Positions 1 to 64,000 of a DNA stretch of 64,000 nucleotides are shown here, piece after piece; positions within the stretch are counted from its first letter, which is position 1; each line of letters starts with the position of its first letter. This DNA comes from an uncultured Chloroflexia bacterium (lineage in GTDB: Bacteria; Chloroflexota; Limnocylindria; Limnocylindrales; CSP1-4). The notes beneath the pieces were generated by a model that saw nothing but the letters and a program-made list of their open reading frames with translations, was not told where the DNA came from and did not search any database. The translations under genes were made by a program, and so were the position numbers. The DNA is taken from the NCBI GenBank assembly GCA_963720755.1, contig CAVRGP010000013.1, positions 241,780-305,779 on the forward strand, read 5' to 3'.

Positions 1-1585
1 CTTCCGATACGACCGGATCGGACACCTGTGGCTGGTGGACGTGGCGACCGGGAAGGCGTCCCCACTGACCGACGGCCGGTTCGCAGACCAATCACCGGCC
101 TGGTCGCCCGACGGCCGGCGGATCGCCTTCACCGCCAATCGGCGACGGGACGCGGATCTCACGCCGGAGCGCCAGGACGTCTATGTCGTCGACGTCGCGA
201 CCCGCGCGGTCAGCGCGATCACGCGTGGCCCGAGATCCCTGTTCTCGGCCCCGGCCTGGCTGCCTGACGGCCGGACGATCGCCGCGCTCGGGCATCGCTA
301 CGAGGGCCGCGCGGGCAGCCGCAACGACATCTGGCTGTTCGCGGCGGACGGATCGGATGCGAGCCCGCGTGGCGGCCGCAACCTGTCGGCCGCGCACGAT
401 CTGATGCCGGGCTCGGGGATGAACAGTGACGTGACCTCCGGGGAGGGTCCGAGGCTCGGTCCGTCGCCGGACGGCCGATGGATCTCGTTCACCGCCCCGA
501 TCGACGGAGCCTATGAGCTGTGGCGCATCGGCGTCGCCGATGGGCGACTCGAGCGGCTCACGGAGGGCCAGCACTACGTCTCGGGCTGGGACGCGGTCGC
601 GCTGCCGCGCGACGCCGTGCGTCTCGCCTACCTTCGCTCGAGTGCGACCGAGACGCCGGACCTCTGGTTCCTCGACGTCGGCGGGTCGAAGGCCGCTCAA
701 GGCCGGGTGCCGCCGCAGCCGAAGCGACTGACGTCGTTCAATGCCGACCACCTGGCCGACATCGCCCTGGTCGTCCCGGTCGAACGCCACGTGACCGTGG
801 ATGAACGGGACATCCAGGGCTGGTTCATGCCGGGCGGGGTCGGCAAGCGCCCTCTGGTGGTCGAGATCCACGGTGGCCCGCATACGCTGTACGGCTGGTC
901 GCTGGTCTGGGAGTTCCAGATCCTCGCCGCTGCCGGGATGAGCGTCTTCTACTGCAATCCTCGCGGCTCCGAGGGCTACGGGCAGGCATTCAACGACGCG
1001 AACCATCGAGATTGGGGTCCGGGGCCGACCCGCGATGTCCTGGCCGGGGTCGATTCGCTGGTGGCCGAGGGACTGGCCGATCCGGACCGCCTGGGCGTCA
1101 CCGGTGGCTCGTACGGTGGCTACCTGACCAGCTGGATCGTCGGGCATGACGACCAATTCCGGGCCGCGATGACCTGTCGTTCGGTCAATGACATGGGGGT
1201 CCTGTTCACGACCGGCGACATCTCCGGTGGCGACTGGGCCAAGTTCGAGTTCGAGGCGACGCCGTGGGACGACCCGGCCTACTTCCGTGAGATCTCGCCG
1301 ATCGCCTCCGCCGACCGGATCCGGACCCCGTTGCTGATCCAGCATTCGGAGCACGACATCCGGACGACGATCGGCCAGGCCGAGCTCCTGTTCACGACGC
1401 TTCGTTCACTGCGGCGACCGGTCCGGCTGCTCCGCGTGCCCGAGGAGACGCACGAGCTGACCCGTTCGGGGACGCCGTATCGGCGGGTCGAGAACCTGCG
1501 CGTGGTGGAAGATTGGTTCGACCACTACCTGGTCAAGGACCGTCGCGGGCTGCCGCGGCTGCCCAAGGTCCACGGCGGCCGGTAG
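1..1585 (+). CDS. S9 family (prolyl oligopeptidase/acylaminoacyl) peptidase, 5'-truncated by window edge
   Basis: PD40-like repeats (PAWSPDG), HGGP, nucleophile motif GGSYGG, C-terminal Asp/His region (HDIRT...ETHEL). Confidence 0.9.
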   Translation, partial: FRYDRIGHLWLVDVATGKASPLTDGRFADQSPAWSPDGRRIAFTANRRRDADLTPERQDVYVVDVATRAVSAITRGPRSLFSAPAWLPDGRTIAALGHRYEGRAGSRNDIWLFAADGSDASPRGGRNLSAAHDLMPGSGMNSDVTSGEGPRLGPSPDGRWISFTAPIDGAYELWRIGVADGRLERLTEGQHYVSGWDAVALPRDAVRLAYLRSSATETPDLWFLDVGGSKAAQGRVPPQPKRLTSFNADHLADIALVVPVERHVTVDERDIQGWFMPGGVGKRPLVVEIHGGPHTLYGWSLVWEFQILAAAGMSVFYCNPRGSEGYGQAFNDANHRDWGPGPTRDVLAGVDSLVAEGLADPDRLGVTGGSYGGYLTSWIVGHDDQFRAAMTCRSVNDMGVLFTTGDISGGDWAKFEFEATPWDDPAYFREISPIASADRIRTPLLIQHSEHDIRTTIGQAELLFTTLRSLRRPVRLLRVPEETHELTRSGTPYRRVENLRVVEDWFDHYLVKDRRGLPRLPKVHGGR

Positions 1586-1603
1586 CCGCCTTCCGGCACC
1601 CGA

Positions 1604-2467
1604 CTACGCCGGTCGGAGCGTGCCCGACCAGACCTGCCAGGCCAGCAGTGACTTGGCGACCAGGCTGAGGACCATGTAGGTCTTCTCGCCATACAGGTAG
1701 TCGCTCCAGCGACCGATCTTCCGGTACTGGAGGATCATCGTGATGGCGAAGATGTTGAAGGCCACGAACAGGCTGGCGATGATCACGTAGACGAACGCCG
1801 GGATGCCGGCGTCAGCCGGGAGCCCCGTCTGGGCCGAGTACGCCCACAGGATCGAGAAGATCGCGATCCACGGGATGACTCCGGCGATGCAGCCGAAGAG
1901 GTAGTGCTTCCAGTCGATCCGCTCGCCCTTGGGCAGCCGCCCTTCATTGGCGGCCTCCATGCTCCAGCCGAACAGGATCATGGCGACGTTGCAGCCGGCG
2001 ATGGCGACCAGCGCGGGGAAGTCGGTGATATAGCTCAGGTACGCGATGGCCACGATCATCACCGTCGACGAGAACGCGTATTCGATCCACCGCAGCGGGT
2101 TGATCCCACGCGCCAGGAACGCTTCGTACCGGCCACGCACGAGCCAGCCCGCCGATGCGTGGGCGATCGCGCTCATCAGGAAGAACGAGGCGATGACGTA
2201 GGCGAGCGGGATGGAGAAGAGCGTCACGCTCGTCTGCTCGACACCGGTGAACGAGCCGTTCTCGATGATCGGCTTGATGGTCGGCACGACCGGCGCGAAG
2301 ACGACCGCGGTCGCGGAGATGGCGATCATGGCCAGGAACTGGAGGCCGTGGGCGAACGTCAGGCCGCGGTTCCAGCGGCGGAGCGAGCGGCTCGTGTCGG
2401 CCGGGATGGCCGTGCCGGCGCTGGGTCCGGTGTCGAGACGCCCGGTGTCGGCAGCAAGGGTGGTCAT
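1604..2467 (-). CDS. Heliorhodopsin
   Basis: Seven hydrophobic segments with heliorhodopsin motifs AHxxQ, SAxAH, NPLRWIEYAFSS and retinal-binding SLVAKSLLAWQ; SD AGGAG upstream. Confidence 0.93.
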   Translation of the reverse strand: MTTLAADTGRLDTGPSAGTAIPADTSRSLRRWNRGLTFAHGLQFLAMIAISATAVVFAPVVPTIKPIIENGSFTGVEQTSVTLFSIPLAYVIASFFLMSAIAHASAGWLVRGRYEAFLARGINPLRWIEYAFSSTVMIVAIAYLSYITDFPALVAIAGCNVAMILFGWSMEAANEGRLPKGERIDWKHYLFGCIAGVIPWIAIFSILWAYSAQTGLPADAGIPAFVYVIIASLFVAFNIFAITMILQYRKIGRWSDYLYGEKTYMVLSLVAKSLLAWQVWSGTLRPA

Positions 2468-2594
2468 GGGTTCGGGATCTCCTGACGTACGTTGGTGTCC
2501 AAGGTTCTATTCGGCCGGCGACGCGTTTCGGATGCCCGCAGCTTGCACGAGGCGGCAGGGAACCGGCGCGATCGAGGTGTATCCTCTCGGTCCC

Positions 2595-3575
2595 ATGACC
2601 GCGACCCGCCGCCCGGACAGCCCCGCCCGCGACCGTGCCCACGAGCTCATCCAGGCATGGGATGGACGCCCGGGGCCGCTCGGCAGCCTGCTGGGGCGCG
2701 TCACCGCGGTCGACCAGGTCGGGATCGAGGAACGGGTCGACGCGCTCAAGCGGCGCTCGATCAAGAAGGCGTCCAAGGTGTGGGCGCTGGAGCTCGCCAT
2801 CTCGATGATGGATCTGACCACCCTCGAGGGCAAGGACACCCCCGGGAAGATCCGGGCACTGTGCGTGAAGGCCATGCGCCCGCAGCCGGGTGACCCGACG
2901 ATCCCGTCAGTCGCGGCGGTCTGTGTCTACCCGGCGCTGGTCGCCGAGGCCAGGGACGCACTCCGTGGATCGCGGGTGAAGGTCGCCAGTGTCGCCACCG
3001 GCTTCCCGTCCGGCCAGACGTTCCGGGCCGTGAAGGTCGCCGAGACGCGCGCCGCCGTGGAGGCGGGAGCCGACGAGGTCGACATGGTCATCGACCGTGG
3101 CGCGTTCCTGTCCGGCGACTACCTGTCCGTCTTCGAGGAGATCGTGGAGGTCAGGGAGGCGGCCGGCGAGGCGCACCTCAAGGTCATCCTGGAGACCGGC
3201 GAGCTCGAGACCTACGACAACGTCCGCCGAGCCTCCGTTCTCGCGATGGCTGCCGGCGCCGACTTCATCAAGACCTCGACCGGCAAGGTCACGCCAGCGG
3301 CGACGATGCCGGTCACCCTGGTCATGCTCGAGGCGATCCGCGACTTCGAGCGTTCGACCGGGCGACAGGTCGGGATGAAGCCGGCCGGCGGCATCCGCAC
3401 GGCCAAGGAGGCGATCCAGTACCTCGTGATCCTGTACGAGACGCTCGGCCCACGCTGGATGTCGCCCGATTGGTTCCGGTTCGGGGCCTCCTCGCTGCTC
3501 AACGACGTGCTGATGCAGATCGAGTTCCAGCGCACCGGCCGGTACCAGGATCCCGACGACTTCAGCCTCGACTGA
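2595..3575 (+). CDS. deoC: Deoxyribose-phosphate aldolase
   Basis: DLTTLEG, VATGFP, GADEVDMV, LKVILET, ADFIKTSTGK, KPAGGIR, FRFGASSLL; start placed at ATG 2595 after TATCCT. Confidence 0.93.
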   Translation: MTATRRPDSPARDRAHELIQAWDGRPGPLGSLLGRVTAVDQVGIEERVDALKRRSIKKASKVWALELAISMMDLTTLEGKDTPGKIRALCVKAMRPQPGDPTIPSVAAVCVYPALVAEARDALRGSRVKVASVATGFPSGQTFRAVKVAETRAAVEAGADEVDMVIDRGAFLSGDYLSVFEEIVEVREAAGEAHLKVILETGELETYDNVRRASVLAMAAGADFIKTSTGKVTPAATMPVTLVMLEAIRDFERSTGRQVGMKPAGGIRTAKEAIQYLVILYETLGPRWMSPDWFRFGASSLLNDVLMQIEFQRTGRYQDPDDFSLD

Positions 3576-3584
3576 CCGGTTCGA

Positions 3585-3610
3585 GAACCTTTCCGTCGCG
3601 CCATTCGTCT
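3585..3610 (+). promoter_or_regulatory. Putative ECF-type promoter (GAACCT-N16-GTCT) upstream of the ECF sigma gene
   Basis: GAACCT at 3585-3590 and CGTCT at 3606-3610, just before the sigma gene; fits typical ECF autoregulation. Confidence 0.5.
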
Positions 3611-3621
3611 GGATGGTTGAC

Positions 3622-4188
3622 ATGCGCCTCTTGACGGTCCCCACGGGCACTCGGCCGGTCGCAACCCTGGCGACCGATGCCGACGACGAGCGTCGATCGC
3701 GCTTCCTCGATGCCTCGAGGCCCGCCCTCGATCGCGCCTACCGACTTGCCGGACTCCTCCTGGCCGACGGCCCCGAAGCGGAAGACGCGGTCCAGGACGC
3801 CCTCATCATCGCCTGGCGATCGTTCGATTCGCTCCATGATCCGGCACGCTTCGACGCCTGGTTCGACCGGATCCTGGTCAACGGCTGCCGCGACCGGCTA
3901 CGCCGTCGCAAGGTCGTTCGGTTCATCCCGATGGGCGTGGGGATCGATCCGGCCGGCGCCGATCCATTCAAGGCCTTCATCGAGCGCGATGCGTTGCTGA
4001 CCGGTCTGAGCCGTCTGACCCCGGACGAACGGATCGTGGTGACCCTGCGCTTCTGGGCCGACCTCCGGCTCGAGTCGATCGCCGAACGACTCGACTGGCC
4101 ACTCGGGACGGTGAAATCGCGCCTGCACCGAGCCCTCGAACGGCTCCGCGAGACCCTTGCTCAGGAAGGAACGGAGGCAGCTCGATGA
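3622..4188 (+). CDS. ECF RNA polymerase sigma factor
   Basis: Region 2 (AEDAVQDALIIAW...FDAWFDRILVNGCRDRLRR) and region 4 (IAERLDWPLGTVKSRLHRA); alternative start 3613. Confidence 0.9.
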   Translation: MRLLTVPTGTRPVATLATDADDERRSRFLDASRPALDRAYRLAGLLLADGPEAEDAVQDALIIAWRSFDSLHDPARFDAWFDRILVNGCRDRLRRRKVVRFIPMGVGIDPAGADPFKAFIERDALLTGLSRLTPDERIVVTLRFWADLRLESIAERLDWPLGTVKSRLHRALERLRETLAQEGTEAAR

Positions 4189-5552
4189 GCGACGACCTCG
4201 AACGCCGGCTGCAGATCGCGTTCCACGACCATCCGCTGCCGCCCGCACCCGCCAGCCTCGTCCATGGCCTTGAACGTGTCCCCGATGCCCCGGTCGAGCC
4301 ACGTCGGCGGCCGGCGGCGCGGTCGTCGGTCGGGCTGTTGGTCGCGGCCGTCGTGATCGTCGGCGCGGGTGCGCTCGCGATCGCCGTCGGGTCGCGCCCC
4401 CAGTCGGTCGTTCCGGTCGCGCCCAGCGGCCCGCCGGCCACGGTCGCCCCCTCGGGCGAGCCCGCTGTCAGGATCGAACTGCGCGCGAGTCAGGGCGTGC
4501 CGACAGCGGCCGAGATGTCGACCACGGTGTCGATCCTTCAGGCACGGGTGAACGCGACCGGAGTCGTCGGCGGGACCGTCGAGCAGTCGGGTTCCGACAC
4601 CGTCGTGATCGTCATGCCGGGCGTCGGAGACGAACGCGATCCGATCGTGAACTGGATCGCATCGACCGGCAGGGTCGATCTGGTGCCGACCGGCGATCAG
4701 GCGGCGATCGAGGGTAGCCGGATCGACCTGGCCGCCCAGCCACCGCTCCTCGGTGGCGACGCGATCGCCTCCGTGCAGCTGGGCGTGGATGACGCGACCG
4801 GCGCCACGACGCTCCAGATCGGCCTGACGCCCGACGCGGCGTCGACCTTCGCCCAGTACACGGCCGCCAACATCGGCTCGTTCTTCGCGGTCGTGCTGGA
4901 TGGGCACGTCGTCCTGGCTCCGGCGATCCAGGCTGCCATCACCGGAGGCGATATCGTCATCAGCCTGGCGACCGCCAATTCGACGGATGGGACGGCGCAG
5001 GCCACGCTCTACGCGCTCGTCACCGACTTCCATACCGGCCTGCTGCCGGTCCCACTCGAGGTCACCTCGGCCACGGTCATCCGGGTCGCCGGATCGAGTC
5101 CGCCCGCCTCGCCCGATGCAGCCACGTCCGGCCAGACGCCGGTCCCCACCTCGTCGGGCCAGACCGCCGTCTCCGGGGCGGACGCCGCGGCCGCCGCAGA
5201 AACGGTCCGGCAGTACACCCAGGCGCTGGTCGACGGCGACTACCCGGCCGCCTGGGCGCTGCTGGCGCCGCAGGCCCGGGCGCAATCGGGCTCGATGGCA
5301 CAGTTCAGCGATGAACGGGCGGCCTTCTTCGTCAGTGTCGCCGGGCGGTTCAAGGTCGTGGTGTCGCCGCCAGACGTGGCACCGCTCACGGACTGGCTGT
5401 CCGCAACGGATGGGGCCACGATCGACCTCGGACGGGCGGTGCTCGTCGAAGTCGACTACCCGGCGCTCGCCGGAAACAACGCCGGCTACGAGCTGTACAT
5501 CGTCAACCCGGCCGCGACGGACGCCGGGTGGGAGCTGTTCAACGTCCGCTGA
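4185..5552 (+). CDS. Putative single-pass anti-sigma factor with a SecD P1-like extracytoplasmic domain
   Basis: ATGA overlap with sigma gene; short N-terminal cytoplasmic part and one TM helix; then ILQARVNATGV...GSDTVVIVMPGV and TAANIGSFFAVVLDGHVVLAPAIQAAITGG resembling SecD P1; no SecD multi-TM domain. Confidence 0.65.
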   Translation: MSDDLERRLQIAFHDHPLPPAPASLVHGLERVPDAPVEPRRRPAARSSVGLLVAAVVIVGAGALAIAVGSRPQSVVPVAPSGPPATVAPSGEPAVRIELRASQGVPTAAEMSTTVSILQARVNATGVVGGTVEQSGSDTVVIVMPGVGDERDPIVNWIASTGRVDLVPTGDQAAIEGSRIDLAAQPPLLGGDAIASVQLGVDDATGATTLQIGLTPDAASTFAQYTAANIGSFFAVVLDGHVVLAPAIQAAITGGDIVISLATANSTDGTAQATLYALVTDFHTGLLPVPLEVTSATVIRVAGSSPPASPDAATSGQTPVPTSSGQTAVSGADAAAAAETVRQYTQALVDGDYPAAWALLAPQARAQSGSMAQFSDERAAFFVSVAGRFKVVVSPPDVAPLTDWLSATDGATIDLGRAVLVEVDYPALAGNNAGYELYIVNPAATDAGWELFNVR

Positions 5553-5568
5553 GGGTCGTGCAAGTCTG

Positions 5569-5601
5569 ACCTTTACGTGAACGTGAAGGTTTTGGTATAC
5601 T
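5569..5601 (+). promoter_or_regulatory. MerR-type operator palindrome and extended -10 promoter
   Basis: ACCTTTACGT-GA-ACGTGAAGGT (5569-5590, one mismatch), followed by TGG-TATACT (5593-5601) just upstream of the merR ATG. Confidence 0.7.
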
Positions 5602-5610
5602 TCGCCGTGA

Positions 5611-6099
5611 ATGGACGATTCCCTGCTGCGGATCAACGAAGTGGCCGCCGAGACCGGCCTGACGACCCGGACGATCCGTTACTACGAAGAGCTCGGCCTG
5701 CTCGAGCCTGCCGCCCGGTCGGACGGCGACTACCGGCTCTATGACGCGTCGGACCTGGCCCGTCTTCAGTTCATCCGTGGCCTACGCGATGACGCCGGGT
5801 TCTCGCTCGCCCAGATCGGTCAACTGCTCGAAGACGAGGCCGCCCGCGAGCGGAATCGGGCGCGCCTGCGGGAAACGACCGACCCGGCCGAACGGCGAAC
5901 CTACCTGACCGATGCCAGGCAGCGCGTCGAACGACAGATCTCACTGCTCGACGCCAAGGCGGAGCGATTGGCGACGATGATCGACGAGGCGCAGGCGCGC
6001 CTCACCCGCATCGAAGGACTCCTCGCCGAACTCGATGGGGGCCCGCCCGCTCGGCGGGCACGATCCGGCCGTGCGAGGCCGGCCAAGGCGCAGCCATGA
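5611..6099 (+). CDS. MerR family transcriptional regulator
   Basis: RINEVAAETGLTTRTIRYYEELGLL...GDYRLY, followed by coiled coil. Confidence 0.92.
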   Translation: MDDSLLRINEVAAETGLTTRTIRYYEELGLLEPAARSDGDYRLYDASDLARLQFIRGLRDDAGFSLAQIGQLLEDEAARERNRARLRETTDPAERRTYLTDARQRVERQISLLDAKAERLATMIDEAQARLTRIEGLLAELDGGPPARRARSGRARPAKAQP

Positions 6100-7430
6100 C
6101 CGGGCCGCACTCGATCGATCCTCGGCGGCTCGCGCGGGGGGAGGGGATGGCCGCCTTCCGGCATCGCAACTACCAGCTGTTCTTCGGCGGTCAGGCCATC
6201 TCGCTGGTCGGGTCGTGGATGATGCAGGTCGCCCAGGCCTGGCTCGTTCTCGAGCTCACCGGCGACCCGCTGTGGCTCGGGATCGTGGCCGCGGCCCAGT
6301 TCATCCCGGTTCTGATCTTCGGGCTGTTCGCGGGCGTCTACGCCGACTCGCTGCCGAAGCGACAGACCTTGATCGTCACCCAGATCGTGAAGATGAGCCT
6401 GTCGATCATCCTGGCCACGCTGGCCATCACCGGCCTGGCGACCGTTCCGCTCCTGATCGTCGTCGCGCTCGCCATCGGCATGGCGAATGCCGTCGACATG
6501 CCGGTCCGCCAGTCATTCGTGGTCGAGATGGTCGGGCGCGATGACATCGGCAACGCGGTCGCGCTCAATTCGGCGATGTTCAACGGCGCTCGGATCGTGG
6601 GTCCGGCCGTCGCCGGATTGACGATCGGTGCGGTCGGGGTGGCGATGGCGTTCGTCGTGGACGCGTTCAGCTTCCTCGCCGTCATCGGCGCCTTGATCGC
6701 GATGCGCGAGGGCGACCTCCAGTCACCGGCCCGGATCGCCCGGCCGGACTCGTTCCATGGCGTCATGTCCCAGTTGCGGGAGGGCCTGTCCTACGTGCGG
6801 GCGACCCCGGTCGTCCTGATGGCGATGCTCGTCCTCGGCCTCGTCGCGACGGTCGGCATGAACTTCGGCGTGATCATCCCGGCGTATGCCCAGGACATCC
6901 TCGACAGCGGGGCGTCGGGCTACGGGTTCCTGATGGCTGCATCCGGGGTCGGGTCGCTGATCGCGGCCCTGTGGCTCGCCTTCGGCCACAGCGGGCGGCT
7001 CCGGCACATCGCCCACGGAGCGATCCTGCTGGGGATCGGAGAGGTCGGCCTCGGCATCTCGACCGCGTTCCCGGCCTCGATGCTGCTCATGGTCGCGGTC
7101 GGGTTCGGCGGCATCCTGATGGCTGCGACGGCCAATACCACGATCCAGATGGCCGTCCCCGATGGCCTTCGAGGTCGGGTGATGAGCGTCTACACGACGA
7201 TCTTTGCCGGTTCCACGCCGATCGGCGGCCCGCTGATGGGTGGTCTCGCCTCGGTCTTCTCGGTGGCGATCTCGCTGGCGATCGGCGGGCTGCTGGCAGC
7301 CGGGGTCGGGATCGGCGCCCTGGTCTGGATCCGGCGGCTCGGCCTCGATCTGCCGCTGACCAAGGGCGGTCCCGCCGGCACCCTCGCGAGCGCTCCCCGC
7401 ACGTTGGGCAAGGAAGTCCGCCCGACCTGA
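6096..7430 (+). CDS. MFS transporter (12 TM)
   Basis: FRHRNYQLFFGGQAISLVGSWM, GLFAGVYADS, DGLRGRVMSVY; overlaps merR stop. Confidence 0.9.
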   Translation: MTGPHSIDPRRLARGEGMAAFRHRNYQLFFGGQAISLVGSWMMQVAQAWLVLELTGDPLWLGIVAAAQFIPVLIFGLFAGVYADSLPKRQTLIVTQIVKMSLSIILATLAITGLATVPLLIVVALAIGMANAVDMPVRQSFVVEMVGRDDIGNAVALNSAMFNGARIVGPAVAGLTIGAVGVAMAFVVDAFSFLAVIGALIAMREGDLQSPARIARPDSFHGVMSQLREGLSYVRATPVVLMAMLVLGLVATVGMNFGVIIPAYAQDILDSGASGYGFLMAASGVGSLIAALWLAFGHSGRLRHIAHGAILLGIGEVGLGISTAFPASMLLMVAVGFGGILMAATANTTIQMAVPDGLRGRVMSVYTTIFAGSTPIGGPLMGGLASVFSVAISLAIGGLLAAGVGIGALVWIRRLGLDLPLTKGGPAGTLASAPRTLGKEVRPT

Positions 7431-7494
7431 CCTGGCCGACGGTCCAGCCTCATTCTGCCGTTGTCCGGCTCGCACGCCCGGCTACCATGGCGCC

Positions 7495-8418
7495 GTGATC
7501 GTCGTCGCCGGCGAGGCCCTCATGGATCTCCTCGTCCGACCGGATGGGCAACTCAGCGCTTCGCCGGGTGGCGGCCCGTTCACGACTGCGCGGACGATCG
7601 GGCGGCTCGGCGGGCGGGTCGCATTCCTCGGCTGCCTCGCCACCGACCGGTTCGGCGACGGCCTGCGGGACCTCCTCGTCGCCGACGGCGTCGACGTCTC
7701 ACTGGTCACCGCGACGGATCTGCCGACCACACTGGCCATCGCCGAGCTCGACGATCACGGCGCTGCGACCTACCGGTTCCATACTGCCGAGACCGCGGCG
7801 CCGGCCCTCGACGACGGGGCGGTCGCCGCGGCGCTGGCGACCCATCCCGAGGCGTTCCATGTCGGGACGCTCGGGCTCGTCCTGGAGCCGATGGCGTCCG
7901 CCCTCGCGGCGGGTATCGATCGGCTTCCCGAGGCCACTTTGCTGATGGTCGACCCCAACTGCCGTCCGCGGATCATCGGGGACCGCACCGCCTATCTCGA
8001 GCGGCTCGACCGGATCCTGGCCCGAACGGACGTCGTCAAGGTCAGCGCGGACGACCTCGCCTACCTGGAACCTGGTGTCGAGCCTCGGGTCGCGGTGCGC
8101 GCGCTGATCGGGCGTGGTCCGTCGGTGGTGCTGCTGACCGATGGCGGCCGTCCTGTGTTCGTCCAGACCTGGGCCGAGCCGTTCGAGGTCACGGTCCCGC
8201 TCGAGGACATCGTCGACACCGTCGGCGCGGGCGACGCCTTCGGTGGCGCCTTCCTCGCGCGCTGGGTCGAACGGGGTCTCGGCCGCGAGGAGCTTGTCGA
8301 TCCGGCAGCCGTTCGGGAAGCCGTGAAGATGGCGATCGAGGTCGCGAACCTGACCTGCCGGCGCGCCGGTGCGGATCCACCCTGGCGCAGTGAAACTCGC
8401 TGGCGCCGCGTGACTTGA
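7495..8418 (+). CDS. PfkB family carbohydrate kinase (fructokinase-like)
   Basis: GEALMD, PGGGP, DPNCRP, DTVGAGDAF. Confidence 0.9.
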   Translation: MIVVAGEALMDLLVRPDGQLSASPGGGPFTTARTIGRLGGRVAFLGCLATDRFGDGLRDLLVADGVDVSLVTATDLPTTLAIAELDDHGAATYRFHTAETAAPALDDGAVAAALATHPEAFHVGTLGLVLEPMASALAAGIDRLPEATLLMVDPNCRPRIIGDRTAYLERLDRILARTDVVKVSADDLAYLEPGVEPRVAVRALIGRGPSVVLLTDGGRPVFVQTWAEPFEVTVPLEDIVDTVGAGDAFGGAFLARWVERGLGREELVDPAAVREAVKMAIEVANLTCRRAGADPPWRSETRWRRVT

Positions 8419-8441
8419 CCCGACCGGGTAGCCTACCGGCC

Positions 8442-9407
8442 ATGCCGTCGATCATCCGCCGCCTCGTTCCGTTCGTCTTCGCCCTGCTCGTCCTGGCCGC
8501 CAGTGCTCCCGGGACGGCCGCGGCGACGACCCACAGGTTCCCGAACCAGAGTCTCGGCAACCGCGGCGACGACGTGCGAGCCATCCAGGGATTGCTGCTC
8601 GCCCATTCGGTCGACGTGCCGCTCGATGGAGTCTTCGGGGCGTCCACCAGGGATGCCGTCAAGGCGTTCCAGGGCTCGGCCGGATTGCCGTCCAACGGGA
8701 TCGTCGCTGATCCGACCTGGGCCGCCCTCCTCGTTCGCCTCCGACCCGGCGATACGGGCGATGGGGTCCTCGTCCTCCAGCGCGAATTGAACGCCAAGCG
8801 CAAGGTGCATCTGGTCGGCACCGGGACGTACGACGCCGCCACCCTTGCCGCCGTCAAGGCGTTCCGGGCACATGTCGGGATGCGCATCAACGGCAAGGTC
8901 GGACCGGCCCTGTGGCAACGGCTGATCTCGCATTTCGAGTTGCCCCGGTTCAAGGCCAACAACCTGTGCGACTACAGCGTCGGGAACGGTCCGGCGAACT
9001 GGGGAACGGCCGCCGCGATCGGCCAGCTGCAGGCGGCCGCGAAGGCGTTCGCCGCGCGCGGCCAGGGCCGGATCTCGGTCGGTGACGTCAGCCGGGAGCA
9101 CGGCGGCGACATCCCGCTCCACGCCACCCACGAGGTCGGTCTCGACGTGGACATCCGACCGATCCGCGATGCCGGGGACCAGTGCACGTGGGGAACGAAC
9201 TTCCACTGGTCGACCTACGACCGGGCGGCCACGCGCCGGCTCGTCAAACTCATCCGTGCCGCGGCGCCCGGCCACGTCAAGCTGATCTACTTCAACGACC
9301 CGGTCCTGATCCGGGAGGGACTGACGACCTGGTATCCGGGCCACGACGACCACCTGCACGTTCGCTACTGCGAGCAGGGGTACGCGATCGCGCGCTACCG
9401 CTGCTGA
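8442..9407 (+). CDS. Secreted peptidoglycan-binding protein with MepA-like (LAS) murein endopeptidase domain
   Basis: Signal peptide, two PG-binding repeats (DGVFGASTRDAVKAFQ), HATHEVGLDVD and HDDHLHVR Zn motifs. Confidence 0.8.
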   Translation: MPSIIRRLVPFVFALLVLAASAPGTAAATTHRFPNQSLGNRGDDVRAIQGLLLAHSVDVPLDGVFGASTRDAVKAFQGSAGLPSNGIVADPTWAALLVRLRPGDTGDGVLVLQRELNAKRKVHLVGTGTYDAATLAAVKAFRAHVGMRINGKVGPALWQRLISHFELPRFKANNLCDYSVGNGPANWGTAAAIGQLQAAAKAFAARGQGRISVGDVSREHGGDIPLHATHEVGLDVDIRPIRDAGDQCTWGTNFHWSTYDRAATRRLVKLIRAAAPGHVKLIYFNDPVLIREGLTTWYPGHDDHLHVRYCEQGYAIARYRC

Positions 9408-9453
9408 TCGCACCGTAGCGGCGCCGGGTGGTCCCGGTGCCATAATGGCGAGC

Positions 9454-10977
9454 ATGGCCACTGATCCGAAGACGACCCTGGTCCCAGCCTCGGACAGGGC
9501 ACCGTCCAGCTGGGGTCTTGGCGACGGTCAGGCGATCCCGTGGGACTACGCCCCGGCCCCGGAAGCCCGCGACATCGTCACCATCCGCGAACGGTACGGT
9601 CTGTTCATCGGCGGCCGCGAAGTCCCGGCCGAAGGCGGTGCGACCTTCACCACCATCGATCCGTCGACGGAAGAGACCCTCGCGGTCGTCGCTCGGGCGA
9701 CACCGGCCGACGCCGACAAGGCGGTCCGGGCCGCGCGCCGGGCACAGACCCGCTCGTGGGGCACGCTCCCGGGGCGGGAACGGGCGAAGTACCTGTTCCG
9801 GATCGCCCGGATCCTTCAGGAACGCAGCCGCGAGTTCGCGGTCCTCGAATCGATGGACACGGGCAAGCCGATCAAGGAGAGCCGGGACGTCGACGTGCCG
9901 CTCGCCGCGGCCCACTTCTGGTACTACGCGGGATGGGCGGACAAGCTCGAGTACGCGTTCCCGGGTCGGGTCGCCCGCCCTCTCGGCGTGGCCGCCCAGA
10001 TCATCCCGTGGAACTTCCCGCTGCTCATGCTGTCGTGGAAGATCGCCCCGGCGTTGGCCGCCGGCAACACGGTCGTCCTCAAGCCGGCCTCGACGACGCC
10101 GCTGTCCGCTCTCCTGTTCGCCGATGTCTGCCGCCAGGCCGATCTGCCGCCGGGCGTCGTCAACATCCTGACCGGACCGGGTGAGACCGGGATGGCGCTG
10201 GTGACCCACAAGGGCGTGGACAAGGTCGCGTTCACCGGTTCGACCGAGATCGGCAAGCGGATCGCGGCCGGCGTGGCCGGGACGGACAAGGCCCTGACCC
10301 TCGAGCTCGGCGGCAAGGCCGCCAACATCGTGTTCGACGATGCGCCACTCGACCAGGCCGTCGAGGGGATCGTCAACGGGATCTACTTCAACCAGGGCGA
10401 GGTGTGCTGCGCGGGATCCCGCCTGCTCGTCCAGGAATCGATCGAGCGGCCACTCATCGACAAGTTGAAGGACCGGCTGTCGACGATCCGGGTCGGCGAT
10501 CCGCTCGACAAGAACACGGACGTGGGCGCCATCAACTCGAAGGCCCAGCTCGAGAAGATCACCGAGCTCGTCGCTTCCGGGGTCGCCGAGGGTGCCGAGC
10601 TGTACCAGCCGGCCTGCGAACTGCCCGACCGCGGCTACTTCTTCCGACCGACCCTGTTCACCAATGTCGCCCAGAGCCACCGGATCGCCCGTGAGGAGAT
10701 CTTCGGACCCGTCCTGTCGGTCCTGACCTTCCGGACGCCCGACGAGGCGGTCGAAAAGGCCAACAACACGGTCTACGGCCTGTCCGCCGGGATCTGGACG
10801 GACAAGGGTTCGCGGATCCTGGAGATGGCCCAGCGCATGCGGGCCGGCGTGGTGTGGGCCAACACGTTCAACCGGTTCGACCCGACCTCGCCGTTCGGTG
10901 GCTACAAGGAATCCGGGTTCGGGCGAGAAGGCGGGATGCACGGCCTGCACGCCTACGTCCGGCTGGAGGATCGCTGA
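9454..10977 (+). CDS. Aldehyde dehydrogenase (catalytic)
   Basis: IIPWNFP, FTGSTEIG, LELGGK, catalytic GEVCCAGS, EEIFGP; start 9454 lies 7 nt after CATAAT. Confidence 0.93.
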   Translation: MATDPKTTLVPASDRAPSSWGLGDGQAIPWDYAPAPEARDIVTIRERYGLFIGGREVPAEGGATFTTIDPSTEETLAVVARATPADADKAVRAARRAQTRSWGTLPGRERAKYLFRIARILQERSREFAVLESMDTGKPIKESRDVDVPLAAAHFWYYAGWADKLEYAFPGRVARPLGVAAQIIPWNFPLLMLSWKIAPALAAGNTVVLKPASTTPLSALLFADVCRQADLPPGVVNILTGPGETGMALVTHKGVDKVAFTGSTEIGKRIAAGVAGTDKALTLELGGKAANIVFDDAPLDQAVEGIVNGIYFNQGEVCCAGSRLLVQESIERPLIDKLKDRLSTIRVGDPLDKNTDVGAINSKAQLEKITELVASGVAEGAELYQPACELPDRGYFFRPTLFTNVAQSHRIAREEIFGPVLSVLTFRTPDEAVEKANNTVYGLSAGIWTDKGSRILEMAQRMRAGVVWANTFNRFDPTSPFGGYKESGFGREGGMHGLHAYVRLEDR

Positions 10978-11017
10978 TGCGCGGTCGCACGCCAGATCAA
11001 TGGGGCGGAGCCGGCCG

Positions 11018-11908
11018 ATGACCGTGGAGCGCATCGACGTCCGCAAGACGTACAAGCTGTACATCGGCGGCGCCTTCCCGCGCACCGAATCTGGTCGGTC
11101 GTACCTCGTGTCGGCGGCCGACGGTACACCGATCGCGAATGCCTGCCGGGCCTCGCGCAAGGACGTTCGAGACGCCGTTCGGTCCGCTCGCAAGGCGTTC
11201 GGCGGCTGGGCCGGCAAGACCGCGATGAACCGCGGACAGATCCTCTACCGGGTGGCGGAGTTGATGGAGGGCCGGCGGGATCAGTTCATCGCCGAAGTGG
11301 AGACGGCGGAGGGCCTCCGAGCGGCCGCGGCGCGCAACGTCGTGGACCACGCCATCGATCGATGGGTCTGGTACGCGGGCTGGGCGGACAAGATCAGCCA
11401 GGTCCTCGGCTCGTCCAATCCGGTCGCGGCGCCGTATTTCAACTTCACGATCCCCGAGCCGACCGGGGTCGTCGGGGTGGTCGCCCCGGAAACGTCCTCG
11501 CTGCTCGGGCTCGTCAGCCGGCTCGCCCCACCACTCGTCGCCGGGAACACCGTCGTCCTCGTCGCCAGCGAGGGTCGTCCGCTGCCCGCCGTGACCCTGA
11601 CCGAGGTCCTGGCCACGTCCGACGTGCCGGGCGGCGTCGTCAACGTCCTGACCGGCCGGAAGACGGAACTCGTCCCGGTCCTGGCCGCCCACGCCGACGT
11701 CGATGCGCTCGATACCTGGGGCGTGCCCGACGCGATGCGGCGCGACGTGGAGTTGCTGGCCGCCGAAGACATCAAGCGGCTGTCTCGCCGACCGACCAAG
11801 GTCGCCGAGGCGCGCTTCGACTGGCTCGATGACGCGGCAACGGAGCGACCCGAGTGGATCGCCGCCTTCCTCGAGATGAAGACGGTCTGGCATCCGATCG
11901 GCGGCTGA
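11018..11908 (+). CDS. Truncated aldehyde dehydrogenase-like protein (Rossmann part only)
   Basis: KTYKLYIGGAFPRTESGR, EPTGVVGV, VPGGVVNVLTG; no ELGGK and no catalytic Cys domain; ends KTVWHPIG. Confidence 0.85.
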   Translation: MTVERIDVRKTYKLYIGGAFPRTESGRSYLVSAADGTPIANACRASRKDVRDAVRSARKAFGGWAGKTAMNRGQILYRVAELMEGRRDQFIAEVETAEGLRAAAARNVVDHAIDRWVWYAGWADKISQVLGSSNPVAAPYFNFTIPEPTGVVGVVAPETSSLLGLVSRLAPPLVAGNTVVLVASEGRPLPAVTLTEVLATSDVPGGVVNVLTGRKTELVPVLAAHADVDALDTWGVPDAMRRDVELLAAEDIKRLSRRPTKVAEARFDWLDDAATERPEWIAAFLEMKTVWHPIGG

Positions 11909-11911
11909 GGG

Positions 11912-12433
11912 ATGGCGGTCGGGACCGGCGATGGCACGCCGGATCGTGACATGGGTCGGCCGGGGTCGGTCGAGCATGGCCGGGTCGAGCGCCGGGTCTT
12001 CGTGCTCGCCACGCCCCGGACCGTCTGGACGACCATCCACGATCCGGCCCTGACGAGCCTGATCTTCCCGGAACTCCGGCTGGGCCCGGCGTCGCCGACC
12101 TGGCCGGCCGCGGCAACGACACGATCGGCGAGCGCGCGGCTGGGACTGCTGCGCGATCAGGCCCGGGTGGAGAGCCTCGAGGCGCGACCGGATTCGCGGT
12201 TCCGGATGCGGGTGACCGGGTCGGGCTTCGACAGCGAGTGGAGCTGGCGGCTGGAGCCGGTCGCGGGCGGGACGAAGGTCATCCACGCGGCCACCTTCGA
12301 GCCCTTCGATCGCTGGACCGGGATCCTCGTCCGGCTGGGCCGGGCATCGCTGGCGAGCCGCGTCGAGGCGCACCTGCGGGTCCTCAAGGAACGCGCCGAG
12401 GCCAAGCAGCGGAGCACGAACCCCGGCGCCTGA
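11912..12433 (+). CDS. SRPBCC/polyketide cyclase-like protein
   Basis: ATPRTVW...WRLEPVAGGTKV...LRVLKERAE pattern. Confidence 0.7.
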   Translation: MAVGTGDGTPDRDMGRPGSVEHGRVERRVFVLATPRTVWTTIHDPALTSLIFPELRLGPASPTWPAAATTRSASARLGLLRDQARVESLEARPDSRFRMRVTGSGFDSEWSWRLEPVAGGTKVIHAATFEPFDRWTGILVRLGRASLASRVEAHLRVLKERAEAKQRSTNPGA

Positions 12434-12464
12434 TTCCGCTACTGTGCATGCGGAAGGGAGCGCC

Positions 12465-13367
12465 ATGTCGACCGTCATCCACGCCGAACGTCTGACCAAG
12501 ATGTATGGCGAGCACCGTGGCATCACCGAGCTGGATCTTGAGGTCGCCGAGGGCGAGGTCTTCGGTTTTCTCGGGCCCAACGGGGCCGGCAAGACGACGA
12601 CCATGCGGATCCTCCTCGATCTCCTCCGACCGACATCCGGCCGGGCCGAGGTCTTCGGCATCGAGACGACCGCGGACCCGGTCGCGATCCACCGTCGGGT
12701 CGGCTACCTGCCCGGCGAGTTCGACCTGTACGACCGACTGACCGGCGCCCAGACCATCACCTACTTCGGGAACCTGCGCGGCGGCGTCGACCGGGCCTAC
12801 GTGGCCGACCTCGTCGAGCGGCTCGACCTCGATCCCAGCCGTCGGTTCAAGGAGTACTCGAAGGGCAACAAGCAGAAGGTCGCCCTGATCGTCGCGCTCC
12901 AGCACCGACCCGACCTGCTCATCCTCGACGAGCCGACCGCCGGCCTGGATCCGCTCATCCAGCAGACGTTCTTCGGGCTGGTCCGGGAAGCGCGCGAGGC
13001 GGGCCGGACGATCTTCCTGTCCTCGCACATCATCGATGAGGTCGACCGGACGTGCGACCGCGTTGCCATCATCCGGGAGGGGCGGCTCGTCCAGGTCGAT
13101 CGCATCGAGGCGATCCGGAGGCTGGCCTTCCATCATGTCGAGGTCCAGTTCCGATCGCCGGTCGCCCCGGCCGTGTTCGACGGCATCGATGGGGTCACCG
13201 AGGTCGTGGCGGATGGCGACTCGATCATGATGCGGGTCAGCGGCCCGATCGGCGCGGTCGTCGCCGCCGCCGCCCCGCACGGGATCGTGGACATCGTCAG
13301 CCGCGAGCCGAACCTCGAAGACGTGTTCCTCGCCCAGTACGGCGAGCATCCGGCCGGCAATGTGTGA
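12465..13367 (+). CDS. ABC transporter ATP-binding protein
   Basis: [23 protein letters not shown]; SD GGGAG. Confidence 0.93.
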
Positions 13368-13397
13368 TCGACCGGTGATCGCGCGATCGGCCGCGCG

Positions 13398-15077
13398 GTG
13401 ACGACGGCGTCGCGGACCCTGACCCCGCCCGGGCGATGGTCCCGGATCGCAGGTCTCGGGACGATCTACGGCAAGACGGTCCGGGATGGCCGTCGAGCGG
13501 CCCTGGTCGTCGGTGGCGTCGCCGCCCTGTTCATGGTCGGGACCGGGGCGCCCTATGGGTTCGCCCCGGAATTCTCCACCGTCGAACTCCGGCGAGCCTT
13601 CATCGAAGGTCTGACATCGCTGCCGCCGGCCCTCCGCGGCCTGCTCGGCGAACCGATCAACCTCGAGACGATGGGCGGTTTCCTGTCCTGGCGGGTCGGG
13701 AACTTCCTGCCGGTCGTCCTCGGGCTGTGGCCGGTGCTCGCCCTGTCCGGGACGCTCGCCGGCGAAGCCGCAAAGGGGAGTCTCGACCTGCTCGCAGCGA
13801 CACCGCAGGGCCGGCGGACGATCGCCCTAGAGAAGCTGGCCGGCCACGTCACCATGGTCATCCTGGCGATGCTCATCCTCGCCGCCACGATCTGGGCGGT
13901 CGGGGCGATCTTCGGATCGCTCCCGGGCGACGAGATCCCGATGACGGCGGCGCTCGGGCAGGTCGTCCTGTATGGCGTGATGATGCTGACGGTCGGAGGC
14001 GTCGCGTTCGCGACCGCTCCGTGGCTGGGTCGGACGCGCGCGGCGGCATTCGGGTTGATCGCCCTGTTCGGCAGCTACCTGGTTACCAGCTACGCCAGCC
14101 TGTCGCCGGCCATCGAGGCACTCAGCCCACTGTCGTTCTTCACCTGGACCGCGGGCCACCGACCGATGGCCGGCGTCACCGACTGGACCTCGGTCGCGAT
14201 CCTGGCCGGGATCGATGTGGTCCTGTTCGCGATCGGGACGCTCGCCTTCGCCCGGCGCGACCTCGGGAGCGTGGCGAACGTCGGCTGGCTGCGGCTGCCC
14301 TCCCTGCCGGCCGGGACCGGCGGCCCGTTCACCCGGCAACTGAGCGACCGGACCGCGATGGCCCTGGCCTGGGGCCTGGGGATGGGCGTGTTCGGGATGC
14401 TCATCGCCGTCTCCGCGGACGCCTTCCGCGAGATGATCGTGAAGCTGCCCCAGATCGCCGCGATCATCTCGGCCATCTACCCGGGACTCGACCTGACCCA
14501 GCCGTCGGCGATCCTGGAGTTGTCGTTCTTCAGTTTCGGCTCGTTCCTGCTCGGTCTGGCCGGCGCCTCGTTCCTGGCCGGCTGGGCGAGCGACGAAGAT
14601 CGGCGACGACTCGAGGCCGTCCTCACCACGCCCGTCTCGCGGTCGCGCTGGGCGCTCCAGAGCGCGATCGGTGTCCTCGTTGCCGTGGCCATCGTGGCCG
14701 CCGTCGCGACCGTCCTGATCGGGATCGCCGTCGCGGCCCAGGGCGGCGACGTCGTCACGCCAAGCATCGGGATCGGCATCCTGGGCCTCGCTGCGGCCGG
14801 CTTCACCGGCGTCGGCCTGGCCGTCGGTGGCCTGGTCCGGTCATCGCTGGCCGCCGGCGTGACCGGGTTCCTGGTCATCGCCACCCTGCTGCTCGATACG
14901 CTCGGACCCGCGCTCCGATTGCCGGACCCCATCATCCAGCTGTCGCTGTACTCGCACCTCGGCCAGCCCATCGCCGGCATCTACGACCCCGTCGGCCTCG
15001 CCGTGTCGGCGATCATGGTCGTCGGTGGCGTCGGGCTCTGCGCATTCGGCCTCAGCCGTCGAGACATCGGCCGGTAG
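13398..15077 (+). CDS. ABC-2 type exporter permease (duplicated halves)
   Basis: About 12 TM in two similar halves (GEAAKGSLDLL / DEDRRRLEAVLTTPVSR); follows the ATPase. Confidence 0.8.
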   Translation: MTTASRTLTPPGRWSRIAGLGTIYGKTVRDGRRAALVVGGVAALFMVGTGAPYGFAPEFSTVELRRAFIEGLTSLPPALRGLLGEPINLETMGGFLSWRVGNFLPVVLGLWPVLALSGTLAGEAAKGSLDLLAATPQGRRTIALEKLAGHVTMVILAMLILAATIWAVGAIFGSLPGDEIPMTAALGQVVLYGVMMLTVGGVAFATAPWLGRTRAAAFGLIALFGSYLVTSYASLSPAIEALSPLSFFTWTAGHRPMAGVTDWTSVAILAGIDVVLFAIGTLAFARRDLGSVANVGWLRLPSLPAGTGGPFTRQLSDRTAMALAWGLGMGVFGMLIAVSADAFREMIVKLPQIAAIISAIYPGLDLTQPSAILELSFFSFGSFLLGLAGASFLAGWASDEDRRRLEAVLTTPVSRSRWALQSAIGVLVAVAIVAAVATVLIGIAVAAQGGDVVTPSIGIGILGLAAAGFTGVGLAVGGLVRSSLAAGVTGFLVIATLLLDTLGPALRLPDPIIQLSLYSHLGQPIAGIYDPVGLAVSAIMVVGGVGLCAFGLSRRDIGR

Positions 15078-15086
15078 CGGCCGTCG

Positions 15087-15992
15087 GTGCAACCCTGGGT
15101 CATCGGCCTGGTCGCCTTCTCGGCGATCCTGCACCTCGCCTGGAACGTTCGACTCAAGACCGCCGGCGATCCGCTTCGGGCGGCGACGATCGGGATGGTC
15201 GCCGGCTCCGTGGTCATCGTCCCGATCGGCTTCGCCGTGTGGTGGATCCAGGGGCAGGCCCCGCTGCCCATCGAAGGGCTCATCCTCGGGCTGGCATCGG
15301 GGATCGTCGAGGGCGTCTACTTCATCCTGCTCGCGGCCGCCTATCGTCGTGGCGACCTGTCGGTCGTCTACCCCCTTGCGCGGGGCACGGCCCCTCTGCT
15401 CGCGGTCATCATCGGGGTCGGTCTGTTCGGGGAGCGGCTCGGGCTGGCAGGATCGATCGGGGTCATCGCCCTCCTGACCGGGTTCATGGTGTTGCAGCGA
15501 CCGTGGCGGGCGATCGCCAGGGCTCGATCCGGGATCGGCGTGGCGGGCCGGTCAGCGGCGGATAGCGCCATCCTGTTCGCGCTTGCGACCGGGGTGATGA
15601 TCGCGACCTACACCGCGATCGATCGGGCCGGGACGCGCCAGATCGACCCCGTCCCGTATGCCGCCATCCTGACCGTCACCTGCGCCATCGTCCTGGTGGG
15701 CTGGGTGGCGTTCGTCGCCGGCGGCGATCTGCTGCGCTACGGCCCGGAGGCATCGCGCCGGGCCGCGATCGGCGGCTGGATGACCCTGGCCGCGTACCTG
15801 TGCATCCTGGTCGCGCTCAGCGTCGCTCCGTTGTCTGGCGTTGCGCCGCTGCGCGAGTCGGCGACGGTCTTCGCGGCCGCCTGGGGCGCCGTCCGGATGG
15901 GTGAGGCGACCGATCGTCGTGAAGCCGGCCGCCGGATCGGAGCCTCCGTTCTGATCGTCGGTGGCGCACTGCTTCTGGCCGCGGGGGGCTGA
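15087..15992 (+). CDS. EamA/DMT family transporter
   Basis: AYRRGDLSVVYPLARG, VAPLRES; 10 TM. Confidence 0.85.
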   Translation: MQPWVIGLVAFSAILHLAWNVRLKTAGDPLRAATIGMVAGSVVIVPIGFAVWWIQGQAPLPIEGLILGLASGIVEGVYFILLAAAYRRGDLSVVYPLARGTAPLLAVIIGVGLFGERLGLAGSIGVIALLTGFMVLQRPWRAIARARSGIGVAGRSAADSAILFALATGVMIATYTAIDRAGTRQIDPVPYAAILTVTCAIVLVGWVAFVAGGDLLRYGPEASRRAAIGGWMTLAAYLCILVALSVAPLSGVAPLRESATVFAAAWGAVRMGEATDRREAGRRIGASVLIVGGALLLAAGG

Positions 15993-16015
15993 GGCGGATC
16001 AGCCGGTCCCTCGCG

Positions 16016-16939
16016 TCAGACGGCCTCGATCGGCGGCACCCGGCCGAAGACTCGGCGCCGGCCGAACCGGCTGTTGACGATGCCGATCCCGGCGATGACG
16101 AGGCCGGTGCCGACGATCAGGCTCGCGTCGACCGGCTCCTGCAGGACGAGGTAGCCGAGGACGATCCCGACGACCGGGATCAAGTAGGAGACGAGGGTCG
16201 TCCGGGTGGCGCCCCAATGAGCGAACAGCCGGAACACGGCCAGGTAGGCCAGTCCGGATCCCAGGACGCCCAACCACAGGATCGCGAAGATCGCCTCGCC
16301 ATCCGGCCGAGCCGTCCAGGGTCGTTCCAGTGCCAGCGCGAGGACCCCGGTGATGATCGCCGCGAACGTCACCTGGAAGACGGCCGGGATCATCGGCGCC
16401 AGGCCGCGGACGTTCCGGCGCGAATAGACCGCGCCACAGGCGTAGCTGAACGAGGCACCCAGGAGGGCGAGCTCACCGGTGACCGACGATCCCTCGCCGG
16501 TCAGGCCGCGGCTGGTGATGATGACGACCCCGATGAAGCCGACGATCAATCCGGCCACGCCGTTGACCCGCATCGGCTCGTCGACCAGGAAGATCGCCGA
16601 CAGGACGATCGCGAAGAGTGGCACCGGCGACGTCAGGATCGCCGCCAGTGACGACTCGACCGACCGCTCGGCCCAGGTGATCAGCAGGAACGGGATCGTG
16701 ATGTTGACGATGGCCATCACGACCAGGTGGCCATAGGTCCGGCGGTCCCTCGGGAGCGGCGGGCGAGCGACGCGGACCACGGTCCACAGGAGCAGCGCGC
16801 CGACGGTCAGACGGAGAGCGACCAGCGTGAAGGTGCCGAAATCGCCGACGGCGAGCTTGATGAACAGGTAGCTCGAGCCCCACATGAACCCGAGTCCGAA
16901 GAAGACCAGCCAGTCCGTCCGGTTGCTCGATCCACGCAT
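16016..16939 (-). CDS. EamA/DMT family transporter
   Basis: MWGSSYLFIK, VSYLIPVVGIVLG; 10 TM. Confidence 0.88.
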   Translation of the reverse strand: MRGSSNRTDWLVFFGLGFMWGSSYLFIKLAVGDFGTFTLVALRLTVGALLLWTVVRVARPPLPRDRRTYGHLVVMAIVNITIPFLLITWAERSVESSLAAILTSPVPLFAIVLSAIFLVDEPMRVNGVAGLIVGFIGVVIITSRGLTGEGSSVTGELALLGASFSYACGAVYSRRNVRGLAPMIPAVFQVTFAAIITGVLALALERPWTARPDGEAIFAILWLGVLGSGLAYLAVFRLFAHWGATRTTLVSYLIPVVGIVLGYLVLQEPVDASLIVGTGLVIAGIGIVNSRFGRRRVFGRVPPIEAV

Positions 16940-17020
16940 CGGTGCATCCTACCCGGCGGGGTCGTCGCCGGGACCTCGCCGGGGCGATCCGTCCATCCGG
17001 CCCGGTCAGCCGGACCGTGA

Positions 17021-20026
<3,006 letters not shown>

Positions 20027-20029
20027 CCG

Positions 20030-22279
20030 ATGTCGATCACCTGGAACCCGGAGTCCCGGACCCTCCACCTCCGGAACGACTTCGTCAGCTACGTTCTGCG
20101 CGTCCATGACGACGGGAGACTTGGCCAGATCCATGTCGGGGCTCCCCTCGCCGTCGACCGGGTCCTGGCCGGTGTCGCGTCTCCTGAGGTCTTCGAGCGT
20201 GAGGGCCTCGATCTCCACGGTCGTCCGCCGGTCGCGGTGGCCTACCCGACGACCGGGACGGGCGACTACCGGATCCCGGCCCTGACGGTCGAGCTGGCGG
20301 ACGGCTCGACCGTCGTCGACTTGCGCTACATCGAGCACCGGATCGTGGCGGGCAAGCCCGACTGGCCCGAGAACCCGTTGCCGACCACGTATGTCGAGGC
20401 CGACGACGAGGCCGACACGCTCGTCGTCACCCTGGCCGATGGGCTCAGCGGGCTGACGGTCGAACTGGCCTTCACGATCTTCGCCGACCGTCCGGTCGTC
20501 GCCCGGAGTGCCCGGATCCGGAACGACGGCACGGACTCGATCCAGCTCAACGCCGCCATGAGCCTGTCCGTGGATCTGCCCGACGCGGACTGGCACCGGC
20601 TCCAGCTGAGCGGCACCTGGGCGCGCGAGAACCATGTCGTGACCGGGCCGCTGCGGCCGGGCCGCCAGTCGGTCGGGAGCGACCGCGGCGCCTCGAGTCA
20701 CCAGCACAACCCGTTCATGGCCCTCGTTCGGCCGACGACGACCGAGGCGACGGGTGAGGTCTACGGCTTCAGCCTCGTCTACTCCGGCAACTTCATCGCG
20801 GAGGCCGAGGTCGACACCCACGGCACGACCCGGATCCGGCTCGGCATCAGCCCCGACACGTTCCGCTGGGCCCTTCAACCAGGGGAGGCGTTCGTCACGC
20901 CGGAAGCCATCGTCGTCTATTCGGACCATGGCCTCGGCGGGATGAGCGATGCCTTCCACGGTCTGTTCCGGGAGCGACTGGCCCGTGGCGTGTGGCGCGA
21001 TGCGCCGCGACCGATCCTCCTCAACAACTGGGAAGCGACCTACTTCGACTTCGACCAGCCCAAGCTGCTGCGCATCGCCAGCGCCGCTCGCGACCTGGGC
21101 GTCGAGCTGTTCGTCCTCGACGACGGCTGGTACGGGAAGCGCGATTCGGACGACTCGTCGCTGGGCGACTGGTTCGTCGACCGGGCCAAGCTGCCCGACG
21201 GTCTCGACGGCCTGGGACGACAGGTCGAGGCCCTGGGACTGCGGTTCGGGGTGTGGATCGAGCCGGAGATGATCAGCCCGCGCAGCCGTCTGTTCGAGGC
21301 CCATCCGGACTGGGCGATCGGCGTGCCGGGCCGGCCGAGGACGGAGAGCCGCCGTCAGCTCGTGCTCGACATGTCCCGCCCGGAGATCGTGGACCACCTG
21401 TTCGGCGCCCTGTCCGACGTGTTCGCGACGGCCCCGATCTCGTACGTCAAGTGGGACATGAACCGGACCATCACCGAGCCGTACAGCCTGGCCCTTCCGG
21501 CCGAGCGACAGGGTGAGTTCTTCCATCGCCACATCCTCGGCGTGTACGACCTGTATCGCCGCCTGACGACGGCCTTTCCGAACATCCTGTTCGAATCGTG
21601 TGCGGGCGGTGGCGGGCGGTTCGATCCGGGCATGCTGGCCTTCGCGCCGCAGGCATGGACGAGCGACGACACCGATGCCATCGAGCGGCTGAAGATCCAG
21701 TGGGGAACGTCGCTGGCCTACCCGATCAGTTCGATGGGCGCCCACGTCGCCGCTGCCCCCAACCACCAGACCGGCCGGATCACCCCGATCGAGACGCGCG
21801 CCGCGGTGGCCTTCTTCGGTGCGTTCGGCTACGAGCTCGATCCGACCGCCCTGAGCGACGCCGACCGGACGGCCATCGCCGACCAGATCGCGTTCTACAA
21901 GGTCCATCGGACGACGTTCCAGTACGGCCGGTTCGTCCGCCTGCGCAGCCCGTTCGAACCCGGCCGCGACGATACCGCCTGGATGGTCGTCTCGCCCGAC
22001 GGATCGAGCGCCATCGTGGCCTACGTCAAGGCGCTCAACGAACCCACCCCGCCGAGCGACCGGCTGCGCCTCCGCGGGCTCGATCCGGCGGCGGCCTATC
22101 GCGTGGAAGGTTGGCCCCACAAGGACGACCCGCTCGTCATCGACAACGCGGGCCTCCGCGGCGGTGACGAGTTGATGGCGGTCGGGCTGTCGCTCGAGGC
22201 CCACCGTCACGATGCGGCCCGATGGGGTGATTTCCGGGCCTGGCTGTTCGTCCTGGAGCGGGACGGCGGGCAGGGCTAG
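20030..22279 (+). CDS. Alpha-galactosidase, GH36
   Basis: LNNWEATYF, FVLDDGWYG, YVKWDMNR, ESCAGGGGRFD, WTSDDTD. Confidence 0.92.
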   Translation: MSITWNPESRTLHLRNDFVSYVLRVHDDGRLGQIHVGAPLAVDRVLAGVASPEVFEREGLDLHGRPPVAVAYPTTGTGDYRIPALTVELADGSTVVDLRYIEHRIVAGKPDWPENPLPTTYVEADDEADTLVVTLADGLSGLTVELAFTIFADRPVVARSARIRNDGTDSIQLNAAMSLSVDLPDADWHRLQLSGTWARENHVVTGPLRPGRQSVGSDRGASSHQHNPFMALVRPTTTEATGEVYGFSLVYSGNFIAEAEVDTHGTTRIRLGISPDTFRWALQPGEAFVTPEAIVVYSDHGLGGMSDAFHGLFRERLARGVWRDAPRPILLNNWEATYFDFDQPKLLRIASAARDLGVELFVLDDGWYGKRDSDDSSLGDWFVDRAKLPDGLDGLGRQVEALGLRFGVWIEPEMISPRSRLFEAHPDWAIGVPGRPRTESRRQLVLDMSRPEIVDHLFGALSDVFATAPISYVKWDMNRTITEPYSLALPAERQGEFFHRHILGVYDLYRRLTTAFPNILFESCAGGGGRFDPGMLAFAPQAWTSDDTDAIERLKIQWGTSLAYPISSMGAHVAAAPNHQTGRITPIETRAAVAFFGAFGYELDPTALSDADRTAIADQIAFYKVHRTTFQYGRFVRLRSPFEPGRDDTAWMVVSPDGSSAIVAYVKALNEPTPPSDRLRLRGLDPAAAYRVEGWPHKDDPLVIDNAGLRGGDELMAVGLSLEAHRHDAARWGDFRAWLFVLERDGGQG

Positions 22280-22281
22280 CG

Positions 22282-23484
22282 TTGTCTCGTCGATGGCGAC
22301 TCCGCGATGTGCCCGACCCTGAGCGTCTGCGCGTCCGCCTCGCCGATCGGGATCCGATCGCCGCGGCAGCCGGCACGACGGCGATCTCCGTGGTTCGGGC
22401 GCCCGGCCGGGTCAACCTGATCGGGGAGCACACGGACTACAACGACGGCTTCGTCATGCCGGCGGCGATCGGCCTGGAGATCCGCATGGCATTCGTCCGG
22501 ACCGATGACCGCCGGGTCGAGATCACCCTCGATGACTCCGGCGAGCGGCAGACCTTCAACCTGGACGCGATCGGCCCTCGGTCCGGGTCGTGGATCGACT
22601 ACGTGGCCGGGACGGCCTGGGCGCTGCGCGACAGCGGGCGACCGATGCATGGGTTCCGCGGGATCCTCGCCAGCAACCTTCCCCGGGGAGCCGGCCTGTC
22701 GTCGTCGGCGGCGCTGGAGATGGCCGCGGCCCTCGCCCTGCTCGACGACGGTCCGGACATCGAACCGGGGATCCGGGCGCGGGCCGGCCAGCGAGCCGAG
22801 AACGCCTATGTCGGCGTCCAGTCCGGGATCATGGATCAGTTCGCGTCCGCGGCGGGGATCGCCGACCATGCCATCCTGCTCGACTGCCGCTCGCTCGACT
22901 GGCGGCCTGTCCCGCTGCCGCTCGATCGCTACGCGATCGTCGTCTGCCACAGCGGGTCATCGCACAAGCACGATGCCTCCGGCTACAACGATCGTCGGGC
23001 CGATTGCGAGCGCGCCGTGGCGGCCATCGCCACCCTGGACCCCGGGGTGACCTCGCTCAGGGACGTGGACGAGACGCTCCTGGAGGAGGCCGCCGACCGG
23101 ATGGATGCGGTCGCGGTCAGCCGGGCCCGCCACATCGTCGAAGAGAACCGCCGCGTCCTGGAAACGGAGCGGGCGCTGGCTGCCGGAGACATGGCCGCGG
23201 TCGGACGGTTGTTCGGGGAGAGTCATGCCTCGATGCGCGACCTCTACGAGATCAGCACGCCCGGGCTCGATGCCCTGGTCGAGATCGCCGCCGAGACCGA
23301 GGGCGTGGCCGCCGCGCGGATGACCGGAGGCGGGTTTGGCGGATCGACGGTCAACCTCGTGGAGCGCGACCGCGTCGCGGCATTCCGGACAGCGATCGAG
23401 CGCGATTATCCGGCTCGGACCGGGCTCCACCCGCGGGTGATCGAGGTCGACGCGGTCGCGGGGGCGAGCATCATCGCCGACTGA
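22282..23484 (+). CDS. galK: Galactokinase (start uncertain; GTG 22309 possible)
   Basis: APGRVNLIGEHTDYN, GAGLSSSAA, RMTGGGFGG. Confidence 0.93.
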   Translation: MSRRWRLRDVPDPERLRVRLADRDPIAAAAGTTAISVVRAPGRVNLIGEHTDYNDGFVMPAAIGLEIRMAFVRTDDRRVEITLDDSGERQTFNLDAIGPRSGSWIDYVAGTAWALRDSGRPMHGFRGILASNLPRGAGLSSSAALEMAAALALLDDGPDIEPGIRARAGQRAENAYVGVQSGIMDQFASAAGIADHAILLDCRSLDWRPVPLPLDRYAIVVCHSGSSHKHDASGYNDRRADCERAVAAIATLDPGVTSLRDVDETLLEEAADRMDAVAVSRARHIVEENRRVLETERALAAGDMAAVGRLFGESHASMRDLYEISTPGLDALVEIAAETEGVAAARMTGGGFGGSTVNLVERDRVAAFRTAIERDYPARTGLHPRVIEVDAVAGASIIAD

Positions 23485-23547
23485 CCGCTCGGCGCCAGGA
23501 TCAGGCGCGCCCGGGACCGGCCGGGTGGACCCGCACTCAGGTCCGGA

Positions 23548-24456
23548 TCAGCCCTTCGTCGAGCCCAGGGTGAGGCCGCGGACGAACTGCTTGGACAGGA
23601 CCAGGTACACGACGATCGTCGGCAGGGCGACGATGAAGGCGGCGGCCGCCAGCTGGTTCTGATCGGTGAAGAAGGCCCCCTGCAGATTGTTCAACGCCGT
23701 CGTGATCGGCCGTTTGTTCCCGGTCACCATCAGGAACAGGGCCCAGAAGAAGTCGTTGTAGATGAACGTGAATTCGAGCACGGCCAGGGCGGCCAGAGCC
23801 GGGCGGACGAGCGGCAGGATGACCCGGCTGTAGATCGTCCACAGCGACGCCCCGTCGACGAGGGCGGCCTCGGTCAGCTCCCTGGAGATCGTCTTCATGT
23901 AGTTGCTCAGGACGAACGTGCAGAAGCCCGTCTGGAAGATGACGTGGATCAGGATGAGCCCAAAGTACGAGTCGTACAGAACGCCGTGGTCGCTCAGCGG
24001 GACCGGCAGGGGCAGGAGGAGGTAGATGCGATAGAGCGGCACGATGATGACCTGCGGTGGGAGCAGGTTGCCGGCCGTGAACATCATCAGCAGCAGCAGG
24101 TTCGCCCGGAAACTGAACCGGGAGAAGATGAACCCGAGCATCGACGAGATGAACAGGGTCAGGGTCACGGCCGGGATGGCGATGATCAACGTGTTGAAGA
24201 AGAACCTGGGCATCTCCGCTTCGTTCCAGGCGGAGATGAAGTTGTCGAGGGTCAGCGTCCTCGGCCACGATACGTAGCCGTCCCTGATCGTGTCCCCGAA
24301 CGGGCGAAGGGCCGTGAACAGCGTCCACAGGATGGGGAACAGCCAGAGCAGGGCCATGCTGATGAGGAAGACGTGGAGGACGACCCGCTGCCATCGTCGG
24401 GAGGTCCGGTTGCCCCCGCGGACCTTGACGGCCGGCTGGACGATCTCGGCGCTCAT
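23548..24456 (-). CDS. Carbohydrate ABC transporter permease
   Basis: EAA loop ELTEAALVDGAS; 6 TM. Confidence 0.92.
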   Translation of the reverse strand: MSAEIVQPAVKVRGGNRTSRRWQRVVLHVFLISMALLWLFPILWTLFTALRPFGDTIRDGYVSWPRTLTLDNFISAWNEAEMPRFFFNTLIIAIPAVTLTLFISSMLGFIFSRFSFRANLLLLMMFTAGNLLPPQVIIVPLYRIYLLLPLPVPLSDHGVLYDSYFGLILIHVIFQTGFCTFVLSNYMKTISRELTEAALVDGASLWTIYSRVILPLVRPALAALAVLEFTFIYNDFFWALFLMVTGNKRPITTALNNLQGAFFTDQNQLAAAAFIVALPTIVVYLVLSKQFVRGLTLGSTKG

Positions 24457-25433
24457 GATGCGTCCTCGCGCATCGTCCGGGTGAGGAAGATGACGATCGG
24501 GACGAGCGATATGGTGAGGAGGACGACCGCGATGGCCGAGCCGAAGCCGATCAGGCTTGCCTCACTCAGGCTGTTGTTGGTGATCAGGATGGACAGCAGT
24601 TCGAGACCGTTCTTGCCGCGGTTGATGATGTAGGCGATGTCGAATGCGCGCAGCGACTCGATGACGGTGATCACGACGATGACGATGTTGATCGGCCGCA
24701 TCACCGGGAAGACGACCCGGAAGAAGGTCTGACGGGCATTCGCCCCATCGATCGCGGCGGCCTCCCGCAGCGTCGGGTCGACGCTCTTCAGGCCGGCCAG
24801 GTAGAGGACCATCACGTAGCCCACGTGGCGCCAGCCGGCCGCGACCAGGACCGCCCAGATATTGAGCGACGGGTTACCGAGCCAGTCGATGACATTGCCC
24901 TGCCCGGTCGTTCCCAGGATGCTGTTGATGAACCCCTGCGAGTTGTACATCTGCTGCCAGATGAAGCCGACCACCGCCAGGGACAGGACGACCGGGATGA
25001 AGAAGGCGCTCTGGTAGATCCGCGTCCCACGCATCTCGCGGTCGAGCAGGACAGCCAGGAACATCCCGATCGGGGTGGCGATGAACACGAACGTCACCAG
25101 CCACAGGATGTTGTGCCCGACCGCCGGCCAGAAGAACGGGTAGCTGGTGAACAGCGTCTCGTAGTTCTTGAGCCCGACGATGTTGTCCATCGTGATCCCG
25201 GTGATGCCGCGCCAGTTGGTGAACGACAGCAGGAACGAGCCGACCGTCGGCATCCAGATGAAGAACAGGCACAGGAAGGTCGGGATCCCGACCATCAGGG
25301 CCATCGTGATCCGGTCCCGCCGGGTCAGCACGGAGTACTTGCGCTTCTTCTTTTGCGCCGGACGCACGTCCGCCCCGCCGGTCGGGGGACCGGTCAGGGC
25401 GGAAGCGCCTGGGGGCGTGGTCGGTCCTGACAT
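24453..25433 (-). CDS. Carbohydrate ABC transporter permease
   Basis: LYLAGLKSVDPTLREAAAIDGA. Confidence 0.92.
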   Translation of the reverse strand: MSGPTTPPGASALTGPPTGGADVRPAQKKKRKYSVLTRRDRITMALMVGIPTFLCLFFIWMPTVGSFLLSFTNWRGITGITMDNIVGLKNYETLFTSYPFFWPAVGHNILWLVTFVFIATPIGMFLAVLLDREMRGTRIYQSAFFIPVVLSLAVVGFIWQQMYNSQGFINSILGTTGQGNVIDWLGNPSLNIWAVLVAAGWRHVGYVMVLYLAGLKSVDPTLREAAAIDGANARQTFFRVVFPVMRPINIVIVVITVIESLRAFDIAYIINRGKNGLELLSILITNNSLSEASLIGFGSAIAVVLLTISLVPIVIFLTRTMREDAS

Positions 25434-25493
25434 TTCGTCAGGTTAGCGCACGTCGCAACGTACTTGTCAGTTCCCTCGGTATTCCGTGCTGGT

Positions 25494-26888
25494 CTAGCTC
25501 TCGGGTGGCAGCGACTCCCAGAACGACTGGATCCCGGCCTGGTACGCGGCCAGATCCTGCGTCGGGTTGGCGAGGAACTGCTGGAGGAAGCTCTGCATGC
25601 CGTTCGCGCCGGCGAAGTCAGAGCGGGTGTCGCGGTCGAGGAACTGGGTGATCCGCGTGGCTTTGGAGACGATCTCGACGGCCTTCTTCTGAAGGTCGCT
25701 GTATGAGCTCGTATCCGTGTCATTGGCGGTCGGGATCAGGCCCGGCTGGTTCTGGAACATGATCAGCTGGGTGGAACCCTTCGACCAGAACTCGAGATAG
25801 GCCTTGGCGGCGTCCATCTCGTCGGCCAGGTAGGGCGACTTGGCGGCGAGCTGCCAGGTGTCGATCGGCGCGTCGAGCGCGGCTTCCGCGTCGAATTCGT
25901 TGCCGAACGTGGGGAACGGGAAGAAGTCGAGGTCGGCGATGTCCGCCGGATCGTTCGTGGCGGCGAACTGCGCCGAGACGAACAGGCCGAGCAGGTACAT
26001 GCCGGACTTCTTCTGGACGAGGGTGTCGGCCGCCTGCTGCCAGGTGAGGCCGGCATAGTCCGTGGCCTGGTAGGGGCTGAGTTCCGCCCACTTCTGGAAG
26101 ACCGCGGTGACCTTCGGATCCGTCCACTTCTCGCTGCCGGCCATCAGGCCGACGTGGAAGTCGTAGCCGTTCGTCCGCAGGTTGAGGATGTCGAACGTGC
26201 CCATCGCCGGCCAGCCGTCCGAGTCGCCGAAGGCGATCGGGGTGAGGCCGTCGGCCTGCATCTTCTTGGACAGCGTGATCAGGTCGTCCCAGGTCGCCGG
26301 GATCGTGTAGCCCTTGTCGGCGAAGACGCTCTTCCGATAGAAGACCGCCCATGGGTAGTAGTCGACCGGGACGCCGTAGACCTTGCCGTCGTTGCCGACG
26401 ACGCTGTTGGCGAAGCCCTCGGTGTAGTTGCTGCTGACCGTCGCCCAGACGTCGTCGACCGGGACGTTGAGGCCCTGGGACGCGAAGAACTTCATGCGAT
26501 ACCCGGAGAACCAGGTGTAGCCGGTATCCGGGGTGCCGCCGAGGTAGTTCGTGATCTGGTCCTGGAAGGTGCCGTGGTCGACCGTGTTCATCACGACGTC
26601 GACGCCGGTCGCGGTCTTGAATGCCGCGTTGATCGCCTCCATCCCGGTCTTTTCACCGGGGTCGGAGTGGTTGCTGCCGACGTGCAACTGGCCACTCAGG
26701 CTCGGCATCGCGCTCGGTTCGGTGCTCGTGCCGGGCGCTACGGACGGTGGGGTCGTCGGGGCCGTCGACGATGACGAGCCGCTGCAGGCCGCGATGATCG
26801 CGGAAACGGACACGAGTCCGGCCGCGCCGGCCATGCCCTTCAGCACGGTCCGCCGTGTGACCGGGTTCACCCACGTGGGTTCTGCCAT
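25494..26888 (-). CDS. Sugar ABC substrate-binding lipoprotein (Tat signal)
   Basis: TRRTVLK twin-arginine motif and IIAAC lipobox; SD GAGGAGG before ATG 26888; DGKVYGVP. Confidence 0.9.
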   Translation of the reverse strand: MAEPTWVNPVTRRTVLKGMAGAAGLVSVSAIIAACSGSSSSTAPTTPPSVAPGTSTEPSAMPSLSGQLHVGSNHSDPGEKTGMEAINAAFKTATGVDVVMNTVDHGTFQDQITNYLGGTPDTGYTWFSGYRMKFFASQGLNVPVDDVWATVSSNYTEGFANSVVGNDGKVYGVPVDYYPWAVFYRKSVFADKGYTIPATWDDLITLSKKMQADGLTPIAFGDSDGWPAMGTFDILNLRTNGYDFHVGLMAGSEKWTDPKVTAVFQKWAELSPYQATDYAGLTWQQAADTLVQKKSGMYLLGLFVSAQFAATNDPADIADLDFFPFPTFGNEFDAEAALDAPIDTWQLAAKSPYLADEMDAAKAYLEFWSKGSTQLIMFQNQPGLIPTANDTDTSSYSDLQKKAVEIVSKATRITQFLDRDTRSDFAGANGMQSFLQQFLANPTQDLAAYQAGIQSFWESLPPES

Positions 26889-27106
26889 GGGTATTTCCTC
26901 CTCAGATGCTGCGCGACAAAATCCCACAGGATCAACCGGATTGTCCCCATCCACAACCCAGATGTCAAGGTCACGCTCCCCGTATTGTGTATCATTTGTT
27001 GGAACGCGTTGACTTTCTATCGGTTGCGCTGCAATCTCTCGATCAGGAAAGCGAGGGACCGGGTGTCAGCAGGTATGCCAGTCGTCGATCCGGCAGGGCC
27101 GCGGTG

Positions 27107-27949
27107 ATGCTCGCCCGACAGCGGCAGGCGTTCATCCTCGAGCGAGTCCGGGAGGACGGCGCGGTCCGTGTCGCCGACCTGGTCCGCGAACTCGGCGTGT
27201 CGGACATGACCGTCCGCCGGGATCTCGAGGCCCTCGACGAGCGCGGGTTGCTCGAGAAGGTCCATGGCGGCGCGACGCTGGTGGCCGGCTCGGCCATGTT
27301 CGAGCCGGGGTTCGCGGCGAAGTCGGCGTTGCAGCAAGCTGAAAAGGACGCCATCGCCGACGCCGCCGTCGATCTCGCCGAACCGGGGATGGCGATCGCC
27401 GTATCAGCCGGGACGACGACCTACGCCCTCGCCCAGCGACTGGCCGCCGTGCCAGGCCTGACCGTCGTGACCAACTCGATCCGGGTCGCGGACGTCCTGC
27501 ACCAGGGCGGGCGGAGCGACCAGACGATCATCCTGACCGGCGGCGTCCGGACGCCGTCCGAAGCGCTGGTCGGTCCGTTCGCCGTCTCCGCGCTGCGCAC
27601 GATCCACGTCGACCTCGTCTATGTCGGCGTCCATGGGATGGACCCCCGATCCGGGTTCACCTGCCCGAACCTGCTCGAAGCCGACACCGACCGGGCCTTG
27701 ATCGAAGCCGGTCGCCGGCTCGTGGTCGTGGCCGATCATTCGAAGTGGGGAGTCATCGGGATCAGCTCGATCGCCCGGCTCGATCAGGCCGACGTCCTGG
27801 TCACCGACGCGGGTCTCCCGCCGGACGCCCGGTTGATCCTGGGCGAGGCCGTCCGCGAGCTTCGCATCGTGGAACCGTCGGCGTCGGGATGGCCAGGGAT
27901 GAACGCCGGCACCGACGCCGGCCCGCACGCGGCCGTCGATGTCCACTGA
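27107..27949 (+). CDS. DeoR/GlpR family regulator
   Basis: GVSDMTVRRDL...HGGA, AGTTT, VVTNS, VADHSKW. Confidence 0.92.
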   Translation: MLARQRQAFILERVREDGAVRVADLVRELGVSDMTVRRDLEALDERGLLEKVHGGATLVAGSAMFEPGFAAKSALQQAEKDAIADAAVDLAEPGMAIAVSAGTTTYALAQRLAAVPGLTVVTNSIRVADVLHQGGRSDQTIILTGGVRTPSEALVGPFAVSALRTIHVDLVYVGVHGMDPRSGFTCPNLLEADTDRALIEAGRRLVVVADHSKWGVIGISSIARLDQADVLVTDAGLPPDARLILGEAVRELRIVEPSASGWPGMNAGTDAGPHAAVDVH

Positions 27950-29006
27950 ACCGATCCCGACCGAAGCGACGGTCGCCCGACTCGCCGCCGAGCCCCATCG
28001 TCGGTACGACCCGCTTGGTGACGAGTGGGTGCTCGTGTCAGCGGGACGGACCCGCCGGCCGTGGCTGGGTGCACAGGAGCCGGCCCCCGAGCCGCCCGGG
28101 ATCAGCTATGACCCCACCTGCTACCTGTGCCCGGGCAATACCCGCGCGAACGGCAACGTCAACCCGGCCTATGCCGACACCTTCGTCTTCACCAACGACT
28201 TCGCCGCGCTTCGGCCGGATACCTCGGTCGACCAGGTCGACGATCGGCTGCTCCAGGCCCACGGGGAACGGGGCACGTGTCGGGTCGTCTGTTTCGCTCC
28301 TCAGCACGACCTGACCCTCGGTCGGATGGAGCAGCCGGCCGTCCGAGGCGTGATCGACATGTGGGCCGCCCAGTCGGACGAGCTGGGTGAGGACTATCGC
28401 TGGGTCCAGGTCTTCGAGAACCGCGGGGAGGCGATGGGTGCCTCGAACCCGCACCCGCACGGCCAGATCTGGGCCGGCACCGCGCTCCCGGGCGTGGCCG
28501 CACGCGAAGACTCCACCCAGCGCGCTCATCTGGCCGCCACCGGCCAGCGCCTGCTGCTCGACTACGTCGGCCAGGAGACGGGCGGACCCCGGGTGGTCGT
28601 CGAGACGGACGAGTGGCTCACGGTCGTGCCGTTCTGGGCCGCCTGGCCGTTCGAGACGCTGATGATCCCGAAGCGCCCGGCGGCGCGTCTGGCCGGGTTG
28701 GACGATGCGGCCCGGAACGATCTCGCGGTCGTCCTGCACGAGCTGATCGGCCGCTACAACGGCCTGTTCAAGCGTGCATTCCCGTACTCGATGGGCTGGC
28801 ACCAGGCGCCGTTCGATGGCGGGACGACCGATCACTGGCAGGTCCACGCTCATTTCTATCCGCCGCTGCTGCGGGCGAAGGTCCGCAAGTTCATGGTCGG
28901 CTACGAATTGCTGGCCGAGACGCAGCGCGACCTGACCGCCGAGGATGCCGCCGCTCGGTTGCGTGCGGTCGTGCTGGAGCCGCCGGCGACGGGGAACGCA
29001 GCCTAG
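27939..29006 (+). CDS. galT: Galactose-1-phosphate uridylyltransferase
   Basis: CYLCPGNTR, FENRG, catalytic HPHGQIW, RKFMVGYE. Confidence 0.94.
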   Translation: MSTEPIPTEATVARLAAEPHRRYDPLGDEWVLVSAGRTRRPWLGAQEPAPEPPGISYDPTCYLCPGNTRANGNVNPAYADTFVFTNDFAALRPDTSVDQVDDRLLQAHGERGTCRVVCFAPQHDLTLGRMEQPAVRGVIDMWAAQSDELGEDYRWVQVFENRGEAMGASNPHPHGQIWAGTALPGVAAREDSTQRAHLAATGQRLLLDYVGQETGGPRVVVETDEWLTVVPFWAAWPFETLMIPKRPAARLAGLDDAARNDLAVVLHELIGRYNGLFKRAFPYSMGWHQAPFDGGTTDHWQVHAHFYPPLLRAKVRKFMVGYELLAETQRDLTAEDAAARLRAVVLEPPATGNAA

Positions 29007-29061
29007 GTCACGGCACGCTGGGGCCCGAGGGACACCGGCCGCGGCGGGTAGCATACGGACG

Positions 29062-30480
29062 ATGAGGACCTGGGGCGGCCGATTCAGCGGCGACAGTGAC
29101 GCGCGGATGGCCGATTTCACGCGGTCGATCGAGCTCGACCAGGCGCTTGCCGCCGATGATCTGGCCGGCTCGATCGCCCACGTCCGCGGCCTTGGCCGGG
29201 CCGGGATCCTGAACGGCGACGAAGTCACCGCGCTGGTCGACGGCCTGACGGCGTTGGCCGAGGACGTCGCGGCCGGCCGGGTCACCTGGGATCCGGCGCT
29301 CGAGGACGTCCACATGAACCTCGAGGCGGCCCTCGCCGACAAGATCGGTCCGCTGGCCGGGCGGCTCCATACCGGGCGCTCTCGCAACGATCAGGTCGCC
29401 ACGGACCTGCGTCTGTGGACCCGCCGGGCCATCGACGAGCTGGACGTGGCGATCGTCGACTTCGAACGCGCGCTGGTCGACCTCGCTGAGCGGGAAGGAT
29501 CGGCCGTCCTGCCCGGAACGACCCATATCCAGCCGGCCCAGCCGGTCCTGTTCGCCCACCACCTGCTCGCATACGTGGAGATGACCGAACGCGATCGAGG
29601 GCGGCTCGAGGATGCGCGGGCGCGGCTGAACGTCTCGCCCCTCGGTGCCGGGGCGCTGGCCGGCTCCGGCTACCCGATCGATCGCGAGGCCGTCGCCGAG
29701 GAGCTTGGCTTCGACGGGGTCACCGCGAACTCGCTCGATGCGGTGTCGGACCGGGATTTCGTCGTCGAGACGCTCGGGGCGATCGCGCTCGGGATGGTCC
29801 ACCTCAGCCGCCTGGCCGAGGAGATCACCTGGTGGTCGAACCCGCGCTTCGGGTTCGTCCGGGTCGCCGACGCGTTCTCGACCGGCAGCTCGATGATGCC
29901 CAACAAGAAGAACCCGGATCCGGCCGAGCTCGTGCGCGGTCGGGCGGCCCGGGTCATCGGCGAGCTGACCGGCACGCTGACCCTGCTCAAGGGCCTGCCG
30001 CTGGCGTACCAGCGCGACCTCCAGGAGGACAAGGGCCCGCTGTTCGATGCGGTCGCCGTGTATGAAACTTCGCTCCGGGTCATGGCCGGGCTCGTCGGCA
30101 CGATGACCATCGACGCCGGGCGGATGGCCGAAGCCGCCACCGAGGGATACACGACCGCGACCGCGGTGGCCGACGCGCTGGTTCGGAGGGGCGTGCCATT
30201 CCGAACCGCTCATCACATCGTGGGGTCGCTCGTGGCGCAGGCGGAAACGGCCGGGATCGGGCTGGACGAGGTCCCGGATGCCATGGTCGGGCTGGCCCTG
30301 GGGGCGAGCGGCGATCCCGCGGCGGCGGACCTGGCCGGGCAGGCCGACATCGGCGATGACCTCCGAGCCGCCGCATCGCTGGAAGGTGCGTTGGCCGCGT
30401 GCGACGTCGTCGGCGGCACCGCCCCGGACCGAGTGGCGGAGGCCCTGGCCAACGCTCGAGCGCGACTCGACCGGCCCTGA
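29062..30480 (+). CDS. argH: Argininosuccinate lyase
   Basis: WGGRF, HTGRSRNDQ, GSSMMPNKKNPD, YQRDLQEDK. Confidence 0.95.
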   Translation: MRTWGGRFSGDSDARMADFTRSIELDQALAADDLAGSIAHVRGLGRAGILNGDEVTALVDGLTALAEDVAAGRVTWDPALEDVHMNLEAALADKIGPLAGRLHTGRSRNDQVATDLRLWTRRAIDELDVAIVDFERALVDLAEREGSAVLPGTTHIQPAQPVLFAHHLLAYVEMTERDRGRLEDARARLNVSPLGAGALAGSGYPIDREAVAEELGFDGVTANSLDAVSDRDFVVETLGAIALGMVHLSRLAEEITWWSNPRFGFVRVADAFSTGSSMMPNKKNPDPAELVRGRAARVIGELTGTLTLLKGLPLAYQRDLQEDKGPLFDAVAVYETSLRVMAGLVGTMTIDAGRMAEAATEGYTTATAVADALVRRGVPFRTAHHIVGSLVAQAETAGIGLDEVPDAMVGLALGASGDPAAADLAGQADIGDDLRAAASLEGALAACDVVGGTAPDRVAEALANARARLDRP

Positions 30481-30509
30481 ACCCGACCGAACCTGTTCGT
30501 CGAGCGGGT

Positions 30510-31413
30510 TCAGATCTCCGTCGTCGAGCAGATCGCGACGTCGCGGACCAGGTGGGGGTCGCGCGCCCAGGCCGTTGCCACGATGACGTGGAACTGCGCG
30601 TCGGCGCGCCCATGCGGCGTCTCGATCGTGGGCAGCCACAGTGCGGGCAGGTCGGCGGCGAACGGGAACGCCTGGGCGCCACCGCCGAAGTCCCCGGGGC
30701 CGGCGAGCTGGCCGGCCCACAACGTCACCGTCTCCTTGCGGCCGCCCGAGACGGTGGCCTGGATCAGGACGCGAAGCTCGAGGCGGACTTCCTGGACCTT
30801 GCGCGACGCTCCCGACTCGACATCGAGCCGGCCACGGAACGGCGCCCCGACGCACAACGGCGACGGATCCAGCCAGATCGACCCGCGGATCCCATCGGCC
30901 TCGCCTTCGGCCGCCGCATAGAGCGCAAACTCGGCGACCGTGACCACGCCGGCCCGGAGGAGCGCGGTCGGCTGCAGGATGACGACCGGGATGGACACGC
31001 TCGGATCGAAACCGGGCACGTCCAGGTTCGCCTCGATCGTCCAATCGACGCTCAGCTCGGTCCCCTCGAAGGTGGCCGGGCCGAGCCCCGGGACCGGCAT
31101 CTGGAACGGGAAGTCGCGGGTCTCGCCGGACAGCCAGCGTCAGCGGTCCGGTCACGGCGACCGGCACGCTGGGCAGGGCAGCCCGTCCAGTCCGGGTCTC
31201 CGAGTGGGGGCGTCCCTGGGCATCGGTCGTCGTGGTGTCGTATCGCCACGTCTCCTCCCCGGACAGGGTGACCCGGGCGCCGCGGATCGAACCGTTCGAG
31301 CGCGCTGCGATCCGGAGTCGTCCATCGACGAGACGGCCCGGCAGCAGCCGATCGGTCTCGATCTCGAGGGTGAGATCGAAGTGGCCGGCACGGGTCGAGG
31401 TGGAAACAGTCAC
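30510..31413 (-). CDS. SpoOM/arrestin-like beta-sandwich protein; frameshift near 31130
   Basis: Two repeated beta-rich modules ([11 protein letters not shown]...[14 protein letters not shown] and QEVRLELRV...[16 protein letters not shown]) split over two frames. Confidence 0.6.
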
Positions 31414-31457
31414 GGTGGATGCATCATGGCATGGCCGGTCGCGAGTACCATCGGGGC

Positions 31458-32561
31458 GTGCCGGAACTCGCGACCATCGTCAGGGCGCCCAAGGCGCTCC
31501 TCCACGACCACCTCGATGGCGGACTGCGCCCCGCTACTGTGGTCGACCTGGCGGCGGAGTATGGCTACGACGCGCTGCCGACGACCGATGTCGACGACCT
31601 GGCCGCCTGGTTCCGACGCGGTGCCGACCGCAAGAGCCTCGAGCTCTACCTCGAGACGTTCGCCCACACGTTCGGGGTCATGCAGTGGCCGGACGCGATC
31701 GCCCGGGTGGCCGCCGAGTGCGCGGAGGACCTGGCCGCGGACGGGGTCGTCTACGCCGAGGTCCGGATGGCCCCGGAGCTGTGCACGGAACAGGGTCTGA
31801 CCCTCGACGAGGCCGTCGGGGCGATGCTGGAGGGCTTCCGCGTCGGCTCGGAGCGAGCGGCCGCGGCGGGCCACCCGATCGTCATGAAACTCCTGGTCAC
31901 CGCGATGCGCCAGGCCGCACGTTCCGTCGAGGTGGCCGAGTGCGCCGTTCGCTGGCGAGACGCGGGTGTCGTCGGGTTCGATGTGGCGGGGCCGGAGAAG
32001 GGCTACCCGCCGACTCGCTATCTCGACGCGTTCGAATACATCCGTCGCGCCAACTTCCACATCACTGTCCACGCTGGCGAGTCGTTCGGGCTGCCATCGA
32101 TCTGGGAGGCGATCCAGTTCGCCGGCGCCGAGCGTCTGGGCCACGGCGTCCGGATCGTCGACGACATCACGGTCCACCCGGACGGCTCGGTCGAGCTGGG
32201 CCGACTGGCCGCCTTCGTTCGCGACCGGCGGGTCCCGCTCGAGATGTGCCCGACCTCGAACGTCCATACCGGCGCAGCGGCGTCGGTCGCCGAACACCCG
32301 ATCGACCTGCTCCGACGGCTCCGCTATCGGGTCACGGTCAACACGGACAACCGGCTGATGAGCGGCGTCTCGCTGTCGAGCGAGTTCGCGGCGCTCGACG
32401 CGGCCTTCGGGATCGGTCTCGGCGAGATGGAGTGGCTGACGATCAACGCGATGAAGAGCGCGTTCGCCCCGTTCGACGAGCGGCTTCGGATCATCAATGA
32501 AGTCGTGAAGCCGGGCTACGCCCACCTCCGGGCGGAGGAGTCCAGGGTCGTCGTCGGGTAA
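31458..32561 (+). CDS. add: Adenosine deaminase
   Basis: [33 protein letters not shown]. Confidence 0.93.
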
Positions 32562-32586
32562 GGATCGGTCAGGGCGCGCTCGAGCC

Positions 32587-33405
32587 TTAGCCGAGCCCCA
32601 GCGCGTCGCGAATGTCGGGAGCGACCAGGGAGAGACCTAGCACCGTCGCGGCCACGAGACCCACGCTGCCAACGACACGTACGGAGGTCGGCGGTCGCTC
32701 GGCACCTCGGTACCGCAGGAGCCACCAGTACGTCGTGGCCAGGCCGGTGACGATCAGCGCGACCCCTGCCGGCCAGAGCGTCGATACGTAGGTCAGGGCG
32801 ACCAAGGGCAGGACCAGGAACAGTCCGATGACCGAGATGCCCGCGTAGACCGCGGCACCTCTGTCCCGGTCCGATTCGGGCCAAGGCAGGTGTCGGTCCA
32901 GCCAGGCCTCGACGAGCGCCATGGCCGGACCGACCAGCCCGACGAGCGCGAGCAGCACGGCGACGACGAGCAAGTCGTGTCCCAGGATGATGAAGTCAGG
33001 ATTGTCCGCCTCGATGAGACCGAAGCTGCCGAGTCCGATCGCGAGGGGGATCGCAGCGATGGCTCGCAGCGGCAGGCTCTCGGGCAGCCACGGCCGGACG
33101 GCGACCCAGATCGTGCCCACGAATACCCCGGCGAAGAGGCCGGCAGCCACCGTCAGGCCGAGACTGCCGCCGAGGGTGATGTCCCCGATCCGATTGCCGT
33201 TCTGCGTTGTTGACCCGACCGCATCGGGGACGATCAGCGCGGCAAGACGCATCGCGACACGACCACCGAGCCCACCGACGACGATGCCGACCAGCAGGCC
33301 GGCCACCCCGCCAAGGGTGATGTCGCGGAAGACCTTGCCGAGTGGCCAGACATCGACCTGCGCCACGTCCGACGATCCGGCCACGGATCCAACTGGTCCG
33401 GTCAA
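32587..33405 (-). CDS. Hypothetical multi-pass membrane protein
   Basis: About 7 hydrophobic segments (GGLGGRVAMRL); SD GGAGGG before TTG 33405. Confidence 0.7.
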   Translation of the reverse strand: MTGPVGSVAGSSDVAQVDVWPLGKVFRDITLGGVAGLLVGIVVGGLGGRVAMRLAALIVPDAVGSTTQNGNRIGDITLGGSLGLTVAAGLFAGVFVGTIWVAVRPWLPESLPLRAIAAIPLAIGLGSFGLIEADNPDFIILGHDLLVVAVLLALVGLVGPAMALVEAWLDRHLPWPESDRDRGAAVYAGISVIGLFLVLPLVALTYVSTLWPAGVALIVTGLATTYWWLLRYRGAERPPTSVRVVGSVGLVAATVLGLSLVAPDIRDALGLG

Positions 33406-33439
33406 GGCGGGTGTCCCTCCGTACGGCGATAGCTCGGTG

Positions 33440-33471
33440 GTCGATATATACGACATCGACGGCCGACGTCA
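33440..33471 (-). promoter_or_regulatory. Sigma70-like promoter overlapped by an operator-like inverted repeat
   Basis: Minus-strand TTGACG followed by a TATAT-rich -10; GTCGATAT-N5-ACATCGAC (33440-33460, one mismatch). Confidence 0.5.
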
Positions 33472-33500
33472 ATAGGTCACGGCCGACCGCTCTGCGGCCG

Positions 33501-34727
33501 TCAAGCGGCCGGCAGCGCGACCACGAACCGGGACGAGGCGAAGCCGTTGGGTTCCAGGAAGATCCGCCCGCCCATCGCGGTCATCAGCCGGCGGGCCGCG
33601 AACAGGCCGATCCCCGAGCCGCGCGACCGGCCGCGACCGTCGATCCGAACGAACGGCTCGAACACGCTCTCCCAGTCCTCCTTCGGCACGCCCGGGCCGT
33701 CGTCGGTCACGTAGACCTGGATCTCGTCGCCGACCCGCCAAACGCCGATGCTCACGCCGTCGGCGCTCCGGGCGTACTTCGACTCGTTTTCGAGAAGCTG
33801 CTCGAGGACCTGGCGGAAGCGGGTCGCATCGCCGATCGCGGTCATCGATGCAGACGGGCGCTCCCATCGGATCGGGCGTGGACGGAGCAGCAGGCGGAGC
33901 GTATCGACCGTGTCATCGACCGCCTCGACCGCGTCGAACGGCGCTCGTGACAGTCCGGTCAGACCCTCGCCACGGACCGACACGAGGATCGAGTCGACGA
34001 GTCGATCGAGCCGACCGAGTTGGTCGGATGCGGCCACGCGCCACTCCTCGGACGCCGGTTCCGGGAGGTCCGCGGAGGCCGCCTCGGCCAACAGGTCGAC
34101 GTAGACCCGGACGACCGACAGCGGCGTGCGCAGTTCGTGGGTCACGACGCTCAGCAACTCGGCCCGGGCGGCGTCGAGGGCGGTCAGCTCGACGAGCCGA
34201 GCCTCGACCTCCGCCGTCAATCGGCCCTTCTCGACGATCCCGGCCAGCAACGCGGCGATCGTCTGGAGGAGGGCGATCTCGTCGGGGTCGAATCGACGGA
34301 CGTCGCGCGTCTGGACGTTGAGGACCCCGACCACCTTGTCGTGCCAGACCAGGGGCACGGACAGCATGCCGGCGAGGGCCTCGACGTCGAATCCGCGGAC
34401 CCAGGCGAAGCGTTCGTCCCTGGTCACGTCGTCGATCGCGATGGGCGCTCGCGCTGCGGCCACCCGGCCGGTGACCCCTTCACCCCAGGCCAGGCTGACC
34501 TTGCCGACCTGGTTGCGGTCCAGGCCGTTCGTCGCGGCGAGGGTCAGCCGCATCCCTTCGTGGTCGGCCAGGTAGAACGAGCAGACCTCGACGCTCATCG
34601 CCGCCGTCGTCGCGTCGACGATGTTGTGCATGAGCTCGTCCCAGTCACGGGCTTGTGTGGCGAGCTGGGCGATCTCGTGGAGGAACGCCAGTTCGGCGAG
34701 TCGGCGGTCGGGACCGGGGTCACTCAT
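33501..34727 (-). CDS. Soluble GAF-domain sensor histidine kinase
   Basis: GAF (EVCSFYL...AATNGL...GEGVTGRVA), H-box THELRTPL, DDGPGV, GSGIGL. Confidence 0.88.
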   Translation of the reverse strand: MSDPGPDRRLAELAFLHEIAQLATQARDWDELMHNIVDATTAAMSVEVCSFYLADHEGMRLTLAATNGLDRNQVGKVSLAWGEGVTGRVAAARAPIAIDDVTRDERFAWVRGFDVEALAGMLSVPLVWHDKVVGVLNVQTRDVRRFDPDEIALLQTIAALLAGIVEKGRLTAEVEARLVELTALDAARAELLSVVTHELRTPLSVVRVYVDLLAEAASADLPEPASEEWRVAASDQLGRLDRLVDSILVSVRGEGLTGLSRAPFDAVEAVDDTVDTLRLLLRPRPIRWERPSASMTAIGDATRFRQVLEQLLENESKYARSADGVSIGVWRVGDEIQVYVTDDGPGVPKEDWESVFEPFVRIDGRGRSRGSGIGLFAARRLMTAMGGRIFLEPNGFASSRFVVALPAA

Positions 34728-34754
34728 CGGAGGTCGGGGCCGCGGCCGCGGGCC

Positions 34755-35481
34755 TCAGCCGGCCGAGAGCGACGCCATCTCGTCGCGGAGCGCGATCAGG
34801 TCGGGATCCTCGGCGGCGAATGTGCGGAGGTCCTCGCGCAGGGGCAGGCACTGCCGGAGGAGCGTCCGAGCCCGATCCAGCTGGCCCGCCACCGAGTAGA
34901 AGCAGGCGAGGTTGTAGCGGGCGTAGTTGATCGGCCGGTCCGGCCAGTCGTGGCCAGCCAGGATGTCCTCGATCGCGGCCGCCAATTCGAAGATACGATC
35001 CGTGGCCCCGACCGATGCGGCGATCGGTGGCAGGTGGGTGAGGGCATGTTCGGACCCGTTGCCCATGATCGAGCCGCTGACCCGGTCGATCGCGATCGTC
35101 TCGTCACTGGCCAGCTCGATCTCGGCGACCAGGTCCTCGGCCGTGGCATCGGCGTCCGCGACCACTTCGGCCCACGTGGCATCGGCCCGTTCGGCCTGGT
35201 AGATCGCGTTGATCTCGTCCGTCTCGAGCTGGATCTCCGGCGCATCGCGACCCTCGCGCATCGCCTCGAGGCGCCCGATCTGGGTCCGCTTCCAGGCCGA
35301 CAGGTGCGACTGGACGTCCTTGGGCGACCAGCCGCCGTCGGGCGCAGGCGTCTCGCGGTCGGTCGGCGCGACGGCCCCGAACACGTCGCGTTCGGCGTCG
35401 CGGCTCGCGCGCAAGGCGTCGATCAGGCCGGCACGCAGGTCGGCGGATCCGGGGAGGGGGGATCGGTTGTCGGCTCGTCAT
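34755..35481 (-). CDS. DinB/MDMPI-like N-terminal domain plus C-terminal TPR; probable frameshift in C-run near 35455
   Basis: GWSPKDVQSHLSAW, EHALTH, YNLACFYS...AAEDPDL; TACGAT 7 nt upstream of ATG 35481, which is out of frame with the main ORF. Confidence 0.7.
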
Positions 35482-35617
35482 GGGCGCCATCGTACGTGCT
35501 CGGGACAGTCGCTACCGGGCGACGGGGTCAGGGTGGCCCGCCTCGCCTGGTCCGCGTTGGCCCGCCTCGCCCGCGACGGCCCGCCTCGCCCGAGGCCCTT
35601 GACCGCGGCCCTGACCC

Positions 35618-35795
35618 GGCAGGATTCTCATCCACAGAACGTTATGCCGAGAAGAGGCCGCGATTCAGTCGTGGTTCGACACGTCCAGGCATGGTTCGAC
35701 CGCGACCTGAGCGTGGGCGGTCGTTCGAGGTGCCCCAGAGCGTGGCCGAGCCCGCGGCGAATCTGCCATTACGTTCCCCCGAGGAAAATCTTGCC
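35618..35795. repeat. Imperfect 31-bp inverted-repeat pair in intergenic DNA
   Basis: GGCAGGATTCTCATCCACAGAACGTTATGCC (35618-35648) vs reverse complement of 35765-35795 GGCAAGATTTTCCTCGGGGGAACGTAATGGC; 22/31 identical by eye. Confidence 0.65.
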
Positions 35796-35845
35796 AGGTG
35801 TGGCGGTTCTGCCGGCTGCCGGGCCCGATTTCGGCCGCCTCGGCC

Positions 35846-35981
35846 CCCCCGGCCGCGCTCCCTGGTCTGTGCCCAAACCTCGGTCGGAGCCGCGGGACCC
35901 CGGCCCTAGGCCCCCGGCCCGGACCCCGGCCCAGGCCCCCGGCCGCGCCTGGTCTGTGCCCGAAACTCGGTCGGAGCCGCG
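35846..35981. repeat. Two ~46-49 bp direct repeats downstream of argG
   Basis: ccggccgcgc..ctggtctgtgccc(aaac/gaaa)ctcggtcggagccgcg at about 35846-35894 and 35936-35981. Confidence 0.75.
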
Positions 35982-35998
35982 CCGGCCCTTCCGTAACC

Positions 35999-37283
35999 CT
36001 AGACCGCGGCCCCCTCTGGGTCCGTGACGGTGGTCGGCAGCGTCTCGAGGAGGGGATCGGTCCAGGTCCAGGCGGCGCCGTGGTGCTTGCCGACGGCGCC
36101 GTGCCGGGCGGCCTCGACCCGCAGCGGCAGGCCGAAGATCTCGATGAACCCGACCGCAGACGCGTGGTCGAAGGCATCGCCCTCGTCGTAGGTGGCGAGA
36201 CTCTTGTCGTACAGCGACATCGGCGACCGCCGCCCGACGACCACGGCCGAACCGTGATCGAGACGCATCCGAACCTCGCCGGAGACGACCCGCTGCGACG
36301 ACGCGACGTAGGCCCGCAGGTCGCGCGACAGGGCGCTGAACCACAGGCCGTCGTAGATGAGGCGGGCCAGCTCGTCGGCGACGAAGCCGTTGAACCGCAG
36401 CGTGTCGCGGCTCAGGGTCAGCCCCTCGAGGGCGCGATGGGCCGTGTGCAGGATCGTCGCGGCCGGGGTCTCGTAGATCTCGCGGCTCTTGATCCCGACC
36501 AGGCGGTCCTCGACGTGATCGACCCGGCCGACCCCGTGCGCGCCACCGAGCGCATGCAGCCGCTCGACGAGGTCCACGGATCCGAGCCGCTCGCCATCGA
36601 GCGCCACCGGGACGCCGCCCTTCGAAGTCGATGACGATCTCGACCGGCGCCGGCGCATCGGCCGGGGCGACCGTCCACTCGTAGGCATCGGCCGGCGGGG
36701 TGACCCACGGGTCCTCGAGCACCCCCGTCTCGCACGAGCGGCCCCACAGGTTGACGTCGATGGAGTAGGGGGAGGCCTTGGTGATCGGGATCTCGATCCC
36801 GCGTTCGATGGCGTAGTCGATCTCCTGGTCGCGGGTCAGGCCCATCCCGACCCGCATCGGGGCGACGACCTCCAGCCCCGGATCGAGGGCGTGGGTGGCG
36901 ACATCGAACCGGACCTGGTCGTTGCCCTTGCCCGTGCAGCCATGGGCGACCGCGTCGGCGCCCTCACGCTTCGCGACCTCGACGAGGAGCTGCGCGATGA
37001 GCGGCCGGGCGAGGGCGGTGGCCAGCGGGTACGCGCCCTGGTAGAGGGCGTTGGCCTGGAGATGCGGCCAGACGTAGTCGGTCACGAAGCGCTCGCGGGC
37101 ATCGACCACGTAGGCCCGGGTCGCGCCGGCGGCCATCGCCCGGGCTTCGACGCCGGGTCGGAGCGAGCCGCCACCGAGATCGACCGTCAGGGTCACCACT
37201 TCGGCCCCGAACTGTTCCTTGAGCCAGGCGACGGCGACCGAGGTATCGAGACCGCCGGAATACGCGAGGACGACCTTGTTCAC
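35999..37283 (-). CDS. argG: Argininosuccinate synthase; frameshift near 36620
   Basis: LAYSGGLDTS, HGCTGKGNDQVRF in one frame; EDRLVGIKSREIYETP in the next. Confidence 0.93.
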
Positions 37284-37290
37284 GGGTTGC

Positions 37291-37794
37291 TCAACCTCCG
37301 GAGCGTGCCTGGATGGCCCTGAACCGTTCGAGCCAGCGCTCGAGGCGCGACTCGTCGGCGAACAGGACGAGGAGGGTATTGTCGCCCGCCAGCGTCCCCT
37401 CCTGCTCGTGCAGTGTCGATTCGTCGATCGCCTGGGCGATGACGCTGGCAGTCCCGGGCGTCCCGGTCAGCACGACGGTGAGCCCGCTCCGGCCGATCCG
37501 GACCGGGATATCCGAGAGGATCCGCTCGAGCCGCAGGTCGGACGCGGGGCCACCGTTGGTCGCGACCCGTTCCGGGGTGACGTAGACATGGCCGTCGGCG
37601 CCGGGCGCCTTGACCAGGCCGAGCTCGGTGATGTCGCGCGAGACGGTCGCCTGGGTGACCTCGAAGCCCTGGGCGCTGAGGGCATCGACGACCTCGCGCT
37701 GGCTGCTCACCGGTCGTGTCGCGACGAGCTCGCGGATCGCGCGTTGGCGGAGCTGCTTGGTGTCGTGGCCGGCCTGGATGGTCATCGCGGTCAC
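37291..37794 (-). CDS. argR: Arginine repressor
   Basis: VTQATVSRDITELG, TPGTA, GTLAGDNT; start GTG 37794 or ATG 37785. Confidence 0.92.
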   Translation of the reverse strand: MTAMTIQAGHDTKQLRQRAIRELVATRPVSSQREVVDALSAQGFEVTQATVSRDITELGLVKAPGADGHVYVTPERVATNGGPASDLRLERILSDIPVRIGRSGLTVVLTGTPGTASVIAQAIDESTLHEQEGTLAGDNTLLVLFADESRLERWLERFRAIQARSGG

Positions 37795-38579
37795 GCGGCG
37801 CCGGCTCGGGCGTGGCTGTCGGCGGTGATCCGGGTCCCGAAGCTGGGGTCGGTGAGGGCCCGGTGGAGGGCGTCCGGCGCGGCGGCGTCCGCGATGATCG
37901 CCTCGGCACCGCTCCAGCCGAGGGCACTCAGCGCGGCCCGGACCTTGGGGACCATGCCGCCGCCGATGACCCCGGATTCGATCAGCGCCTCGGCCTCGGC
38001 CGCGGTGATGGCGTCGAGCCGGTTGCCCGCGGCATCGCGCACGCCATCGACATCGGTCAGCAGGACGAGTTGACGGGCACCGATCCCGGCCGCGATCCCG
38101 GCCGCGGCATCGTCCGCGTTGACGTTGCAGACGATCCCGTCCGCATCCCGGGCGAGCGGCGCGACGACCGGCACCTGGCCACCGACGAGGATCGAATCGA
38201 GGAGATCCCGGCGCAGGCCGACGACCGAGGCCACGAGACCGAGGTGAGGGATCCGCTCGGCGACGAGCAGGCCGCCATCGACCCCGGACAGGCCGACGGC
38301 ATCGACCCCGAGATCGCGCAGGCCGGACACGAGTTCGCTGTTGACCACGCCCCGGAGGACCGCGGCGGCCACTTCGAGCGACTGGGCATCGGTGACCCGC
38401 AGGCCGCCCTCGAACGTGCTCGGGACCCCGAGTCGCTCGAGCCATTCGGTGACGCGCTTGCCGCCGCCATGCACCAGGACCACGGGACGCCGACGCGAGA
38501 CCGCGGCCACTTCCGTGAGGACCTGGCGCTGGTCGGCGATGGTCGTGCCGCCCAGCTTGACGACGAGGATCTCAGACAT
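37791..38579 (-). CDS. argB: Acetylglutamate kinase
   Basis: VVKLGG, VHGGG, GLRVTD, NVNAD, GGMVPK. Confidence 0.94.
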   Translation of the reverse strand: MSEILVVKLGGTTIADQRQVLTEVAAVSRRRPVVLVHGGGKRVTEWLERLGVPSTFEGGLRVTDAQSLEVAAAVLRGVVNSELVSGLRDLGVDAVGLSGVDGGLLVAERIPHLGLVASVVGLRRDLLDSILVGGQVPVVAPLARDADGIVCNVNADDAAAGIAAGIGARQLVLLTDVDGVRDAAGNRLDAITAAEAEALIESGVIGGGMVPKVRAALSALGWSGAEAIIADAAAPDALHRALTDPSFGTRITADSHARAGAA

Positions 38580-38597
38580 GGTCCTGCCCCGGCCCTC

Positions 38598-39978
38598 TCA
38601 TGTGGTGTACTCGCTGTTCTCGATGACGTAGGCCTCGGTCAGGTCGCACCCGAACGCCTCGCCCCGACCGGTGCCGAGACCCAGGTCCAGGCCGAACACG
38701 ACCTCCGGGGCGTCCATCGCGGCGCGGGCCGCGGCTCGATCGAAGGTGACCGGGCCACCCTGGCTGCCATCGAACACGAGGTGGCCGGCGATCGAGACGC
38801 GCAGCCTCGAGGCGTCGATCTCAGCGTGCGTGCCGGCACGGGCCGTGGCCTCGGTGGTGGACAGGCCGCCGGCCTCGAGCACGGCCGCCGTCGCGAGTCG
38901 GGCGTTGCCGGCGGCACCGGCCAGGCGGCCCCAGTTCGGGTCGCGACCGTGGACCGCGGCCTTGACCAGGCTGGACGAAACGATCGCGCGGGCGACGGCC
39001 CTGGCCTCGGCATCGTCCCGGGCGCCCGTGACCGCGGCCGTGATCAGGATGCTGGCACCTTCCCCGTCCGCGGCCTGCTGTCGGGCAAGGTCGCGGGCGA
39101 TGGCCTCGATCGCGGCCCCGAGACGGTCGGCCGCCTCGGAGCCTGGATCCGCGGTCGCGGCCCCGGCGGCACCCGAGGCGAGGACGAAGACCGTGTCGTT
39201 CGTGCTCGTGTCGCCATCGATCGAGAGCTGGTCCCAGGTCCGGGCCGCAGCAGGTCGGAGCAGGCCCCACAGCGTCTCGGGCGCCACCGACGCATCGGTC
39301 AGCACGATCGACAGCATCGTGGCCATCATCGGGTGGATCATCCCGACGCCCTTGGCGATGCCGCTGACGGTGACCGTGACCGGCCGGCCGTCGGGGTCGG
39401 GGAGCTCGATCGTGGTCGTCGCGACCTTGGTCGTGGAGTCGGTCGTGCGCAGGGCCTGCGCCGCGGACTCGAGTCCATCGCCCGCCGTCGTCAAGGTCGG
39501 AACGAGGGCGGTGAGGCCGGCCTGGACCTTGTCGAGGGGCAGCCGGATGCCGATGATCCCGGTCGACAGGAGGAGCGTCCGCTCGATCGCGACGTCGGTG
39601 GCCGCGGCCAGCATCGCGGCGACGTCGAGCTGGTCCGCATCGCCGGCAGGGCCGGTCGCTGCGTTCGCCGAGCCACTGGTCGAGATGATCGCCTCGGCCC
39701 AGCCGAAGCGGCCCCGCTCGTCACCGGATGTGGTGGCGAGATGCGCCTGGGACAGCCGGACGGGCGCGGCCGCGAACGTGTTCGGGGTGAAGACCGCTGC
39801 CGCGGCGGCGGGGCCCGAGGTCGTGGTGACGACGGCCAGGTCCGGCCGGCCGGACTTCTTGATCCCGGACGCCAGGCCACCGGCGCGGAACCCGAGCGGG
39901 ATGACGCTCTCGCGCGCGACCTCGGGGAGGTCGGTCGCCGAGCCGGTCCCTGTCGCCGCGGCGCGTCATCGTCGTCAT
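38598..39978 (-). CDS. argJ: Ornithine acetyltransferase/N-acetylglutamate synthase; frameshift near 39960
   Basis: STGIIG, RTTD, AKGVGMIHPMMATML, DGDTSTND, DGEGA, DPNWGR, GCDLT..Y..ENSEYTT. Confidence 0.93.
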
Positions 39979-41103
39979 GGCGCAAGCGGCAGCTGTTCGA
40001 GCCCGGCCGTCTCCGGCAGGCCGTGGACGAGATTGAAGGCCTGGATCGCCTGGCCGGCGGCGCCCTTGACCAGGTTGTCCTCGACGCCGATCGCCAGGAT
40101 CCGGCCGGTCCGCTCGTCGAGGCTGACGTGGATCCGGACGTGGTTGCTGCCGGTCACGTCCTTGGTCGCCGGCGGGTCCGGCACGACCGTCACGAACGGC
40201 TCGTCGGCGTAGGCCGAGGCGTACATGGCGTCGAGTTCCGACTGGGTGATCTTGCGCGTCGGGCGGACGTGGCTGGCCGACAGGATGCCGCGGGTCATCG
40301 GGATGAGGTGGGGCAGGAAGTCGACCGCGATGACGCCCGGGTTGGCACCGAGGTCGAGGCCCTGGCGCGCGGTGAGCTCGGCGAGTTCCTGCTCGATCTC
40401 GGCGACGTGCCGGTGGCCACCGATCCCGTAGGCCTTGACGCTCTCGTTGACCTCGCCGAAGAGCAGCCCGGTCCTGGCTTCCCGGCCCGCGCCGGAAACG
40501 CCGCTCTTGGCGTCGACGACGAGGTCACCGATCAGCCCGGCCCGAGCGAGGGGAGCGAGCGCGAGCAGCGTGGCCGTCGGGTAGCAGCCCGGGCGCACCG
40601 ACGATCGCGATCTCGGCATCGACCAGCGCACTGAGCTCCGCCCGATGCAGCTCGGGGAGACCGTAGACGGCCTGGTCGAGCAGGTCCGGCCGCGGGTGCT
40701 CGAAGCCGTACCAGCGCGGATAGTCGGCGGGGTCGCGCAGTCGGAAGTCGGGGCCCTGGTCGATGATCGCGGTTCCGTTGGCGATCAGCCCGGGCACCAA
40801 CTCGGCGGCCGTTCCGTGGGGGAGCGCCATGAAGACCGCGTCGAGCGACTCCGGTAGTTCGGCGTGGATGTCGAGATCGAGGGTTGCCAGGTGCGGATGG
40901 ACGTTGCCGACCGGATCGTGGTCGCGCTGGCGGCCGGTCAGGCCCACCAGATCCACGTTCGGATGTCGGGCCAGGAGCCGGATGAGCTCACCGCCGACGT
41001 AGCCGGTCGCACCGATGATCCCGACGCGGATCCGGCGTGGCCCGCCGGCAGGGTCGAGTCCGCGCAGGGTCCGTGAGGCAGGGGTCGCGGTCGTCGTCGT
41101 CAC
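39975..41103 (-). CDS. argC: N-acetyl-gamma-glutamyl-phosphate reductase; frameshift near 40590
   Basis: IIGATGYVG, ALPHG, YGLPE / PGCYPT, SGVSGAG, HRHVAEI, DNLVKGAAGQA; start GTG 41103 favoured by promoter position. Confidence 0.93.
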
Positions 41104-41106
41104 AGC

Positions 41107-41141
41107 TGGATGACTATACATCTGAGTGCATAGTCATGCAA
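41107..41141 (-). promoter_or_regulatory. argC promoter with two tandem ARG boxes
   Basis: Minus strand TGCATGACTATGCA-N6-TGTATAGTCATCCA overlapping TTGCAT-N17-TATAGT; argR is in the operon. Confidence 0.85.
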
Positions 41142-41177
41142 TGGCGTCGGTCGGGTGCGCAGCTCAGGCAGGCCCAC

Positions 41178-41252
41178 GAGGGCGCGAGGTCAACGAAGGC
41201 ACCCGCCCCATGAAGGCGCCCGCCCCACGAAGGCGCCCGCCCCACGAAGGCG
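41178..41252. repeat. 17-bp tandem repeat abutting bipartite element A
   Basis: GAAGGC(A/G)CCCGCCCCA(T/C) x3 (41195-41245) plus a degenerate unit before and a partial unit after. Confidence 0.8.
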
Positions 41253-41312
41253 TGATGCTTGATTTCAGGCACTTTGGACCGTGTGCTTTGCCGTATGCGC
41301 GTAGGCAGCATA
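41253..41312 (+). repeat. Bipartite 60-bp element, copy A
   Basis: TGATGCTTGATT-N29-TATGCGCGTAGGCAGCATA. Confidence 0.9.
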
Positions 41313-41490
41313 CGGGCGGTGCAGCCCCCCGAGACCACCCGATCCGCCTCCCCGGGCCGAGCCGCCGCCCCGCCGCCTCGCGCCACCGAGCCGCCGGGCG
41401 CCGCCGCGAGCCGAGCCGCCCCGCCCGGGCGTCTTCGGCCAGGTCGCCCGCCGACGCCCGCCTGGCCGCTCGGCCGCCCTAGCCCCGACG

Positions 41491-41550
41491 TATGCCGCCT
41501 ACACGCATACTCGGGGAGAGTGTCGTCGCCCCCCGTCGAATCAAGCATCA
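41491..41550 (-). repeat. Bipartite 60-bp element, copy B (inverted partner of A)
   Basis: Plus strand TATGCCGCCTACACGCATA-N29-AATCAAGCATCA. Confidence 0.9.
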
Positions 41551-41622
41551 GCCCTCGGGCTCGCTAGGCCGCCTCGGGCTCGCAGACGAATTGGAACGAA
41601 CCGGAGGCAAGCTGGTTCGTCG

Positions 41623-42138
41623 TCAACGAGTGGTAGGTCCCGTGGCCTGTGATGGTCTGTGCGTCGAAATCGAGCTCGATGACCAGGTCTTTGCCTTGGG
41701 GCTCCGCTCGCCGGCCTGACCCAGTAAAGGGTGCTGTCGCCAGGTCCGCTCACTTCGGACTTCGAACGTGCCGTCCTGCTGGACGGACGCCGAGAAATGA
41801 CTGTCTTCGACACCGTCGAGCGTCCCCCAGACATTCGCGCTGGTCGGCAAGGTTCCGTCGTCCTTGAAGAGGAAGCACTGTCCGGTCGTCATCGGCAATG
41901 TTCGCTTCCACACCTGCGAGCCGATCCGGATGGTGTTCGGCTCGACCGCGCCCGCCGGCTCCGGCTCCACGTCCCCGGTCTGGCCGCCACCGCCCGAACC
42001 ACTCGAGCCCTGCGGGTCGTCCGACGATTCGCCATCGACGAAACCGTCCGGGGCGGTCTCGGTGGCCACTGATTCGGCGCCGCCACAGGCGGTCGTCGCG
42101 AGCGCGAGCGTCGCGATCAAGGTGAACAGGATTCGCAA
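41623..42138 (-). CDS. Hypothetical lipoprotein (3' end possibly frameshifted)
   Basis: Strong SD GGGAGGAGG, lipobox LATTAC, low-complexity linker. Confidence 0.65.
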   Translation of the reverse strand: MRILFTLIATLALATTACGGAESVATETAPDGFVDGESSDDPQGSSGSGGGGQTGDVEPEPAGAVEPNTIRIGSQVWKRTLPMTTGQCFLFKDDGTLPTSANVWGTLDGVEDSHFSASVQQDGTFEVRSERTWRQHPLLGQAGERSPKAKTWSSSSISTHRPSQATGPTTR

Positions 42139-42230
42139 TCTGGGCCTCCCTCCCTAGGTCTTGGTTGCCCACCTACCGTATCGAACCGGTGCAAGTCGGG
42201 CGCCCAGGGCCGCGGCCGCGGTCGCGGCCC

Positions 42231-42722
42231 TCAGTCCAGGATGTCGGGCCGCATGTCGGGGCCGGTGGCGACGACCTCGCCTTCGGCCTCGAACGCCTTC
42301 TCGCCGGTCGACACGATCGCGAAGCGGTGGTGGACCACGGTCGCCCCGGCCGAGAGCATCGCGTTGACCGGGCAGTACTTCTTCGCGGACAGCTCGATGC
42401 AGCGACGGATCGACGCCTCGGACAGGTCGCGACCGGTGACCTGGTGGGTGACGACGATGTCGGTGAAGACCTGGGGGTACTCGTCGCGCTGGCTGCCGGT
42501 GACGGTGACCGTGTACTCGTCGATGGTCTGGCGCTTCTTCTCGGCGATCGAGATGACGTCCATCGCGGTGCAGGCGCCGAGCGCCGACAGGATCGTCTCG
42601 ACCGGGCTGCCGCCCTGGTCCGACGTGCGATCGTCGTAGTCGTAGGGATGGCCGGAACTGGGCTCGGCGTGGAGGTGCATCCCCCCGAGGTGGCGGATCT
42701 CGACGGACTTGTGGGTGGGCAT
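42231..42722 (-). CDS. OsmC/YhfA family protein
   Basis: SPVETILSALGACTAMDV...KKYCPV with the two conserved Cys. Confidence 0.9.
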   Translation of the reverse strand: MPTHKSVEIRHLGGMHLHAEPSSGHPYDYDDRTSDQGGSPVETILSALGACTAMDVISIAEKKRQTIDEYTVTVTGSQRDEYPQVFTDIVVTHQVTGRDLSEASIRRCIELSAKKYCPVNAMLSAGATVVHHRFAIVSTGEKAFEAEGEVVATGPDMRPDILD

Positions 42723-42724
42723 CG

Positions 42725-44962
42725 TCAGACTCCGGCCAGCGCGATCGGGTTGGTTTCGTCGTCATCGGTGGTGGCGGCGTCGTCGTCGGCCGCCGCGTTG
42801 CCGTCCGAGCCGGCCCCGCGGGCGCTCTCCTCGGCCAGGAACTGCTCGCGATAGAGCCGAGCGTACAGCCCGTCCTGGGCGAGCAGCTCGGCGTGGGTGC
42901 CCCGTTCCGCGATCCGGCCACGCTCGTAGACCATGATCCGGTCGGCGCGCAGGATGGTCGACAGCCGGTGGGCGATGGCGATCGTCGTCCGGCCCTCCAT
43001 CAGGCTCTCGAACGCTTTCTGGATGAGCCGCTCCGACACGGTGTCGAGGGCCGAGGTCGCCTCGTCGAGGATGAGGATCCGGGGGTCCTTGAGCAGCACC
43101 CGGGCGATGGCCAGGCGTTGCTTCTCGCCGCCCGACAGCTTGTAGCCGCGCTCTCCGACGAACGTGTCGTAGCCCTCGGGGAGTTCCATGATCCGGTCGT
43201 GGATGGACGCGGCCGTGGCGGCGGCGATGAGCTCCTCGTCGGTCGCCTCGGGCCGGGCGTAGCGCAGGTTGTCGTGGACCGAGGCGTGGAACAGGTACGT
43301 CTCCTGGGTCACGGCACCGACGATGTCGCCGAGCGAGGCGAGCGTGATCTTGCGCACGTCGGTGTCGTCGATCTCGACCGCGCCCGAGTCGACGTCGTAC
43401 AGCCGCGAGACGAGATAGGTCGTCGACGTCTTGCCGGCACCCGACGGCCCGACCAGGGCGACGAGCTCGCCGGGCTCGGCCACGAAGTCGATGTGGTCGA
43501 GCGCGAAGGGGACCTGGGTCGGGGCGTCGGGGGCACGGGGTCGGGGCGCCGCCGTCGGTGGTCGGGTCTGCATCCGTCGTCCCGAGATCGTGTCCGCAGT
43601 CGTGTCCGCCGCGCCGGTCATGGCGGCCACGTCGGGCTCGGCGGCCCATTCGGCGTCATCGAATGTGTCCTGGCCGAGGGCATCAGCCTCGCCGGCGGCC
43701 ACCGCGTCGTGGGCGCGCTGCGAGGGGACCGGTTCGGTCGGATAGGCGAACGAGACGTCGCGGAAACGGACTCGGCCGCGGGTCGTCGCCGGACGCATCG
43801 TGACCGCGTCGGGCGCATCGACGATCTCCGGGTCCATCTCGAGGTATTCGAAGATCCGGTCGAACAGGGCGAGCGAGCCCTGCAGCTCGACCTGGATGTT
43901 GAGCAGCTGGCCGAGCGGGAAGAAGAGTCGACTCTGGAGGGTCGTGAAGGCGACGATCGTGCCGGCGGTCGGGGCGTCGGGGCTGCCGTTCGCCGCGAGC
44001 GTGCCGGCCAGCCAGTACACGAACGCGGGCATGATCGAGAAGATCGTGCCGATGATCATGAAGAACCAGCGCCCGACCATCGCCTGGCGGATCTGGAGCA
44101 CGGCCAGTCGCTGGTTGAGGGCCCGGAACTTGACGATGGCGTTGGCCTGCTGGCCGAACGTCTTCGACAGCAGGATCCCCGACACGCTGAGGGTCTCCTC
44201 GGTCGTCGCGCTCAGTTCGGCGAGGGATTGCTGGGTCTCGGTCGAGACCTCGCGGCGGACCTTGCCGACTCGGTAGGTGAGGTAGAGGAAGAACGGGGTC
44301 AGGGCGAGCGACAGGAGCGCGAGCCGCCAGTCGAGCAGGAACATCGCGATGATCGTGCTGGTCGCGATGGCCAGGTTGCTGGTCAGCGAGCTGGCCGTGT
44401 CGGTGACGACGGCCTGGACGCCGCCGACGTCATTGGCCAGTCGGCTCTGGATCTCGCCGGTACGCGTTTCGGTGAAGAAGCGCAGCGGCATCGACTGCAG
44501 GTGGGCGTACAGCGCGCCGCGCAGGTCCTGCATCACGCTCTGGCCGATGACGTTGTTGAGGTAGCTCTGGCCGACCCCGATCAAGCCCGTGATGATCGGC
44601 AGGATGATCATCAGGCCGACGTACAGGTTCAGGTTCGTGTAGTCGCCGCCGATGATGACCTGGTCGAGAAGGACGCCGAGCAGGAGCGGGTTGATCAGGC
44701 CGATGAGGCTGGTCGTCAGGATCGCGACGAGGACGACGACGACCTGCAGTCGATACGGCTTGAAGAAGATCAGGATGCGGCGGAGGGTCCGGCCACGTCG
44801 CTCCTTGGGGACGGGGGTGAAGTCGCGGCTGACCCCGCTGCCGAAGGGACCGCCTCGTCCGCCTCCGCCGCCGGTGCCGCCGGTGCCGCCGCCGATGCGC
44901 CCGCCGCGGCCACCGACCGCGCCACCGGTCGCTGTCCGCGTCTGTCCTCGTGGAAACCCCAT
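42725..44962 (-). CDS. ABC exporter, fused permease-ATPase
   Basis: TMD (RTGEIQSRL), GPSGAGKTS, LSGGEKQR, ILDEATSALD, IAHRLST. Confidence 0.93.
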   Translation of the reverse strand: MGFPRGQTRTATGGAVGGRGGRIGGGTGGTGGGGGRGGPFGSGVSRDFTPVPKERRGRTLRRILIFFKPYRLQVVVVLVAILTTSLIGLINPLLLGVLLDQVIIGGDYTNLNLYVGLMIILPIITGLIGVGQSYLNNVIGQSVMQDLRGALYAHLQSMPLRFFTETRTGEIQSRLANDVGGVQAVVTDTASSLTSNLAIATSTIIAMFLLDWRLALLSLALTPFFLYLTYRVGKVRREVSTETQQSLAELSATTEETLSVSGILLSKTFGQQANAIVKFRALNQRLAVLQIRQAMVGRWFFMIIGTIFSIMPAFVYWLAGTLAANGSPDAPTAGTIVAFTTLQSRLFFPLGQLLNIQVELQGSLALFDRIFEYLEMDPEIVDAPDAVTMRPATTRGRVRFRDVSFAYPTEPVPSQRAHDAVAAGEADALGQDTFDDAEWAAEPDVAAMTGAADTTADTISGRRMQTRPPTAAPRPRAPDAPTQVPFALDHIDFVAEPGELVALVGPSGAGKTSTTYLVSRLYDVDSGAVEIDDTDVRKITLASLGDIVGAVTQETYLFHASVHDNLRYARPEATDEELIAAATAASIHDRIMELPEGYDTFVGERGYKLSGGEKQRLAIARVLLKDPRILILDEATSALDTVSERLIQKAFESLMEGRTTIAIAHRLSTILRADRIMVYERGRIAERGTHAELLAQDGLYARLYREQFLAEESARGAGSDGNAAADDDAATTDDDETNPIALAGV

Positions 44963-45011
44963 CCGGCGACGCTACCACGGGTGCCGCGTGGTCGCAGGTG
45001 GCGTCGCGGTT

Positions 45012-45072
45012 TGATGCTTGATTTCAGGCGGTCGGTGGACATCCTCCTGCGGTATGCGCGTAGGCGGCATCA
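45012..45072 (+). repeat. Bipartite element, copy C
   Basis: TGATGCTTGATT-N29-TATGCGCGTAGGCGGCATCA. Confidence 0.9.
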
Positions 45073-45095
45073 AGGCGGTGGGGCCGCGTTCGATC

Positions 45096-45271
45096 GCCCG
45101 TCGACCGCCAGCCAAGCGCCTGCCAATTGCCAGCCAAGCGCCTGCCTATTGCCAGCCAAGCGCCTGCCCATTGCCAGCCAAGCGCCTGCCAATTGCCAGC
45201 CAAGCGGCAGGCGACCGCCCGTCGATCGCCAGCCAAGCGACAGCTAAGCGCTTGCCAAGCGCTGGTCGATC
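45096..45271. repeat. Phased array of sixteen 11-bp units (core 4 x 22 bp)
   Basis: GCCAGCCAAGC/GCCTGCCNATT alternation at 45107-45194; degenerate 11-mers keep register from 45096 to 45271. Confidence 0.85.
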
Positions 45272-45292
45272 GGCCACGCGTACGGTGCCGAC

Positions 45293-45697
45293 GTGAACTG
45301 GGACAGTCAGCGCCCGCGCGATCCACAGCAGCAGCACGGGTTCGATCTCATCGGCTGGTCAATCAAGCGCCGACGCCTGGCGAGGCACTGGACGCAACGT
45401 CAACTCGAGGTGCAGTGCGGCATCGATCAGACCGTCATCAGTCGGCTCGAGAACGGCCGGCAGTACGGCCTCAAGTGGCGCCGATTCGCCGACCTTGTCG
45501 ATGCACTCGGGGGTCTCGATATGCCGCCCGGGAGCTTCCCGCCCGCCGGGCTCCCGAAGCCATCTGCGAACCGTGAGTCGGATGCTCCGGCCCGAACCGA
45601 CGATATCGAGGACTCGGCCGGATCCGATCGGCTCGCCAACCGGGACTCGTTCGATGATCCCGACTTGTTCGACGATCCGGATCTGTTCGGCGGCTAG
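45293..45697 (+). CDS. XRE-family helix-turn-helix protein
   Basis: IKRRRLARHWTQRQLEVQCGIDQTVISRLENG; TACGGT 6 nt before GTG. Confidence 0.8.
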   Translation: MNWDSQRPRDPQQQHGFDLIGWSIKRRRLARHWTQRQLEVQCGIDQTVISRLENGRQYGLKWRRFADLVDALGGLDMPPGSFPPAGLPKPSANRESDAPARTDDIEDSAGSDRLANRDSFDDPDLFDDPDLFGG

Positions 45698-45739
45698 GGA
45701 CTCTCTGCGCCCCGACGCGAAGGCTCATCGCCCCGGGCC

Positions 45740-45800
45740 TGATGCCGCCTACGCGCATACCGACCAGTGGGTCCCAAAAGGTGCCTGGAATCAAGCATCA
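45740..45800 (-). repeat. Bipartite element, copy D (inverted partner of C)
   Basis: Plus strand TGATGCCGCCTACGCGCATA-N29-AATCAAGCATCA. Confidence 0.9.
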
Positions 45801-45871
45801 AACGCGCCGCGGGCAAGGCAGCCGCCTCGGCCCGGCGGCGGGTCGGCCCTCGGCGCCGCGGCCGCGCCGAC

Positions 45872-46903
45872 CTACCAGGCGGTGGCGGTCGCGGCCTCGG
45901 TGATGCCCTGGGCTTCGAGCCAGCGCTCGGCGTCGATGGCGGCCTTGCAGCCGTCGGCTGCGGCGGTGACGGCCTGGCGGTATCGATGGTCGTGGACGTC
46001 GCCGGCGATGAACACGCCGTCGACCTTGGAGCCGGTCTCGTCGTGGACGACGAGGTAGCCCTTCTCGTCGACATCGAGCCAATCGCGGAAGGCCTCGGTG
46101 TTCGGCCGATAGCCGATGGCGATGAACACGCCGCCGACATCGAGTCGGGTCTGGTCGCCGGTCCGGGTATCGGACACGAGTAGCCCCTCGACCTTGTTCT
46201 CGCCGACCACCTCGTCGACCGCGGTGTTCGGGTGGATCTCGATCTTGTCGTGGGCCGTCGCCCGGTCGACCATGATCTTGGAGGCACGGAACGAGTCGCG
46301 ACGGTGGAGCAGGTGGACCTTCGTGGCGAAGCGGGTGAGGTAGGTGGCCTCCTCGAAGGCGGTGTCGCCGCCGCCGATGACCGCGATCTCCTGGTCCTTG
46401 AAGAAGAAGCCGTCGCAGGTCGCGCAGGCGGACACGCCGCGGCCGCGCAACCGGGTCTCGCTGTCGAGGCCGAGCCACAGGGCCGACGCGCCGGTCGCCA
46501 CGATCACGGCCTGGGCGCGGTACTCGGTGCCGTGCGCCCAGATCCGGAACGGACGCTCGGAGAAGTCGACCCGATCGATGTCCGAATCGACCATGCGGGC
46601 ACCGAATCGCTCGGCCTGGGCTCGCATCGCGGCCATCAGGTCGGGGCCCTGGATGCCGTCGACGAAGCCCGGGTAGTTCTCGACGTCGCTGGTCAGCATC
46701 AGCTGGCCGCCCGGAGCGGAACCGGCCAGGACGACGGGCTCGAGGTTGGCCCGGGCGGCATAGATCGCCGCGGTCAGGCCGGCCGGACCGGACCCGACGA
46801 TGACGACCTTGGCATCGACGTGGCCCCCGCCGCTCAGTGGGGTGGAGGGGCCGGACGATGCCGGTTCGTCGAAGGTGGTGGCGAAACCGCCGAACTCTGT
46901 CAT
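45872..46903 (-). CDS. trxB: Thioredoxin reductase
   Basis: GSGPAG, GGQL, CATCDG, GGGDTA, AGDV...YRQAVTAA. Confidence 0.95.
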   Translation of the reverse strand: MTEFGGFATTFDEPASSGPSTPLSGGGHVDAKVVIVGSGPAGLTAAIYAARANLEPVVLAGSAPGGQLMLTSDVENYPGFVDGIQGPDLMAAMRAQAERFGARMVDSDIDRVDFSERPFRIWAHGTEYRAQAVIVATGASALWLGLDSETRLRGRGVSACATCDGFFFKDQEIAVIGGGDTAFEEATYLTRFATKVHLLHRRDSFRASKIMVDRATAHDKIEIHPNTAVDEVVGENKVEGLLVSDTRTGDQTRLDVGGVFIAIGYRPNTEAFRDWLDVDEKGYLVVHDETGSKVDGVFIAGDVHDHRYRQAVTAAADGCKAAIDAERWLEAQGITEAATATAW

Positions 46904-46925
46904 GGCCTCATCGTATCACTCTTGC

Positions 46926-46944
46926 GATACCCCCTGGGGGTATC
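46926..46944. promoter_or_regulatory. CsoR/RcnR-family operator-like palindrome upstream of trxB
   Basis: Perfect GATACCCCC-T-GGGGGTATC, upstream of TGA-TACGAT extended -10 (46910-46918, minus strand). Confidence 0.7.
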
Positions 46945-46961
46945 TGTGGAGGGTCCGGATA

Positions 46962-47876
46962 TCAGGGTAGGGTCCGGAGTTGGGGGATCACGTCGCGACC
47001 GAACCGCTCGAGCGCGGCGAGATCGGCGAAGCCCTTGTACGACACGATGACGTGGTCGGCTCCCGCGTCGGACAGGTCGCCGAAGCGGTCGATGATCTCG
47101 TCGGGCGATTCGGCGCTGGTCGCGGCGGCACCGCCCTCCGCGGGCCCGGCGAAGCGGACCTGCTGCAGGGTCGAGTGCTCGATCTCGGCCGGGTCGCGAC
47201 CGATCGCGGCGCAATGCTCGGCCAGGATCGCGTACTTGCGGGCGATGCCCTCGGGGGTGCCGAAGACGTTGGTCGCGTCGCCGTACTGGGCCACGAGGCG
47301 CAGGGTCTTCTTCTCGCCACCGCCACCGATCATGATCGGGACCCTGGGGCGTGACAGCGACTGCGGGGAGTTGAGGAGCCTGGTCGCCTCGTAGTGGCGG
47401 CCGTGGAACTCGCCCTCCGTGCCGTGGTCGCCGTCCATCATCTGGTGGGCGATCTGGAGCGTCTCCTCGAGCAGTTCGAAGCGCTCGCCGAGCGGCGGGA
47501 AGGGGAAGCCGAGGCTGTTCGACTCGTACTCGTTCCAGGCGGCGCCGATCCCGAGCCAGGCCCGACCGCCCGACAGGACGTCGAGGGTGGTGGCGGCCTT
47601 GACCCACAGGCCGGGGTGTCGGTAGTGGACACCACCGACCATCAGGCCGAGGCGGGCTCGCTTGGTGTGCGCGGCCAGGAACCCGAGCGTCGTCCAGCCC
47701 TCGAGCATCGGTTCCTCGACGGCACCGACGCCACGGATCTGGAAGAAGTGATCCATCACCCAGATCGAGTCGAAGCCGACGTCGTCGGCCGTGCGCGCGA
47801 TCTCGGCAAGGGTCGGGGCGATCGCGGCCGTGCCACCGGGCCACGTGAACGAGCTGATCTGCAGGCCGATCTTCAT
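46962..47876 (-). CDS. LLM-class F420-dependent oxidoreductase
   Basis: GFDSIWVMDHFFQI, TLDVLSGGRAWLGIGAAW, IMIGGGGEKKTLRLVA. Confidence 0.9.
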   Translation of the reverse strand: MKIGLQISSFTWPGGTAAIAPTLAEIARTADDVGFDSIWVMDHFFQIRGVGAVEEPMLEGWTTLGFLAAHTKRARLGLMVGGVHYRHPGLWVKAATTLDVLSGGRAWLGIGAAWNEYESNSLGFPFPPLGERFELLEETLQIAHQMMDGDHGTEGEFHGRHYEATRLLNSPQSLSRPRVPIMIGGGGEKKTLRLVAQYGDATNVFGTPEGIARKYAILAEHCAAIGRDPAEIEHSTLQQVRFAGPAEGGAAATSAESPDEIIDRFGDLSDAGADHVIVSYKGFADLAALERFGRDVIPQLRTLP

Positions 47877-47924
47877 TTCGTTGCGTAGCGTACCAAAATA
47901 GGCCCGAGGGGCCCCGCGGCGGTT

Positions 47925-47984
47925 TGATGCTCGATTTCAGGCGTTCAGTGGGACCCCGTTCCCGATATGCGTGTAGGCGGCATA
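47925..47984 (+). repeat. Bipartite element, copy E (no adjacent partner)
   Basis: TGATGCTCGATT-N29-TATGCGTGTAGGCGGCATA. Confidence 0.88.
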
Positions 47985-48036
47985 TTTCGCGTCCGAGGGT
48001 CTTCGCGGCGGGGCCGGGGGCGGATCCGGAGCCCGC

Positions 48037-49316
48037 TTGACGCGGCCACCTCGCGACCCCGACAGTCCGCAGGTGCACGAACCGCCGACCGAACCAGAAA
48101 CGCCCGGAAACGATGTCCCGCCTCGGGACGTCGATTGTGGGTCCAGCCCGCCGAGCCGGAACCCGACACGACGCCAGCGTCCGGGGGAGCCATCGACCGC
48201 GAGGATGGCGCTGGCCACGACGATGGCGCTGGCCACGATGATGGCGCTGACGCCGAGGATGAGGCCGGCGCCGAGGTCGAAGACGCCGAGGACGAATACG
48301 GGGACGACGGCGACGACGACCGGGACGAGGAGGACGCGCAGGCCGAGCCCGGCGGCCCGGGCGTGCCGGCTCGATGGGCGGCGTTCGTGTTCTTCGCGCT
48401 CGGTGGCGTCGTCCTGTGGCTCGCGTACCTTGACATCGCGAACTCTGTCGTCCTGTCGCCGGAGTTGGTGGTTCGATTCCTGGTGCTGGCCGCCCCGGCG
48501 GTCTGCGCGGTCCTCATCCCCGGGGCGATCCTGCTCCGACACCCGGATGCCTGGTACCGCGGGCGGACCCTCCTGTTCGGTGCCCTGGTCTTTGCCTCGA
48601 CGTCGTTCTTCCACACGATCGAGCGGTCGCTCCAGGAGACGTTCGGAAACCTGACCCCGCCGCCACAAAGCGGGCTCGATTGGTTCGTCCCGTCGGCCAT
48701 CGTCTATTCGGGGTTCGTCACGATCCTCGGGCTGTTCGGGCTGCTCTACCTCGGCGTCGGCCTGTCCAGGGCCAGGAACTACGAGGACGTCGGCCGATCG
48801 AGGGTGGCAGCGGTGGCGCTGTTGGTCGTCGCGGCCATCTCGGTCCTTGGCCGGCTCTTCGTGCTCACGAAGGTCGACTTCGGCGACCCGCGCCTGACCT
48901 GGGATCTGCAGCTCTACGTCGTCTCGATCGTGGTCCTGGGGATCCTGACCACGCTGACCTGGACCTACCTCGCGATCACGCTGACCCGGTCCGCGCTCGC
49001 CGGTGAGGAGCCCGTCGCGGGCTGGGCGCTGGGGGCTATCGGGGCCTGGCTCGTGATGCTGTCATTCCTCGTCGTCGCCGTGGCCACGTTCGTGACGATC
49101 ACGAGCCAGGATCTTGCCAACATGGTCGACGACATTCGAGTCGGTCTGAATGCGTTCGGGCCGATCGCGCTCGTCATCGGGTTCCTGCTCGGGCTGCCGT
49201 CATTCGAGCGGGTCACCTGGGACGACGAGGCGGACTCCGATGCCACTGTCGACGAGTTCGACGCCGAGGTCGACGACGAGGTCGAGGCGGCGGCCATGGG
49301 CTCGTCGCTGGTCTGA
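48037..49316 (+). CDS. Hypothetical multi-pass membrane protein with acidic termini (start uncertain, possible frameshift near 48135)
   Basis: About 8 hydrophobic segments flanked by Asp/Glu-rich tails. Confidence 0.65.
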
Positions 49317-49332
49317 GGGCTGTTGGTCGGCT

Positions 49333-49391
49333 TGATGCTGATTCGAGGCGGTCCCGGGACGCCTCCCGTTCGTATGCGCGTAGGCGGCATA
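49333..49391 (+). repeat. Bipartite element, copy F
   Basis: TGATGCT-GATT (one T missing)-N29-TATGCGCGTAGGCGGCATA. Confidence 0.88.
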
Positions 49392-49537
49392 TCGGGAGGC
49401 GCATCGGCGAGTGACCCGCGGCGAGGTCCCACCGTGTGAAGGGCGAGTCTGCGCGGACGGCGCCCGACGCCCCTGGGGCGGCTCGGCTTGGCCGCCGGCC
49501 CGATCCACCCGGTACGCCGCCAGCTCCTCGGTGCCCT

Positions 49538-49598
49538 TGATGCCGCCTACGCGCATACCGCCAGCGGAGGTCGTCGGACCGCCCCAAATCAAGCATCA
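49538..49598 (-). repeat. Bipartite element, copy G (inverted partner of F)
   Basis: Plus strand TGATGCCGCCTACGCGCATA-N29-AATCAAGCATCA. Confidence 0.9.
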
Positions 49599-49680
49599 AC
49601 GTGGTGCCTGGTGGCACCGCTAGTGACAGACAGCTGGCACGGGCCAGGCACAGTCTCGGAACGTACCGAGGGAGCGACCG

Positions 49681-49869
49681 ATGGAAGAACCGACCGATCT
49701 GGATGAACCGATCCTGTACTGCGCGACGTGCGGCGCGCCGCTCACCGGGGACCCGGACGAGGATCCGACGGGCGACGCGGGCATGCCGATCTGCGGCGAA
49801 TGCGAGCGCAATCGCGACTTCTTCGCGATGGACGCGGCGGACGGCGACCTGGACGGCGAGATCCGGTGA
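49681..49869 (+). CDS. Small acidic CxxC...CxxC (zinc-ribbon-like) protein
   Basis: CATC and CGEC in 62 aa; SD GAGGGAG. Confidence 0.65.
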   Translation: MEEPTDLDEPILYCATCGAPLTGDPDEDPTGDAGMPICGECERNRDFFAMDAADGDLDGEIR

Positions 49870-49905
49870 GGGCGTTCGGGCTAGGATGGGGACGGTGATG
49901 ACTCG

Positions 49906-50323
49906 ATGACCGCACGACCGGATCAACGAGGGCCGGGCCTGCTGGTTCGGGCGCTGTGGTTCCTGTTCATCGGCTGGTGGCTGAGCGGGATCGCGATCGT
50001 GGTCGCGTACTTCTGCTGCGTGGTGATCATCCTGCTGCCGCTCGGGTTCATGATCTTCAACCGATTGCCGGCGATCCTGACGCTGCGACCGCGCAGCGAC
50101 GGCGAGGTCGAGGTCCGCGACGGCGTCGCGTACAGTCGGGGCGGCACCAACCGATCAGCTCCCGCTCTGGATCCGGGCCATCTGGTTCATCTTCGTCGGC
50201 TGGTGGCTCGGCTGGTTCTACCTGCTGATCGCCTGGCTGTTGTGCGTGATCATCATCGGGCTGCCGATCGGCCTGTGGATGATGAACCGGGTCGGTGCCG
50301 TCATGACCCTGCTCCGCTACTGA
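49906..50323 (+). CDS. YccF-domain membrane protein; frameshift near 50150
   Basis: Two copies of RA(L/I)WF(L/I)F(I/V)GWWL...II(L/G)LP(L/I)G in different frames. Confidence 0.75.
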
Positions 50324-53300
50324 TGGCCGCGGCCCCGACCACGGCGGATCCGATCGCCCTGACCGAGGCGCAGCGACGGATCGTCGAATGGGGCGAGGGG
50401 CCGGTCGTCGTCATCGCCGGGGCTGGGACCGGCAAGACCCGGGTCATCGTGGAGCGGGTGAAGTGCCTGCTCGAGCGGCGGGCGCGGCCGGCCACGAACG
50501 AGGCGCGGGAGGCCACGAGGGGGAGGGGGAGGCGGACGGCACCACCTCGCTCCTCCCCGAGCAGATCCTGGTCCTGACGTACAACGTCAAAGCCGCCCGC
50601 GAATTGCAGCAGCGACTGGACAGCGCGGTCGGGGCCGCGAACCGGGCCAGGATCTCGGTCTCCAACTTCCACAGCTTCTGCCATCGGATCCTGACCGAGA
50701 ACGCGGCCGATGCCGGCCTTCCACCGCGGCCGGACGTGCTCGATGGCGTGGGGCAGGTCCTGCTGCTCAAGGACATCGTCGGGGACCTGCCGCTGATCTA
50801 CCACTACCGGGGCAGCTGGACCCTCGGCAGCTTCGTCCAGTTCATCAACCGGTCGAAGGACGAACTGGTCACGCCCGACGACTTCGATGCGTACGTGGCC
50901 AACGAGCGTCGGGTGTTCGAGGAGCGCTACGGCAGCTTCGAGGCCGCCGAGGCTCGACTCGCGACCCAGGGCAACCTCAAGCCGTTCCGTGACGTGCGCG
51001 CCGCGTACGCCGGTGTCCGAGCCAACGAGCGTGCCGAGGCCCGCGGTGAGACCCGCGAGTACAAGTCCGACGACGCCGAACGAACCGCCGATCGCGAGGC
51101 GCGCAGGACGGTCGCGGGGACGGGCAGGGCGCAGGGCGCTGGATGGTTCGCGCCGGAGGATCACCCCCGGATCGAGGCCCTGGCCGCGACCTACGTCGTC
51201 GACGGTGCGGCGCTCGAGGTCGTCCGGCTGACCGAGCTGGCGATGGTCTATCGAGCCTACGAGGAGGAGCTGGCGAGGCGCGGGGCGCTCGACTACGGCG
51301 AGCAGATCGCGGCCGTGACCAAGCTGTTCAAGACGCGGCCGAACGTGCTGCGTCGATGGCAGCGCCAGTTCCGCTACCTGCTGATCGACGAGTTCCAGGA
51401 CGCCAACGTCGCCCAGATCGAGCTGATCGAGCTGCTCGGACGGACGCCCGATCGGCCCGACAACGTCATGGTCGTGGGCGACGACGACCAGTCGATCTAT
51501 CGGTTCCGGGGGGCGAGCTTCGCGGCCTTCGCCGAGTTCGATGCGCGGTTCGCCCGACCGCCGGCGCACGACCCGGGAGCGACGCCGCCGGGGCCGCCGA
51601 CCCATCTCCGGATCGACCAGAACTTCCGCTCGGTCGGGAACGTGCTGACGGCCGCGAACCGGCTGATCCGCCAGAACGAGACCCGGTTCGAGCCCGACAA
51701 GCAGCTCACCACCGAGCGCCCCGACGGCGACCCGATCGAGCTGATCGTGTGCGCCGGGCCTGAGGATGAGGCCGTGGCGATCGTCGATGCGATCAAGTCG
51801 ATGGTCGGGGTGGGGGAGTCGACGGCGGGCGAGGGGAGTGGCGGGACCACGGGGAGTGGCGCGACCACGGGCCGTGCCCGGCCCTGGACCGATATCGCGG
51901 TCCTGTACCGCAAGCACAAGCATCGCGATGCGATCGTGGCGCGGCTGCGGGACGAGGACATCCCGTACACGGTCGTCGGTGGGTTGAGCCTGTTCGCGAC
52001 GCCGGAGATCCGCGACCTGGAGCAGGCGCTTCGGGCGATCGCCGATCCGCACGACGACGCGGCGCTCGTCCGGATGATGACCGCCGGTCCGTGGCGGCTC
52101 GATGCCCTCGAGATCCTGCGGGTGAGCCGGGCGGCGAAGTTCGACAAGTCGCACTTGCTCGAGGCCGCCAAGGCGATCGTCGAATCGGGGCAGGTCCAGG
52201 TCGACGTCATCCAGCAGCGGCGCGACGACGGGCCCGAGTCGGAGAAGGTCGACGCGCCCGCGGGCACGCGCGCGAAGCTGCGCCAACTCCTGGCCGCGCT
52301 CGACGAGCTCACCCCGCTGACGTATCGCGAGGGACCGCACACGATCCTCGAGCGGTTCCTCGAGCGGACCGGCGCCGTCCTCGACCTGATCGCGGTCGAT
52401 ACCCTCGAATCGAAGCGGACCGTGACGAACATCGCGAGCTTCATGCGGTTCGCGGCGGACTGGCAGGCGGAGAACCCGCGCGGGACGCTGAGCGGCTTCG
52501 TCGAATACCTGGATGCGTACCAGGATGCCGGTGGCGAGCTGCCGACGAGCGTGGAGCTGAGCGAGGACGTCGATGGCGTGCGGCTGATGACGCTGTACCA
52601 GGCGAAGGGGCTCGAGTTCCCGATCGTCTTCGTCCCGAACCTGCTCGACGGGGAGTGGCCGGTGAAGGAACAGGGCGACGGCCTGTTCCCGCGCGAGCTG
52701 CTGCGCGAGACCGTGCCGGTCGGTGACATCCACACCGACGAGGAGCGTCGACTCCTGTACGTGGCGATGACCCGGGCCCAGGACCGGCTCATCCTGTCGA
52801 CCCACGGCGGCCCGACCGCGGCCAAGGAAGCGTCGCGGTTCGTCGGGGAGATCCTCGACGGGGCCGGGGCGGAGCTGCGGCAGATCGACCGGACCGGGAC
52901 CGCGGTCGCGGGGGCCGTGGCCGCCGAACCCGAGCCGGCGGTGGCCGAGGCCGCGCCACCCGACGAGACCGCCACCGAACCCGACGACGACGACTTCGAC
53001 GGCACGTTGCGCCTCGATCGCGTGTTCGCCCTCGAACCCGACGACGTTCCGAGCCCCGACATCGACGCGCAGGTCGCGGCCGCGAGACGGGTCATGCCGC
53101 TGCCGAGTGCCCGCGAACGACGGCTGGCCCTGCGACTCCGTGCCAGCGAACTGGTCGGCCTCATGGAGGCGACGGACATCGCCGATCCGGAGGCCGCGGC
53201 GGCACGTGACGAGCTGACCAGCGAGCTCGAATCGATCGCCCGGTCCGCGGCGACCACCTCGGACGAGGCTCGAGCCCTGGGTCTCGACCCCCTGACCTTC

Positions 53301-54122
53301 CGCACGATCGCGCTCGACGACGGCGCCGGCGCCAACCTCCTCCAGGTCGCGCCGCTGCCCGACAAGCACAGCTACTCGTCGCTCAACACGTACGACAAGC
53401 TGCCCGCTCCAGTACGCCTTCCACTACGTCTACCGGATGCCGCCGCGCGAGGAGCCCGTGGCCGCGTTCGCGTTCGGGTCCACCGCGCACGAGGCCTTCG
53501 AGGCGTTCACCAAGAGACCGTCGCGAGCGCGCGGCCCGTGGCGACGAACCGCCCACTCGCGAGGATCTCGAGGCCGCGTTCCGGGCGCGCTGGACCCCGA
53601 CCGGGTTCGGCGACAAGGCGACCGAGGAGAGCTACCAGCGGCGGGTCGCGACCCTGCTCGACAACTTCTGGTCCGGCGAGGTCAGCAGCCTGTCCGAGGC
53701 ACTCCACGAGGAACTCGACTTCGAGCTGACCCTCGAACCCGACGACGGCTCGCGCGCCCGTCGTCATCACCGGCCAGATCGACCGGATCGACCGGCTGCC
53801 CTCGGGCGGCATCGAGGTCATCGACTACAAGACCGGCAAGGTCTCATCCCAGAAGGGCGTCGACGAGAGCCTCCAACTTTCGATCTACGCGCTGGCCTGC
53901 CGCGACGCGCTCGGCCTCGGCACGCCGGAACGGGTGACGCTGTACTTCACGGAGAGTGCCCTGCGGCTGTCGACGACCCGTTCCGATGAACAGTTGGACG
54001 CGGCGCGGGCGGACGTGCTGGCCCGGATCTCGCAGATGCGTGCCGGGGAGTTCGCCGCGACGCCCTCGGCCTGGGCCTGCCAGTACTGCGACTACCGCGC
54101 GATGTGCCCGGAGCGCGTGTGA
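50323..54122 (+). CDS. UvrD/PcrA-like helicase with C-terminal PD-(D/E)xK nuclease (AdnA/B-like); several frameshifts
   Basis: AGAGTGKT, IDEFQD, VGDDDQSIYRFRGA, QNFRS, TLYQAKGLEF, EERRLLYVAMTRA; then GQIDRID...VIDYKTG and CQYCDYRAMC. Confidence 0.88.
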
Positions 54123-54126
54123 TGGC

Positions 54127-54381
54127 TCAGACGTGTGGCAACCCGAGCAACCCTGGGACCGAGAGGCTGTCCTCGAGGGACTCCCACCAAATGGCAGCAC
54201 CGTCCTCGATGATCTCGAGATCCTGTCTCTGCTTGGGCGTGGCGTCTGCCAGCCATTTGAACCACTCGACCGGAACGAGGAGTTCTCGCCCATCGGCGAG
54301 CGTCACGCGCAGCCGATCGTCCGTGACCTCAGCCGCGACGGCGGTCGGGTGGCTGATCGGGGAGCTGACCGAAGAAGTCAT
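54127..54381 (-). CDS. DUF2442 family protein (putative antitoxin)
   Basis: LRVTLADGRELLVPVEWF..L..AT..QR...IWWESLEDSLSV.GLL. Confidence 0.8.
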   Translation of the reverse strand: MTSSVSSPISHPTAVAAEVTDDRLRVTLADGRELLVPVEWFKWLADATPKQRQDLEIIEDGAAIWWESLEDSLSVPGLLGLPHV

Positions 54382-54607
54382 TCCATTGCCTCATCATCAA
54401 TTCTCGGCTGGCGACCACGATTCGCCGGATTCGAGCGATTTCGCGAGGAGTGTACCCCCGCGAGTCCCTGATCCTGACCGGCTTCAGCCAGAATGCAGCG
54501 CCGCCGTCGGCGGAACGGACATGGACATGCGGCGGTTCCCGGATGGCTCGGTTCTCGTTCGAGTGGAAGTAGAACCGATACGGCCCGAAGCGGTGGACGA
54601 CTGGCAC
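54329..54607 (-). CDS. DUF4160 family protein (putative toxin)
   Basis: MPVV..GPYRFYFHSNE...EPPHVHV...AAFWL.PV...W.DFFG. Confidence 0.82.
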   Translation of the reverse strand: MPVVHRFGPYRFYFHSNENRAIREPPHVHVRSADGGAAFWLKPVRIRDSRGYTPREIARIRRIVVASRELMMRQWNDFFGQLPDQPPDRRRG

Positions 54608-54717
54608 GCATACCTCGCCGATTCGATCGGCGGGGCGACATCATCGCCAGACTGGCTGCACTGGCGCTTATCAGGGTTCGATCCTCCCATGAGGCGCGCC
54701 AAGCGGTTGACCGTTGA

Positions 54718-55137
54718 TCAGGCAGCGCCTTCGGCGACGCGGCGGCGCGCCTCCACGGGACCGTCGCCGTACGGATTCGGTTCCCCGTCGTTGAAGCGTG
54801 CCCATCGCACGAGCCGCGGGCCGGCGGAAACCAGGTGGAAGGTCCCGTCCGCGAATTCGGCATCGAGCGACAACGTCCGCGGCGACCGGCCACCGTCCAC
54901 GGTCGCGATGATCACGGGCCAGGCTTCCAGCGTCGAGTCGAACCGTGCGAGAACACGATTGGACGGGATGAGTCGGAGCCGGTATGCGACCGCACCATCG
55001 ACGAAGATCTCGGTCTTTTCCCCGGGCTTTCGTGCTCCTCGGCCGATCTCGGCCTTGCTCCAGTCGAGGTGGCTGGTGTCGGGGCGCTCGTCGTCGGGAT
55101 CCGAGCGGGAAGGGCGTTCAGCGACGTTCGTATTCAT
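54718..55137 (-). CDS. Hypothetical protein
   Basis: 139-aa ORF filling the gap with plausible composition; no recognised motif. Confidence 0.5.
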   Translation of the reverse strand: MNTNVAERPSRSDPDDERPDTSHLDWSKAEIGRGARKPGEKTEIFVDGAVAYRLRLIPSNRVLARFDSTLEAWPVIIATVDGGRSPRTLSLDAEFADGTFHLVSAGPRLVRWARFNDGEPNPYGDGPVEARRRVAEGAA

Positions 55138-55221
55138 GTCGTTCGCGCTTCGTGGCGCGCCATGCGGAGATGATTCGCGGCTTCGTGCCGCGCTCGGACG
55201 TTACCACCCGGGACTCACCTG

Positions 55222-56688
55222 ATGCCGACGCTCGAGGACCGACTGGCCGGGGCCGTGTGGGGCCACCTCATCGGTGACGCGGTGGGGGTGCCCTACGAGT
55301 TCGGGCCGGCGCGCCCGGCGGAGACCGTCGTCTTCGGCACGAAGGGCGTCCACGGTCAGCCGCCGGGGACGTGGAGCGACGATGGGTCGCTCATGCTGGC
55401 GCTGCTCAATTCGCTGCTGACGACCGGCTTCGACACGACCGACCAGGCGCGCCGCGCCCTCGCCTGGTACGACGACAGGGCCTACACGCCCGACGACGAC
55501 GGCAGGTTCGACATCGGCAATGCGACCGCCGCGGCCATTCGCGCCTTCAAGTCCGGGACACCCGCCGAGGACGCCGGCCCGAGCCACGACCGGGCGAACG
55601 GCAACGGCTCGCTCATGCGCATCCTGCCGCTCGCGCTCGTGGAGCGCCGCGCCGACGAGATGCTCCGGATCCGCCACGCCCACCGAGCCTCGCGGGTGAC
55701 CCACGGGACCGCCCGCGCCCAGGTCGCCTGTGCCCTCTACACCCTGATCGTCGGTCGACTCCTGACCGGCGACGACAGCCGCACGAACGCCCTCGCGGAC
55801 GCCAGCGCAAGCCTCCGAGCCGCCTACGTCGAACACGCCATGGCCGACCACCTCGATGCGCTCGACCACCTCGAGGCGTACCCGGACCGCGGCGGCCTCG
55901 GTCGCGTCTGGGACAGCTTCTGGTCCGCCTGGGACGCCTTCGCGGGCGCGACCGACTATCGATCGACCATCCAGCGCGCGGTCGCCTACGGCAACGACAC
56001 GGACACGACCGCGGCGATCGCCGGTGGTCTGGCGGGGACCTATTGGGGTTTCGGCGGCATCCCGCCGGAGTGGCTGAAGGGCATGCGCGGCAAGGCGATC
56101 GCCGAGCCGCTCGTCGATCGACTCATCGCGACCATGGGCACGGCCCTGATCCGCGTCGACGAGGTGCCGCTCAGCCGCGTCCCGGGGTTCGTCGATGCGC
56201 CCGGTCGACTTGGCATGACGTTCCTGCCCGGCAAGCACGGCGTCCACGGCCAGGCCGGAGCCCACGACCGAGACCTCGCGACCGATGCCGCCACGCTGCG
56301 CTGGCTCGGCGTCGAGACCCTGGTCGTGCTCGTCGAGGACGACGAACTGGCGAGGGCCGGCGTGCCGGACATCGTCGAGCGCATGGCGGAGAACGGCATC
56401 GAGACCATCCGCCACCCGATCCCGGACGGCGGCGTCCCCACCGACCCGAGCGCGTTCGCCGACCTGCTCGCCACCCTGGCGACCCGCATCCGCGATGGCC
56501 GGTTCGTGGCCGTCGCCTGCATGGGCGGCCTCGGCCGGACCGGTACCCTCGTTGCGTGCCTGCTGAGGGATGGTGGCCTCGCGGCTGATGAGGCGATCGC
56601 ATTGACCAGAGAGAGCCGCCACGACACGATCGAGAATGATCGGCAGGAGGGTTTCGTGCGGTCGTGGTCGACGGAACCGACTCGATGA
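55222..56688 (+). CDS. ADP-ribosylglycohydrolase fused to a C-terminal CDKN3-like Cys phosphatase
   Basis: GDAVG, TWSDD, DIGNAT, GNGSLMR, NDTDTTAAIAG; then LGMTFLPGK, HPIPDG, P-loop CMGGLGRTG, IENDRQ. Confidence 0.85.
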   Translation: MPTLEDRLAGAVWGHLIGDAVGVPYEFGPARPAETVVFGTKGVHGQPPGTWSDDGSLMLALLNSLLTTGFDTTDQARRALAWYDDRAYTPDDDGRFDIGNATAAAIRAFKSGTPAEDAGPSHDRANGNGSLMRILPLALVERRADEMLRIRHAHRASRVTHGTARAQVACALYTLIVGRLLTGDDSRTNALADASASLRAAYVEHAMADHLDALDHLEAYPDRGGLGRVWDSFWSAWDAFAGATDYRSTIQRAVAYGNDTDTTAAIAGGLAGTYWGFGGIPPEWLKGMRGKAIAEPLVDRLIATMGTALIRVDEVPLSRVPGFVDAPGRLGMTFLPGKHGVHGQAGAHDRDLATDAATLRWLGVETLVVLVEDDELARAGVPDIVERMAENGIETIRHPIPDGGVPTDPSAFADLLATLATRIRDGRFVAVACMGGLGRTGTLVACLLRDGGLAADEAIALTRESRHDTIENDRQEGFVRSWSTEPTR

Positions 56689-56870
56689 CCGCACTCCAGC
56701 CTGACGACGGCTCGCCGGTGATCATCACCGGCCAGATCGACCGGATCGACCGGCTGCCCTCCGGCGGCATCGAAGTCATCGACTACCGAGACCGGCCGCG
56801 TCTCATCCCAGAAGGGCATGGCCGAAGACCTTTGGATGCGTGCCGAGGGCTGCGGGGCGGCGCCAGTTGA
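56685..56870 (+). pseudogene. Duplicated fragment of the helicase nuclease domain
   Basis: 56694-56817 matches 53732-53858, with a 40-bp identical core (56722-56761 = 53764-53803). Confidence 0.8.
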
Positions 56871-56991
56871 CTCGTACTGGACGTATATGTACGCGAGAAT
56901 GAGGCCTGACCGCGAGATCTGATGCCCAAGGAGCACGAGTGACCCGCCCCCGCACGGCGCCTACAACTTCGGTCGCGAGGCTTAGGCCGCG

Positions 56992-59900
56992 GTGACCGGA
57001 GATGTAGCGCAGAATGTGCGATTGCGTTATCCAGAGGTCGGCGAGCTCGTCCACGTCCGCTCGCGGCGATGGCTCGTCGAGGAGGTCGATCGAGCCCGCG
57101 ACGCCCGGTCAGTCCCGCGCTCGTCCGGCTCGCCTGCGCCGACGACGACGCCCAGGGCCAGGCGCTCGAGGTCTACTGGGACTACGAGCTCGACCGCCGC
57201 ATCCTCGAGGAGGAGGGCTGGGAGGACCTCGCCGCCAAGGGCTTCGACGCTCCGCGCCAGTTCGCCGCGTTCCTGCACACCCTGCGCTGGAACTGCGTCA
57301 CGGCGACCGACCCGAACCTCTTCCAGGCGCCGTTCCGCGCCGGCATCAAGATCGACGCCTACCAGATGGAGCCCCTGCGCAAGGCGCTCCGCCTGCCGCG
57401 CGTCAACCTCTTCATCGCCGACGACACGGGCCTCGGCAAGACGATCGAGGCCGGCCTGATCGCCCGCGAGCTGCTGCTCCGCAAGAAGGCGAAGACGATC
57501 GTCGTCGCGGCGCCGCCGTCGGTCCTCGAGCAGTGGAAGGACGAGCTCGAGGAGCGCTTCGGCCTCGTGTTCGAGATCCTCGACCGCGCCTACCTGACGC
57601 GGATGCGCCGCGAGCGCGGCTTCGGCGTCAACCCGTGGCGCACCCACAGCCGGTTCCTGGTCTCGCACAACCTGCTGATCGACCCGACCTACGCCGACCC
57701 GATGCGCGAGTGGCTCGGGCGACTTCTGCCCGGGCAGCCTCCTGATCCTCGACGAGGCGCACCACGCGGCGCCGTCGAGCGGCGGCCGCTACGGCATCGA
57801 GTCGAAGTTCACGCGCGCCGTCCGCGACCTCAGCCGGCCGCTTCGAGCACCGCCTCTTCCTCTCGGCGACGCCGCACAACGGCCACTCCAACAGCTTCTC
57901 GACGCTGCTGGAGCTCCTCGACCCGTACCGCTTCACCCGCGGCGTGAAGGTGCGCGGCAAGAAGGCGCTCGAAGAGGTGATGGTCCGCCGGCTCAAGGAG
58001 GACATCCGCGAGGTCCAGGGCGGCTTCCCGAAGCGGGTCGTGGATCGCGTCGCCATCGACGGCCTGCCCGAGGACGCTCCCGAGCTCGTGCTGTCTCGAC
58101 TGCTCGACGAATACCGGACCGCGCGGGAGGAGCGCTTCGCGAGCACGACGCGACGCGCCCAGGCAGCCGCCGGGCTGCTGGTCGTCGGTCTCCAGCAGCG
58201 GCTCCTCTCGTCGATCGAGGCATTCGCCCGCAGCCTCAAGGTCCACCGGGCAACGGTCGAGCGACAGTGGGAGAAGGGCCAGGCAGCAGCCGCCGAGCGG
58301 CTGCTGCGAGCTGACGCAGACATGCGACCTGCTTCACCACGGCGCCGGACGCCGACGACGAGCGCGGCGAGTGGACGGCCGACGAGCTCGAGGCGGAGGA
58401 GGCCGCCCAGATCGAGGCGGTCACCGCGGCCGCTGAAGCCGCGTCGCCCCGAGATGCGGCCGCGGAGGCCCTGTGGCGCAGCGAGCAGGCGCTCCTCGAC
58501 CAGATGCAGGAGATCGCCGAGCGGCGCGCTACCTGCCCGACGCCAAGATCCGGCGCCTGATCGACTGGATCCGCGAGAACCTCTGCCCCGAACTGCCGCC
58601 CTTCGGCAAGCAGCCCAGGGCGCGGCCGCCGACGCTGGAACGACCGGCGCGTCCTGATCTTCACCGAGAACCGCGAGGGGACGAAGCGCTACCTCAAGGC
58701 GATCCTCGAGCAGGCCATCGAGGACACCGACCGCGCCGACGAGCGCATCGAGGTCATCGACGGCCTCACCACCGGCGCGCGGCGCAAGGAGATCCAGCGC
58801 CGCTTCAACACCGACCCCGCGAAGGACCCGCTGCGCATCCTGATCGCCACCGACGCCGCCCGCGAGGGCCTGAACTTCCAGGCCCACTGCACCGACCTCT
58901 TCCACTTCGACCTGCCCTGGAACCCGGGCCGCATCGAGCAGCGCAACGGCCGCATCGACCGCAAGCTCCAGCCCGCCGCCGAAGTCCGCTGCCACTACTT
59001 CGTCCTGCCGCAGCGGGTCGAGGACCGCGTGCTCGAGGTGCTCGTCCGAAAGACCGAGACGATCAAGAGGGAGCTCGGCAGCCTCTCGAAGGTCATCGAC
59101 GACGACATCGAGCGTCGGCTCGGGCAGGGCATCCGTCACCGCGACGCCGAGCAGCTGGCGCGTGAGATCGAGGAGGCGGACCTCGACGCGGAGCGGAAGC
59201 GCGTCACCGAGGAGGAGCTCGAGGCCGCGCGCGAACGCCAGGAGGAGCTGAAGGCGCAGATCGAGCGATGCCAGAGCCTGCTCGAGGCCTCACGCGACCT
59301 GGGTCGGCTTCGAGGCGGCGCCCTTCCGCGATGCGCTCTCCTGCTCCCTTGAGCTCCTGGGTGCCGAGCCGCTCGTCGAGGCGACCGACGAGCGACGGCC
59401 GTCGAGTCTGGACCTTCCCGCCGCTCGACCGACGCGCAGCGCCGACCCGAGCTGGGCCGCCACGCTCGACACGCTCCGCGCTCCCCGGAAGCAGGATCAG
59501 AAGCTCGCCGACTGGCGCCGGGAGGCGCCGATCCGCCCGGTCGTCTTCGAGGACACCGGGGTCCTGACCGAGGACACCGTCCACCTCCACCTGGAGCAGC
59601 GCGTCGCCCAGCGGCTGCTCGCCCGCTTCCGCTCCCAGGGCTTCATCCACCACGACCTCTCGCGCGCCTGCCTCGCGCAGGCGGCCGACTCGATCCCGCG
59701 TGTGCTCCTGCTCGGCCGCCTCTCGCTCTACGGGCGGGGAGCAGAGCGCCTGCACGAGGAGCTCGTGCCACTCGCGGCGCGCTGGGTCGAGCCCTCGCAA
59801 CGAACGGGCCGCTGCAGGCCTATGCCCGCGAAGCGGAGGCGAAGACACTCGACCTGCTGGAGCGCGTCCCTCTCCGATGCCGAGCGCCGCATGCCCGGTG

Positions 59901-60303
59901 AGGCGATCCAGCGCCGGCTTCTCACATCCGCGCCCCGCGATATCACCGACCTTCTGCCGCAGCTCGAGCCACGCGCTGAGGAGCTGGCAGCGCTCGCCGT
60001 CGACAAGCTCAGAAGCGCGGCGAGCGCGAGGAGAAGGACCTGCGCGAGACCCTCGAGCGCCAGCGAGAACGGGTGCGCGACGAGCTGGCCAAGCACGAGG
60101 GCGAGTCCCAGCAGCTCGACGCTCGACTTCGACGACGAGGAGTCGCGCCAGCTCGAAGCGGACATGCGGTCCTGGCGCACGCGACTCGAGCAGTTCGACC
60201 GCGAACTCGAGAGGAGCCGCAGCGCATCCGCGAGTTCTACGACGTCCGCGCGACCCGCGTCGAGCCGGTCGGGCTCGTCTACCTCTGGCCGGAGACGAAC
60301 TGA
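56992..60303 (+). CDS. drmD: DISARM SNF2-like helicase DrmD; multiple frameshifts
   Basis: QAPFRAGI..DAYQMEPLRKALRLPRVNLFIADDTGLGKT, DEAHH, SATPHNG, ATDAAREGLNFQ, DLPWNPGRIEQRNGRIDR, C-terminal EPVGLVYLWP; coupled to a methyltransferase. Confidence 0.82.
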
Positions 60304-63300
60304 TGGCCATGTCCAAGCTCGACCCGGAGATCCTGGCGCACCTCGAGTGGCTCGGCTTCGTCCGGCCGACCGGCCTCGTGGTCTCCGCGCCGGCGCTGGT
60401 CGCGCCGGCGCGATTCTCGACCGGCGCGACGCCGAGGGCCAGCGGCTGCTGCGAGGCGTGCGTCGAGGAGCGCACGTTCGATCCCAACGAAGGCCCAGTC
60501 CCGTACCTGCCCGACTTCCGCGCCTTCGCCGAGTCCGTCCTCGGCTGGAGCTTCTCGCCGAAGGGCTACGCCGGCACGCCCGAGAGCCGATCCCGCCCGA
60601 GCTCGAGGTGCCGCTGCCCGAGTACGGCGAGACGCTGCGACCCGACTTCGCCGTGCGCGAGCTCGACCGCAGAGACGGCGGCCGCCCTGGCAGCTCCTGG
60701 TGCGGGTGCTCGACCCCGGCGACGATTTCGACCACGTCGTCCGCGGCGACGGACAGCTCGAGGCCTCAGCGCACGGCCGAATGGAGCGGCTGCTTCGCCA
60801 GACCGGGGTCGCCGGCCGGCCTGCTCTTCAACGGCCGCGCGCTTCGTCTCCTCTCCGCGCCACGCGGCGAGAGCTCAGGCTGGCTCGACTTCCGCGTCGC
60901 GGACATGGTCCAGATCGCCGGGCCGGCCGATCTCGACCGCGCTGCGCCTGCTGCTCGGCCAGCCGCGACTGCTGAGCCTGCCCCGCGCGCAGCGCCTCGC
61001 CGCGCTCCTCGAGGACAGCCGCAAGTACCAGAACGAGGTCAGCGAGCGCCTCGCCGAGCAGGTGCTCCACGCGCTCTACGAGCTGCTGCGCGGCTTCCAG
61101 GCCGCCGACGACGCGTCCAAGGGCGAGCTCCTCCGCGAGCCGCTCGCCGAGCACCCGGACGAGGTCTACCGGGCGCTGCTCACCGTCCTCCTGCGGCTCG
61201 TCTTCCTGCTCTACGCCGAGGAGCGGGACATGCTGCCCGAGGACGAGACCTTCCTGCGCTACTACTCCTCGCCGGGCCTCTACGAGCGCCTGCGCGAGGA
61301 CGCCGCGCTCTACCCGGACACGATGGACCAGCGCTACGGCGCCTGGGCCAGCTCCTCGTGCTGTTCCGCATGGTCCACGACGGCGCCGAGCACGGCGCGA
61401 TGCGGCTGCCCGCGCGCCACGGCGTCCTGTTCGACCCGGACCGCTTCCCGTTCCTCGAGGGCCGCCCGGCGGCGGCGCGCGCCAGATCCACGAGCGCATC
61501 GAGCCGCCGCTCGTGCCCGACGGGACGATCTACCGCGCGCTCGAGAAGCTGCTGGTGCTCGACGGCGAGCGCATCTCCTACCGCGCGCTCGACGTCGAGC
61601 AGATCGGCTCGGTCTACGAGACGATGATGGGCTTCCGGCTCGAGACCGCGACCGGCCGCTCAGTCGCCATCAAGGCCCAGAAGAAGCACGGCGCCCCGAC
61701 GACGGTCGACCTCGAGGCACTGCTCGCGCGAGCCCGCGGCCAAGCGCGAGAAGTGGCTCCAGGACACGCCGACCGGAAGCTCACCGACACGGTCAGGAAG
61801 GCCGCGTCAAGGCGGCCGCGACGCTCGAGGACCTGCACGCGGCGCTCGCAGCCGGTGATCGACCCCGCCGCCACGCCCGACCTCGTGCCGCCGGGCGCGA
61901 TGGTGCTCCAGCCGAGCGAGGAGCGGCGCCGCTCCGGCTCGCACTACACGCCGCGCGCGCTCACCGAGCCGATCGTGCGCACGACGCTCGAGCCGATCCT
62001 CGCGCGACTGCGCGGAGCCGACGGCCGGCCGCCGCGACCCGAGCAGATTCTGGACCTCAAGGTCTGCGACCCGGCGATGGGCTCCGGGGCGTTCCTGGTC
62101 GAGGCATGCCGCCAGCTCGGCGACGCGCTGGTCGAGGCCTGGCACGCCCACGGCGAGGTGCCCGCGATCCCGCCGACGAGGACGAGGTGATCTTCGCCCG
62201 CCGGCTGGTCGCCCAGCGCTGCCTCTACGGCGTGGACCGGAACCCGGTGGCGGTGGACCTCGCCAAGGTCTCGCTCTGGCTGGTGACACTGGCCAAGGAC
62301 CACCCGTTCACCTTCGTCGACCACGCGCTCCGGCACGGCGACTCGCTGGTCGGGCTCTCGCGCGAGCAGATCGAGGCGTTCCACTGGGACCCGGATGCGC
62401 CGCGATTCCAGGCGGGGTTCGAGACGATGCGGGTGCGCGACCACACGGCGAAGGTCTTCGCCCTGCGCCAGGGCATCCGTGAGGCGGGCGAGGCCGTCAC
62501 CGACATGGAACTACGCGACAGGTGGGACGAAGCGCAGGCCGAGCTGAGCACGGTGAGGCTGTACGGTGATCTGGTGCTGGCGGCGTTCTTCGAGGGCGAG
62601 AAACCGAAGGACCGCGAGCGCAAGAGGAGCGAGTACGGGGGCGTCGTCCTAAGTGGGGAGGCGGACCGCCACCGCGCCCGGCTCGACGAGTGGCGACGGG
62701 CCGAGCAGCCGCTAGCGCCATTCCACTGGGAGGTTGAGTTCCCAGAGGTGTTCGAGCGGGACACAGCGGGCTTTGATGCCGTCGTCGGCAACCCTCCCTT
62801 CTTAGGCGGAACGCGGATTTCTACCGTTGCCGGAATGACGTACTTCCGGTGGCTTACGACCACGTACCCCCCCTGTGAGCATCTATGCGATCTTGTTGCT
62901 TACTTCTTTCGTCGTAGTTTCGAACTTCTGCGAGCTGGGGGTACTTTCGGTCTCATTGCCACAAACACGATTGCGCAGGGTGACACTCGGGAAGGTGGGC
63001 TCCGAACGATTTATCTGGCGGCGGTCAGATATTCTCGGCAACCCGCCGCTTCAAATGGCCAGGATCGGTTGCCGTTGTTGTGAGCGTGGTGCACATCGCT
63101 AAGCAGTTCCCCGGAGGAACGCCTTCCCTTGACGGAGCGCCGGTGTCGCGCATCAGCGCATACCTCGTAGAGGGTTCCAACGATGACAGCCCAAGACGTC
63201 TGTCGGGCAATCCGTATTTCTCTCTGGGTGTAAAGATCTACGGGCAGGGATTCCTGTTTGCTGACGACGATCCCGATTGCACGCCTCTTGGCGTGCGTGA

Positions 63301-64000
63301 CAGTCTGCTTGCCCAGCGGCCCGATGTTGAGAGTCGAGTTCGTCCTTACATCGGGGGAGAAGAGATCCTGTCGGATCCACAGCAGATGTATCACCGCTAC
63401 GTGATTTTGTTGAGTGATGTCAAGGCTGAGTCTGACCTAGACGAGTGGCCGGAACTCCGAGATATTGTTCGCGATCGAGTGAAACCGGGCCGAGACATTC
63501 TGGGCGAAAACCCAAACAATGTCCCCTTGAAGCGGAGATGGTGGGCCTTTCAGGCGCACAGACCTGAGCTCTCTTCACGCCTTGCCAAGATGGGGCGAGT
63601 GCTAGTGACTTCGCAAGTGAACCCGCGCTTCGGATTCGCGTTGATGCCTGCCGACTGGACCTTTTCCCAAAAGGCAGTTGTGTTCTGCATCGAGAACCAC
63701 TCGGGGTTTGGAACCATACAGTCCCGAGTTCATGAGGTCTGGGCTCGAGCGTTCAGTAGCACTTCAATGGAGCTAATGAGCTACACCCCCTCCGATTGCT
63801 TCGAGACGTTCCCATTCCCATTGGACTGGGAGACGCATGCGGACATCGAAGCGGTCGGCCAGGCCTACCACGAGTTCCGGGCCGCGCTGATGGTCCGGAA
63901 CGACGAAGGCCTGACCAAGACGTACAACCGCTTCCACGATCCCGACGAGCGCGACCCGGACATCATGAAGCTCCGCGAGATGCATGCCGCTATGGATCGA
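60303..64000 (+). CDS. drmMI: DISARM class I N6-adenine methyltransferase (type IIG/Eco57I-like), frameshifted, runs off window
   Basis: HLEWLGFVRPTGLVVS, VEQIGSVYE, SGSHYTP, CDPAMGSGAFL, NPPF, TPSDCFETFPFP. Confidence 0.8.

Follow-up and report, generated by a model that had tools for sequence, protein, structure and literature searches.

Small inverted-pair intergenic repeats and an accompanying XRE-family gene in a Chloroflexota lineage

In this study, we analyzed a family of short intergenic repeats in a 64,000-nt stretch of DNA (the window) from the 3.01-Mb genome of an uncultured Chloroflexota bacterium (G000), and compared it with related genomes including a ~90%-identical relative (G068). 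Comparison of filled and empty sites shows that both short elements made of two inverted units and a longer module carrying a helix-turn-helix (HTH) gene were inserted at very tight gene junctions of these soil Chloroflexota and are polymorphic between species. Our preferred explanation, which we hold at about even confidence, is that the copies represent small intergenic elements of an old inverted-pair family, behaving like REP/BIME, REPIN or MITE sequences, whose conserved boxes are probably bound by the HTH protein. REP-like repeats are generally attributed to a dedicated HUH transposase, and families without one remain unexplained. The lineage examined here is a clear transposase-less case: the copies are few, filled and empty sites are cleanly distinguished at junctions where stop and start codons overlap, and one small DNA-binding gene accompanies the repeats. 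Thus, the maintenance and spread of transposase-less palindromic repeats can be tested with a single protein and a 60-bp DNA.

Organization of the repeat units

A preliminary description of this locus had proposed seven copies of a bipartite element (motif 1, spacer and motif 2). With up to three mismatches allowed, its pattern matched the window six times, always with 0 mismatches (units A to E and G in Table 1), and never matched in 100 dinucleotide shuffles. The seventh copy, F, is genuine and has a motif 1 that is short by 1 nt. The pairs A/B, C/D and F/G face each other with motif 2 inward, as had been proposed, and their fillers measure 180, 671 and 149 bp, respectively. The self-complementary ends TGATGC...GCATCA were found in C, D and G only; the other four units finish with GCATAC or GCATAT. 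A profile built from the copies detected exactly 14 in the whole genome (the next match had an E value of 7.8), nearly all of them in inverted pairs with motif 2 inward. Half of these copies lie within 8.3 kb, a clustering that none of 100,000 random placements equalled.

Table 1. Repeat units and associated features of the window
Feature	Position	Strand	Remarks
Unit A	41253..41311	+	Motif 1, 29 nt, motif 2; 131 nt upstream of argC start (opposite strand)
Filler of pair A/B	41312..41491		180 bp, GC-rich; low-complexity 18-bp repeat
Unit B	41492..41550	-	Inverted partner of A; motif 1 toward 3' end of upstream minus-strand gene
Unit C	45012..45070	+	Left arm of HTH module; motif 1 49 nt from ABC exporter start (44962, minus strand)
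Tandem array	45107..45206		22-bp repeat, 4.5 copies, between unit C and HTH start
XRE-family HTH gene	45293..45697	+	134 aa; occupies filler position of pair C/D
Unit D	45742..45800	-	Right arm of HTH module; 71 nt beyond TrxR stop
Unit E	47925..47983	+	Motif 1 48 nt from LLM oxidoreductase start (47876, minus strand)
Tentative degraded unit (G*)	48037..48100	-	Putative former partner of E
Membrane-protein ORF	47967..49316	+	G000-specific at this locus
Unit F	49333..49390	+	58 nt, 1-nt deletion in motif 1; 16 nt beyond membrane-gene stop
Unit G	49540..49598	-	Inverted partner of F; motif 1 toward next plus-strand ORF

Each unit consists of a terminal box (T-TGATGC-TTGATT), 28-30 weakly constrained bases and an imperfect palindrome ([T/G]ATGC-N9-GCAT[C/A]), and two units with their palindromes inward form an element of 167-374 bp. 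From TGATGC to GCAT, the unit measures 59 nt in 11 copies of G000, 58 in two and 60 in one, and the end-to-end length was 58-60 nt in all 43 units from five related genomes, although the search pattern allowed 51-65. Thus, the spacing of 29 bp, initially described as invariant, is tightly constrained but not strictly fixed. The spacer, initially regarded as free in sequence, carries some signal: paralogous spacers in G000 are 39% identical, compared with 29% for shuffles, with weak positions at GGC.G and CC. Spacers of pair partners were no more similar than those of non-partners, the match between partners being confined to the two boxes, and fillers of different pairs showed no homology to each other or to the C/D interior. 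No near-identical paralogues were found in G000 (maximum measured spacer identity 0.69) or among the units inspected from relatives, and inspection by eye revealed no covariation between spacer and palindrome centre.

The family spans at least three genera, which share the core [T/G]ATGC-N9-GCAT[C/A], and copy numbers across the genus range from 0 to 19. The 9-nt centre of the palindrome has one sequence per genome and another in other species. It places GTAG in the loop of motif 2 in G000 and G010, and other lineages carry centres without GTAG, for example CAATGGGCG, CACTCGAGA and ACCTCAGCG. Motif 1 is missing altogether in the lineages of G022, G056 and G012 contig 9.

Several other features of the locus should be mentioned. 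Unit E may once have been paired with a degraded unit (G* in Table 1), a tentative assignment based on one alignment to the start of the intact G068 partner; the nhmmer profile search of the genome did not detect this unit. The true start of the membrane-protein ORF probably lies downstream of unit E. This ORF has no Pfam or NCBIfam family match, its best homologue among 60 genus genomes is 48% identical and located elsewhere, and window positions 48036-49529 have no counterpart at the G068 locus. The 22-bp tandem array has a 66-bp (3-copy) length variant in one soil contig. A 972-aa ORF further upstream (37716-40634) was rejected as a conserved protein: it is antisense to argB, argJ and argC, whose conservation it reflects.

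Insertion sites and conservation

The presence/absence polymorphism proposed as a check was found for short pairs as well as for the HTH module. At the PHP/aminotransferase junction, compared across 23 genomes, the gap is only -16 to 16 bp in nine; seven are filled by this repeat family (G000, G068, G073, G058, G060 and G010, with a remnant in G062), five hold other repeats or unrelated DNA (G012, G059, G008, G072 and G061), and the remaining two (G005 and G011) have 46-55 bp without a recognised element. The HTH module occupies the TrxR/ABC junction in G000 and others. In all 10 relatives examined that lack the module there, only 0-88 bp lie between the stop of TrxR and the start of ABC, and in G042 the two codons overlap (TAATG). 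The reciprocal situation was observed between the malate synthase and amidohydrolase genes, where G042, G071 and G123 carry the module and the two stop codons overlap (CTAG) in G000, which has no module at this site. Operons split by such insertions (TrxR/ABC and aminotransferase/PHP) offer a route to regulatory rewiring in compact soil genomes.

We also compared the copies with those of G068. Thirteen of the 14 are orthologous there, unit F being absent, and the orthologue of unit A differs at only 1 of 59 positions. Differences were observed at 5 of 144 positions in motif 1 and 8 of 216 in motif 2 (3.5-3.7%), at 54 of 349 in the spacer (15.5%), and at 95 of 389 and 82 of 406 in the flanks (20-24%). 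The two boxes thus evolve 4-6 times more slowly than spacer and flanks, which supports the view that the boxes are under selection and that the spacer is close to neutral. The orthologous positions also show that the elements have been immobile since the split from this relative. The early impression that the family does not reflect recent copying therefore holds for the recent past, given the orthologous copies and the lack of near-identical paralogues, and we infer replication of the copies from old polymorphisms only. Reads from four soil DNA runs (short contigs only) revealed no joints indicative of excision or inversion at the units.

The HTH gene and alternative explanations

The gene within C/D was confirmed as an XRE-type HTH gene (Pfam HTH_31, E 6e-9; HTH_3, 7e-8). 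Its homologues are metagenomic and labelled 'XRE-family' by their sources. Searches of the PDB (by sequence), PADLOC, NCBIfam and the protein Atlas returned generic XRE-type or weak below-cut-off matches only, among them a resemblance to HipB/Y4mF antitoxins (NCBIfam, E 1e-5, below the family cut-off), and a locus search with the protein returned the record of the close relative alone. The preliminary description had assumed variable cargo between the repeats. This could not be maintained: the short inverted pair is in itself the natural element, nothing but the HTH gene, placed where one pair has its filler, recurs consistently as cargo, and the DNA between units of different pairs contains ordinary resident operons (ABC-OsmC and LLM-TrxR; amidohydrolase in a relative).

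An XRE HTH gene of 110-135 aa was located between inverted copies in 17 of 18 genomes checked (G000, G068, G012, G022, G056, G062, G010, G060, G008, G088, G123, G144, G198, G309, G042, G071 and G111), which are related and hence not independent. The eighteenth, G183, belongs to another genus, and no repeats were detectable on either side of its HTH homologue. In G309, detection of the repeat led to the prediction of a flanked HTH gene, which was then confirmed; the strict pattern TGATGC-N9-GCATCA, too narrow for a co-occurrence test, had nevertheless pointed to this genome. The variant flanking the HTH gene is the genome's own dispersed repeat, with 20 copies in G123 (up to four of them in tandem beside the gene), 28 in G008, and 35 within three mismatches in G198, the weaker of which are possibly coding. 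The HTH segment GIDQTVISRLENG, which we take to be the recognition helix, is kept across relatives in which the arms GATGC/GCATC are kept, and is altered in G144 and G198, both of which have one deviating arm. The 9-nt centre varies although the helix is conserved, so the protein does not account for the uniformity of centres within a genome. For a second palindrome type in G010 (CACTCGAGA), no HTH partner was found, both HTH loci of this genome carrying the other type. The HTH reading frame is broken in the G012 and G062 assemblies and truncated in G042.

On the basis of these observations, the HTH protein probably binds the conserved boxes. A dimer would occupy the palindrome arms, and another TGATGC half-site would lie at a distance of about 40 bp, or some four helical turns, an arrangement that would explain a fixed length with free sequence. 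The two-site protein-binding or recombination geometry suggested at the outset fits the length held across genomes. A bound pair might then serve as a boundary or regulatory module between transcription units, and its distance to a downstream start codon is often 44-49 nt. How copies spread is not explained by the protein itself, because to our knowledge XRE HTH proteins have no catalytic activity. We tentatively suggest, as a possibility that we regard as somewhat doubtful, a partnership like that of REPINs and RAYTs in which the partner of the dispersed repeats is a 110-135 aa XRE protein without a catalytic domain. The 'autonomous' member would be the module of roughly 0.5-0.8 kb (HTH gene with an arm on either side), landing at different operon junctions in different lineages. 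Short pairs would be its gene-less derivatives, and for their spread they would depend on the bound protein recruiting enzymes of host replication or recombination.

It is rather unlikely, in our judgement, that the pairs are non-autonomous MITEs of a DDE or HUH transposase that is extinct or missing from the metagenome-assembled genomes, with the HTH gene as a passenger or neighbour. Their inverted ends (TG...CA), their sizes, the filled and empty sites and the variable copy number across the genus would all suit MITEs, and insertion sequences are often dropped from metagenome-type assemblies. However, no direct repeats are visible in the 25-nt flanks of the 14 units, in agreement with the early report that target-site duplications are absent, and ordinary genes lie inside the wide pairs. 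Y1_Tnp/RAYT (PF01797), the sole transposase family searched genome-wide, was detected neither in G000 nor in any of 121 genus genomes, including assemblies of three to four contigs; as a control, the same search matched 6 of 14 known genomes. All motif-1 sites of G000, G010 and G068 are explained by short pairs or HTH modules, and the HTH association extends over several genera.

We give somewhat less credence still to a pure regulon, in which the units are chromosomal operators of the XRE regulator that evolved in place and were never mobile. Arms of 5-6 bp separated by 9 bp suit a dimeric HTH protein, arms and helix are conserved together, copies lie upstream of the HTH gene and at the above distance from ABC, LLM, PHP and DUF1622 starts, and the weak antitoxin resemblance points the same way. 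Against this, the HTH gene and its arms were inserted at two alternative junctions with the reciprocal sites empty, and short pairs accumulate together with unrelated repeat families in one hot spot. In addition, every second unit is situated at the 3' end of a gene, the adjoining genes are functionally unrelated, and point mutation at 14-35 sites could hardly produce a uniform centre within a genome.

Structured RNA elements (small RNAs, terminators or mRNA stabilisers co-transcribed with the flanking genes) appear improbable. Motif 2 can form a short hairpin (an 8-bp stem with a 7-nt loop in G010), units B, D and F lie just beyond stop codons on the sense strand, and whole pairs fold strongly; the C6 pair as a whole forms a long hairpin (z -6.5). 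However, single units fold no better than shuffles (z -1.08 to +0.80 for the seven window units), and RNAalifold on 24 units retained ATGC/GCAT alone, a 4-bp stem, so the structured small RNA considered initially was not borne out; spacer hairpins spotted by eye were lost in the alignment fold. Positions 38000-53000 gave no Rfam family match at E <= 1, the sole hit being a chance one to mir-127 outside the units. Scans for promoter and terminator consensus sequences gave no hits at the units, none of which coincides with a T-run terminator, and half of them lie antisense to their nearest gene.

Comparison with known systems

We give practically no weight to a CRISPR-like array or integron attC sites: a fixed-length variable segment between conserved motifs and the location of some units at gene boundaries recall such systems, but the units form inverted pairs of alternating orientation, unlike the direct arrays of CRISPR and the attC sites that face one way at cassette 3' ends, the 'spacers' are weakly homologous to each other and orthologous between species, and neither cas nor integrase families occur among the 49 window ORFs scanned. 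The preliminary description was therefore right to set the family apart from CRISPR, attC and canonical REP sequences, as the defining features of CRISPR, attC and GTAG-REP/RAYT are lacking here, and also in seeing no transposase, integrase or cas gene nearby (none among 11 + 38 window ORFs scanned against Pfam).

Operators of Cro/cI- or HipB-type XRE proteins resemble the units in having a palindrome with 5-6 bp arms and multiple copies on both sides of the gene, as do OL and OR around lambda cI. Unlike such operators, the units are dispersed genome-wide as inverted pairs, also at gene 3' ends, and species differ in whether they carry them, as they do for the accompanying HTH gene. The ends of IS200/IS605 and palindrome-associated elements share a subterminal hairpin at a fixed distance from the tip and the absence of target duplication, and the unit tip reads TTGAT, which is the target of ISDra2. 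However, IS200/IS605 ends are not inverted repeats, and the Y1 TnpA they require was not found in the genus. With MITEs, the pairs have in common terminal inverted repeats, a size of 170-370 bp, non-coding interiors and insertion polymorphism. They differ in the absence of target-site duplications (25-nt flanks of 14 units), in arms that agree only in the two boxes, in the lack of young copies and in the lack of a transposase-bearing parent beside any of the 14 copies.

Parallels also exist with REP-type repeats. GTAG/CGTC-tagged REPs are described as stem-loops of 20-40 nt with an unpaired tag at one end, and CGTC REPs as a family without a dedicated transposase (PMC3733652). The present units carry no such terminal unpaired tag, GTAG being located in the loop and absent from most sister lineages; they are also bipartite, about 60 nt long and present in only 14-35 copies per genome. 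As to REPINs, in which two inverted repeats around a short spacer can fold into one long hairpin, the pair architecture is seen here and the C6 pair folds well, but partners agree only in the two boxes, and their spacers are no more alike than those of non-partners. The gene flanked by the repeats, beside which a RAYT had been suggested as a search target, is an XRE HTH gene instead of a Y1 transposase. On the other hand, REP/BIME and REPIN-RAYT systems (REPtrons) likewise consist of short imperfect intergenic palindromes, mostly in inverted dimers. REP and REPIN-RAYT sequences are also species-specific and persist vertically for long periods at orthologous sites, and in REPIN-RAYT systems a single-copy partner gene lies between copies of the repeat variant of its own genome (PMC3733652; PMC6006769), just as the XRE HTH gene does here.

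Copies of the unit in the source genome

The bipartite unit of the preliminary description, in which motif 1 (a box with TGATGC) and motif 2 (an imperfect palindrome of two arms around a 9-nt centre) are separated by about 29 nt, was recovered as six window copies, all with 0 mismatches (up to 3 allowed), and was not found in 100 shuffles. The seventh copy, F, is genuine, but its motif 1 is short by one base. Motif scan, one-locus scan and profile search agreed on exactly 14 copies in the source genome (G000; draft of 3.01 Mb, 68.5% G+C, 15 contigs): seven in the window (contig 13), pairs on contigs 6 (one) and 15 (two), and a single copy on contig 2. The clustering of seven copies within 8.3 kb was reached in 0 of 100,000 random placements. 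All pairs in the genome have motif 2 inward, as first described for the window, and span 167-374 bp, or 789 bp for pair C/D, which encloses an HTH gene.

Other features of the surrounding DNA are located in the table. In unit A, the outer end of motif 1 borders on 3.5 copies of a GC-rich 17-bp tandem repeat (ACGAAGGCGCCCGCCCC), and similar, GCCCGCCCCA-type tandem repeats adjoin the contig 6 pair of G000 as well as its orthologue on contig 7 of G068, the closest relative compared. The argC gene appears split in two overlapping ORFs, owing either to a frameshift or to misassembly; a 972-aa ORF was rejected as spurious, being antisense to argB, argJ and argC. The frame and true stop of a putative lipoprotein gene are uncertain because of three small indels in soil contigs (41688, 41716 and 41761); an alternative frame terminates in the second TGA of motif 1 in unit B. 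A heliorhodopsin gene (Pfam E 1.4e-77) was found in this soil Chloroflexota genome, as was an ADP-ribosylglycohydrolase fused to a dual-specificity phosphatase-like domain, adjoining a UvrD-like helicase and an SNF2-related ORF.

Coordinates of features in the window and at related loci
Feature	Sequence	Position	Strand
Window	G000 contig 13	241780-305779	
Heliorhodopsin gene	window	1604-2467	-
Spurious ORF	window	37716-40634	+
argC	window	39975-41121	-
argC, C-terminal domain	window	39975-40631	-
argC, N-terminal domain	window	40525-41121	-
17-bp tandem repeats	window	41193-41252	
Putative lipoprotein gene	window	41623-42138	-
22-bp tandem array	window	45107-45206	
HTH gene	window	45293-45697	+
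Unit F	window	49333-49390	+
ADP-ribosylglycohydrolase fusion	window	55222-56688	+
GCCCGCCCCA-type repeats	L031 (G000 contig 6)	near 4895-4970	
Segment missing from G068	L032 (G000 contig 15)	6445-10996	
CTGATGCC array	L089 (G068 contig 10)	about 1260-1560	

Conserved boxes and variable centres

Comparison with G068 (about 85-94% identity across the window locus), which like all genomes compared is a draft MAG, revealed orthologues for 13 of the 14 copies. Unit F and a membrane gene were both missing there, and no syntenic orthologue of the two was found among 60 genus genomes. A 4.5-kb segment whose end lies 466 bp from a contig 15 unit is also missing from G068. Over 12 unit pairs, differences amounted to 5/144 in motif 1 and 8/216 in motif 2, against 54/349 in the spacer and 95/389 and 82/406 in the 40-nt flanks; unit D was aligned to the orthologue of E in this count, and the true pair gives the same pattern. 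The spacing, previously described as invariant, is tightly held but not strictly fixed: eleven copies measure 59 nt from TGATGC to GCAT, two measure 58 and one 60, and this length was 58-60 nt in 43 of 43 units of five other genomes under a pattern that permitted 51-65. Likewise, the spacer sequence is nearly but not entirely free, with a faint homology among paralogues (mean identity 39% versus 29% in shuffles, maximum 0.69). Thus, both boxes and the distance between them are under constraint, and the spacer sequence is nearly free. None of the copies is young, which agrees with the earlier view that they do not reflect recent copying.

The suggestion of a structured small RNA was not borne out: the folds of the seven window units are no more stable than those of shuffles (z -1.08 to +0.80), nothing in Rfam matches at the units, and RNAalifold of 24 units from four genomes retained the ATGC/GCAT stem alone. 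Whole pairs form long hairpins (the contig 6 pair scores z -6.5), as expected of any inverted repeat.

The exact window pattern was not found in 40 relatives; variants of it are common among relatives, with a shared core of [T/G]ATGC-N9-GCAT[C/A]. Motif 1 (TGATGCTTGAWT) was present in 25 of 121 genus genomes, with multiple copies in about eleven (maximum 19, in G062), mostly as plus/minus pairs 150-300 bp apart. In G042, G071 and G123, motif 1 variants (TGATGCAYAWNT) occur in units likewise of 58-60 nt. Some lineages lack motif 1 and keep a GACCC..TCC block upstream of the palindrome, the counterpart of the central and 3' portions of the G000 spacer. The 9-nt palindrome centre is identical across the copies of one genome and differs between species: GCGTAGGCG in G000, CTGTAGACG in G010, CAATGGGCG in G062, CACTCTGGA in G022, CACTCGAGA in G056, ATGTGGACT in G008 and ACCTCAGCG in G123, with further variants in other genomes.

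Filled and empty junctions

The presence/absence polymorphism sought since the preliminary description was observed at three junctions. Between the PHP and aminotransferase genes, where the contig 6 pair is located, 9 of 23 genomes had gaps between -16 and 16 bp and seven had the window repeat family (a mere remnant in one; many copies of two types in G010); three had another palindromic repeat, two (G072 and G061) other inserts, and two (G005 and G011) 46-55 bp with nothing recognised. As read from the sequences, the aminotransferase stop codon is the TGA of motif 1 in G073, G058, G062 and G010. Repeats of several families make this junction a hot spot. The gap holds a different paired palindromic family (GGTTCCGC..GCGGAACC) in G012, G059 and G008 (L055, L056 and L060), and yet another, tandem palindromic repeat in G072.

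At the second junction, many genomes besides G000 carry the HTH module (the HTH gene between two units) between TrxR and ABC genes, which abut in 10 of 10 further relatives (gaps 0-88 bp; overlap TAATG in G042). At the third, the module separates malate synthase and amidohydrolase in G042, G071 and G123, and the two stop codons overlap in G000 (CTAG). Since exact deletions recreating overlapping codons are unlikely, the filled junctions are best read as insertions. The DUF1622 gene adjoining the contig 2 unit is absent at that site in G062, G058 and G010; in G068, the box has been amplified locally at the orthologous unit, to about nine CTGATGCC half-sites and three tandem motif 2 copies.

The flanked HTH gene and a proposed reading

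Pair C/D encloses an XRE-family protein of 134 aa, whose homologues were found in metagenomes only. In 17 of 18 genomes (at least three genera; related and so not independent), inverted copies of the genome's own variant lie on both sides of its gene, at times in tandem sets; G183 was the sole exception. In G309, the repeat was located first by pattern, a flanked HTH gene was predicted, and it was then found. Within 3 mismatches, the flanking variant is also the dispersed repeat of G123 (20 copies), G008 (28) and G198 (35, some of the weaker matches possibly coding). The HTH gene lies where other pairs have filler, motif 2 being inward, and all other genes lie outside pairs, facing motif 1; the sole gene travelling with the elements is that of a DNA-binding protein. 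It should be noted that the HTH reading frame is broken or truncated in several of the MAGs. Between unit C and the HTH start, 4.5 copies of a 22-bp repeat (GCCAGCCAAGCGCCTGCCAATT) form a tandem array, of which 66 bp (three copies) are missing in one soil contig and which is only degenerate in G068.

The protein segment GIDQTVISRLENG is conserved across lineages differing in centre and altered in G144 and G198, where an arm is altered, consistent with a protein that recognises the conserved arms, not the centre. In the reading held most likely, at about an even chance, the boxes are binding sites of the HTH protein. The palindrome would be occupied by a dimer and an additional TGATGC half-site would lie about 40 bp off, which would account for fixed length with free sequence. 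In four cases (ABC, LLM, PHP and DUF1622), motif 1 sits 44-49 nt upstream of start codons as called, suggesting that units may influence adjacent promoters once an operon is split. Binding sites alone account neither for copy spread nor for within-genome uniformity of the centre; spread as lineage-specific bursts from an HTH-linked master copy, plus local hopping, would be consistent with the way copies cluster and with the saturated spacers.

No Y1/RAYT transposase was detected in G000 or in 121 genus genomes, while control genomes did give matches, and transposase, integrase and cas proteins were absent among the 49 window ORFs scanned, as first noted. No such repeat/HTH system was found described in the open-access literature searched. 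In behaviour, the elements resemble old insertions of REP, BIME or MITE type kept by the host.
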